From Marsupella aquatica (Eukaryota > Plantae > Marchantiophyta), in NCBI GenBank assembly GCA_973895155.1, contig OZ316894.1:4550944-4614943 (forward strand): 64,000 nt of DNA, written 5' to 3'. This document shows positions 1-64,000 of this stretch, piece after piece. Positions within the stretch are counted from its first letter, which is position 1. Each line of letters opens with the position of its first letter. Position numbers and translations under genes: made by a program. The notes under the pieces are model-generated. The model was not told the DNA's origin, did not search any database, and saw only the letters and a list, made by a program, of their open reading frames with translations.

Positions 1-659
1 TTGGGAGGTTCTGATGCTCGAGGCTCTTATTCCATGGTCCAGTGGTGAAAATTCAGTTCAAAGGCTTCAGAGGATCAATCTTATGCAGACAAGCGATGAG
101 TTAAAGACTGGAGATGGGATTAGTGGAGAAGCTAGCCAGTGCATATCATCCTCATTGCAGGAAGTTTAGCGGTATAGTATTGTCCTGAGAACACGATTTG
201 GTTCCCTCTCTTTTGTCTCGGAGGCCTTATTCATGGTGCTTTTTCATTCGGTTGCACCCGACTTGGACTGGGAGAACAGGAATACTGCCTAAGTTGAGAA
301 GCTGAAGATTGGTATTTTAGAGTCAAAACTTCGTATCCAACGGGAAAATTGTGCTATCAACTGACCAGGTTTTGATGTAGAGTTCACTCAAAAAGTCTCA
401 AGAACCAGACTAGGTTTCAACTATTTACCAACAATAGTTACGGTTGCGCAATGTGTGAGGGTCCCATTTAAGGTGTGGACTGGTAATCTGTTATGGAGCA
501 GGAAACACGTGCCCTCGCAACCTTGAGCGTCAAATGCAGCCAGTCTGCTAGACAATTGTGCGGACCCAAGAAAGTGACGACCTTGGAAGTTGATTCAGTT
601 TCAGGCAAAGCCCATCTTCGAAGTTGTTTTAGTTGCAATTTCTTTGATTCAGTCATTCT

Positions 660-684
660 TTCCTTCCTTCCTTCCTTCCTTCCT
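660..684. repeat. (TTCC)n microsatellite
   Basis: About six tandem TTCC units visible directly. Confidence 0.9.
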
Positions 685-3600
685 CCCCTCAGACTTTAGA
701 TTCTCTCTCAAAAGAGAATATTGTCAGACATTGTGGATTCTCTCTCAAAAGAAACAGTTGAGATATGAGGAGCAAAAGAATGTGTCATCTGATTGTTGAA
801 TGGAATGGAATCCATTAAATGGAAGGATCCAGGGCTTCCACTTTTTGCAGCTGGGAAGACAAATGTTCTTCGGTGAAGATCTCATGTCAACGAACTAGGC
901 TAAGACGACTCTTTCAACGTGAGTTACAAATCGTAACCTACGTGAAGAGACGAAATAAGTTGACTAGTCTAAAACACAATTTTGGTCCCTGTGATTAAAG
1001 TAGTGGTTCTGAATGGTTATTCCACCTTTGATGTAGGAACTGATGTTCAGTGTCGATCGTTCAGATGTACTGCATTCTGTGGATTTATTCACGCTTTTAG
1101 GCCCTGGTGTACGTAATTAACAGTACAAAATTCACCCTCGACGTAGGGGCCGGTTCGACTACTATATCAGTATATCGAAAGATCAAAAACTATGCTTGGA
1201 GAGATGTCTCAGCGATTGCGGAAACTTCACTGCCAAATTCGCTTTTGCCCATCCATCTGTCTTAATCAAGTTTCATCTATCAACTTTCATCTATCATCTT
1301 GTGTGTCAAATCTTCTACATTTGACATTTGTGACATTTGACAGACATCTTATTAGTTCCGTTAAATCTCTACAAGACATCTACACTCTGGCGAGGACATT
1401 CAAGTTGCCGTGCTTCAAGCAAACGCTTGGATTCTCAAGACAGGCAATAAATTGGTGGGCTCAATTTCAATCTCTCAGTAAGCCCAACCCTTTGGACGAA
1501 GAAGCGATCAGTTGGCCAGACGCTTTAAGTTGAACAATTTTTCAATTCACTGTAAAGTTGTCCTGAAATGTCACTATCTTTTTTAAAACCACTACTGATA
1601 AAGTACCTTGGTGAGCGGAACCTGTGATATGCAGAAAGAGCACCCCCAATTAATATAAGATCTTCATTCACTTTTACAGGCATGAGCTTCAAGGTCTGCG
1701 ACGCACTTTATTACTAGTAGTTTTTCAGAAAGGGTAACGAAGAGCATGTCTAGGGAGGCAGGAGGCACCCATCATAGCTGGGACGGTTTCACTTTCCATC
1801 TACTGAGTGAAACCAGACAGAGATCCATCTGAGCATCTATCAAATACCCCAAATTTTCCTTCCAGAGCAGACTCTAGTGTAGGTTTGCATAACCTTGACG
1901 GAATGTGATTTATGACGGAATGTGATTTAGAGTTTGAATCACTGCCTCAAATTACGTCAATGACTATCCTACCACCTAGCGAAGCGAACAGTTACTGCAG
2001 AAAACCTCATATAAGGATTATAGGACAGAATCATTTCCTAGTCTTCAGGTTACATCCAAAACGAGTACTACATTACAGATGTTGCTGGAGAAATTTACCA
2101 GAAGCCCATCTCCCTAAAACACATTTGAGTAGAGCGAGCAGATAAAACATTTGACCTGACGCTAGGACCAAATTGACCCCCCGTGAGGAGGTATCAACAG
2201 AAACTTCCTCGGAGTTAAAAGTAAGAAGAGTAGAAATCCTATCCGAGTACAATTTTTGGGATGGAGGATTGTCAGCTAACTTCATAGTCAGCGGAATCAA
2301 CTACGAGGTTGGTGGAATTGAGGCCGCAAACAGGAAGCTCAAGTCTAGGACGAAGAGAAAAGACATTGGGATTGTAGAATGAAGAACAGAGTACCCCTTG
2401 ACAAAAGAGTCCATTTGCTTGCTCTTCAGCGGCGGCTTCACTTCCTGATGTCTATTCCGCGTTCATGTTTATGTTGCTTACGAGGAGGCGCTGCCCGTTC
2501 AGATATCGTGTTGATTGCTGCCCGATCACCAGCTCACAAAGGAATTGCTGGATCTCCACTCCGGTTGCAATAATGACGAGAAGAGTGCCCTTGACGGAAG
2601 AGTGGTTGGGGCCCGGGTGGGGCCGGAAGACGGCAATGAGAAAATCCTCCTGCTCCCTAGCTGTGTGGATGTCGCGAGAGCAATTTGCCAATTGCTTGGA
2701 AAGAAAAGCACTGAAGGGTATGAAAAGGAGACTGCGAAGAAACCTCTCGTCACGAATCCAGTTTTAGAGAAAAACTTGTAGATCTTTTGGCTGAGTTGGG
2801 TATTCATGGGGCAGAATGACTCTTACTGGCAGAAACTCTCGGCAATAGTAGTCTGAAGGAAACGTAGAAATGGGAATGGGAATGGGAATTTCTGCCCTGT
2901 GATAATCAAACAGCGTTGGAGATTTATGGAGAAGTGAGATGAAAACTCACCATAAAAGCTGACTGTGCTGAGAGTGTGATGAATAGGAATGGAACAAGAA
3001 ACTTGCAATAAAATCATTCTGCCGAGAAACTTGAATGTTGACTGAGAAACATACGGAAGTGCCAGTAATGACCCAAATTTTAGAATGATAGGGGTAAGCC
3101 TTCAGCTTGAAGTGTTGGTGAGGACAAATAGTAATTGTTCACAGGGGAACACCTTTACAAATCGTGTAGAGTTGTAAAGGGTCGACGTGGGCACTGAAAA
3201 GGGGAGCGCACAAGTGAACTAGAGAAGTAATACGTAATGACAGTGAGTGGGGTTGTATAACAGGGGGAAGTGGAGATCAGAGTGGGAATGCAAGGGCTGA
3301 GGGTCATGTGTGGGTGGAAAGTATCAAAACTACAGGAGATATATTTGGAGGCACAATGAAGGCGGGAGGAACGCTTAGGACTCTTGGCAAGATAGACATG
3401 TCCTGAAAATGATGCGGGACAGAGTCAGCAACAATGGCTGGATAGAAAAACCTGTAATGATTATCATAAGGTGTGGGCATTTCCTTCCTTCCATATGTGC
3501 CAAGCCGATTCACAGGAAATAAACAGTCGGGCTGCATGTTGTGAGGATGTCCCTAGACATAAATCAAGCAGGTGAGTAAACCTCGTAACGTTAGACAGCC

Positions 3601-4556
3601 TGTTTAAGAGAAGGAATTCACTAATAGGAGAACCATAGATTCGTGTTCACAAGAAGTTTTGACGAAAGAGTAGTCAAAGGAGATACGTGCGAGATTTTCT
3701 TACCTGATTAGAGCAGTGCTTGCAGCGGCCACCAGAATGAGAATTTGGCAGCCCATTTTAGTATAAAGATCGTTGGAAAGAACGCGCCAGATAAAAATCT
3801 TTGCTTTATCTGATAGATCTGATGCCCACAATAGTTTCCAACACCAGGTCCCCGCTGTTCACAGGTTCTAGACTGACCATAAGCCGTTCAGAACGGGCAC
3901 GAAGGACATGTTATCATCAAGCAGAGAGTAAGTGGCCTGATATTCAGGTTCACATAGCGTGTAACCTCAGTTTATGCCAAAAATGTGTTGGGATTGCTAT
4001 TAAGTGGAAACAAGAGGTAAACCTTTGTTGTGATCTGCAGATCAATTTCTCTTGCAAGAGTTTCCTTTTTAATCTGTGGGTCACTTGTGGCCTAGATGTT
4101 TTCTACTGTGCCTTGTTTGTAAATCAAGGAATGAATTGCCAATCACTTTCTGTTCCGAATTTTCAAATACTGTCGCTAGACCCTTGTGTTTTTGACATTT
4201 TCGCTATTTTTCCAAGAAAAATGTTTTCCATAACTTTTGAAGACTTTTCTCCAAATCCACTCTCCAAAATATAGACTATCCATTCCACTAATTTGGTCTC
4301 CAAAAGTCAATTTAAAAGCCTCAAAGTTGGATAGACTGTGCCGATAACCTCAGAGTACTACCCTCTGGGCATTGTACGTAAAAGTAAGGCACACTAACGA
4401 AAGAGATCGGCCAAGTTATTCGAAGCTTGCCCTAACCCGTATTGAGAAAGTGGTTGGCAGCAATAGCAATACCCACAACACCCACAACACCAACCATCTT
4501 TGTCAACTTCTTCTGTGTCTCACTCTTGCCTTCCATGTAGCGAGACAACATTTGAC

Positions 4557-7522
4557 TCACTTTCCCTTGCTGTTGATCTGGAGCATGCACCCCGGACACA
4601 AAGTTAGTAGGTCACCCAAGCCAACTCCAAATAGATTCTCAGTTGTTGTTTTTGTGTTAAGGGGTGGGGGCGGGGGGCGGGGCCGAAGCCTTTGGTAAAG
4701 GAACTGGAGACTCATTTGGTCTTTCATCCTCTTTGAAATACCTGTTTTCAAGAATATTACATGGCCATCTGAGGCAGCACAACTGCCGATATGCTTGCTA
4801 ACTAGATCATCACAAAGCGGATTGGATGTTACCTTTGGGTTTGGCCAATCTCCTTTCCTCTTCACCAATCCGGCGACGCAGGGTATTCAGAAGGGAACCG
4901 AAGTACAGTGCAAGAATAGTGCACGTAAATGTGATGACATTGTACGGCATACTAAAGTCCGGGGTTGCTAACGGCACGAGAAGACTCTCACTGTAAATAT
5001 GCACTGGTCCGGCACCCTGCTCCGGAGCAATTAAGGGAGTAAACTTTCAGAACGAACAACGAAAACGTTTCGATAGCCTCTCAGATACAGCAATCCAAAC
5101 AGAGTATAATAGTAGAAAAAGGGAAATATGGATAGCAGTTGATTTAAACAATTACTAATATGACATGTGAGCTCAGCCAGAAGAACATGCCGCGCACGAA
5201 GAGAACATGTATGCAATAAAATGCTTGAACTCTAAAGGAGAGCATATCGATATTTACCTGCAGGGTCTGTAGAAATGGGCTACCGTTTTTTGTAGAAATA
5301 ACCGGTGAAGCTCCATATCGTCTTTGGGTACCCGATGCGGGGAAGCTGATCAAAGCCGATGGAAGGTCAAAACCACGATTTGCATCGGGCGGGTGCTCAT
5401 CAATGTGGAGAAAGCCCTGCAATTGCAGTACAAAAGTAGAACATAGCTCAGTATCAGTATCTGGCTATTATCCGTGCAACCTCAACTACAGCAGTTCGGT
5501 GCAACTGACCAAACTCACCTTATCGAATTCGACGTTCAAAGATAATATGCTGACATTTAGAGGAAGTTGCAGTTGAATCTCCAATACTGCGGGTGAGAGT
5601 CGATCCTCTGCGGGAAAAATTCGCATTCGTGTGGCCACCTCCCATAGTGGCACTTGATAACCATTTACCACAGCTGTCAATGTGTGGGTATACAAACGCA
5701 CATACCAGGGAACCATGTGAAAGATAGTCACATCTATACTATCACGAATAGCACTATTCATTTCAACTTCGTAAGAATCATCCACAACCAGCTTTTGTCT
5801 CTTTTCCAGATTCTGGTCATTTGTCTTGAGCTCGATCACTATGGATCCCTTCTGATTACCACTCCCAACGAGAAACCTGGATACGCGAAAGGGCCCCCAA
5901 ACGCTGGCCCAAGAAACCTTTTCCTTCCAGAACATTCCAAGGTTGAGAGGACGTTCTCTGTTGTACTCGTCAAGCAAGTAATCCAGCAGTAAGGAGGGGC
6001 GAGTGTCATCTCCATCACCTTCCCTAGCTTCCTCAAAAACCCTATCTGGGTACGGGGTTAAGTTGAATACGTTATTGTCTGCTAAATTTATTTCAGTTTT
6101 GCCTCGCACATCTATATTTCCTGAGTCCTGACCAGTCACACTGTCTAAAGTTTGATCTTGCAGGTCCGCCTTGTTCTTGCTTGAATCTGAAGCATGAACT
6201 TTCTCTACAAGTGAACTTTCTAATTCCAGCAGCACATGACTGGTCTTAGCAAGAGGGCAGCTTCCTTCGAGGCGCCTTCCAAACATTGAAGGGATCGACC
6301 AATGAGGCAAGAATTTAGAGGAAGACCTCTCTCTAGGTTGTGAAGGCTGCAGAACCAAGGTTAAAGTCTGCTCCAAAACAACCTCCTTACCGCCAGAAAG
6401 TGTGACATCTAATCTAGAGCTTCCACTGCGAAGACGCACCCGCAAGGAATGATAGTACCCTCTGTAAATACTGGGCCTGTCCAAGAGGGTGGAAATTCCA
6501 GCCTTATCTCGGCAAGGCAGTAGCTTCAGCCAAGGGGTCAGATTCTCGGTGCAGACTGCCTCTCGAGGAAGTGCCCCATACCTCAGAGTTCCAGACTCTC
6601 CCAAATCTGGCCCAAATGCAAATTGTGGTGCCGCCATCGTGGCTGGAGACTCTAAGAAGTTGATGGAGGCACAAAACAGGCCAGAAAGAGCATGCGTCAA
6701 ATTCCGCCAAGTTGAATCAACCTGGTCCAAAGGCACATTCAATGCTGCCCACAACTCCACACCCAAAGGTTTTGCATTCGCGCTTGCAATTGGATCCAGT
6801 GCTCCCCAGCGTTCATAGTTCCACCTCCCTTGAGTGAATGATAGTTCCATTTCGCTAACATGGAACTTCTTTACCTGCCAAAAAGCGACAAGACAGACAT
6901 ACGACCCATGATCCCTACTCCGTACACTCAACAGCAAACCCAATTGTGACATCATGAACAATTTCTGTTGCAATTAATCTGTGTTGGAGGATTCCGATAT
7001 CATTGTAAAGGGTCTTAGCGTAGCAAAAGGAGCTGGATTGGACAGATTGTAAACCCTGATCCATAGCCCAAAAAAAAATGTGAATGAACTGAATTTCAAT
7101 GTACACGGATCACTATTCGCTCAAGGGATGAAATCACACCAAAAGCCGGAATTGAAGCAGGCCAATTGAAGAGGCAAGTGTTAGTAACATTTATAATCCA
7201 ACCCTGCTCCGGATCACAATACCAAACCTCATACCCCAAAGCTTGTCATATCAGAGAAAGAATTACGAAGGGAGATACTTACCAACTGAGAGATGGCCTT
7301 GGGAAATACATGCTGATGGGCAGCAGACCCCAGATTGCGTAGAGTATTCTTGAAGTAGAAGTGAGACAACACTTTGCCATCTGGAAGGGGGCGGAGAAAC
7401 AGATCTTCTGAAAAGGCCTCCCCATTCTCCCACTCATCATCCGACGCAACAGCTGAGAACCATTCTCGCCCAATCAAGAGAGAAATAGCAAAACAGAACA
7501 CCCAGAAAGACCGGATAGCCAT
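4557..7522 (-). CDS. PIGT: GPI transamidase component PIG-T / GPI16. Exons (5' to 3'): 7522-7283, 6874-5519, 5416-5258, 5016-4833, 4741-4557
   Basis: Signal peptide MAIRSFWVFCFAISLL. Family motifs EDLFLRPLPDGKVLSHF, ELSFTQGRW, ALSGLFCAS, YGALPREAVCTENLTPWLKLLPC, EHPPDANRGFDLPSA and LATPDFSMPYNVI followed by a TM helix. GT-AG junctions keep the frame. The last exon and the exon-4 acceptor are less certain. Confidence 0.92.
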
Positions 7523-8391
7523 TGGAGGGTTTAAGGCGACCCTCCCTCGTTCTTCACTGTTGCTCAAACAAGATTTGCAAGACAGGCTCTGCTGTATTCT
7601 CTCTCCTCCCCTCAAACGCTGGCCTCTGTACTGCACACACCTTTGCAGCCATATTTTGACAGAACCACCGCCTACTTCGACTGATTCCTCCTAGACGCTT
7701 GCTCGTCTACGAGCCAGCAAATTAATACAAAAGCCGATCAACATACAATCAGATATCCCAGCAGCAGGAAATTTGCAGAAGCAGGGGTAGTGAAGTCTCT
7801 CATCTAAATTACAAGTCAGACATTATCGCGTTGCCGATACATCATGTCCAAAAGTCTTAGTTCAAAGATAACCATCGAAAGCATGATCGCCGGTCAAACA
7901 ACTGCTGGCAGAAAGATTCCGTCTGTTTTCCCTCATGATTTCTCTGTCTGAAACAGGACTGACTGAAAGAATTCTACTTCGTCACCAGGTTTCTCAGTTT
8001 GCTTCTCCTAGAGTAGGGCTTTTGTTGTTGTAAGTGGTTCCAGAGCTTTTTTTGGCTCGTTTCTCTTGATGGCTTTTTCCTTATGTTACTTTTTGGCTCT
8101 TTGCTCGTACTGGGTTTTTCCCCTACTAGCCCCGAACTACCCGTGTGGACTAATAGAGGCTCAAGACAATAAAGTGTCCAACAAAATATATTTACTAGTC
8201 TAATGAGTGATTAACAAAACATCATGTCTTGGCCCCATCATTTTAACAAGCATACATATCATAACGTACTCCATATGTCATGATTTTCTATGTACATTTA
8301 TTATGGTGGGGCCTTATAGTCCGGGTGTAGAGGCTTCACTCTAGAAGCCCAGACATCAACTCTAGCTTCCCCTTGCCCTTTATATATAAGA

Positions 8392-8697
8392 CAAGCCCCA
8401 TGCCCGTGCGTTGCACGAAAGATTTCGAGGCGAGGGCAAGATGTCGAGGAGAGAGCAAGATTTTGCGGTGAGGGCAAGATGGCGAGGAGAGGGCAAGATG
8501 GCGAGGAGAGGACAAGATTTTGCAGTGAAGGCAAGATTTTGCGGTGAGGGCAAGACGTCGAGGAGAGGGCAAGATGTGGAGGTGAGGGCAAGATTCAAAG
8601 TGAGACAAACATGGTGACCTCGCTCTCACGTACTCTTGGGATCTTAAAATTTTATATTCTCTCCCCACTGATTTCCTTGGCTTTGTATTATAAGTGA
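8392..8697 (-). mobile_element. Putative non-autonomous mini-Helitron (~306 bp)
   Basis: Minus strand starts TCACTTATAATACAAAG and ends with the hairpin CGTGC-AAC-GCACG followed by CTTG|T, resembling plant Helitron ends (5'-TC, 3' hairpin plus CTRR). The terminal motif is non-canonical and the 5' flanking base is G rather than A. Confidence 0.5.
8420..8594. repeat. Minisatellite, ~19-20-bp unit with core GAGGGCAAGAT, about 9 copies, inside the putative Helitron
   Basis: Repeated gagggcaagat... units with two spacer variants (ggcgagga / tttgcggt). Confidence 0.85.
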
Positions 8698-10752
8698 CTT
8701 CGTATCTAGGATGTATTTTTGTTTCCCTTACCTTGTTTTTGTACCATACATGTCTTTGTACCTCACACCTTTTTATTATCTCCAGTGTGGTACCCCATTT
8801 CCAACACACATGCTTACCTCACTATACATTTTTAATACACTAACCTGTGCTCCCTCCTATTCCTTAGTACATGTCACATCCCTATCCCATTGGACCCCAT
8901 CCTCACATTCCTCGTACTTGCTCTGAACCACTTTTTTTAATCCAATGGCATTCAAAAGTAACATCCTCATCCCAAGGCATGCGAGTCATCCCCACATCCC
9001 TATATACCACGATGACACTTTATTTTTGTCATCTAACGGTCTGCAAAAAATGTAAAATGATCCATTGGCAGGGAATCATTCCCGCCCATTGCACTTTTCA
9101 TAAACGAATGAAAATGAAAAAGAGCGGCATTGAGTATTATAGTGTTAGATGTTCTCCCCTTTATTGGGTTTCTAGGTTTTTTGCTTATGTTGCTATTTGG
9201 CTTTTTGCTCTTCCTGGTGTTTTCCCCTATGTTCTCCCCTCTGTTGGGTTTCTGGCCTATGAGAGATCCTTTCTCAGGATTTGGAGTTTTTTGTTCTTTG
9301 ACAGTATGATATACACAGTTCAAGAGGGTCCCTACAAAGGACAACTATTTCTAGCAGTTCATGGATATCTAGAAAACTGTTTAGATATAAGAACCCATAA
9401 ACAGTTTGGGGTTAGGCTTCTTTTATGATTTAGAGCATATCTAGCCTCTACTATCGGGGCATGCAATCACTATTCTCTCTTGTAGTGGTTGTTATTTGGC
9501 AAGGATGCACCCCAAGAGTGCCTTCGTCCAGTAAGCAGCTACTGCAAAATACATTGCCTCCCAACCTCCACTTTCTGGCAGAAAGGCGGCTGAAGAGTAG
9601 CACCCCTCCTCCAGCCTGCATATGGATCAACCATCGTGCATACACCATGCAGTAGCATCGGTGCGTGGGTCCAGCTTGTGCAAGAAAACTGGCTTGTAGG
9701 TGATTGCAACTATGCATGCAATTTGGATTTGCACCAAAAGGCAATCATTGATTTTGAGCAGAGTGTGGGAGTTGAGGAAAACTAAAGTCATTCTCCAGGC
9801 AGGATAAGATCTTGACACCTCAAAAACCCACGCACCCAATTCAAGAGAAGACTACAAGCTTGTATGCCATTTCAACTGTACATGTGGTTTGGAGTTGCAG
9901 AAAAAGGCATCCATAGATTAGGGGAGTGTGGGAGTTGAGGAAAAAAAACTTATGTAACCAAGTACTTGGTCACCCAAGTTAATATGTCAATTTAAATACT
10001 TTATTAAAATAAGAATGAATTTTAAAATCACATTAAATCACAGAAAAACATTAAATTTGGGGGGATCCTTAGTTCACCTCAATGCTCTTCTACATAACTT
10101 TTTGACTTTGTTGACTTATGCCTTTCTTTCTTCTATTGTCAGAATTTGCCTTAGTCCAACATGTTTATTTTGTCTAGTTGTTGACCTCAGTATGATTCTT
10201 ACCTAGAGATATATACTTAGTGGACCTCCAAATGCAACTTTTTCTCTTAATGGACCAAAAGATGTACACGCCCTCCCAGTGGACCCCAACGTTTAGATTC
10301 TCTCCCAATGGACCTCCGGGCCCACTTCGTACAAGCATGTTCTTCTGAAACACCTTACCACACAGTTCAGGTCCACTACATACCCTGTGGACAACGTGGT
10401 TGGTCATGTGTAGTAGGCCGTCGATAATGTCGCAGTCCACAAGCGTCGTAGCCCTGGCCGGAATCGAGCGTCGCAGCACCATGGCTTCCTAGTTTTTGTG
10501 AATACAATATGGCTATTGTATTCAAAACTACAATAGCCGCAATCTAGAACAATTGGAAGAATACAACATGGTCAATGTATTCACTCTACGCATGCAATGA
10601 CACATCACGATTCTAGGTTGCGTCTGCTTTGCTAGTTCATCGTTAGGGATGAGCGCACGATAATTTGCGCGTGTATGCCTTCTCTTTGGCGAGGGTTTAG
10701 GATTTTAAGTGCGGCCGATAGGAATGGTGATCGAGAGAGGAGAATTGTTTTA

Positions 10753-13428
10753 GGGATTTTACTATTGGAGACCAGGCAGCTCGTAGGCGGATCGAAGGCC
10801 TGTCGGGCTGGTGAAGGGAGACTGCAAAATGAATTGGGACTGTCTATCAGGCAATTTGGAGTGAGTGCAAAGTGATTCAGGGAGATCAACAAGTGCCTAC
10901 CTTGGTTGAGTTCAAAACTCACCATCTCTCGTCCCGCAAAGAAACCACAAAAATTGAGCAGCACCAGTGGGAAGAACGGAAGGTGCATTCTGGATTTGTT
11001 TGAGATCTATTGCAAAGCTGAGATGGCAGATGACCAAGCAGCAAAAGAAGAATCAGCTCAAGGAAGACTATTGTGTTTCAACTTTGGGGAAGAGTGAGCC
11101 ATCTGTCCCATCCAAATTGATCCTTATTTGTCTGATTAAGGTGTTCCACATTTGTCCCAAGGAGAAGAAGGGTTGGGGCTGCTTGGTAGACAACAATTTC
11201 TTTGAGATGTTGGAGGAGCATGTGAGCTCTGCTCCTATCACTATTGTCTATCACTAGGCCAAGCATGTGCAGCAGTTGCTTGTGCAGTTGCCTATGGATC
11301 AAAAATTGCATGCTTTGCAGGTTGATTGTCAAGTATCACAGGTACTTTTTCCAAAGAGAAATGTTGCTGCCCGGTCTGGCCAACCTTCAGCAGGTTAGGA
11401 GAGTAGAGAAGTCGTTGTTGCAGACGCCTTGGAGTTTTTGAGGAAGAAGAGGGAAAGTTTGTTGTGGAAAGTGGGACCAAAAGAAATTGATTTTGACAAT
11501 GCTTATCTAGACTATGTGAAGTGGAAGAAGGAGTAGAAGCATTTGTCAGTTTCTATAGCCAGTAAAAATTGTGTGCAAGATTACAAAGGTGATGGCATGT
11601 CACAAGAAGAAGCATAGAATGCGGTAGGTACCACATTCATTTTGCTTGTCTTTGCATTTTTGTGTATACTTCAAGCATAATGTTTACACCAATTTTTATA
11701 CTTCAGGCTGGAGTTCACAAAGTGTGGGTCGATACCTCAGATGAGGAGGGGTACGAGCCCACCACTTACAAGTGGAGATTAGAGTATCATGAGTCCTTTG
11801 ATGAAGAAGACGCAACAAAGGTATAGTTTCTCTTCCCCTTCTGCCAATCATTTTTTCTGAATCTACAAAGTTTGAAAACATTGACCAGAATGTCTACCAA
11901 CTTTAGGTTCCTTTGAATGGCGGAGCTCGAGCCAAAGAATAAGGGAAGAAAGGAAAGAAACCCAGGAAGCCAAAAGAACCCAAGAAGTAGCCTCCACAGA
12001 CTGTTACGCCTCTAGTTGACACTCAGCAAGCCGATGAGGTAAAATTTGCACTTCCAATTTTAAGTACCCCATTTGTATACCATGATATCAATGTATGCAC
12101 GATGGTTTAGTGCTCTTAGCCCAAGTATTGCATTTTAGGTTCCTCCCAATAAAGGAGCGAAAGCCGACCAATCAAAGCGAAAAACAACAAGAACCAAGAA
12201 ATCTGCAGAGCCACATTTGCCCACACCGAACGACAGTACCACCCTTCCTGCAGATTCTCAACAATCTAACCAGGTAACATTTACTGATCAAAGATCTTCT
12301 CATCAAAGATCTGTAAACAGTGTGGAGAATGTTTTCTCTTTTATCAACACTACAAGTTCAAGAGTATTAATGACATTATCATGTTGGGGTAGCATACCAT
12401 GATGTTCATATATACTTAATGTTTGAATGTGCTTGTACCCCGAGTACTGCATTTTAGGTTCCTGAATCCAATGAAGGACCTAAATTCAACTAATCTAATC
12501 TGAGGAAATCAACAAGAACCAAGAAATTGGTACAACCAAAGAAGCCCGCGCCTGAGGTAACCGTCTTTTCAGTAGGCCCGGGAGGAACATTCCACAGTAG
12601 ACATAGTGATAAATGTATTCTATGTGCAACAATACTTATTTGATTTAAACATCCAATAACCTTTGCAATTACAGGGACCAAAGGAAGGAGAGCAGGCAAC
12701 GGCAACGGTAGAGACAGAAACAAGTCAACATAGACGTTCAAAGAGGAAGCAAAACACTGCTCCCACCCAAGAGAAAATTGCCCAAACAGAAAAGATGACC
12801 AAAAGCAAAACCAAGGTAAGTACAAATAATTATGTTTACAGCGGGCCATAATATTTAGGACTAAACACATGATTGACTTGATACTGATTTCAGCCTTACA
12901 ATTGCAGGATTCATCTAAACAAGCGGAGGATGTCGATGCTCAACCAGGACCAGAGGGAGGCAACGCTATTGATACTGAGGGTACTGCCCTTCCACCAAAT
13001 GTGTCTGCAATCCCATCAGAATAGGTGACTGCACCGATACGTAGGGGTGAGCACACCTCCTTTAATTGATTTTGGTGGCTACGATTCATTGGTAAGATAC
13101 GTTTGTTTGCTGATTGCTTTCATATGTGAATTTGCAGGAGTACCAGAAACCACCTAATGTGCAACCAGACCCATATGCAAGTAGACGTCGGACAAAGTTG
13201 ACAATTCGTGGGCCATTGCGCAAGGCACAAAGTGAATTTGTAATCCTGGGGTCTGTATCACAAGAGGTCACTGTGCAGGAGGATGACATTTTGGATTCCT
13301 TGTGCCACGCATCACAAATTCTCCAAGACTATAGCCAGGCTGATGTTAGCTCTTTCCACAAGGCAGTTGATATAATCATGAGTATGTGGAGGAAGTGTAG
13401 GGTACATTTAGCAATATCTGACGGATAG
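10753..13428 (+). pseudogene. Decayed multi-exon gene carried by the MULE, product unknown (possible DUF1985/PMD-like N-terminal region)
   Basis: Chain of GT-AG bounded exons (about 11707-11820, 11907-12038, 12139-12273, 12458-12556, 12674-12815, 12908-13046, 13138-13428) after a long first coding block reading ...NFFEMLEEHVSSAPITIVYH*AKHVQQLLVQL. In-frame stops are mostly explicable as single transitions (CAA/CAG/TGG to stop). Confidence 0.6.
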
Positions 13429-13629
13429 TTTAGGGTATCTAGCCCTGTTTTGTCACCAATGTGTTTGTGATAATAAATATGAAATGTTGCTTCATTTCTT
13501 GCTCTCTTTGAAGACTGTACAACATGATCTTTTCGGGGATCTGTTCCAAAAATGCACAAACCATGATTGGATGGTATACATGCCACACAATGTATTCATT
13601 ACTCACATTCAAAATAGGTATTCATGACT

Positions 13630-14282
13630 CCGCAACCTACAAATGGACAAAACCATTTTTACCTTGGATACATAGTGGACATTGTATTCAAAGATTGCAC
13701 TTCAACAAAGTCAAGACTCCCCTGCCTTATAGGCAGCAAGGCTTGCTACAATGGACAAAACCAAAACCTGTTCAACATAGAACGATATATGTGTGTCTTG
13801 CATGCAATATGCATGTTGTATTCACATTTCCCCCGACTTTACGATGAAGACACCCCCTGCCAAAGCCTTCCCAAATGGACAAAACTTATCGTATTACAAC
13901 ACAAAATATGATTTGTCATGTATACACTTTGCACATTGTATTCGGATTTCACACTTAGAATTTTTTTTTTCCCTCCGACTTTACTAAGATGCCCCCCTCC
14001 GAACCCTGCCCAAATGGACAAAACCTATTGTATTACAACACACATATGATTTGTCATGTATATACTTTGCACATTGTATTTGGATTTCACACTTAGAAAA
14101 AAAATGTCTCTCCCACTTTACGAAGACGCTCGCCGCCGAAGCCTGCCCAAATAATCAAAACCTTTTGTATTACAACACAAATATATATGATTTACCATGT
14201 ATACACTTTGCACGTTGTATTCAGATTTCACACTTAGAAAAAAAATTTGTCCCTTCAACTTTACGAAGACACCCCCCGCCAA
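13630..14282. repeat. Degenerate tandem array of ~110-140-bp units (about 5 copies) inside the MULE
   Basis: AATGGACAAAAC recurs near 13641, 13751, 13873, 14012 and (diverged) 14149. TATAYACTTTGCAC recurs at 13921, ~14059 and ~14200. Confidence 0.85.
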
Positions 14283-14342
14283 AGTGACGGTTCATGTTTG
14301 TATGCATTGTGGTCAATGTATACATTACAGGATACATTGATT

Positions 14343-14785
14343 TGTTGAGCATAGACGACGATCGCAACGGCAAGCCCATGAACCATCCAACGCACAATAG
14401 TCGACACAAGAGATACGTGGTTCACCTCCTTGAGGCTACGTCCACGGGAACACACAAGAGAGCTTTACTGAACTCTAAGCCCGTCGGCTATACCGAGTCT
14501 CCACAGTGTAAGCTCTCCCTATCTCTCAAGTGGCTCCATAACAATGAGCCTTGGTTCTACCTCTCCAAGCACACATGCCTCTTATGATATAGTGTGCAAC
14601 TTAGTTGTACCTAACCACATAGTTGTACCTAACCACATAGTTGTACCTAATCACGTAGTTGTACCTAACCACATAGTTGTACCTAATCACGTAGTTGTAC
14701 CTAATCACGTAGTTGTACCTAACCACGTAGTTGTACCTAACCACGTAGTTGTACCTAACCTAGACGTAAGAGTAAATACCCAACA
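14343..14785 (-). repeat. 3' LTR of copia element
   Basis: TGTTGAGCATAG...TACCCAACA, matching 20440-20882. Confidence 0.96.
14602..14760. repeat. 18-bp tandem repeat (TAGTTGTACCTAAYCACR), 8 full copies plus 1 partial, in U3 of the 3' LTR
   Basis: Directly visible; translates as VVPNH(I/V) repeats in the ORF track. Confidence 0.95.
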
Positions 14786-14786
14786 A

Positions 14787-14796
14787 TCTTCCCCTT
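14787..14796 (-). other. Polypurine tract of copia element
   Basis: AAGGGGAAGA on the minus strand, just upstream of the 3' LTR. Confidence 0.85.
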
Positions 14797-14976
14797 GACT
14801 CTGGTCTAGGGAAGAGTAATACTGCCAATGTATATGATCCCTCAGCGGGAAGTTCTGGACAAAAACCAAACCGGTTTCCCTCTCTAACTAGAGCAAACCA
14901 GAACTAAGCCGTAGCCTAATACATAGGAATGAGGAAGAGCATATATCAGTAATTACAATGAATGTTTAAGAAAACT

Positions 14977-17900
14977 CTACTTGTGATGCAATTGCAAAAC
15001 CTGCAATACGTCACGGTGTCTAGAGAAACTCTTCAAAGGAATCACTTTGGTAAATGCGTCAGCCGGGTTGAGTTTACCATCAATCTTGATTAGCTCAAAC
15101 AAATTATCAGACACAGCCTGCCTGATAAAATGGTACCTGACGTCAATGTGCTTCACTCTGCTGTCCATCACCTGGTTCACAGCAAGGTGGAGCGCACTTT
15201 GACTATCACAATGGAGCTTCACATTCCCCTGTGGCAATCCCATTTCAGTGATAAGTCTATCCAACCAAATCGCTTCCTTTGCTGCTTCTGCAGCTGCAAC
15301 ATACTCCGCTTCTGTAGTAGACTGAGCAATACACTTCTGCAAAGTAGACCTCCAACTTATGCATCCACCGCCAAGTGTGAACACGTATCCTGTTGTTGAT
15401 CTCCTTCGGTCCAAATCTTGTCCATAGTCAGAATCTACATAGCCAATCAATGATCTAGCATTCTTTGCATTCGCATCAAATAAAAGACCATGATCCACGG
15501 TACCCTTCAAGTACCTGATAATCCACTTCACTGCTTTCCAGTGTACCTTCCCTGGATTCGACATGTACCTGCTCACCTTGCCCATAGCCATGGCAAGATC
15601 AGGTCTAGTGCAAGTCATCAAATACATGAGACTCCCCACTGCCTTGTCATATGGAACCTTTGACATCAACCCCTTCTCTGTGTCATCCGTAGGACAGAAC
15701 GCTGATGATAACTTGAAGTGTGGAGCCAACGGGGTACTTACTGGCTTGCTATTCTCCATGTTGAACCTTGCAATTACCTTCCTCGCATAACTGCTCTGCG
15801 TCAACCATAGCTTGCCAGCCTCCAAGTCCCTAGTGATCTCCATACCCAAAATCCTCTTAGCTGGCCCTAAGTCCTTCATCTTAAACTCTGCACTAAGCAG
15901 TGCCTTGAGCTTAACAATCTCAGACCTATCCTTGGCTGCAATTAGCATGTCATCCACATAAAGTACTAAAATAATGAACCCAAAGACAACATTCTTCACC
16001 GGTTTCAAATACACACAAGGGTCAAATACACTTCTATGAAAACCTTGTGACCGAATCCAATCGTCAAACCGCTTGTTCCACTGTCTTGGTGACTGCTTCA
16101 ACCCATACAAGGATTTCAGCAATCTGCAAACCAATTCCTCCTGTCCTCTCTTCACAAAACCTAGCGGTTGTCTCATGAAGATCACCTCTTCCAATGTGCC
16201 ATAGAGGAAAGCTGTGACAACATCCATCTGATCTAGGAGCAGACCAAACATTACAACAAGTACACACAATAGTCGTATTGTAGAGTACTTAGCAACTGGT
16301 GAGAAGACCTCATTGTAATCCACACCTTTCTCTTGTGTGAATCCCTTTGCTACCAATCTAGCCTTGTAGACCTTCGATCCACCTCCTATGGAATTATCCT
16401 TCAGCTTGTAAATCCACTTGCTGTCCACCACTTGCTGACCCTTAGGCAGCTTAACAAGCTCCCAAGTTTTGTTGTCCTTTAGTGACTGCATCTCCGTTTG
16501 CATTGCTGCAGTCCACTTCTGCTTCTCTTTTGAAGCACTTGCCTCATGAAATGAAGAAGGTTCTCCTTCTTCCAAAATTAACGCATCACCCTCATCATCA
16601 GCTGTAAAATCATCCTCTTGCAGTTGAGATGAATCAACCCACTGTCCATACCTTGATGGAGCGCGTACAGTGCGACCAGATGTTCTTCTAGCCGATGACT
16701 CCGGTTGATCTGCGTGTGCTGGTACAATTTGAAGCTCAACAGCATCCACTTGTTGCTCACCAGCATCAACAAACTCCTCTGGTTCCTCTGGCATAGGAAC
16801 CAGCTCCATAATTGGAGCAACTCCTTCTCTCCGGTCATGCACCTCATAACCAATCTCCCCCTCAACGAGATCCGGGATAGGAGATTTTCCTTTGTCAGTA
16901 CGGGAGACCTGAGTATTCTCCCCCTCCTTCAATAATCTGGATTCATTGAAGGAAACATCCCTACTGACAACGAGCTTACAGGCAATAGGATCCCATAGCC
17001 TATAGGCTTTCACACCACTCTGGTACCCAAGAAAAACACATTTCCTGGAGGTAGGATCCAACTTGGTCCTATTCTGCTTTGGTGTGAGAGCATATGCATC
17101 ACTTCCAAAAATTACCAAGCCATGATAGTCTGCTTGCCGCTTATAGCGCATCTCAAATGGCGTTTTGAAATTGATAGCACTAGAAGGAGAAAGATTTACC
17201 AAATAAGCTGCGATATTGACAGCTTCTGCCCAAAATTCTTGTGGTAAACCTGATTGGCTCAACATACTCCGTGACCGCTCCAACAGTGTCCGATTGAGCC
17301 TCTCAGCGACACCATTCTGCTGCGGAGTATAAACTGTGGTGAGATGGCGAGTTATCCCCTGTTCTGAACAGTACTCTTCAAATTCCATTGAAGTGTACTC
17401 CCCGCCGTTGTCTGACCTCAGACTCTTCATCCTTGTATCCAAACACTTGATCGTGTTTCCAGTCTGATTCTCCACCTGGGCCTTCCACTTCTTAAAAATG
17501 GACAAGACATCAGACTTATGCGTCATGAAATAAATCCACACAAATCTTGAGTAATCATCAATAAATGATACATAGTACAACTTTCCAGAGTGTGAGGGAG
17601 TCGGGGATGGACCCCACACGTCACTATGTATGTACTCAAGAACCGCTTTGGAACGATGAGTTCCAACACCAAAAGCACGACGATGCTGCTTTCCAAGAAT
17701 GCAATGCTCACAAAACTCTAATTTATAAGATTGCAAATCAGAAATGAGTCCATTCTTCCGTAAGATAGCCAAACCCTTCTCACTCATGTGGCCTAGCCGT
17801 GAATGCCACAGTTGAGTCATCTCCTCGTGAGACTTGGTTACATTGGCCTCTCCACATACAGTATTGCCCTGTAACACATACAAATTCTTTTGTCTACTCC

Positions 17901-18249
17901 CCTTCAAAATCACTGTCTCTCCCGACCTGACTTGAAGTTCACCATCAATAACGCTCCATTGATGACCATTTGAATCCAACACACCGAGTGAAATCAGATT
18001 CTTACGCATGCCAGGTACATACCTGACTCCGGACACTGTGCGCACAGCGCCATCAAACATTTGAATCTTCACAGACCCAATTCCCTCAATTTGACAGGAG
18101 TGATCATTTCCCATCAGAACTGAACCGTTTGAAACAGAGTAAGAACTGAAAAACTCACGAATGTAACAAATATGAAAAGAGCAAGCACAATCAAGAATCC
18201 ACACATCATCTGCTCTCCTAGATGACGTGCACAGGGCATACCCCCGGCT
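14977..18249 (-). CDS. pol: Copia Pol (protease, GAG-pre-integrase, integrase, reverse transcriptase, RNase H)
   Basis: WILDCACSFHIC (PR), LWHSRLGHMS...CEHC, IHSDVWGP...LRSDNGGEY...QQNGVAERLNRTL (IN), YKARLVAKGF, LYGLKQSPRQW, LYVDDMLI (RT), YVDSDY...RRSTTGYVF, KHIDVRYHFIR (RNase H). Uninterrupted and in the same frame as gag. Confidence 0.95.
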   Translation of the reverse strand, partial: SRGYALCTSSRRADDVWILDCACSFHICYIREFFSSYSVSNGSVLMGNDHSCQIEGIGSVKIQMFDGAVRTVSGVRYVPGMRKNLISLGVLDSNGHQWSVIDGELQVRSGETVILKGSRQKNLYVLQGNTVCGEANVTKSHEEMTQLWHSRLGHMSEKGLAILRKNGLISDLQSYKLEFCEHCILGKQHRRAFGVGTHRSKAVLEYIHSDVWGPSPTPSHSGKLYYVSFIDDYSRFVWIYFMTHKSDVLSIFKKWKAQVENQTGNTIKCLDTRMKSLRSDNGGEYTSMEFEEYCSEQGITRHLTTVYTPQQNGVAERLNRTLLERSRSMLSQSGLPQEFWAEAVNIAAYLVNLSPSSAINFKTPFEMRYKRQADYHGLVIFGSDAYALTPKQNRTKLDPTSRKCVFLGYQSGVKAYRLWDPIACKLVVSRDVSFNESRLLKEGENTQVSRTDKGKSPIPDLVEGEIGYEVHDRREGVAPIMELVPMPEEPEEFVDAGEQQVDAVELQIVPAHADQPESSARRTSGRTVRAPSRYGQWVDSSQLQEDDFTADDEGDALILEEGEPSSFHEASASKEKQKWTAAMQTEMQSLKDNKTWELVKLPKGQQVVDSKWIYKLKDNSIGGGSKVYKARLVAKGFTQEKGVDYNEVFSPVAKYSTIRLLCVLVVMFGLLLDQMDVVTAFLYGTLEEVIFMRQPLGFVKRGQEELVCRLLKSLYGLKQSPRQWNKRFDDWIRSQGFHRSVFDPCVYLKPVKNVVFGFIILVLYVDDMLIAAKDRSEIVKLKALLSAEFKMKDLGPAKRILGMEITRDLEAGKLWLTQSSYARKVIARFNMENSKPVSTPLAPHFKLSSAFCPTDDTEKGLMSKVPYDKAVGSLMYLMTCTRPDLAMAMGKVSRYMSNPGKVHWKAVKWIIRYLKGTVDHGLLFDANAKNARSLIGYVDSDYGQDLDRRRSTTGYVFTLGGGCISWRSTLQKCIAQSTTEAEYVAAAEAAKEAIWLDRLITEMGLPQGNVKLHCDSQSALHLAVNQVMDSRVKHIDVRYHFIRQAVSDNLFELIKIDGKLNPADAFTKVIPLKSFSRHRDVLQVLQLHHK

Positions 18250-19239
18250 TCATAAAACATACTCATCATTGAGTAAATCAGCTTCTCCATCAGCCCTAGC
18301 CACATTTGCCGATGAAGTTTCCGCTGCCTTTCCCTTACAGTCTCGCTTGAAGTGTCCAACTTGGTTGCACTTCCAACATGTCACCTGCCTCCTCTGAGGG
18401 GATTTACCCTTGGACTTAGATCTGGATTTAGATCTAAACTGGGTTCTACGGTCCCCAGTTGGTCGCTGCATACTCCTCCCACGGTTAACATTGAGGGCAG
18501 CACCAGATGATGAAGGCTGTGACGTGATGTGCATCTTCTGCTGAAGATCATCACTAAGCAGAGAACTTACCACGTCATTGTATGAAATGGTATCCCTATC
18601 ACGATGCAACAACACTCGTGATAGGGACTGGTAAGATGGAGGCAATGAACTAAGAAGCTGCAAAGCCTTCGTCTCATCATTCAAAGTCTCCCCAAGGTTT
18701 TCCAAGTCAACGACCATGTCGTTGAAAGCATCCACATGGTCTTGCAACTTCGTACCAGATTCCTTCATCCTGAAACTCATCAGTTTGTAGGAAGTGTAGA
18801 GCCGGTTCGACAACTCCTTGCGGTGATACTTGCTCTGCAATTCCGCAAATAAGGACATGCAATCCTTATGTGCACCCAACTGCTTGATGATGGGAGGCAT
18901 GAGATAGAGTGTAACACACCACACTCCCTGCTCCTGCATGCGGTCCCATTGTTTCTCATCAACATCGTCTTCACGAGGGCTCAGCAGTTGGCCCATCCCT
19001 GACGCATAAAGCACTCCCTTCACCTGCTTCTCCCATAGCAAGTAGTCAGAGCGCCCATCATACTTTGTCACTTCATACTTGGGTCCCCAAGCTTGAAAGT
19101 CCCCATCTTCTTCTTTACCGTGAGCTCCGGTAGTAGTACTGCTTCCTCCACCACACGCCGCACCGGTGATGGTATCGGTGTCACGTGCTCTTCCTCCTGC
19201 TCCTCTCTCTGCCCCTGAAACCTCCGCGGTGACCCTCAT
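18250..19239 (-). CDS. gag: Copia Gag
   Basis: KYDGRSDYLLWEKQVKGVL, ALQLLSSLPPSY, zinc knuckle CWKCNQVGHFKRDC. Ends at an in-frame TGA immediately before pol. Confidence 0.93.
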   Translation of the reverse strand: MRVTAEVSGAERGAGGRARDTDTITGAACGGGSSTTTGAHGKEEDGDFQAWGPKYEVTKYDGRSDYLLWEKQVKGVLYASGMGQLLSPREDDVDEKQWDRMQEQGVWCVTLYLMPPIIKQLGAHKDCMSLFAELQSKYHRKELSNRLYTSYKLMSFRMKESGTKLQDHVDAFNDMVVDLENLGETLNDETKALQLLSSLPPSYQSLSRVLLHRDRDTISYNDVVSSLLSDDLQQKMHITSQPSSSGAALNVNRGRSMQRPTGDRRTQFRSKSRSKSKGKSPQRRQVTCWKCNQVGHFKRDCKGKAAETSSANVARADGEADLLNDEYVL

Positions 19240-20425
19240 GCTTCAAGTTCCACGTCTTCAAAAAACTCCTCCGAATCACTCATATGAGAAAGTCACAAAA
19301 AATGTTGTTTTTCACAACTTCTCAAAAAACTCGAAACTCAACACCGCCGCGTAGCCCACAAAGCTAGGAGTCCAATACTGAAAACCGAAATCAAAATCGA
19401 AATTTGACGGAAAAGTTATTCAAATTTCGGTCGAGGTGGGTAAAACCTTGGGAAACTCCCCCGTTTTGACCACCTCAGGGAATAACCAAAATACCAAGTA
19501 CAACCCGTTGTCGGAATTGCGATGTGATTGGTGCGCTGCATTGCCAACTTCAATGGCTACGACCTCGCCGAAAAATAACCAAAAAAGTTACCGTTCGGCG
19601 GATGAAATCTTTGTCGGACGGTCAAAAAATAGCTCTCTGGTTTTTTGGAATATTCTATGACCCTTGTACAGGCCCTGTGGGAATTTTGGAAGAACAATCG
19701 AGGGGCTGACATGTGTCCTCGAACCCCCAAAACCCCCTACCACCCTTCGTCGTCGAAATCTGGTCGCGCGCGCAGAAAATACACACGGCAGAATGTACCC
19801 CTCGACACCAAACGCAAGATATCTCACTCGGGTTTTGACTAAATCAAGATCCGATTTCAGATTTGGAAACTAGACTCCGAGGTGATGAAGATCGATATAA
19901 GAAGCACCCAAAACGAGGAAAGAACGAGGGAGAAAAAAATTGGTAAAGATGACAGATTTCTCTCAATTGCCATAGCCAATTTCGAATCAGTTTTTCAAAG
20001 AGAAAAAAAAATGGTACCTTGTCAACAACGAATGTTGATCAATTGCACTTGGTGCCGTCACCAAGTCCAACAAGGTAATTGATTTTGCTTAGCCTTCCTC
20101 TTTGCATCAAAGAGCCAATCCCGGACTCAAAAACAATCGTCTTGCCTCAATCTCTCCGTTGAGTCAAAACACTTGACGCTTCTCCCTCTGAGTCGATTGC
20201 CAACTTTCTTCACAAAATCCAGAACGACGAAAACTTAGATCTCTCTGCACCACGAGCTCCGTTCAACGATTTCTTCACACCGTTAGAAAGCTCTTGCCCT
20301 GATCTATCCGTTGAGCCCATAAACTCCAAGTTCAATGCGATGGAACTCTGGAAAATCCACCAACACTCAACGCTGGAAAAACCGTCATGAAATCCCGTCA
20401 CGAACACACGTCACCTCCCAAGCAT

Positions 20426-20437
20426 GCTCTGATACCA
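20426..20437 (-). other. Primer binding site (initiator Met tRNA)
   Basis: TGGTATCAGAGC on the minus strand, 2 nt from the 5' LTR. Confidence 0.95.
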
Positions 20438-20439
20438 AT

Positions 20440-20882
20440 TGTTGAGCATAGACGACGATCGCAACGGCAAGCCCATGAACCATCCAACGCACAATAGTCG
20501 ACACAAGAGATACGTGGTTCACCTCCTTGAGGCTACGTCCACGGGAACACACAAGAGAGCTTTACTGAACTCTAAGCCCGTCGGCTATACCGAGTCTCCA
20601 CAGTGTAAGCTCTCCCTATCTCTCAAGTGGCTCCATAACAATGAGCCTTGGTTCTACCTCTCCAAGCACACATGCCTCTTATGATATAGTGTGCAACTTA
20701 GTTGTACCTAACCACATAGTTGTACCTAACCACATAGTTGTACCTAATCACGTAGTTGTACCTAACCACATAGTTGTACCTAATCACGTAGTTGTACCTA
20801 ATCACGTAGTTGTACCTAACCACGTAGTTGTACCTAACCACGTAGTTGTACCTAACCTAGACGTAAGAGTAAATACCCAACA
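20440..20882 (-). repeat. 5' LTR of copia element (same 18-bp array at 20699-20857)
   Basis: Matches 14343-14785. Confidence 0.96.
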
Positions 20883-22650
20883 TGATTCACTCGGAACTGC
20901 GATCGTAGTCGATCGCATTCGGAGACGCGATTGGACACTGAAGCACAGTAGAACATGCTGTGTTTTACAGTGACAATCTCGCGTTATAAAAACTGCACAA
21001 TGTGTTAGAAGAACATCTCACATGAAATGACACCTCTGGTGGGCCCGGAGGTTCATTGGGAGGGCGTGTGCAACTTTTGGTCCATTAAGAGAAAAAGTTG
21101 CATTTGGAGGTCCACTAAGTTGATCTCTCTTCTTACCTAATCAAAATGAACTCATGAACCCGTCTATGTTGGTGGTCCTCTAGACTTGTTTTTTAGCTTG
21201 GGGTCTTGGGTTCTTTGCCCTTGCATTTTTCTGTAAGTGCAATTGGCCACCTCATCGGCCGAGGGGAAGGGGCTCTTGGGTTTGCTATTACTGGAATTGG
21301 TCTCTTCAGGTTTGGTTGGTCTATTTAAAAACGTGGCACCAAAACTAAGGACCATCTACTAAATGTGAAGAGGTTTCAGGTCAGTTTGCCTGCATTCCAT
21401 TGAGCTGAGAATCATGCAGTGGTGCTGCTGGGAGATATAACATGTTCATCCTGGAACATGCCTCTTTTTTTGTCTTGTAGTGACAAGTAGTTCATTTTAT
21501 GATAAAAGAAGTGAGTACATGTAAAGTATATGCCAAGAAATCAATATCTGTTAATTAAGAATGAGTGACATAACACACAAAACCATAAGTACACATGCAA
21601 AGAAAAACATATTATAACCAGGAAAGTACATATTTTCACTTACTTCTAGGTAATGACAGTCAACTCAATTAAAACCATAAATTTTGTAGAGGAAAGCGTT
21701 AGGGGAACTTAGTATACCCCATGTGCATACTTTTCAAATTCTTCTCTCACTCTCATGAGAAAAAAGAGAATTCTCTAAGGAGTGATTGAACAGGAAAGAT
21801 TAAACATTTATGAGGGGAGTCAATACATTCAAAATACTCCAAGTTCCACTAAAATGAAAAGGGGTCCAAAAGTTAATCAAAATCAAAATAATACAAATGA
21901 TTCACCTAGTTAAGGCACATTAAAATAAAAATACTAGACACAGAATCTTAAGACAAAATTTGAAAGGTGGATTCACCATTATAGTAACTTCATAATTGTA
22001 TGGTGCTGGGAGATTTGACCTCTCACAATCTTTCTTTGTGACCCTCATTCCAACTTACATATCTATGTCTCCCATAATTTGAGATTTGAGATTTTTTTTT
22101 CTTTTCCCTCTCCCTGATAGAGTCTATTTCTTTGCAAACGCACTGGTACATGGCACTTTTTGGTCCACAATTATGTGTTAACTGACACATTGCTCATGGA
22201 AAACACCTTGAATGCAACCAATTTTATATTTTCTTTCCTCAGGAGATGGCAGGGAGGGAAAGGGGGAAAGTGGAGGGACATGGGGAGGGAAGGAAAAATA
22301 ACAATGGGACGGGGAGACAAAAGGGGGATAATCATTTTTTCCTCCGGCCCCTTACACCTTCACCTGCCTTGCCCTAATATGTAAATCAGACTCTCTCTAG
22401 CTGTGAGTCTTTCTTCAACTCTTCTAGACGTATACTTCTTCTATCCCTTCCTTTCAACTTGCAATCATCCTGCATCATTGGACAACCTCTGCTTTTACCT
22501 TGCAATCATTCACTGCAAATGACAAAATTATCACAACTGCCTGGCCACAACAACAATTCTGGGATACGCGGGTGTTGGATTGCGCCTTTGGGATAGTGTC
22601 TCCAAGTTGGGTGCTTTCTTTTCCGGCACTGTGATCTAATTATATCAGCC

Positions 22651-22871
22651 TTTAATTACTTTGTCACCAAAGTAGCCTGAGATTACAATACTGTCAATGC
22701 TTTTATATTTACAATAGTGCCATGGTTTTAATACATTACAACAAACAAGGTTGCCTGGAAAACAAGTTCACCAAGGTAACCATATGCAAAAACCATGGGA
22801 GTATTCTAAGCACAAAAAAAGAGAGTTATAATATTATAATTTAGGGCAACTCTAGTGGCAATGTAATTAAA
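22651..22871. mobile_element. Degenerate fold-back MITE upstream of RPN1
   Basis: Left TTTAATTACTTTGTCACCAAAGTAGCC vs right revcomp TTTAATTACATTGCCACTAGAGTTGCC, with an inner inverted CCATGGTTTT / AAAACCATGG. Confidence 0.55.
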
Positions 22872-23370
22872 TGTAATCAAAAACTGATTATTATTATATT
22901 GTTCTTAGTTCTTCTATCCTCACCAAATCAAGTTTCGTCCTACCCTCCGCAAGGATTAGCCGTCCTTCCCAGCCCCAGAGTCCCAGACGCTGCCCTTCGC
23001 AAGGATTTATGCGGTATCTCACGCCTCAGTTACGAATACTCAACGATAAGCAAGACGACAGAAATTGATCGACAGAGAGAAGTGAAGTGAGAGAGAAGTG
23101 AAGTGCGGACAATTTGTGGAATTCTTCCATTCATCAGCGGAAGAAAGAGAGGCAGAGGAGATTTCGCGGAGGGAAAGCTCGACCTACGGTTTCTGCTCAT
23201 CGTGTCTCTGTCTGGAACATTCGTTGGCGCGGCGATAGTTTTTCCTCGTGCAAGTTTCTGGAATTCTTTCATTCGTCAGCGGAGAAAGAGAGAGGCAGCG
23301 AGATAGGTTTTGGGAGCGAGTTGTGGGAAGTTCGGAGTTGGACTGGCGAGTTGGACTGAGGAAGGAAATT

Positions 23371-26300
23371 ATGGCGCCCGACTCGAAGGAGAACGGTGAA
23401 GTGGATCAGATGGACCACGACGCACAACCGCCACCTGCTGCCAAGGGACCGCCGCAAAAGGATGCGAAGCAGAAGAAGAAGGAGGATTTGAAAAAGGATG
23501 AGGATTTGGTAAGTTGAGAGTCAGTGGCGCGACATTGTGTGGCAATCTAGCCGTTTCAGATTTTTTGCCTGTGTCTATCAGGTTTCCTTTTTTAGGTCTT
23601 CTGGCTTGGTGCGGTGACGGTCGTCGTTAGGGCGATGCTTTCTCTTGAAATCTTGGCTTATGAGGTTTATGATACATGTCTGTGCAGTCGGAAGAGGATT
23701 TGGCTCTCAAGGAGCAGCTGGAGCTGTATGTCGAAAGAGCTCAGGATTCTGATCCAGGGGTGCAGAAGTTGGCTCTCGAAAGCATGAGGTTTGTCGACTT
23801 TGAATGGTTTTAAACCCTAATTCGGTTATGATTGAATGTTCTGTAAGAACTCTCAGAGTCTTTGGTAATTAACGCATAAACCCAGAGGTAAAGATTTCGA
23901 GCTGCAGAACGAATTGTAGCACATTCAGCTGTGGAGGGTAGCGTCACTCGACAGAACTTGCAATGGGAACTAGGGCACAGCTGAAATGATTTCCTCGAGA
24001 GATGATAGTGCTTTTCGAAGCCTGGTATCACTAGGTTATGTATTCTGTCTGTCATTCGTGCTTCTTTCTCCCCACTTTTCAATTCTGACGATAAATTGCA
24101 ATTCCGTTGTGTCAATCATCGTTGCCAGGCAAGAGATTCGAACAGCGACGAGTTCCATGACCTCCGTCCCAAAGCCTCTAAAATTTTTACGACCACATTA
24201 TAAGACGCTGAAAGCTCACTACGAGATAATGACCAATACCGAATTGAAGGTATGATCATGAAGATGTTCATGTTTGTATTGCCCGTTGGTTCGCCGATTG
24301 CAAAATTATTTTATTTTCGTTCAGTTATATCCATTTCTCCAATTGACACATCTCTCTGTTTCGTTTGGCAGACATTCCTCGCTGATATTATATCGGTGTT
24401 AGCATTGACGATGTCCGAGGAGAGTGAGAGGGTAACACAGTCCTGAACTTTATCGTTTGATCGTCACTAAGTGAAGATGTTTAGTGATTACTGATGCAAA
24501 CGAACAAGTAAACTTGATTGCTCGTGTTTTTATGAATACATCATACATTAAAATGTAAAAATCGATCCTAACCGATAAGCGTTGTCAATATGGTGAGCAG
24601 GAAAGTTTAAAGTTCAGGTTGCTCGGGTCTGTCGGGGACATTGGCTCTTGGGGCCATGAATATGTTCGGTAAGGCTCAAAGATGGGCATACTTAATGGTG
24701 CATCAAACCAGGCCATTTTCCTGTACAACAATTGCTAATTATGCCAGTATCCATTTCTAGTATGTCGAATAGCTCTATGTACTGTATTGTGTTCATTGGC
24801 TCCTGGGAGATACGGCGTCGTGTTTAGGTTTGTATAAAATATATTCAATTGTTGTCAGTTGATGATCTTCATTGCCAGGACAGTCGTAATGGTTTCCACA
24901 CTAATTGGGCGGTTTTAGTTTGTTGTCACTCAAAATTTAGTTGGTGATTTTTCAGGAACTTGGCTGGAGAGATTGGTCTGGAATTCCAAAAGCGTCAGGT
25001 AGGGTTTAGATGTGGCACGGTTTGGTGCGTTTTGACTGCAATGTTAGAAGAAGAAGCCTTCTGTTGTGCTTAGACTTCGAATATGTCTACACCAGCTTTT
25101 CTTCAGTTTGTCCTTTCATGTCTTTCGCGAGGAAGACATTTTCTCCTCTCAACCCAGTTTGAATGACAAAAAAAACGAATCCCACTATGCCCTTATGTGC
25201 AGAACTAGGTCGGTATATTCACAGTGAGTATGCTAGGTTAGTTAACTCCAAACTTTCCAATTTCTTTGTTCGCATCTTTCCTGATGTGTAAGGTTTCTTG
25301 CAGCTGGAGGAGGCATCGATCGATGATCTCATGGATCTCGTCAAGCAGATTGTGCCTTTCCATGTCAAGCACAATGCTGAACCAGAAGCTGTAGACCTAC
25401 TAATGGAGGTATATAATAGATTGAGATTCTGATGCGTTCAGATAGGATGTTTTATTCAGTACTTGATTTTCTCGGAACAGCGTTCCCCCGAAGTAATTTT
25501 AACCAATGCGTGTATTTGTTTTTAGGTTGAAAGTCTTGAATTGTTGATTGGGCACATTGACAAGGCTAACTACAAGCGGACCTGCTCATACTTGACAAGC
25601 TTTGCAAGGTTTGTTGTCAACGATTGATTTTCCTTGATTATGGATTTGATGTCATTCAACTTCTGATAAAAATGAACGAGAGGGGCGCACACGGCTTCTT
25701 GTTAAGTCAACGTTGTTTTTATCGATGTCTTTCAGTTACATGCCGGAGCCAGATGACAAGCTCGTGCTTGATGTAGCTTACCAAATCTACAAAAAGTTTG
25801 GGAAGTACCCTGAAGCAATAAGGGTAGCACTTCGCATGGACAACACAGAGGTAGGGTAGATTCCTTTAGAGTTTTTGTGTTTCAGCTTGGGCCTTTTTAG
25901 GAATCTTGTTTACTCTGTTTTGATTGTCACTTTACTAGGAATAGTTATGTTGCTTCTATCTAGTTGATCGCTAGGGCTAACCACAGAAGTATATCTAACA
26001 ATATGAGAGAGTGATGATTACAGTATGTGAAGTCCACTTTCGAAGACTGCCCAGATTTTCTGGAAAAGCAACAGCTATGTTACATTTTGGCACGACAGGT
26101 ACGTGAATCACAGTTTACAATTGCTGTCATACTTGCTGTTGAAATGACTTTGATTTCGTTGGTCAAGGCCATTCTTGTTTTGTGACCCTCGTTACTGTAG
26201 TCAACTGTTGTGGTATCCACTGTTTACGTAGCTGGCGTTTTAAAGTGGCACGTCTAATTTTTTCTGGCAACTTACTCGTTACTGATCTTTGTCAACAGGG

Positions 26301-29300
26301 TGTGTCCCTCGATTTGGACGATGGTAAATTGTGCACAGAAGAGCAGAAAGACCTTTTGCAAGAAATCATAAGTAACAGCAAGCTGAGTGAGGGTTATCTT
26401 ACTCTAGCACGTGACCTGGATGTGATGGAACCGAAAACTCCGGATGACATATACAAGGTATGAAAAACAAAGCTACAGGCCGTAAAGTGTTGTAACAGAC
26501 TTTCTTGGTTTACAAACCTTATATTAAACCTCAGAACTGTAGCGAAAGGTCTGCTCAATTTGGTTTAGGTGAAGTCCTATTAGATGGAAGTGTCTACCCT
26601 ATTTAGTTAACAGATCTTTTGAGTGCAGAAAGGCTTGTTTGTACTTTCGTGTGAAATTGTTTTGAGTGCATCGAGGCGTTTTGTTTTCTATTTAGTGGGA
26701 CCTTGACTTAAATGCTCCGTGCAGGCCCATCTTGTCGATGGACGAGCAAGTTCGGTCGCAAGTGTGGATTCTGCCCGCCAAAATCTAGCGGCTACATTTG
26801 TGAACGCATTTGTGAATGCAGGGTTTGGCCATGTACGTTACCCATCTCAGAGAACTTAGACTTAGGGATGTGAGGAAAGCTTTTGGAATACGTATGGAGT
26901 GCCATGTCTGAGCTTTCTTGTTAGTATCAGTTGTGGTTGATGTCCACACATGCTAGGCAGAGGTGAATGTGTATTGTATATGGGCATTTCATTGAACCTA
27001 GTGGTGCTTATGCTTGTATTAATCGGACGGGAAGACATCTGTATCATTTACAACTAGAGAATCTGATCAGAACTACTCAAAAACCTGTTGCTGAGCTGTT
27101 TCATGAGTTTCTGAAAGTGCGTGATTTTTTGGGCAGGACAAGTTGATGACAGCGCCATCGGTTGAATCATCAACCGGCAGCAGCTCCGGGAATTGGCTAT
27201 TTAAAAATAAGGAGCATGGTAAAGCCAGTGCTGCAGCAAGTCTGGTAAGTATCTCATGTTGGATATGTTAAGCCAGCCATGTGCACGATTTGGGAACCTT
27301 TTTGGACAAGATAGATTGAAAGCATCTTCTAATAGATACTAAATCGTTTTATTACTTAGGCCAATCTTGAATATCAATGGGATTTTACCTCGAAGATAGA
27401 ATCATACTTTTTCCTGATCTCCAAGTACTTCTGTGTTATGTTTAAGTCATGAATGATACCCAGCTCCTTATGAAAGCGTTGATGGGTGAATTGACACTTC
27501 TCTCAACTTACTCTTTGCGAGCAGCAAGGGCACTAACTTCGACTTCCGTTTGCAGGGCCTCATTGTTTTGTGGGATGTTGATGGTGGGTTACCTCAAGTT
27601 GACAAATACCTCTACAGCAATGACAATCATGTTATTGCCGGTGCCCTCTTAGCTGTTGGAGTGGTCAATTGCGGTGTTCGAAATGAGTGTGATCCGGTAT
27701 GAAACGTTTTATTTTATAGTGTGTTGCTAATGGTCGAGCTTCTTTCCAAACAATGCTTGCAACTTATCTAAAACTCCTGTAAGTTTGCTGTCTTATATAA
27801 TTGGTGAAATGCAGGCTTATGCACTACTATATGAATCTACAACAAAGGAAGACTCCACAATTCGAATTGGTGCAATTATGGGACTTGGACTAGCTTATGC
27901 AGGCTCTCAAAAGGAAGAGGTTTGTTTTGGTTTTTGTTTCTGTTCAGTCCTTTGTCGAAAAGCCCTATGAACTTCACAGTTTGAAACATTTTACAGGAGT
28001 TTTAACTTTTGAGCCCTCGTCATGGTTTTCACATCAACATGTGGTCCTGGGCATGATGTGATGTAGTGCAGCACTGTATTCAATTGTTTTGTGTCCCGGG
28101 TGGAGTTGAATGACTTAGGTGGTTCGCTATATTTTCTGATTTGTGGTAGGGGTTTTGGAGACTATGTTTCTGAGATACATATATTTTCTGTCGTTGTATT
28201 ATAGGTTTTGGAGCTGTTAACTCCAATCCTAACAGATTCTAAGGTTGGCATTGATGTTGCTGGATTTGCGGCCATATCATTGGGACTTGTCTATGTGGGT
28301 TCTTGTCATGAGGAAGTTGCCCAATCGATATTACATGCTTTGATGGAGAGGAGTGAGGCTGAGCTTGGAGAGCCCATGGGTCGCTTCCTTTGTCATGGCC
28401 TTGGACTTTTGTATCTTGGCAAGCAGGTAGAGCATCGCTTTCATTATCTTGTCTTGAGTATATAACGGCAGCTGCCTTGAACCTTTATTCTGATGATTGT
28501 TTGTTTAAATCGTATAATTCATCTCGACGGTTTATTGCTGTTAATAGCAATATTTTCTCAACTCTACCTTTTTGTTCGCTGGTACCATAATGGATTTCAT
28601 GGCTGCAATGAAGATCAGTGAGATTCAAATAGCAACTTTAGCTCGTTACATGCCAGTGAAGCCTCACCTAATTTTTGCCCTAGATGTTAGTTCTGTTTTC
28701 TTTTAGTTGCATTTGTAGGCCGTAATATCGTGGAGCCTCGTATTGTCTGAAGTTAATTCTAGAGCAATTGAAAATGGGATTCCGATATCTTGAGGGACTG
28801 ATTGCTTATTGTCTGGAGCAGGAAGCTGTTGACGCAACAATGGAAGTGGCCAAGACTTTAAATCCGAAGATTTCGCAGTATCTGCAGGTTACGTTGGACT
28901 CATGTGCATATGCCGGTTCAGGCAATGTGCTCAAGGTACATTTTTTGGTACCTGTTTTTGGTTAAATATAGAATTTCATCGCAGTCTCTGTCTTGGTTTT
29001 TCTCTTTGACATGCTGTAAGACGGGAGTTTTTCCTTTTGCATCTGACTTTCTTGTCACAGTTGATAATTAGTCACGATGTGAACTGAATGTCTCACTGCC
29101 AGTTATTTACTGAGAAGTTTCCTTTCAACCTGGAATAAATTAAGGGACACAAATGAAGAACCCAGCCAAAGTTGGATTCGTTTAATTTCAAGAATTGGAT
29201 CAGACTTGGAAACTTGGGTGTTGAATTCTTCACATTTACCCTAAAAGCCTAATAGTATAAAAAAATTGAGACAATAATGATCGGCAACTTAAATCATCCA

Positions 29301-32300
29301 GGTCTTGGAGTTGGAGTGATTGAAATGAAAGGACTCAAGGTTCATCATGACTAGACGAGCTACACTATTTAGAGCTCGTGCATTAGACAACAAGGCCACC
29401 CTAGGCGCCAAACCAAGCAATGCGTCCTTCTCCTGCAGACCTCAAGTCCAGTAATGCAGTCGCTCATTCAAGAGTTTCTTGAAAAAAAAGAAAATATGAA
29501 ACACATATCAAAAGAAGATCCTTTGACCTTGATTTTATAGACTACCCTTACATGTAAAGCTTATCTACCCCAACCTTTTCACGTAACACTGGCAGGTTAA
29601 ATCAAGGGCTGCTAGACAGGCACAGGAGTGGAAATATGTTGAAGTTGAAAACCTGGTTATTCCAGGAAGATGGGAACCTGGAGTTTGTCAGTTCCGTTGC
29701 ACCTTTTGCAATAAAACAATTTTAGGAGGATTGAAAAGATTACGGCATCATCTGGGTGATGTACCTGGTGCAGATGTGTCTGGTTGCAAATCAGCTCCTC
29801 CTCATGTGAAAGATGCAGTTAGGAAAGTATTAGCCAAATCTAGTAGTTCCCTCCCACTTATACATCCAAAGGTTAGTGCCTTCCAAATCTGGTTTTCCCT
29901 ATACCCAAAGGGTCCTTCTGCACCATCTCCATTTCGTCCATAAACCTTTGAAACGGTTGTACATGATTTCCAAAATATTGCTGTTATGATCATGTGGGGA
30001 TGTATTACCATTCATCGGGTAATGATCTCCTCGTTTTCAGTGGTCAATACCTTCGGAGTCAACGAACACTGAGATGTCCAGAGTTAGATCGGTCTGATAC
30101 TCGATCCAACAATTGAGTCCCTGGTAATTTTGTGGGTCAAGATTTGGCAACCACAGCGCCGTGGTTTTATCGGGAGCCGGGGTGGTAAACCTATAAACAG
30201 TGAATTGCATCGTCTCTCTCTACGTTCTATAACTGGTACACCGACCCTTATAAGATTTGACCAGAGAGAGACATTTAAATCTTGTGGAAAGAATTAATGG
30301 AACTCAGGCACATTGCTCTCTTAATCTAGAGTAGGAGAGATTCCAAAAATTCATTTCAAGAGAAATTGACGCCAAGGAATACTAGGACAGAAGAAGTCTT
30401 TACTGGCACATGTCGTGGGGGCCCGGGGCTGTTTCCTCTCTGGTATGGGAAGTTGCTGTCAATATTGGAAGGCTAGTACAGATTCTCATTGTGCTGGTTG
30501 TATGTCAACAGGTACAGCGCTTGCTCGGTTTATGCGCAGATCACCTAGAAAAAGGGGAGAGTCATCAAGCTCCTGCTGTTCTAGGTATTGCTCTGGTGGC
30601 TATGGCGGAGGAGCTTGGCTTGGACATGGCCATTCGCTCATTAGAGCACCTGTTGCAATATGGCGAACAGAATATTAGGCGAGCAGTTCCTTTGGCTCTT
30701 GGCATTCTATCTATATCTAATCCAAAGGTGAGATTCCCATCTCTTCAGCTCAGACGAAGGTATCTTCTCTTTACCTGTCGTTAGAATCGGTTCTTTTGTC
30801 GGTAGTTTGCGATTACAGATGCAGGTTGGGCGTTGAGATTGCTTTTTACTGCTGTTTCAGTCTCCTGTTTTTGCGTTAGTTTTGCGACAGAACTGAGAAG
30901 TAAATTTGACACTGCAGTTATGCTTGTTCGTTTTTGCAGATAACTGTGATGGACACCCTTAGCCGACTTAGCCATGACAGTGATTCAGAAGTGGCCATGG
31001 TAAAGTTCACTCAAAGCTGAAGACTAATTCTTTTGCCGTGTCTACTAGCAGTAAACTCTAATTGGCGGCACTGAGAATATTTTATTCCATAGGAGTCATT
31101 ATGGTGCCGGATTCATCTTAGCAAGCTTGCTCTCTATAACCTTTCTAACTTTTGTTTGTCTTCGAGTCAGAAGTTTTTCGTTTACGTCATCGCATGCGTT
31201 GGCTCGCCTGCATATATCTTCTTTTCTGGACATACCTGAGACTAGATTGCTTTGGAATTTAAGGTTTCTTTGAGTGGGACACTTTTGGTAATGGTTTTTA
31301 TCTTCATGTACAGGCTGCCACAATGTCTCTTGGTTTAATTGGAGCTGGAACCAACAACGCCCGTATTGCTGGCATGCTTAGGAATTTGTCCAGTTACTAC
31401 TACAAGGAACCGAGCCTTCTATTTTGTGTATGGTCCCTTGGATTTATCCCTGTACTTCAAATTTTACGCATTCAAGTACTCGTTTATCCATTTGTTGCCT
31501 CTTACAGGTTCAGGGATGTCAGCTACTCGATCCCTTACAGTTGTGTGTGATGTACTTACGTACAATATTCAGCTTTTGTGGCTCCCTCCTGGGGTTCCTG
31601 ACAGGATTGTGTGAAATTTGAATGCAGGTTAGGATTGCCCAAGGGCTGGTGCATATGGGAAAGGGATTGCTCTCCCTGAATCCGTACCATTCTGACAGAT
31701 TTTTACTATCAAAGTACGTCTCTACCATAGATGTTCCCTAGTTATATTCGTAAATGTTCAGATTCTCTGTGATAAATAGCTGGTGGATGTAAGTCCTAAG
31801 CTTTTGCGACCTTCAGTATCACACGTAGATTGTGGGGACCTCTCCCTTAATTTGAACCGCTCTGGCGTTTGTGGTGCAGTGTTGCCCTGGCAGGGCTTAT
31901 GACCTTCTTACTTGGATGCCTGGACATGAAAGCTATCATTCTCGGGAAGTACCACTATGTGTTGTATTACCTCGTTATGGCCATGCAGGTTGGTAGCATC
32001 TGAATCAAGTTACGGTTATTAAAAGTGTGTAGTCTCTAGAATCAGATACAGGTTGGAAGAATGGTAGTTTGACATACAGCTACCTGTGGGACATTGGACT
32101 GTGTTTTGTCCTCCGTTTTTGTAGACTCTTATTTCAGATTGTGGCGTTGAGTGTATTCCATCATTCCTCCAATAGGTGGTACCTTAGATAATTGATGTTC
32201 TGTAATGTTTTAGTAACTAAAGAGTATATTGTCGAGCAATTCTATTTTGATCATTTGTGGAGAATAGCGCATATATTCCTGACGACTTGCTGAGTAGGCA

Positions 32301-32766
32301 GTCTGGAAAGGAACTAACTTATTGCTTGCCTGCAGCCACGGATGCTCATAACTCTTGATGAGAACTTAAAGCCTTTGTCGGTGCCAGTACGAGTGGGCCA
32401 GGCTGTCGATGTCGTGGGTCAAGCAGGTCGGCCCAAGACCATCACTGGTTTCCAGACCCATACAACTCCTGTTCTTCTAGCAACTGGTGATAGAGCCGAG
32501 CTAGCGACAGAGAAGTAAGTTGACTCCCTTCACCTCGTTAACCTCTGGAAGTGCAATGATTTATTCAGTATGAGGCTGTTTATTTCTGATTCCTATTGTA
32601 ATGAATGATTGGGAACGCATTATTCATTATAGCGGATGCTGAGTCGGCTTTGACATTAAGGCGTGTTGTTGCTGATTGCAGATACCTACCACTGTCATCT
32701 GTACTAGAGGGATTTGTTATTCTAAAGCCAAATCCTGACTATCAACACGATCATCTGAGCAGTTAA
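23371..32766 (+). CDS. RPN1: 26S proteasome regulatory subunit RPN1 (PSMD2). 24 exons: 23371-23508, 23688-23788, 24129-24249, 24372-24431, 24601-24668, 24956-24998, 25304-25408, 25526-25608, 25736-25850, 26024-26098, 26299-26457, 26725-26832, 27137-27244, 27556-27696, 27815-27919, 28205-28426, 28822-28935, 30512-30727, 30940-30999, 31314-31427, 31628-31713, 31880-31988, 32336-32514, 32682-32766
   Basis: Motifs [127 protein letters not shown] and LEGFVIL. All junctions are GT-AG with consistent phase. Confidence 0.96.
29596..29871 (+). other. BED zinc-finger exon-like segment (hAT-transposase type) inside RPN1 intron 17
   Basis: 92 stop-free codons: [17 protein letters not shown]...[49 protein letters not shown]...HPK, i.e. 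W-x-Y, CxxC, RLxxHL...C. Bounded by CAG| and |GTTAGT. Confidence 0.75.
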
Positions 32767-34093
32767 GAGGCAGGGCAAGTTTTCTACTGCGATGTCGAGA
32801 AATAAAGATTACTAGTTCCAATCTTGCACCTTTAACACCCCTATCACACTGGGCTTGTGGTCGAAATTCACACCATTTGCTCGAGCAGCTGGTCATGGTA
32901 CAAGTCGCATGCTTCAGCACGATAAACATGGGGCAGCTTAAATTAGGATTGAGAAGTAGAGCAGTCTGCCTATCAGTAGTGCTAACCAGAGCTGATTGGC
33001 ATCTGCGATTACGCACCACAATATCTGTTGCCAGCCCACTGGAAAAGAAAGTCCGGACCAAGGAGTTTCAAGGCTCCCAAATGTTTCTTTTCACTAGGAG
33101 CATCAGGTGTGGTCATTTCCAATGAAGTGGGATCTCTAACAGAGTTGGGGGTTTCTGAGCCTACTTGTGATGAAGGGAAACATGGGAAAACCTCAGTCAT
33201 GTGTCTTGCACTGGTCTGTGGATTAATTGTCACACCATTTAGGCTTCGTACAATGATCTGATCACAAGTCTTGAGGATATCTATCCTTAATTGGCTGGAA
33301 AATGTTTCTCATGTCTTGTGGCGTGTCAGATTATGTGTAATTTACTTTATAGCACAAAAGAATTATCGATTCTTGCCTACAGGTGGTCCAGGCAGTTGTA
33401 GTTGTCTCTGGCAGCTTTTGCTGAGCCTTCTTTTACTCCCACTCTTAAATCAGTGTGGCTTGTTTGATTCTACTTCAGTTAATTGTTCGAGTTAATGTAC
33501 AAGATATTGTTGGTAGTGCAACATGAACACCTAAGCCTGTTTTCAGTTGTTTGCCGGATACAACCCTACCAAATAAGAAGCACCACAGAACTTGAGGTGA
33601 TTTTATAGGTCTTAGACATTTTTCCTGACGGGTTCATGGCTTGCTCTCCCAGAGCAGCAAATAGACCATTAAAATAACGAAGGCACCACAGACCACAATA
33701 CTCTAGGAAAAGCTTGCCATACAGGTCTCCATGCACCATCCTGGTCGGTTTTCATGTTGCAAAACTTGGCTAAATGACAGAAATTTGACCTAAATCACCC
33801 TCAAAAAATTGCAAGTAGTCAGTGCTGCTCTTCTCTGGACCAAAAAGCCATTTCTAAGAGAAAACACTATTTGACAGCTTGATGTCTGTGGGTATTTTGA
33901 AGTTAGTGGGGAGCTACTCAATGGGGAGGTTGCAGTCCCTACCGGAGAAGAAATGAGCAAAAATAGTGCCTGATTGTGCAGCTGAAATTTGGAAACATTT
34001 GAGTGTTTGGGGCTGTGACTTCAGGGGAAAGGAGTGTGGGCATAGGCAGGGAGAGGTCAGTGTCAATGGGGAGCCCCTGAGTCTCCCTCCCTC

Positions 34094-34285
34094 CCAAACA
34101 TAAATGAGCAAAAAGAATCATGGGCAAAATTGAATGAAGATCAAATAGGAAACAAATCAAAAACGTCAAAAAAGTAGTCTACTATATGTCCCTCACGCCC
34201 AAACATAAATGAGCAAAAAGAATCACGAGCAAAAATGAATCAAAAACAAATTGAAAACGTCAGAAACTCAATCTGCTATATGTGC
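34094..34285. repeat. Tandem duplication, ~105-bp period, 2 copies
   Basis: CCAAACATAAATGAGCAAAAAGAATCA...AAAACGTCA...CTATATGT occurs twice. Confidence 0.8.
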
Positions 34286-37200
34286 AGCCAAAATAGTGTA
34301 TCAACATGTAGTCATCCTCAATTAGTTTGTGGACCCCTACCTTAATGTTTGTGAGGAACCGTCTTAAGCATAATAAACCGTTTACAAGCGGTGATTTAGC
34401 AGATGAAAAAGCTTCATGCCATAAAATTTAATCAAAGAAAAGTAAAAAACTTTCACCCGTCACTTTTGATAGAATCTAAAACCTTTTGCTTGGATAGGAT
34501 TCCTAAGCTTCCATGGGACATATGAAAATGACGTGGATTTAGAGAAAAAAATGGTTGACTTTCATAGAATGGGCATTTTGGGATCCCATCCAACTTTAAG
34601 GCTTTGATGAAGATCCCATCAGAAGTTTTTCGAAGTTTGGACCCCTTGTAAGGTGCCTGAGGCGCAGGCATTTGCTGGGGTTTGATCTACCTTTTATATG
34701 ATGCCATAAAAAGATTTTACAGCCAGTTTCGTAGGGCCAGAGCACATGCCTCACTCGGTCAGGTTGAAGGTTCCTGGAAAACTCAGTTAGTACACATGCT
34801 GCTTTCAGTCAGGTTGACTGTTCCTGGAAAACTCAGTTATTTCAAACCCTTGGGTCCTACTTTTAGATGCTGCATGCCGGCCTACTTGTTTCCATTAGGT
34901 GATAAGAGAGTGACCCTCTGATTTTTCTAAGCACCTAGTCTTTCGTGTTTTAAGGGCTTTGGTGTACCCCACTTTGGGATGGGGGTTTGACTTATGAAGA
35001 TTTTAATTGGAAGATCACTTGGCACAATGAACTACTGCTGGGGCTATGTGCTGGGACAATCAATGTCCAGCAAACCCTGCTCTTATGTGGATCCGATCAC
35101 TCACCATAAATAGCATCCAGAAATGTGAAAACATACACCCTCATGTTTTCACTTTCTATGCACAATAGACGGCCCACAATAATGGGCAACACTACATGAG
35201 CTTCTCAACAATACTACCCTCTTCCTTCAAACACAATGCCATGGCCTCATATTCGAGTTTTGACTAAGTGGTTTCATTTTTTGTACTAGCAGGGAGTTGT
35301 TTTGAAAATGAGTGTTGTGTTTGAATATTAGCATTTTCATATGATTTATGAATCTACTGTTTGCTCAATATACAATAGTTTAGGGTCAAAACTCAAACAC
35401 AATACCAATATTTGAACACAATGCCTGGGCGTTGTGCTGAAAAGAGGTTGCATTAGAGTTCAAATGTGTTTTTTGGCACCAGACCCAACAAAATTCATTT
35501 TCAAATACATTATTATGTTTCATTAGAGTTCAAATGTGATTTTGTCATGAGCCCCCAAAAAATTCATTTTAGAACACAGCATAATAATGTCCTGGGGTCC
35601 TCATTTTTTTTCCAACCCATAGCACGCAAAGAAGTTAGGGGTTTTTTTTAATTCAGCTGTCCAGAAGACTCTAAAATTTTTGTTTAAAAACTATAGGGAT
35701 GTTTTACTCCAATTTTGAGAATTATAAAAACTATAGGGGATTTTTAATATCAATAATGTGAATATTGCTATAATGTTCCAAAAAGTTATGGATTAGAAAA
35801 TTCAAAAATATGCTTTATTTAAGTAAGTTTTAAGGTGTTCATTACTTGAAATCTTCGCAAGTGATATGAGAACTCCTTTGAAGTGAGGCCCCCTACCCAT
35901 GTTCCATTATTATGTTTTGGCTCTAACGTGCTCACGAGCTTGTGGTTCTACTGGACAATGAGGAAAGTACAAACACGGCCAAGTCAGTACAGTAGAAATA
36001 CAATGGAGACTGGAGTCTGTCACTATTTTTGGCTAAAGCCTGCAAGCTCAATTCTGACTCCTGGGAGGCAATCATGTCCGACGTGCTCACTTCATGCTAC
36101 TCCATGGAGAAGATGAAAGCCTGCAAGCACGGGGCACCACTGCAGTCCCGTTCACATCGGTCTGTCCACCCAAACCATTGAATGTGTCAGCACGTGAAAT
36201 GGATCTGTGACATCCAATTCACCAGATGAGCAGCACGAAAGGATAGTGGATCGGGTGGGCCTACCTCAGTTTGCTTTATGAAAGAGGATATGATGTTCTG
36301 ACAGATGGACAAACTTTGTTCTTGCGCAGTTGTTGCTCTTCTGTGGATAAACGTGATTCCATCAAAACTTTCCACTCCAACAGTTGATTCAATTTGTCTT
36401 TCTCTGTTTGCTTTTAGCCTCATGATCGAAGTCAAAGCCAAAATGCAGAGTTGTTTCATATCTCTTGGTTTCTGATAACTGTTGGAAGTGAACTAGAGAA
36501 CCAGAGAAGATCCCGTCCAACCTCATTGAGAAACAGTCACAGCCCTCCTACAGTAGGAGAAATTCTGTCCCCTCCAAGAAATTGTTCCATAAACGTCAAA
36601 CCATATTATCCGTAATCAAGCCCGGATCAACAACAAGGTGGCGTTGATGACAAGGGACGGACGAGAGGCACTCCTACTAAAAGCCTTCTGTAGGACTCCG
36701 TCAGAACCTATAATCATAAACACATCTTGTGAGACAGGTTGGTAAAGTTTAAGCAGGCATCGCCACTGTTCATGTTTGCAGCAAAGATAGGGTAATTAAT
36801 CCAGCACCTTTACTTAAGGCATGACACTTCACTGGAAGAAGAACTCCAGATCAAGTGGGCCCTCCATGGAGCAAAAGTATTGACATTAGTCGTGGGATTG
36901 GAGCTGGTAAGGATAGGCAAATGGTCCTCAATTCCAGTGACAGCAGCGCGTTACTGCCTGTCCCAGGCTGGCACTCTCATAACGATACCAAGCATTCTGT
37001 CAAACAAAGCTGGAGGCAAATCCCGGTGGTCGAGAGTTAGGTTATGGTGCACCATTCCTTTACAAACCAAGGGAACATTACTCCTCCCAGAAGTGAAGAT
37101 CGTGACCTCTCTAGTCGGAATGAATGAATCAATAACGTCAGAAAAACTAACGTCACAAGAGAGACTGCCACATTTGAGGCTCACCAAAGATGTAAGAGAT

Positions 37201-37831
37201 CCTTCATAACCTGGACACAAAGGGCTCATCTCAATTACATTAACAACCACGAAATTCCAAGGTCAAGCTTCCCATGTGATGCGTGGGGATCAAAGGACCA
37301 GACATAGGCACTGAATCTCTCAATTAAATTACACAAACCTGGGCATGTTACTGCAGAGTCAAAATGGTCTTTGTTTCCTATTTGTACTCCCATTCCCCCC
37401 AGCTCAAACCGCCTTCTTCCATTGAAACTATCTAAAACTAAACTCTATAGAACTTTAATGTGTATGGGAAACCTCTTGGAACTTGCGTCCGCCATCATGA
37501 TCCTGCCAGAACTCTAATCACTACACGGCGGAATCTTTAACACAATCTATTGCTGTAATTGACGTGCCTTGCCAGTGTGCTATACCTGCTAATTTCTGGT
37601 CCACATGGGTACACTTGGCTTGAGCCTGCAGAGACTTCCACGGCTGGAGGGAAAGCTAATGAATGTAGAACAGAGAGAAGTCGTCGAGTTGGAAGCATGA
37701 ACTCCTCCTAGTAGGTTAATAAATGAGATTAATGATACACATGTACACACAACCATACCTGGTTCCACCAATCACCACCACCGTCAACATATCATTGTCC
37801 AAAAGAGAGTAACAACCTCAGCCTTTTGGTA

Positions 37832-40800
37832 CTATGAAATGGAATGGCGTCGCCTTCTTCCACCAATGCGTCCAGACCGAGAATCAGGAGTGTTGGGCTC
37901 CTTGGAATCTATTGGTTTTACTCCGCCAGGGAGTTTAGAGAAGGGATTTAATCTCGTTAGCTTCTTGGAGACGGATGACAGGAAGGTCTTTCCTCCTCCT
38001 CCCTTCTCTATATCTTGCTTCATGTATTGATGGTCTTTCTCTAAGTCGGTGAGCCGCATTCTCATTCTTGCAACCTCCAGCTTCAATTCTCTGTTCTCAC
38101 GGCGGACTGAAGCGTAGTTGTCCCTGGGTGACACGGCAGAGCTGTAGGCTCCACTGATCCTTTGGGAGCTATGGTTATGGTCATTGTCTGCGAAAGACCC
38201 GTTGATGGCCGCTCTCAAGCGGAGCTGCTCAAAGTACAGGACCTGGACCATGATCTGCACGGGAAGCCTTTCATTTTGTGCTGCGTGTGTGCATGCCTCT
38301 TGAGACAGCTTTTGGACGTCCATAAGTTTACAAAGCTTCTTTCTATCCACTTCTGTAAGTGATGGGTGTGCCTGCAGGAAGACGGAACAAGAGGAGGATC
38401 AATACGACAGTTCCACGATTGTAATTTTCAAACCCATGATAAAAACACACAAAAGTATCAACAAATAAACAACAGGAAGGGTGACTAGAAACGCAATAGA
38501 AAAACTCTCCGACTGCACAGTTTAAAGCATGACAATGCCTCTTTGTATTAAAGATAGGTAAGCCTACACGACGATCAGAACAAGATGCTCCAAGTACAAT
38601 TTTGTGCTATCCATTTTCGTGTAGATGAAGCTACAAATTTAGCCAATTGTGGACATGGGTGGAATCTACAGACAGGACGGAAAAAAAGCTCGGCGGAAGA
38701 ATTCACATCCACTGCATTCAACCTATCATGATGCAAATAATAAGTAATCTACCTATGAAGATGAGACAGTGAGGCTGCACTTTAATGTAGAGCATAAAGA
38801 GGACTTATGGCACCACTCAAAGATCGAAATGACATTCACAACGACAGCTCCCTTCCAGCTCACTTGAGAGAGTTCCGATTCACAACCATATACTATCTAT
38901 GACGATAAGTATAGCTCATTTTGGGCCACCACACCAAGAAAACTGCTCAAGAATGGCAACCTCCGTAGAAAATGATGTGTTCGTTGTTCCTGGTGCCGGA
39001 CCTTTTGTCTCAACCCTCTGGCAGGGATAAGGAAAGAATTGCCCATAGAACTAAATCTCAATTTGAAGCAAGAAGATGTGAGACCATTTAGTTCGAAAAG
39101 TGCTGTCACAATTAAAAACTGTTGATGCCTTCAGCTCACCTTAAGGTAAATGTCAATAGCTCTGTAAAGGCCATCGTCGACCACCCGGGCGTACTCGGGG
39201 AGAAGTTCAGCGAGAGTGATGAACTTCGAGAGCTTCAAGTTGGCATCGGGGGCAATCTCAGCCAGGTAGCTATCCAGAAGTTTGGCCACCTTCATGAGCG
39301 AGCTTTGCGTTGGAGAGCCAAGTCCCCCATCCGATTCATACATAGTGTGAGGATCGTTGGCATCCTCATTATCATTCTGCTGCAAGAAGCAACCAACGAT
39401 TCGTTGCACAATATCCACATCAAAGAGAGTGTCCCCTGTGTAAGAGAAGGAGGGGATCAAAAGGTCATCCAGAGTAGCTTGCTCCAGCTGCTGCCCAATC
39501 CGTCTCTCTAAATCTAGACGGCATGCAATGGTCGTTTCAAGGATGATGGCCGTCCTGAGGAGCCCAAACAAGAAAGTGCAAGATGCCGTGTTCCTCTCCG
39601 GGGGCAGAAGACTGACAATGGTCTCGACCAAAATCCTCTGCTCATGCTCAATGGCGGTGGTCGAATCATGCACCTTCTTCTGCTGTTGCCCACCTTTGTA
39701 CATATCTCTCCCACCCTGCTTCCTGTGCAGCCCCTTGAGGGACCTGTGAGCATAGTGCATGAGAGCACCCCCAATGCTCTCATACCTCAGGCCACGAGAC
39801 CTCATGGCGGCCAAAACCCTCTGGTAAAAATCTATTCGGAGCACGGCAAGGTCCTCCGCCCACCAGTCAGCTGGAGCAACCTTTTGGGGCTTCTGGCTAA
39901 AGCTCAGCTTCACGTTGATGCTTCCACTCTCTCGGCCGGACCCCTCAAAGTCTGATTCACCTATCCCCTGAGCGATCTGCTCCCGGCAAGCCTTGGATGC
40001 AATGGCATCGATAGTCCGGCTCACGATTTTCAGCTCCTCAGCCCAGGGCAGAAGATTCTCACAATTGTGAAGGACGGTGATGGAGTCGGCCAGGTTCTGA
40101 CACACCACTTCGTTCAGGAAGGCCTCCGTTCTGGCCACGAGGTTCCCGTCCCCGTACTCCTCGGTCATCTCCAGGTACTCAGCTGCACACCGAAGGACGG
40201 CTACGTTGGCGGTAGTGATCTCGAAGTTGATGCCATAACAAAACCTGGCCGCCATGTCAAAGCCTTCGGACCCGCCAGGAACGTTTGGCAGCTCCATTTG
40301 GGAGACGTCCGACTCCCCGGCTTGCACCACCAGCATCCTGATCCGTCCGCATCGTGAGACCAGCGGAAACTGTGATGTCCATTCCAATTCATTCGACCAC
40401 AAAGCCAAGCCACACCATTGAAACAAACAACTGTCAGCCCGTACTGTCCCGTACAACAGTCGTCATCCGCCGCCAACAAACAATGATTGTAGTAGTGTAC
40501 CGTCCATTCCAAACAACCGTGCAACTCAAATCAACATCCAGTACACATAATTATAGTGAAAAGCAATCACCTGGCAATCATTATCACTCTTTTGCACCCT
40601 CGGGAGTCCATAAGCCATGATGAAGGCAGAATGAGATAGAAGGCAACGACCAGAATGATGATTAATTCAGTGGAGCACCACAAGATCCTACGCACACACT
40701 AACCTTGTGAAGAGCAAAGCTGACGCCACCAACGATGACCACCACGTCGCTCGGGACATCAGTTGCCAGGACCCTGCACATCAACCATGACAATCAGAAC

Positions 40801-43626
40801 TTTTCAGTAAGTTATTCCATCCCCCAAACAACCAGAGCAAGTAGGCGTCCAAACAACCTGAGCCACGAGTTCGTTAGTTGTAACCAACCAGCACTCCGAA
40901 ATTCATCACCCCAGATAACCGGAGGCAAATCGGAGCTATTTAGTTCATTACCCAACTAAACGGGAGCTACATATTTCATCATCCCAGACAATCAGAGTCA
41001 TTAAGTTCGTCACCCAAGGCAACGATTGACACTGAATGCGTCACCTCGGACTGACGTTGAAGCCATACAGCCAATCAAGCAAGACAATCAGAACCTTTCA
41101 GTTCATTACACAAGACAATCAGGGCTTTTGCTTTCCGTCATTGAGTTCGGTCGTTCGTACTTTAGTACCACTCTAAATTCACAAGCATGACGGTCGCACG
41201 GGTTGTAACATGCTGCGCTCGCTGTGAAATGCCTCTCCTAGATCAGGAAAGACTCGAGTGGTGACCTTGAGTGAAAACAAGCATTGTACATATTCACAAC
41301 TCATGGCTGTACTTGTAGACGGTGCCCTCTCATCTACAGCTCCCATTTGCGGACGTGCTTCCCGCAGAGGCACCATCCGACGGAGCAGATCAGGACGGTA
41401 AAATCTCGCCTTTTTGGCTATTGATTCCACATCGTCCGCGCCCCACCCGCGATTCGATCTTGCCAACCAGAGGACAGGCGGATATCGTTTTGAAAACTTG
41501 CGGCTACGAAGTTCGAAGTGAGTTTGAAGTGAGTTTGCCTCAGACCCAACAATCCTAATCTTCAGGAACTGATATGAAAGCAGCTATGCCAGAAAACTGT
41601 CCTCAGCGAGAGTCCGATGGCAGCAGCTTGCGCTTGTGGTGACCAATACGATCAAAAATCGTGGAATGTAGGATGTGCTTAACACACAGCACCAATGACA
41701 ACACTAAAAACGTGACATTCCGGGGAGTCCGAGGAGCGAGAAGCAGACCGTAGGATAGTCCCTTGATAGAAAAATATTCAACAGTCAGGGCAAGAGGGGA
41801 AACCAAACTAACACTTGAAGCCGAGAGGCAAAGAACAAAAAGCAAGGCTTTTCATCGAGCAATATGAATTCAAAATTGACAGACACATAGCACAATTAAG
41901 TCACTAGAAGCATCTCACAATAAGAGCAAATCCACCACCTTCGAACATTTGTTTCAAAGCATATCATTGGAACAGATGTCCGAGAGAACGGGGTCACAAC
42001 CTGAGGGGTTGCTTGACTTGAACTTCAGTTTCAATTTCATCCCTGATAAATAGACAAGGAATGATCCATAAATATGGAGTGGCAATAACGATATAATCTT
42101 CATAATCGAATGCACCAACCAGCCAACCAAAGTAAAAAGACTACAATCTCCTCAACCAAAAACAAAAAGGAACTAAAAGGGGACCCCAGAAACAGGTCAA
42201 ACACTGCAAGTAAATTGAGGAAAAATACGACGAACATTGATCGCCCAGCCAGAGTCCAGCCTCTAGGTGGAGGACACAAAAAGAGATGAAAGGAGTATAA
42301 AGATCCAGAGAGCATCTGAAACAGCAACAAAATCGAACAGAGTGAAGCACGGATCGGTAGATATGCTCCAATCGGTCGCAGCTTTGTGAACACCACTATA
42401 CAAGCCCCTGATTCCGATTTCCCAGCTCGGGAATCGCTTCTCGCTAATCTAGATGAGTCGTCTCTAGGCCATTAGCTGTTCATCCATGTGTTAATGTTCA
42501 GATTTCATGCGGCACTTCAACCAAATGTGGCAATGGCTCGGATCGATGATCGGAGTACCACCCCGGTCCGATGCTGCAGCTATGGGTGACCGAATAGATA
42601 GCCGAGCTACCTCTATACTAAGTGCCTGCCTCCCCTAACTACAGGACCGTCCACTCCAGCCAACGAAGAACTCAAGGCTCGTCCGCAACACCAGAGGTAG
42701 AGTACCATTCCTGTAAGCATACCCGAGATCATAAGCTCACCGTTATGCTCGGAGCGAAGTGGAGTACCTCATTCACGAAGCAAATGATTGCCTTGGAGTA
42801 ATTTATTCACGGAGCTCCCTAGAACTATATTGCTGCAGAGAACGTAGACATCCATGCAGGATGGCATTTACCGTTGAGGACTTGGGCCAAGCTGCCTAAG
42901 TGTCAAGAACACCTCCTACCTCTCCCAAAGTAGGACAATCGTACGTAGCTCTGCACGGTTACGAGAATTAAGGAGAAACACAGCATTGAAAGTCATGACC
43001 CAGACAGCGAATATCTTTCGCCACCTGTTTGGGAGGAAATGAGGTGGTCCGTCAGCTCCATGTCACCCCGAGGATGTAGAACAAATGCCACGATCGACAT
43101 GGATGGATGATGAAGCACAATTCGGTGATGAATATCACATAGGAACAAATTCCCAGCTGTCGGATGCAACGATGGAGCATCTGATCTAGCCAGCATTGGC
43201 ATGGGCGGACAATACTTCAGAGATTATATAGACAGACTAGACAGGGACACAGCCAGTGAGGAATAGGAAAGCAGGTGCCCTGACCCCTCTTTCACATTGA
43301 GCGAATGGAAGAGAAGAGAACCAAAGTACGATGACAAAATGGGGAGGTCAATTCTCGTACCTCTCTCGGGATAGAGGACGCGTCAACGAGGACAAACCGT
43401 AATTTACCAGCTCACTCAGTGGTCACTGAACTATTCAATCAAACACGCCAAAAGAATGCTTTCAACCCGAAATCAACAGAGCATCCAGAAATCGATCCTT
43501 CCACCACCAAGTCTCAAATCAGGCATCCAACCACACTTACCAGTCGTTAGTCCGTTTCATCGTAAAGCTGGTGCGAAAAGGCCGCTTCACCACAGCAGCC
43601 TTCTCGGGCTTCGCTGAGACGGCCAT
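37832..43626 (-). CDS. NCH1: BTB/POZ-NPH3 (NRL family) protein of the NCH1/RPT2 clade. Exons (5' to 3'): 43626-43541, 40773-40704, 40369-39140, 38371-37832
   Basis: MKRTNDW-VLATDVPSDV...FALHK-FPLVSRCG (BTB), WWAEDL, LDLERRIG, VDDGLYRAIDIYLK-AHP, HAAQNERLP, SPRDNYASVRRENRELKLEVARMRMRLTDLEKDH, and C-terminal RRHSIS (phototropin-site RxSxS motif). The 70-nt second exon is typical of the family. Confidence 0.9.
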
Positions 43627-44219
43627 GTCTTCACCTCCAAACACCTCCAGCTCTGCGACACCAGGTCCTTAACCTTCGAGCAATGCACCAGACCTTCTCC
43701 ACCTCCTGTGCTCCGTTTCTCACCTCAATGGCAACCTCCTCCACCTTCCTCCCCTGTCCAGCTCCCCCTCCAGCTTCTCCACGTTCTCTTGCATCCAGAT
43801 CTTCGTGCTCTCCTCTCCTCTCCCCTCCCCTCCTCTACGCTCCTCAACTGCACCCCACCCCAACCCTCCCCCTGTCCTCCACTCTGCCTGCCTGCCTGCC
43901 TGTCTGCTCTACTCTACTGATTTCTGTTCTCCATTCTGAAGATCTTCCTCGTCCTCGCTAGTAGTACACCGCACTGGAGTTGCTCGATCCATCAACGGGT
44001 TCACTCTCCCCCGAGAAACGCTCTGCCAGCAGCGCTTCTGGAGTTGAGTGGTCTGATGATTCTCTCGCTATCCGAGGTGATGATGCATTGCGCAAGACGT
44101 CCCGAGCAGCCAGGCACGAATGCAGGAAGGCACTTCCGACGAGGAAGAAGAGGAGGAGGAGGAGGAGGATCGCTCGTCTTCTCTGCTGCAGCTGCTCTGC
44201 AAGGCACTACAGTATTGAA

Positions 44220-44725
44220 ATGGGCAGAGGGGAACCAGAGGTAAGGCAGGGGGTAGAAGGGACGAAGGGGAACCAAGGAGGGCAGACACTGCCCGCAAAG
44301 AGAGCTTCTTAGCTTTTAGCGTTTGGTGCAATTTGGACACTGAGAGAGTGCCCGGCGAGTGGGGACAGTGGTGGGCCCCGCAATAGGGGCAGCGATACTC
44401 CGGGGCAGGCCTCGAAAGCCACAGGGGAACGAAGGAGGGCATACAGACACTGCCCGCAAAGAGCGTTTCCGGTGCAATTTGGGCTCTGGAGAGAGTGAGT
44501 GGGGCAGGCAGGGAAGTGGTGGGCCCCACTTTATGGGCAGAGGGGAGCCAGGCGGATCTGCAGAGCGGCCCGGGCAGGGCTAAAAGCCGCAGAGGAACGA
44601 AGGAGGGCAGACAGTGGCCGTAAAGTTAGCTTTTTTAGTTGATTACGTTTTCTGGCTTTCTGCAATTTGGGCGAGTGGGGCAGGCTGTGGAGGCTGTGGG
44701 CCCCGCAGTAATGGGCAGCGAGATG
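44220..44725. repeat. Three degenerate ~160-bp tandem copies upstream of NCH1
   Basis: AAGGAGGGCA...AGACA(C/G)TG(C/G)CCG(C/T)AAAG at ~44275, ~44431 and ~44599. TGCAATTTGG at ~44327, ~44473 and ~44661. GTGGGCCCC at ~44370, ~44519 and ~44696. Confidence 0.75.
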
Positions 44726-47660
44726 AGCCATTAGGGTCACCTCAAGGAGCTGAGAAACATCAAATTTCTCTGAGCTCTGGGTGACTTTTGGTACTTGACT
44801 GCATGTGGTCTGGCCGTTTTATTCCCATTATTTACTGGGTTTTACTTGTCTTATGAATAAAGTATTTCTTTCAAGGAAAAAAAAAAAAAACATCAAATTT
44901 CAGTGCACTAGTTTGCTTACCAGTCCAATTAAAAACATCCACAAATTGCCAACTGAAGTGACAGAGAGCAATATGAGAACCACGAAGTTGTAGCAAATAT
45001 TTTCCTTTTAAATTTACAGTCCAATTTTTATGGATTATTTATCAAGATTTTAAGTTTTAATCAAGGAACATTACGAAAGTGGATACATCAGTGTCTTACC
45101 ATCAACAAGGTTGGAGTAGTTCTCAAATATTACAAGTTATATAAATTCTACCTACAAATTAAATTGCCTCAGGCACTGAAATTTTTGTGAAATGCTTATT
45201 TTGGGAGGCTTGGTACATTTAGTGTTGTTTGTCCATTTGTCCGTGTACAGGGAGCAACAAAGGGTGCCAGCGGAAGTAGTTTGGTGAAGTAAATTATACA
45301 AATTAGAAGTATATAGATTTCAGGATAAATAACAATAAAAAAACTTCACCTGGCCTACTTGTTCATCCCAGCAAAAGCCAGGTCCTGCAGAATCCATGTC
45401 ATTCTCCTATTCAGATTGGTCCCATATTTCTGATTTAATGGTAAAACAATGTAACTTGTTAGTTAGTTAAGCTAGACTACACTCATGAGAGATTTCATTT
45501 TGATTTATACAATGTCATTGTGTTCACAATGTAGCAACAATAAGTGATGTTGATAGAAAATGTTGTTGAACACAAGTGAGATGATCATGCAACTAGATAG
45601 TGCCACAAGTCCACCTGATACAAGTGGGATATGAGGAGACTGACAGGTTGGGTACCGCAAAAGTGCACACACCCTCACTTCCATCCCATGGTGAGGAAAA
45701 AATTTCACCATAATCAAATGGTTAGGGAGGCTCCCCGCCAGAACAATAGTCCCTAAGCAAACCAATAAAGAAAGGGAGCCAAATTGTATACTATAGTGTT
45801 CAGATTATGTGAGAGCTCATTTTACTTATTTTTGGGTCGGAAAGAGTGGGAAACACACCCTAGGACCTCTTCTCAGGTAGGGGGAAACCATTTATTTCAT
45901 ACCAGCTGATACGTAACTTGCCAGCTGCCTTCCCCAAAAACCCCAGAGATGCCACTTTGAAGGGTATCCTATTCAATTGCGTGCTCGGTAACCATAAAGC
46001 CTATCCTTGTCTCTATGTTCACAATGTGCCTATTCTAGTAGTGCTATGCCATCCTTTGTTATACTCTCACAGAAGTCAACAAAAAAATGGGTGCAAAAAA
46101 GGCATAGCTAATAGATTACGTCAACGCCTATTATACAGTTGTAATCGACGGCCCGATTCGCACCCTCATGGTCGTCGTATTACAGCCGTCGATCCTCAGG
46201 TCTCTAAAGAGTTATCGACATTTGGATAAGCTGACCTAAGCTCAGTCAAAATCGCGTCAAACTCTACAGTCAACCGAAGGCTACTCGAGTTCACTTCTGA
46301 CACCTTGATGTGGAGCGAATCCGTGCACTCCCATAAAGTGGTCCCCTTCTAAGGGCCGTCGATCTGACATCGGCCCAACCGCAGTTACCGTAACTCTAAG
46401 ACAGCGGAGAATCTGGGACGCGATTGTACAGTATACGTAGTATCACCGTAGTATCTTGACTGAAGTACAGTATCCTAGGGAGGTCCGTGGTCAGGGTTAA
46501 GCGTATGCTGCGGAGGATAAGGGTTGGGTTTAGGAGATCGCGCTGGTGTGGAACGTGTGGTTGGGGCAGCTGTCAGAGATCAGGCAGGACTTCCCATTGG
46601 ACGTCATGATGCTTTCTATACATGGATGGAAGTTCATGCTGGGTTAGGGGACCCGCCCCCAGTCTGGCGCCGCACCAGAGCCACTAATTTCTATGAGGGG
46701 AATATTCAGGGGCATTGGCACTCCAGAACGAAACCAAGCTCTTCTCTGTGATTCTTACTCTCAACTATCCCATCTCCAAAACTAATTTACTGATCAGGGT
46801 GCTCCCCGTTTGGGATATGGGTTGGGGCAACCTGATGATTATATTATTTTCGGGGACATATTAATAATTTTGAGTACTTTTGGGGACAGGAAGATACAAA
46901 ACTGTTTTAGGTTCTATTGCCATTCTCTTTGAGTTATTTGTAGAGTAGCTTTTAAGTATATTTTCACTAAAAATGTTTGAATTTACAATATTTTCACATT
47001 TTTTTATTTATAAAAATATTTAGAATATTTTCATGATTTTTCTATTTACAAAACTTTCACTCCTTATATTGTTCCCCTGGTTACTTTGGTGAACTTGTCA
47101 TCCATATACTAAATCTTTATTTTTTATAGATACAAAAACAAATTGTGACAATATTGTTAATTACGGACCCCACTAGAGGTCCCTTCCAAAATTCCTGGCA
47201 CCACAGCGTGCCACATCAACAACAACCGCAACAAACAAGACTCGTCGGTTTTGTGAATCAAACTTATAGTTTTCATTCGTGTTTGTGTCAATTTGGATGT
47301 AAATTTTGGGACGGTGTGTCGTAAAAAGAAAAGTAAAAACATTGGAAATGCAAAGAGCAAGAAGGTTAAAACTGTCACTATGTAACCATTTTAGTTACAT
47401 TTCCAATTTTAAAACTTAAATTCAAAGATTTATAAAAAGTATTTTTCATATAATAAATAATGACTAATAACTAACTTGATAACTTCCTTGTTAAACCGCA
47501 ACTCCCGGTATGTAAGGACCTCTCGTATTGTACGGCCATTATGCTGGGAAGAGCACATAGAAACCCAGGATGGGGGAGGAGGAGTGGTTGGAATCTTGAA
47601 AGTTCATTGAATTTTATACTCAAAACTATTTACTCATTCTCAAAACAAAAATACCCAGTC

Positions 47661-47950
47661 GTAGATCTCATTGAGATCTTTCTTTTGCACCCTAGATTGC
47701 CTTCTAACATGGATGAATAAGATTTCTAGAGGCATTACAAAATGGACAGCAAAGATCATAAAATCAACAAAATCGACGGCTAGGAAGGCTTGGATTTGTT
47801 TAATTTTTCATTTGAAAAATATTAACCCATTTTCAAAACGGACAGAATCCATCCATAGATCTATTTGAGATCTTTCTTTTGAGCCATAGGTTGGCCATTA
47901 TGATGGACGGACGAGATTTCCGGAGATAAGAAATGGAGACGGCTCAGATC
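47661..47950. repeat. Diverged ~100-bp direct repeat pair, probably internal to an old TE
   Basis: TAGATCT..TTGAGATCTTT(T)CTTTTG...AGATTTC..GAG...AAATGGA...AGATC at ~47661 and ~47855. Confidence 0.6.
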
Positions 47951-48626
47951 GACTCTTCCCCTGATTTTATTAGCCAAGGGGTCCACGAACTAATTAGAAC
48001 ATATGTAGTGGCAAAGTACTTTAAAATTTTGATTTTTGGAGATTATTCCTGGGAGCTTTCTGGCCCTTGCCCTTGGAAATGCTAGTTTCATGATGTCTGG
48101 CTTTGCACATGAGGGGCTAATGACATTTTTCTCTCAACCATTTGTATGCTCCTGTCAGTCAAATTTAGTGCCAAATTTTAAAGGGCCAATAACATGTGAG
48201 TTGGCTCTAAGGTTGAGTTGACTCTAACGGGAGTCCCATACCCCTAATTACATTGTTCACTTTGTAATTAGTGTTATGCAAGATTTAGCATTAGTAAATT
48301 AGTTATACAAAAACACCAATTTTGTGCTAAGTTTGTACCTTCCCACTAAACAATCTAAAGCCCTTCTCCAGGGTAACCAGTATTACTTAGAAAGGTCTAA
48401 GCCATGTTGACTCTGTTTCAACCCATGCAACCCACTCAAATGAGATAACAGTATTTTGGCATCTATTACTTGTTGGAATAAAAAACAATTATAATTTTAC
48501 ACAGGTCTTATGCCAACTGGAATGGCTCTTCCTTCTATGCATCGAATTACACCTCATGCCCCTAGCCCACCTGAAAAGCTCACTAGCTGTACTGCACAAT
48601 GGAATACTAAGAGACAATCCATAGTT

Positions 48627-48784
48627 GAGAGAGATACTTGATGGACCCCCAAAATGTAAAGTGTTTCTTGATGGACCCATGAGTGATCCAAACAGTTGAT
48701 AGATCTCAAATCAATATACCCAAAAGCCCATGGGGTCTATCAAGTAAGACATTTCAATTTAGGGGTCCATCAAGTATGTCTCTC
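48627..48784. mobile_element. Mutator-type MITE (158 bp)
   Basis: TIRs GAGAGAGATACTTGATGGACCCC / revcomp GAGAGACATACTTGATGGACCCC, extending ~55 bp. 10-bp TSD ATCCATAGTT at 48617-48626 and 48785-48794. Confidence 0.88.
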
Positions 48785-50569
48785 ATCCATAGTTTGTCTA
48801 TCAGAGAAGTTGGAAGAATAGTTCAGAACTATATATCCAGGGGAAACTCACCAAAGCTATCGTGCTAAACTGAAATGGAGCAGCTCTGTTTGGACAGTCT
48901 CCACCAACCCTTCTCCACTCTGTTTGGTGCAAACACAAAAGTTAGCTGCCATTTTTTATTATCTTCATGATAGGGTAGTATTGGGGTGATTAGGGTAGCA
49001 AGTTAGGGGATAAACGTTGGGTCTGAACCAGTGCTTACTGGACAGTCTCCCTGTAACTGGGGTTGACCAAACCCAATTACTAAAATGTCAAAAGTCATGT
49101 TCAACCTTCCCTGTAAGGCTATCAAATTCTCAGGACTAGATCTTTTGGTTACTGGATCTGTATTGGAAGAATCAATACAAATCTTGCTTTTGATTACCTC
49201 ATGGCTTTTACAAATCCTCTCTCAAGTTGTTTATTCTACCTGTGTTATCCTCACAAAACCTACAGTCAGGTGTGAACGATAGCCTAATTCCTCAAGGCTA
49301 CATTGCTGGGATTTAGTAACCTAGAAGGACTCAAGTAACCAGTTGTGAACTGACCCTAATCCCAACTGCAAGATAGACAGATATGACGTGACTGTATGAG
49401 GAGGTGACTTGGCCACCAACAACATGTTCCCTAGCTTTGCCTTAAATCATCAAAGTATGCCCATGCTGGACATATGTGAGTGTTTAGAAGGAGAGAGCTG
49501 AGAACTAAAACTAGGCAATAAGGTTCACATCTTGTAGACTGCAGCTACAGCAATAGCACAAGATTTGAGAACTATTTTGCAATCCCTTGAAACCTAGCTC
49601 CAAGGCCCACTTGAGCAACAATGTCTTACCTCCAAACAACACAAGATAGCATTAGTTTGGAGTCTTCTGAGTTTCAGATCAAATTTTCCCAAAAACCTAG
49701 TTCCAATGTCCCATTCACTGTTGCATCAAAAACAAGGGGCATTGCCTATGGTAGAGCAACAACTTTAGCTCTTGCCACGAGCCTTTCTCTCACTACAACA
49801 AGGCTCAGTTTTTCATTGTTAGCTTCCCTGTATTCACTTGTTTGAGCAGAGGTTGCCCACTCCTGAGCTGCGCTCCTTGTCAGTGTCTGGTATTATCATT
49901 TCCAGCCCGGGTTTTTCAGCTTTTCAAGTGACATTTGGCTCATGGTATGGTATACTTGATGCACGGGACTTCCATGGTGTACTGGCCTTAGTTCGGCCTT
50001 TGGGCATTTGTACTCTTTTCCCCTTCCATAAAATGGAGAATTTTCCTGAGTGTGAGCTGCCTGGCAAGTTGTGTGGGGGTTTCTTAGGAGGGGTTTTCCC
50101 TCCCCTCCCCCCACTAACCACAATTAAAAAAATAACTTAGTTATCTTTGCACCCATGCCATCCCTTCATGTTATACTTCAACTCCATGAAACGATGAATG
50201 ACGAGCATTTCCAAGCTGTTGATGCACAACCCTCAAGATTTCATCAAACAGATTAATAGCAATTGAAACAATCAAGAAGTAAAAGACAAGTGAAATGCCA
50301 AACATGAATTTGCGATTGCATGTGGCGGTACTCTCATTGACTTATAATCATATTTACATAGCTTTGTTTATATCATCCTTTGTAGACCTCTTGTGCTTAC
50401 TGAAGGTTCGTGTTATGTGGACATTCAATAAATGTCTTCACATTTGCATTTAAGTGTCTTAGGTATTATGTTTTGACCATTGTGAATGATTGATTTATAT
50501 TCTTCAACTCAATCCCCGCACACTAAACTTTCACACCCCATAACACAGCGGCAATGACAACATGACCTC

Positions 50570-50935
50570 AATGACCTCCTTTTGCGGGGGGATTCACCCC
50601 CTATACTTTAGTCACATATCAAGTTGGGTATCTTTTCTGGTGAAACGTGGTTTCCAAGTGAATATTACAATCCTTTTGTAGCCATAACGAGGCCTCGTCT
50701 CAATCAATTTAAAAGTGTCTGAGCTCCTCATTACCAGAATACCAGGGCATTGGGAGCAATAATAACCACCTGAAAACTTGGGCTAAATCCCTCCTTTTGG
50801 GGGCATTACATCCCATGGTGCTGTAGTTATAGATCAAGTTGGCATCTGTTTTGGGGGAAAGGGAGGGGGATTCCAAAATTCCAAGTGAATGTTACAATCC
50901 TTTTTTAGCCATCACGAGGCCTCGTCTCAATCACG
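50570..50935. repeat. Diverged direct repeat (~220-bp period)
   Basis: TTCCAAGTGAATRTTACAATCCTTTT..TAGCCATMACGAGGCCTCGTCTCAATCA at ~50652 and ~50879; CTCCTTTT(T)G.GGGG at ~50576 and ~50792. Confidence 0.7.
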
Positions 50936-52196
50936 TTCGGCCCATAAACGGTGGCACTTCTCACGAGGTTTCACAACCCATTTTAGTTGATGTTGGTTGG
51001 TTCACAAGTTCTGGCGCACAGATTTGATGCCAACTAAAAGGGTGACGACTACAGTTATGCAGTCTCTCGAGCCCCATTTTCGATGGCAGGCACGTCTACA
51101 AATGAAATGCTAAAATTGGTGCTCATGTACCCCATCGTATTGGAATGCGATGAGTCCACTGCCTCCCTTTTTGTTTTGGGGCCCACGGGGAGGATGGGGG
51201 CCCCAACTCCCAAGAGCTCGAGCCTCCAAAATACAAACCTTAGTCTTTGAAACTTGTATCACATTTCTCAAAATTTGAGGTTAATTTTAATAACTTGATA
51301 ATCATAAATTTGAATATTTCTAAGTTTATGAATATGTCAGAGGAGTGCCATCTAAGTGGTAGTGTATTTTTGGCCATTTAAGTTTAATTTTCCATCATAA
51401 AATGGGAGGGGGGAGCTTTATTACATTGATTTTCATTGTGTTAAAATAAAACATTTTAGCTTGTGTTTTCTCATGTCTCCTCCTCGCTAGTTTCCGTTCA
51501 GGTACAAAACTACAGTAATTTATTATCCTAGGACTCGTAATCATCAATTTATGCCCCCAAACTACGTATTATGGACCACCCAAACTCTCATGCATGGACC
51601 ACCCAAGTGTGGTCCATGGGAGCACTGTGTATAACTTGGTGGTCCATCCTGGCTTCAATTCCTAGTAATTTGGGTGACAAAAATAATAGATAGCTAAAGC
51701 AGTAGTAATAATCTGATTTGTGTAAATAATAAAGAATTGAAGACACTGGGCAAAATAATGCCACATCCTAAGAGTGGTGAACAAACAAATATGGGGAAGT
51801 TTCATAAAATGGGCTTATTTTGAAGTCTTCAAACATGACTAGCAGAGATGAAAATGAGAGTACAAACTTCAGGACATGGCTTGTTTACAAATGGTAGATC
51901 TCGGGGTAGAGCTAACCATTGGAAGGTTGAGCTCAGGAATGTGTGAACTCTGCAATTAAAATTTTGAGCACACAAAACAGCTCTTCCATAGCTGCAGCAA
52001 GGTACAGAATAGATGCAAAGTAATCAATACTTTGCTCAAACACACCCAGACTTTGAATTGGCTCAAAAATAATCTGTTTGACTCAATTCATGCTGCCCTT
52101 ATGATTCAGAAACTCAATCCGGGTCCAGTGGTTCTGGTTATGGAACTCTGTAATGAACTGTGGAAGGAAAGAAATGCCCGGGTTCCCAGTTCCTTG

Positions 52197-52362
52197 GAGA
52201 GATATGCTTAGTAGACCCCTTCTGGAAAAAGTTTGCTTAAGCGACCCCCTCCATACTTTTCCCCAATCTGGACCGTTGATGGACCTTTCAATCTCAGATC
52301 TGGACCGTTGATAGACCTCAGGGGGTTGATCAAGTAACAAGTTTCATTTTGGGGGTTGATCC
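52197..52362. mobile_element. Degenerate Mutator-type MITE remnant
   Basis: Left end GAGAGATATGCTTAGTAGACCCC resembles the TIRs at 10206 and 48627. Right side has GGGGTTGATC doublets. No TSD found. Confidence 0.45.
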
Positions 52363-52800
52363 TGAAGAACACCAGCTACCATCTCAAGGCTATGCTGGCA
52401 ATCAGTAAGATGGCCAAGAGGTCCAAACAAATTCAACAAGGAGTGGACGAGCTGGACTTCATCCTTAGGCCATGGGCTGGCTCTGGAGGTGCGTAGTGCG
52501 ATGACATCTAGTTTATGAAGAGCAACAATACGCTGCATGCTCGGCTTGGTGGTGCCAGGGGTGGTACCATTACCCATTTGGGAGGAAGCAGCATAGGAGC
52601 ATTGACAACTATTCCTCCACTGACTTACACATGTGTAGTTACCACGAATACTTTAATAGTGATAATTATTTCTGTAAACGGTAACATTACACCGGTTAAA
52701 TTATAGTCCTTTAGTCTTAGAAGCGTCAGTCAGAAGTTAATCCAGGGTATTTAGGGAGCAGCACGCAAGGACCGGTAGCAGTTCATTGCATCCTGTTAGA

Positions 52801-53409
52801 ATGGCGGAAAGGCTAGAATTAGGGGAGGCGACGATCATCGCGATTAGTGGCCGGACAGGAGTAGAGTTCTGTTATGAAGGTTGTGATGGCTTTCTAGCAG
52901 ATGGCAAGGTCTGTGCCTTAGGCACAAGGGCTCGACAGAAAAGACAAGAGGGGACCGACATGGGAACCCCTATTAGCCGAAATCGAGTAGGGCATAGGTG
53001 TAAACCGCTAGGCGAAGGAGTGCTTATGTTTATGTTCACCATTCGGGTGAAAGAAGGGAGCTGTCGTGTCTGGGATGAGGCCGGGCAACAATTGTTTGGA
53101 ATGAAGGGCGAAGAGTTTCGTCAGCGATTCACGACCAACGGGGCCATTGAGGAATTCTGCAGAAATGTCATGCGGAAGAAGTGGAATCTGGTACTAAGGC
53201 GGGATAACAACCGCGATCAACGGATTGCATGGCGATTAATCACCGCCGGTCAAGTAATCGTCGCCAACAAAGCGACTACCGCTAAGGAAGGGGACGATAA
53301 CCTAAATGTCGTTTCACACTTAGCAGGATTGGCGATCAAAAGTCCGGAAGCTTCCAGTTCAGGCGCCATCAAAGAAGAGAATCAAAGGCGTTGTTGCACA
53401 GTTCAGTAA
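52801..53409 (+). CDS. Accessory ORF (202 aa) resembling the RPA70 C-terminal OB-fold (Rep_fac-A_C-like ssDNA-binding domain)
   Basis: Pattern ATIIAI...CYEGC...VC...RC...FMFTIRVKEGSCRVWDEAGQQLFGMKGEEF...IEEFCRNV.RKKWNLVLR parallels RPA1 DBD-C (ATI.fI...Y.aC...C...RC...y.l.i.D.tg..w...F.e.ae.llG.sa.El). TATTTAG lies ~50 nt upstream of the ATG. Recognised by eye only. Confidence 0.6.
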   Translation: MAERLELGEATIIAISGRTGVEFCYEGCDGFLADGKVCALGTRARQKRQEGTDMGTPISRNRVGHRCKPLGEGVLMFMFTIRVKEGSCRVWDEAGQQLFGMKGEEFRQRFTTNGAIEEFCRNVMRKKWNLVLRRDNNRDQRIAWRLITAGQVIVANKATTAKEGDDNLNVVSHLAGLAIKSPEASSSGAIKEENQRRCCTVQ

Positions 53410-53920
53410 CCACGGGAATCTTTTTGACATGTAAACACGGTTCTTGGCTCGCTCATCGTTCTTGGCAGGAGACAGTTAGAGTTTCTTGGCAGATTAGCGC
53501 AGGAGACCGCGGCTGAAGGGCGAACCGTCCAACTGAAGTCGGCGCGCCCCGGAAAGTAGTTAGAAACCTCAGCAAAGACGGACGCGAGGCATAGGTATTT
53601 AGAGGCTGTGGAGCGCTAGGCGCTCTGTCACCTTTTGCTAGGAGCTTGGTTGAGAGGTAGAGCCGGACTCACCTCAAGATTACCAGCGTTTTGTATTAGT
53701 GTCCCTACTCGTTTTGAGTAGTTTTTGATTATAAAGAGATGTGTATGAATGCAATAGAGTGCAGAGGAACTTCGTTACCTTGTGCTTGAGCGGTGAGTAA
53801 GAGTCCAAAGTCAACGTTGGAAGAATGTTGTGAATCAAGTCAGAAGAAGCAGTAACTTTGAAAGTCATTCGAAGAAGGAGAGGCATTCGTGATTAATACT
53901 GAGAGTCAAGGAGTGCGGTT

Positions 53921-54232
53921 ATGGGAGTTCGCGCGAAGTACTCGTTAGGAACATGTGTTAAGTCGATTAATCGTAAATCGCTGGGATGAATGGAAATCGT
54001 CTCACTACGAGTGAGGACCTTACGGTTTAGCACGTTAAGGCAACGATTTAACAGACAGCTCGTGGGAAGCAAGGTCTGGTTGGAGATTGTGTGTATCCAG
54101 GACGTGACCTTGGTCGTCGTACACCTTCAACATACAGGGTCAACCGTTAAACTGGGGTTCCTACTACGGATACCTCTATTTAAATTGCTTGATTTAGCCA
54201 AAGACAGATCGATTGCCAGGAAGGCCGATTGA
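53921..54232 (+). CDS. Small accessory ORF of unknown function (80 aa from 53990; 103 aa from 53921 if the TGA at 53987 is a decay mutation)
   Basis: ATG 53921 is in frame with ATG 53990, separated by a single TGA. Same strand as gag-pol. Confidence 0.4.
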
Positions 54233-54274
54233 GGGACAGCAAGACCTAACCCGGTCACTGCTACTATAACAACC

Positions 54275-54595
54275 ATGAATGTAGACAGTAAGGCGGACAA
54301 GCCTTGCTCCTTGATTAAGTTAAGACCACTGGAATTGTGGATCTGTTCCATCGGTTCCCACCTGATTACCCGAGCGTTACGCCAGGAGAGTATTCCCATC
54401 TGTTTAATTACTTACCGCTACTGGTGTGGGTTTATCGAGATCATCTACAGGGAGGGTCTGGTGTTGACTGAAGCAGTCGTGCCCAAGAAGTGGAAGGAAG
54501 AGTTAGACATTATAGAGCACTTGGTAGGATTCACTTACGGGGACTATATAGAGGAAGAGGGGAGTACCCCGCTAGAAGGTCGGTTGATCGTTTAA
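54275..54595 (+). CDS. Small accessory ORF, 106 aa, unknown function
   Basis: ACCATGA start context, protein-like composition, co-oriented with gag-pol. Confidence 0.45.
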   Translation: MNVDSKADKPCSLIKLRPLELWICSIGSHLITRALRQESIPICLITYRYWCGFIEIIYREGLVLTEAVVPKKWKEELDIIEHLVGFTYGDYIEEEGSTPLEGRLIV

Positions 54596-54665
54596 GCGGG
54601 AGATACTGCGAAGAAGGCAGTTAGACGTCCGTTAATCGCAAGTCAAACTGGGCGTTTAACATTTT

Positions 54666-54683
54666 TGGCGACCATACTGGGGA
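54666..54683 (+). other. Primer binding site, probably tRNA-Arg type
   Basis: TGGCGACCATACTGGGGA, 4 nt after ...AACA; resembles the Tat/Ogre PBS TGGCGACTCC(A/G)CTGGGGA. Confidence 0.8.
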
Positions 54684-54779
54684 ACGTCTCGTTGAGGGTT
54701 CCGAGAGAGGAGCAACTGTTACGACCAGCAGTCCAAACCAGGAGAGAGAAGAGCAAATCAAGAAGGGCGAACGGGTGAC

Positions 54780-55061
54780 ATGAACTCACCGAAGGAGTTC
54801 TGGACGTTGTTCTATTTCGAGAAAGATGCCGAAGCAGCAATCATAACGACACTGAACGAGAAAGAGCACTCGATACTGGCCAACGGGAGGAGCAATGCAC
54901 GAGAAGGCGATGTTATGATAATCGCTTACACCACGCCCACACACACCGAGTTGGTACTTTGAGAAGCGCATGGCGGAACCTGGAACGTGAGGAGGCGGGC
55001 AATTCATTTGCAATCCTCTGTTCGGAGCAGTGTTTACAACAGCGACCATGCCACCAAGTGA
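54780..55061 (+). CDS. Small accessory ORF between PBS and gag (60 aa; ~93 aa if the TGA at 54960 is a decay mutation)
   Basis: MNSPKEFWTLFYFEKD...TELVL*EAHGGTWNVRRR...HATK*. The extended frame overlaps the next ATG. Confidence 0.4.
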
Positions 55062-55362
55062 TCGATTACCCCAAGGCTACACGCAGTACCGCCTACCCAA
55101 GAGGAAGGAGGACCTTAGAAAGATCTTAGAGTGGTGTCGTTGGAATCGAAATGAGTACCCTGTTGCGATAGCATTCCAGATAGGCAGAATCGCTAGGAAA
55201 TTAAGTTCTAAACTAGAGGAAACCACAGGGGCTTGCCCAGGATGTATGATGTGGAGTCAACATGACAGTTTTGAGTTTTCCATGTTGAAACAGTTATTAA
55301 CAATGTGCTTTAACGAGGAACTCATGGCTCCAGAAGCCTGCACTCCTAGTTTAAGCGAATAG
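55048..55362 (+). CDS. Small accessory ORF, 104 aa, with a CPGC...H...C possible metal site
   Basis: ACCATGC start; MPPSDRLPQGYTQYRLPKRKEDLRKILEWCRW...GACPGCMMWSQH. Lies directly upstream of gag. Confidence 0.45.
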   Translation: MPPSDRLPQGYTQYRLPKRKEDLRKILEWCRWNRNEYPVAIAFQIGRIARKLSSKLEETTGACPGCMMWSQHDSFEFSMLKQLLTMCFNEELMAPEACTPSLSE

Positions 55363-55585
55363 GAGTCATTTCGCAGAGGGCATAGCCGCAGTTAAGTAAA
55401 GGAGAGAGAGAAACTGATTAATAGAGGTCATAAAATTAGTCAAGTAAAGGAGACAGTAGAAGGTCTCCGTTTTTGTGAAAAGTAACGAGTAATAAGAACT
55501 TGATGCCACCTTTGTAAAGAAAAGACCTGATCGTCGAGTATATTGCTTGTAGGCAGAGAAAGGGCTTTGCTACCCCAAAAGATAA

Positions 55586-58500
55586 ATGGGCAAGATGCCC
55601 GTCAATCCCAACGAAGGGGAAATGGCAGGGGAGTTCGAACCTTTCCAAGAAAGCAGACCCAGACTTGAGGCCGAAGAACGAATCGAGAATTCAAGGACTC
55701 AAGATAAGGTCAAAGAAAACCTGGAAGAAGCCATGGAACGACTTAAAATCCACCAAGGAGCTGGCAGTAGTTCAAGATCGGCTCCTACCAGAAGGGTTAA
55801 AATACCCATGTTCAAGGGAGCACCTGATGAAGATGCCGATACCCACTTAGCACGTTTCAAAGAAATGCTCAGAGCTAACCACGAACAGAACGACACAGCC
55901 CAATTAGAGTTGTTTCCCAGCTCGCTGGACAAGGAGGCTTTTGTATGGTACACTCAATACCCAGCTGACCATTTCAAAACTTGGCCTGATTTTTCAAAAG
56001 AATTCTTAGATCATTATAGAAGGGCTAAGGAAGAATCCGATTTGTATAGCATTCTGCAAAACATGACTCAGAAGAAAGGAGAACCAGTACAGAACTATAT
56101 TGGATGGTTAAAGGTAACAATGAGACGATTAACGAATAAACCGTCCGATGGGCAACGAATTAGCTGGATGAGGAAGGCTGTGAAGGGGAGTCTAGTCACA
56201 GTGGTGGAACAAAATCCCACTTCTAATGCTGATGAATACGAGAAAAGATTAATACGGCTAGAGGGCATTACTCAGATGCTTAACCAGGAAAAGAACGAGA
56301 GCAGTAAGGACGAAGAGAGTGTTAACCGGAAAACAGAAACTTCTAAGGTAGAAGCCAAGGAAAACCGAGAGCGAGGCGAGGTTAGTACTCGTAAATTCTG
56401 TGAAATACATATGAGGCCTGGACACACTACTCATGAATGCAACCAATATCCTTTTAAAAAGAAACCTAGCCTAGGTGTAAATCAGGTAGGAACAAGCAAA
56501 CAAGATGGGGATAGGATGGAGAGTAGCTAGGGATATTACAATCCTGATCGTAACGCAAACTGAAGCCCTTATAAGGATGGTGGGGCTAAATACCCACCGA
56601 TTTGCTATTACTGTCGACTAACCGGCCACATCAGGGGCCCCGATTGTGAATTATGGATGAAGCATATGAAAGAAAAGGAAGAAATAGCAGGGAAAGCCCC
56701 AGCACCTATGAACATTGTGCAGGTGTCGACATACGTGGTGACAAGATCTCAGGGGCAGCCAGAGGACTCAACCCCAACCAATCCCACGGAGATTGAGGGA
56801 GGATTCGATTGGAGCCAAATGGACGCAACCACACGAGAAATAGCGGATGAAATTTGCCACAAACAGCAGAACGAGACGCTGCCACGGCCTGAACGATTAA
56901 TGCGTTCAGAACCTTACGCAGAGACGGATACTGAAATTCTAGAGGAGGGAGTGACGATGGGGGGATTCGATCAAGAAACGGGACAACTCCCACGAGACGA
57001 AGAACCACCGAATAACCCTGCCGAAGCGAACCAGCGAATAGTGGATAAGCTAGTGCAACTCATCGCGAAGACCAGAGTCGACATCACTGTCGAGGAACTG
57101 TTCCAATTAGCACCACAATGCAAGGAAGCAGTAATGAGACGGTTGGGAGGCAGAATTAGTCCTACCACACTGCCAGGGGTACCACTGTACCAAGCTGGGA
57201 AGATTCCCCTGATCGACAAAGGAGCCATAGTACAGATCAGCGTAAGGGGCATCAAACTGAAGAACGTATTGCTGGATGGAGGGTCAGCCGTAAACCTCAT
57301 GAGTGAGCAGACCTACAGACTGCTAGGCAGAGTCAAGCGCTTACCGGCCCCTTTTAATCTAGTAATAGCCGATCAAAGCAACTGTCACCCACTGGGTTAC
57401 GTGCCAGACTTATCAATGCTGATTTCAGGCATCAAGTACAATTTAGGAGTGGTAGTTTTGAGAGAAGCAGATTCTACCCGAGGACAACCCATGTTGTTAG
57501 GACGACCTTGGCTAAGACAGGCCAAAGTAAAACAACATTGGGGGGAAGAGAAGGATTATATAAAAATAGAACACAGAGGAGAGACCTTCAAGATCAGGAC
57601 CAAGGCCATCGAAGACGGTGTACCACCTATGGCCAGAGTTTGTACTTTGAACTGGGCAGAGGGGTTGAATGAGGATGAAGAAGAGACCTATTTAAAATGC
57701 CGTCCAGACTTAGTACCAATTTCAGATATGGAAATAGTCAAGCTTGACGAGATGCAAGGAATGACCAGAGAAAAGATGGATCATGATCTACAAAACGATC
57801 TGTTTAAACACATAGACCCGCAAGGCATTCAGGAGTGCTCGTTAAAGGAGGAAGAAGCACAGACCACCTTGCAGGATCTAGCAGAGAAAGTGGTGGGATG
57901 GAGTGCCACCGAGGAAGAGCACATTCAGAAGGTCAATTTGAGTGACACCAAACGATCGTGAGAAGTAAAGATAGGAAAACACCTTTCCCCCGAGCTCAAA
58001 GATGAACTTGTTACATTACTCGCCGAATTCCGAGATGTTTTTGCCTGGGATTACACGGAGTTGAAGGGAGTACCAGAGTCAATTGGCGTACATCGAATCC
58101 GACTCGTACCAGGGTCAGTACCGGTGCAGACGCATGATATAGGATGAACCCCAACTATGCGGAAAAGGTAAAAGAAGAAATCCAAAGGCTCCTTGATGCC
58201 AAATTCATTGAACCCGTTAAGCGTTATACGTGGCTATCTCCGATAGTCGTAGTACCTAAGAAAAATGGGAAGTTGAGAGTCTGCATTGATTTCAGAAAAT
58301 TAAACGCAGCTACCATAAAAGACCCTTTTCCAGTACCATTTCTAGAAGCAGTTCTGGATGTGGTAGCAGGAAAATCAGCTTATTCATTTCTAGATGGGTA
58401 GAGCGGGTACAGTCAGGTCCGGTTAGCAACAGAAGCGAGGGAGCTAACCACTTTCATTACGGAATGGGGCGCTTTCCAGTGTCTCGTATTACCCTTTGGA

Positions 58501-61500
58501 TTATGTAATGGGCCTAGTACATTTCAGCGATTAATGATGATGTTATTTCATGAGTATTTGAATCAGTTTATGCAAATCTTCCTGGATGACTTCACCATAT
58601 ACGGAGAGGAAGAGCAACACATAGGCCACCTCAGATTATGTCTCTTAAGATGTAGGGAAGGGGGAGTCAGCCTGAACCCTGATAAGTGTGCCACCTTCTT
58701 TGTACCATCGGGCAAGATATTAGGACACATAGTTTGTAAACAGGGCTTGTTAGTAGACCCAGATAAGATAAAAATCATTAAAGAGATGCCAGTCCCCAAT
58801 AGTGCAACCCAAGTCAGAAGGTTCCTGGGAAGTGGAGGTTTCTATCGTCGTTACATCAAGAGTTACTCCCAAATCAGTGCCCTGTTGGCACGATTAACGG
58901 GTAACCATCAAACGTTCACTTGGGACGACGACTGTCAGAAAGCGTTTGAAGAAATCAAGGACCGGTTGTGCCATGCACCCATACTCAAGGAACCAGATTG
59001 GAAGAAGGAGTTCCATCTACATACAGATGCCTCTCTGGTGGCGGTGGGAGCGGTGTTGGCACAGAAGGGAGAACAAGGTATCGATTTACCAGTATACAGT
59101 TATGCCAGTAGACTGTTAAACGTGCATGAAAGGAATTACACTACGACCGAGAGAGAAGCGTTAGCCATGATATTTGCCGTAAAGAAATTCAGGCATTATT
59201 TACTCGGTAATCGCTTTGTATTTTATGTAGACCACAATGCCTTAGTCAATTTGGTAAACAAACCGCAGTTGTCAGGCAGAATAGCAAGGTGGATTTTACT
59301 GCTAGCAAAATTCGATTACACCATCATTTATAAACCAGGGAAGACCCATGTTATACCCGATTATCTTAGTAGATTAGAGTCAGGAGAGACCTGTAAGGAA
59401 GGGGATGATCAATTGCCTGATATGGAGTTATTCCAAGGCGATCAAGAGACATACCATGTAAAACTGGTCACCTTAGATGACGAACCGGCGTTAGAAAGGT
59501 ATTTACGCACAGCAAAATACCCCGATGGGTTATCCAGTAAAGAGAGGAAAATCTATGCATACAAGGCGAGGCCCTATACTTTAATCAACCACGTGCTTTA
59601 TTACAAAGGGCCGGATGATATACTACGAAGGGTCATCCCAAAAGAGGAGAAGCAGGAAGCCTTGATCGCGGCACATGAGGGGCTAGGCGGAGGACATTTC
59701 GGCACCGAAATCACCATAAGGAAGATTCTGCAGCAAGGACGCTGGTGGGCAACGATCCATAAGGACACTTGGGAGTTTGTGAAGACTTGCGATTTGTGTC
59801 AGCGAATGGGCCCAATAAAAGAAAACATGGAATTCCGGCCCATAATAGCGCCGCACATCTTCCAGAAATGGGGATTGGACTTCATCGGGCCCATTACCCC
59901 AACTTCCAGGTATAGCCAGAATCAGTATATTTTGGCAGCAACGGAGTACACGACGAAATGGGTAGAGGCAGTCGCAACTCGCGACAACACCGCGCGAGTA
60001 ACGGCTAAGTTCATATATCAAAACATCATTACGAGGTACGGATTACCGGGGGAACTGGTAAGCGATCAGGGGTCGCACTTCATGAACAAGGTCATCCAGG
60101 AGCTAACCGACAACTATCATATCAGTCACCGGTTCTCAACGCCCTACTACCCGCAATGTAACGGACAAGCAGAATCGACGAATAAGATTCTACTCAACGT
60201 TTTACGGAAAGTGATTAACAACCAACAGAACGATTGGGACGTTCAGCTACCCGCCGCAGTATGGGCATTCCGAACGGCGTATAAGGTAACCACGGGCCAC
60301 ACTCCCTTTCAGTTAATGTTTGGAGTAGAAGCTCGTATGCCAATAGATTACGAACTTCCCAGTCTGCAAATCGCCGTCGGGTACGACATTAATCATAATC
60401 CGTCTTTAAGCAAACGATTAAGGACATTACTGGAGGTAACCAAAACCCAAACGAAGGCTGAAGAACGATTAGAATACATACAAGGACAACGCAAACGACG
60501 GATAGACGATCAACGGGATGTCACCACGTTCACTGAAGGAGAATTGGTACTTTGGTGCCGGAAAAGGGCACGCATAAAAAAAGGGAAGTTAAGACTTAAG
60601 TGGGAAGGGCCTTTCACTATACTCAAGGTATGGGGGAATGGAACCTTCGAAATTGCCAGCCAGGACGGCAGCGAGCAGCAGCTGGTGAACGGGAACAAAA
60701 TGAAGACATATCACGTTAGAAACGACGTGTACTTGCGGGAGGTAGAAAGCGCGGTTAACAACTACCTGGATGAAGACGACGGCGGAAATGACCACGATGC
60801 AGTACCAACACGGGCCGAGGATAGCGACCGCTATCAATCGTTAACAGCTACAAGAAACCAGAATCAAGTAGGGTTAGGGGAGTACCAATCATCTCCCAGA
60901 GTCGTGGCTTGTATAAGCGTGGCTCCCTACCCCGCAGCGGCGGAGACCACAGAAGGGGAAGAACTACCGGCGCACACAGGACCGTCCTTGGCTCACCCGG
61001 CCAGGCCAAGTACCACCTCTAACCACTATCGACAACAGCGAAGGGACCGAACAAACGAACAAGTACGGATAGCAGCGATTAAGGGATGTACGCTAGCAGA
61101 TTACGTGAATGAAGTAGTCCCATCAAGCGGACCGTTTAGTTTAGCAAAGACAAGCCAAATCAAATCAATTGTACTAGCAGCAGAAGATCTATCGGAGATA
61201 TTTCAAGTTCATGATTGGAAATACAAACTAACGAAAGGACAGGAAGAAGACCGGGAACGATTTCCGTATAGGGTAGTGATCGTAGGGTGTACTCACGGAA
61301 AATCATCCACCTGGATTGTGGATCGGATACTGATAGGACCTAACTCAATACTGTGCATAGAGAACTACGCCACGGGAAAATTACATGTGCTTCTAAAAGC
61401 TTACGAGACGGGGGAGTCCAAGAATCAAATACCCCTATCAGCGAGGGAGTTGCTAAGATGGAAACCCTATTTGCGGTTGGCGCGGAAGCTACGAGCGACT

Positions 61501-62943
61501 GCAGAGTGGAGCGGCTATCAGCGAGCACTGAGGTTCAAGTGGACAAGAGTGGGGAGAAAATATTACACATTTCCTGTAGGAATGAAGGTAGTAACCCTCA
61601 AGAGAGCAGGCAAATTTGCAGACGAGTACCCCAGGAAACGCACGACGATGGCAGAACTGCTAGAAACGCCAGCCATGGAAGGAACGACGTCATACACAGA
61701 AGAAGAACATGCGGAAGGAATGGAAACAGAGGTGCAAGAAGTCCTCACGGACACGACTATTAACGATCAAGGAGTCGTCGGGAAGCAGCCACCGATCGCC
61801 GATAGTGTAGCAGGGGCGGAGACGGAAATGGGAGAGCAAGAACTCAAAATGGAGCCGGGGTCTGAGCGGCAGGATGTCAAAGCAGAAAAGGAAGTGCCGA
61901 TCAAGGTACCAGAAGCTCAGGTCGAGAGGTCGGAGGTGCTATCAGTGGGGAACGAAGGACCGCAGGTAAAACGAAAATTTACGCTTGCAGATTGGCTGAC
62001 CGAAACCGACCCGGAGGTGGAGATTGCGGCAGTCACAGCAGCCATACTTGAGGAATCGACGCCTCCCGACACGAAGAGAACTCGCCCAAACAAGGTGAAA
62101 TTTATTAACGAGGAACGACCCAAGAGGAGAGCGACCGATTCAGAGAAGAAGAAGGCCAAGATAATCGAACCCGAGGAGGAAAAAGAAGAGAGTAGCTCAG
62201 CCAACGAGGAAGAAGAGCTCGGCAACGAAACAACAGTCCAGAAGAAGAAGTCAGTTGGATCGAGTAGAGCCCGTCCGAGGGAAGTTTTCCATGTGCTTAA
62301 ATTCGAAAGGATGGAGCCCCATATCTTGAAGAACATGAGAGACCCAACTCACCGGAAGTTCTTACGGTCGCAAGGATTAGAGGATTTCGTGAATTCGACG
62401 TGGAGTGTTCCAACTAAGCTACAAGCCGAGGACTACAGCAAATTCATCTCCACGTGGAGGCCCACCGAGAACCAAGGGAGATGCAGGGGGCAAATCATCA
62501 AGACCAACCATCGGACATTGCATGAGTTATTCAGTTTGCCAGAGCGAGGAGCGGAAATTAAGAAGCGGATGGGGAAGACCTGGCAGCCCGCCTCATTTCC
62601 ACAGCACAAGGAGGTAGATGACACACGAGGCTATCAGACCAAACACTGCACTAATGAGAGAATCAAAGAAAGGTTAGAATTCGTTACCCATGCCCTGCAT
62701 TGGAAATGACCTAGGTCAGAGTACCCACGATTCATGATAAAAATCGTGGAAGAAGGGAGTGGTAAGCAAAAGAACTGGTCAGCGTTTTTTTATGAGGGAT
62801 TCCATTCGGCGATTAAGCGAGCTCAGCGATTAATAAGTAGCCAGAGCAGTTTGCCGGTAGAAATCGAATCGCATTTTCAAGTTTTAATAGGAAGTCAACT
62901 AAAGGAAGGAGGTAGCAAGAGAGGAAGTCCAGCAGTAGCATGA
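55586..62943 (+). pseudogene. Gypsy Gag-Pol polyprotein with C-terminal extension, disrupted
   Basis: Gag (KIPMFKG...HLARF, AFVWY, QKKGEPVQNY), knuckles CEIHMRPGHTTHEC and CYYCRLTGHIRGPDC, protease VLLDGGSAVN, RT, RNase H (HTDAS, NYTTTERE), integrase (HEGLGGGH...CDLCQ, WGLDFIGP, SDQGSHF, PQCNGQAE). In-frame stops end at 56530, ~56563, 57961, 58401 and 62709, with a 1-nt frameshift near 58135. Confidence 0.9.
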
Positions 62944-64000
62944 CCCAAGACCGCAGACAAGACAGAGAAGGTCGAACCGACCGAGAAGCGCAGGACGACA
63001 ATGCATACAAGGAAGATAAACAACTAGGAGACGATCGATCGCCAATGCGAGTAACGAGGAGGACGGTCACGGAGCAGCCACCAACGAAGGACCAGGAGGG
63101 ACCAGCTGAAACCAAGAAGTACTCAACGGCAGCGATTGAAGACGAGGATCTTAATTATGCTTTATCAGCGATTAGAGAAAAAGAGGCACAACTAATACTG
63201 CAGGAGGGAGGATTGGAAGGGCTACGAGCTGAGATCAAAATGGTACAAAAGAATAGCATTTTCAACGTCATGGTGGGACAGATCGTCAGTCAGATGTCAA
63301 TTTATCAGGGGATACAAAGTGCTCTATTACAGTTGCAGTGGGACAAGCAGGAAGAAGACATGGCAAGGAAGTTAGCCCAGCAGGAAGAATCGACAAAATG
63401 GGCAGTAGAGGCCGAGGGGACGATTAAGAAGTTACTCACCCGAAATGCAGAGTTGTTACAAGAAAATGATCGATTAGCGACTAGTGAACGAGGATGGAGG
63501 CACGAAGAAACAGCCATCAAAGACTTAGCCGAATTCCTGGGCATCGAGAAGATACAAGCAGGGGGGTTAACAAGCAACGATAGGGAAGTAATCGCGGCCA
63601 TCCAAGCAGCGATTACCACGGTAAAGATGGAGAAACGAAAAGCCAACCTACAGACGGAGCAGGGTATAGAGAAGCTAAAGGAGATCGAGAAGTTGAGACT
63701 CCAACTCAAAGAAGAAGCAGCACAGCAACAGAGCATAGCCAGCAAGTGGGAAGTCGAACGCCAACGTGTAGAAGAACTGAAGCATAAAATCAAGGATCTG
63801 GATACACAACTCAGCCAAGCCACCTTACAAGGGGATCCGACGACGGCTTCAGGAGAATCCACGCTAGAGACCGCAAGGTATAAGGAAGCCGAAAGTAGGA
63901 TCGGTCAATTAGAAGTACAACTTGCAGACGCCTTGAAACAACGACCAGAGGGGAACGAAGCAAACGGGGAGCTGGAACAGCTCAGGTCAGAGCATGACCA
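62940..64000 (+). CDS. Long coiled-coil accessory ORF (over 350 aa, open to the window end; absent from the ORF track because it has no stop)
   Basis: MTQDRRQDREG...LNYALSAIREKEAQLILQE...IEKLKEIEKLRLQLKEEAAQQQ...RVEELKHKIKDLDTQL. Read codon by codon with no stop from ATG 62940 to 64000. Confidence 0.75.
   Translation, partial: MTQDRRQDREGRTDREAQDDNAYKEDKQLGDDRSPMRVTRRTVTEQPPTKDQEGPAETKKYSTAAIEDEDLNYALSAIREKEAQLILQEGGLEGLRAEIKMVQKNSIFNVMVGQIVSQMSIYQGIQSALLQLQWDKQEEDMARKLAQQEESTKWAVEAEGTIKKLLTRNAELLQENDRLATSERGWRHEETAIKDLAEFLGIEKIQAGGLTSNDREVIAAIQAAITTVKMEKRKANLQTEQGIEKLKEIEKLRLQLKEEAAQQQSIASKWEVERQRVEELKHKIKDLDTQLSQATLQGDPTTASGESTLETARYKEAESRIGQLEVQLADALKQRPEGNEANGELEQLRSEHD

Follow-up and report, generated by a model that had tools for sequence, protein, structure and literature searches.

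What is an intact protein-coding frame doing inside the long terminal repeat (LTR) of a retrotransposon? In the window, by which we mean the whole 64,000-nucleotide stretch of Marsupella aquatica DNA that was analysed, the original prediction had placed an ATG-initiated open reading frame (ORF) of 202 amino acids, read as an RPA1 DBD-C OB-fold, inside a putative LTR. The frame and its location were both confirmed. The ORF occupies 52801-53409 on the plus strand and lies wholly within the LTR, beginning 128 bp inside it, and the ORF list, the signs of selection and its relatives mark it as an accessory ORF of the element.

The LTR and the element around the ORF

The 5′ LTR spans 52673-54661 on the plus strand (1,989 bp) and has a short terminal inverted repeat; its TG...CA ends were read directly (first letters TGTAAAC, last GTTTAACA) and are matched by contig breaks. 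Its limits were located by aligning contigs from six public runs to the window (X1 to X4, then X2, X4, X5 and X6), and some of these runs may derive from the window's own source. A multi-copy contig of X2 (record 3) started exactly at 52673 with a depth of 756 compared to 35-44 for two contigs that include the flank; an X4 contig (record 10) also started exactly at 52673, with a depth of 1641, and reached 52836, past the ATG, and the X4 contigs within the ORF had depths of 1155-1757, level with that of record 10, where contig depth is not copy number and was used solely as a step at the LTR boundary. At the other end, an X1 contig terminated exactly at 54661, the right end of the LTR. The left break was absent from X1, in which one contig crosses from the flank into the LTR at intermediate depth. 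The Ty3/gypsy element is multi-copy.

Directly before 52673, an X2 contig carried a tract ending AAGTAAAGGAGGA, in which 12 of the last 13 bases are purines, and X4 showed a blend of two contigs with identical first bases at the LTR start. A purine-rich tract joined to 52673 is how a polypurine-tract junction at a 3′ LTR would be expected to look, and it points to such a junction indirectly. The 3′ LTR, beyond the window end, likely carries the ORF as well, and we infer that both LTRs, as well as solo LTRs, contain copies of the ORF. An initial guess that placed the LTR start at about 52630 was ruled out by the multi-copy contigs starting at 52673, and a split-LTR layout was ruled out by the TG...CA ends, the adjoining primer-binding site (PBS) as well as the purine-rich junction. 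The putative LTR of the original prediction is thus established as 52673-54661 by the contig breaks, the TG...CA ends and the adjoining PBS, and the PBS itself was found where it had been placed, at 54666-54682 (plus strand), four T past the LTR end and with TGG starting at 54666. The window contains no tRNA gene by which the PBS could be typed. Loose contig ends in several runs at 54050-54296 correspond to short patches common to a more distant LTR family. A MITE-like repeat of very high copy (52197-52361, bin depth 8,500-50,800) lies 300 bp to the left of the LTR, and an inverted-repeat element related to it is found at 48607-48804.

The interior of the element follows on the plus strand. 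A gag frame at 55586-56530 (PF03732, E 9.6e-11) is terminated by a stop in this copy, as is a post-gag frame at 56564-57961, which has a protease-like motif in its translation and no Pfam match. The 3′ part of the reverse transcriptase (RT), RNase H and integrase are encoded at 58402-62709 (PF00078, PF17917, PF17919, PF17921 and PF00665). Stops and a frame change disrupt gag-pol in the window copy, with RT broken upstream, and its domain order of gag, protease (by motif), RT, RNase H and integrase is that of Ty3/gypsy. At 60739-62940 the integrase frame is extended by about 650 amino acids that have no Pfam match, with 77 more open codons past the stop. Membership of the Athila clade (OTA non-chromovirus) is a possibility: a 3′ sense extra ORF lies at 62940-64000 on the plus strand, is coiled-coil-like, has weak coiled-coil-type Pfam matches only and runs past the window end, and neither an additional RNase H nor a chromodomain gave a Pfam match, a missing match being weak evidence.

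Elsewhere in the window, a Ty1/copia-like element on the minus strand (14342-20839) has open gag (18250-19239) and pol (14977-18114) frames; its LTR stretches are 100% identical and contain an 18-bp tandem array, and its insertion is likely very recent. Tandem arrays of 19 bp and about 138 bp lie at 8381-8613 and 13831-14284, respectively. We take the segments at 5486-6955, 30410-30784 and 37832-40336 to be host exons, resembling a GPI transamidase subunit, the proteasome subunit RPN1 and an NPH3-family gene.

Selection on the ORF and its relatives in liverworts

A second LTR subfamily was found in X2 (39 differences over 207 bp and 12 over 98 bp) and X4, and organism C contained it at low depth. 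The two subfamilies are 81-88% alike and share the ORF, which settles in favour of the original prediction whether other copies of the family hold it. The differences listed (40 of 63 rows) include 39 within the ORF; six of these are common to all copies compared and three occur only in organism C, and setting them aside left 30, with 27 of them in the core. When compared to the second subfamily, 18 of the 27 listed core differences are synonymous and 19 are at third codon positions. These correspond to a pN/pS of about 0.15-0.23 depending on the weighting of transitions (p 1e-6 to 2e-4), a site count over a partial list of differences and not a codon model. The original prediction had proposed a comparison of dN/dS across copies; in this site count the ratio is not near 1. 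A frame on the minus strand has its third positions in common with the ORF, yet contains just an 82-codon stretch. In the tail, all three differences between the subfamilies among those listed are nonsynonymous. Five of the six private changes of the window copy are nonsynonymous, as drift following insertion is expected to produce, and the ORF is interrupted by a stop in one low-depth organism C contig. Overall, the ORF is under purifying selection and is more than a chance reading frame.

A full phmmer scan returned 75 matches, down to E 1.5e-30, and three of them were dropped as WD40 artefacts, leaving 72 relatives. None of the 75 matched an OB or RPA Pfam model at E 0.01. The ORF itself matched neither PF08646 nor any other Pfam model at E 1, so the suggested check against PF08646 came out negative, the profile failing to detect the family. 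With the single ORF as query, a word-indexed protein search yielded no relative among 74 candidates, sequence searches of the PDB gave no match apart from four chance ones, and metagenome and viral contigs contained no relative by protein or by pattern.

Among the 30 representatives looked up, eight are species-named; all of them come from Calypogeia fissa or Riccia sorocarpa, two species placed in separate classes of liverworts. Seven chromosome-size contigs hold 30 Riccia-named clusters, many of them near-identical, as would be left by a transposon burst. The family tree, a quick version built without an RPA1 outgroup, is silent on origin. In long Riccia gene models a coiled-coil and RING region lies upstream of the domain and is joined to it; because the domain retains its own Met, 27 residues ahead of the YxGC-type motif, these models are likely adjacent ORFs fused by gene prediction. 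The 16 long relatives scanned had no OB Pfam match and several had coiled-coil or RING matches, and the upstream parts of the long Riccia models gave no significant match to the 3′ ORFs of this element. The coiled-coil and RING region that precedes the OB ORF in Riccia is conserved and is a possible element-borne ubiquitin ligase. The relatives form a protein family that escapes Pfam and whose members are listed in liverwort annotations as hypothetical host genes.

Predicted fold, tail and expression signals

The core of the protein (residues 1-152, 52801-53256, plus strand) is predicted to be a lone OB fold of the RPA70 DBD-C type. An alignment-based model of residues 1-159 (68 sequences) had a pLDDT of 93.2 and a pTM of 0.84; a single-sequence fold (pLDDT 36) was left unused. 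All six Foldseek matches at E ≤0.001 came from RPA-containing entries, with RPA chains in the top two rows and 4gop_C as the best match (E 1.7e-4, TM 0.61 by query). In VIA, an independent search, the top three rows were again RPA chains (Z 11.0-11.2 over 130-131 residues), led by 8rk2_A (Z 11.2, rmsd 4.6, 131 aligned), and human entries were matched at RPA70 458-608; lower rows held Teb1 OB-C (10.6), CTC1 (8.8) and simple SSB-type folds (6-7), and POT1 was also matched. Identity to RPA70 in the VIA alignments was 11-14%. The ESM Atlas assigned residues 1-156 to a PF08646 cluster at 0.90 (183 of 256 features) and the whole protein to PF08646 clusters at 0.88, the latter a lead only, while a viral structure library gave no match at E 0.001. 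The model, Foldseek and VIA together support the earlier claim of an RPA1 DBD-C OB-fold, and none of the three outcomes named as refuting the original prediction was observed. The domain presumably originates from RPA1, either of the host or Helitron-borne.

The RPA-like cysteine spacing that had been read from the sequence did not hold. Instead of a C4 ribbon, the conserved set is C28, C38, H65 and C67, all four of which are present in 47 of the 61 representatives covering those columns; C24 is poorly kept (12 of 83 rows). From the alignment, this C-C-H-C set is predicted to bind zinc, forming a site (52882-53001, plus strand) around a basic insert at residues 41-64. The insert has 5-7 K/R per 24-31 residues in all eight rows shown, with R60 in 70 and R62 in 64 of 87 rows. 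Position 91, at which RPA OB folds presumably stack bases, is aromatic in 75 of 84 rows. In RPA70, a trimerisation helix comes directly after the last strand; here the model shows coil at residues 152-159, where it ends, and a homotrimer prediction without alignment scored 0.00. The ORF is stand-alone, the tandem DBD-A and DBD-B of RPA1 being absent.

Past a variable linker, the tail of the window protein has hydrophobic residues spaced 3-2-1 at residues 170-179 (53308-53337, plus strand), the class-1a pattern of nuclear export signals. This pattern occurs in 18 of 25 representative tails of at least 25 residues and is absent from the other seven, compared to a mean of 4.1 and a maximum of 11 in shuffles (0 of 2000 reached 18), and with the Riccia-type rows excluded it occurs in 11 of 15 tails (shuffle mean 1.4); the tail rows are related, and these counts show conservation of the motif, not function. 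Control spacings (reversed, class-1c and one other) were at chance, and class 1b spacing, which overlaps 1a, was also enriched. Two helix-type spacings were enriched as well, in 9 and 12 of the 25 tails, and were found in just 2 and 4 of 15 once the Riccia-type rows were removed. The tail is helical, longer and with heptad spacing in the Riccia-type rows, and part of it may be coiled coil. Acidic residues often precede the class-1a pattern, which is located outside the folded core in the window protein. True export signals lie mostly outside folded domains, and patterns of this kind have a high false-positive rate (PMC6488578, in its available part). Judging from the conserved pattern, the tail likely holds a nuclear export signal.

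The predicted TATTTAG upstream of the ORF is present, with TATTTA at 52748. Together with a T-rich, AG-ending tract that abuts the ATG (52748-52799, plus strand), it offers, on sequence grounds, a possible promoter of its own and a possible splice acceptor. By pattern counts, the LTR has a sole TATAAA at 53730 and a sole donor-like GGTGAGT at 53792, 62 nt past it (53730-53798, plus strand), which are likely the main promoter and the 5′ splice donor. These two sites would place the ORF in U3. No GTRAGT was found across the 9.3 kb of internal region inside the window. The lone donor-like site closely follows the point at which the genomic RNA likely starts, and this RNA would thereby be intron-containing. 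The ORF would be expressed either from a promoter within the LTR's first 128 bp or by way of a spliced message, in which the donor at 53792 would be joined to the acceptor preceding the ATG in the 3′ LTR.

Candidate functions and known systems

The reading that we favour, tentatively, is that the protein is a Rev-like adaptor that would bind the element's unspliced RNA and recruit exportin-1. The OB fold and the presumably zinc-held basic arm would bind the element's own unspliced RNA, and the export signal of the tail would pass the RNA-bound adaptor to exportin-1, as Rev does for HIV; RNA is thus the presumed ligand and exportin-1 the presumed partner. Since the export-signal-like pattern of the tail is conserved, RNA export seems at least as likely as the cDNA protection or action against silencing that the original prediction had proposed. 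Against export, two LTR segments that were folded gave z of -0.23 and -1.60 and so no exceptional RNA structure, and the nearest structures bind ssDNA, not RNA. The export signal could also merely hold the protein in the cytoplasm, which would equally fit a role in protecting cDNA.

In that alternative, which we consider unlikely, the protein is a cytoplasmic ssDNA chaperone whose OB fold would coat cDNA in reverse transcription and strand transfer, while the tail would retain it in the cytoplasm or dock it on the particle. Its best structural matches (RPA70-C, Teb1 OB-C, CTC1 and POT1) are indeed ssDNA-binding OB folds, the mostly aromatic position 91 agrees with this, and an export signal is compatible with it. 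However, the protein is fused to neither gag nor pol and hence has no evident route into the particle, its basic insert is foreign to RPA, and it is missing the two domains by which RPA1 chiefly binds ssDNA, DBD-A and DBD-B (PMC4731521, available part). Quite unlikely, in our estimate, is a decoy that would mimic the subunit-binding domain of RPA1, capture host RPA2/RPA3 or partners of RPA and move them from the nucleus or the element, thereby loosening transcriptional silencing. DBD-C is the subunit-interaction domain of RPA1 (PMC4731521, in part), yet 11-14% identity to RPA70 is low for keeping an interface. The helical tail, with its heptads in Riccia-type rows, would suit a decoy, but its helix comes only past the variable linker. 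The coil at residues 152-159 stands where RPA70 has its trimerisation helix. Arabidopsis RPA2 is required for transposon silencing, which we counted in favour of the decoy.

That the ORF is a passenger, either a Helitron or host RPA fragment inserted in the LTR or a decaying relic without a role in the element, is very improbable and largely refuted by these data. RPA70 homologues are carried by Helitrons (PMC4344730, available part), and the excess of nonsynonymous private changes in the window copy and the stop in organism C would suit decay; against this, two diverged LTR subfamilies share the ORF with a strong synonymous excess, one contig covers the LTR start and the ATG at full depth, and the family is kept in two classes of liverworts. 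Among the seven element ORFs scanned with Pfam, none was a Rep/helicase gene of a Helitron. An explanation other than export, chaperone, decoy or passenger appears improbable.

A fuller version of the export reading is that, in liverwort Ty3/gypsy elements, RPA1's C-terminal OB domain became an RNA export factor similar to Rev, gaining the zinc-held basic arm and the export signal as new parts, and that its gene was positioned in U3, which would give each LTR, solo ones included, a copy. This scenario as a whole is doubtful; if true, a plant retrotransposon would possess an export adaptor of its own, kept across both main liverwort classes. The nuclear exit of plant LTR retrotransposon RNA has not been directly studied, according to the available part of PMC12786077. 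The two conserved motifs can be mutated, which allows export, cDNA protection and RPA mimicry to be distinguished by simple assays.

The protein resembles DBD-C of RPA70/RPA1 (PF08646; PDB 8rk2, 4gop and 1l1o) in its OB fold, in an insertion at the position of the zinc ribbon and in being matched best to it by both structure searches. It differs in having C-C-H-C in place of the C4-C6 zinc-finger motif (PMC4731521, as far as available) and a basic insert, and in being a lone domain at low identity, with no helix directly past the last strand and no HMM match. Like plant Helitrons (PMC4344730, in part), the element retains an RPA70-derived gene; unlike those rolling-circle DNA transposons with ssDNA intermediates, it is an LTR retrotransposon with a single such domain, encoded inside the LTR.

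As an accessory ORF kept family-wide in a Ty3/gypsy element that is probably not a chromovirus, the gene is similar to the extra ORFs of plant LTR retrotransposons, for which Rev-like roles have been proposed in general terms; in the available parts of PMC6317226 and PMC7264820, however, these are placed in the internal region, with no RPA-like one among them. Most such extra ORFs are without an assignable fold, whereas the fold here is predicted confidently. RPA terms were absent from the main text of bioRxiv 2024.04.02.587720, as available, and from the five supplementary files of PMC6317226, which may lack large tables. More broadly, an RPA-fold gene inside an LTR was not found in the literature searched, subscription papers and Repbase being outside the search.

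HIV Rev and CERV of Cer1, the latter a precedent for a Rev-like reading (PMC10309623, available part), are likewise small accessory proteins in which a basic, Cys-rich part binds nucleic acid and an export signal is established or suspected. Their folds are unrelated and they are not LTR-encoded, and for the present protein, a proposed export factor, the two LTR segments folded showed no response element. The ORF shows that a plant LTR can hold a selected protein gene. For an ORF near the start of an LTR, the likeness is to sag of MMTV, which codes for a protein at the start of U3 and is present in both LTRs; its product, a retroviral membrane superantigen, is unrelated. Retrotransposon accessory genes are a known kind, and what is new is an LTR-encoded, selected gene of the RPA70-C fold with a conserved export-signal-like tail.
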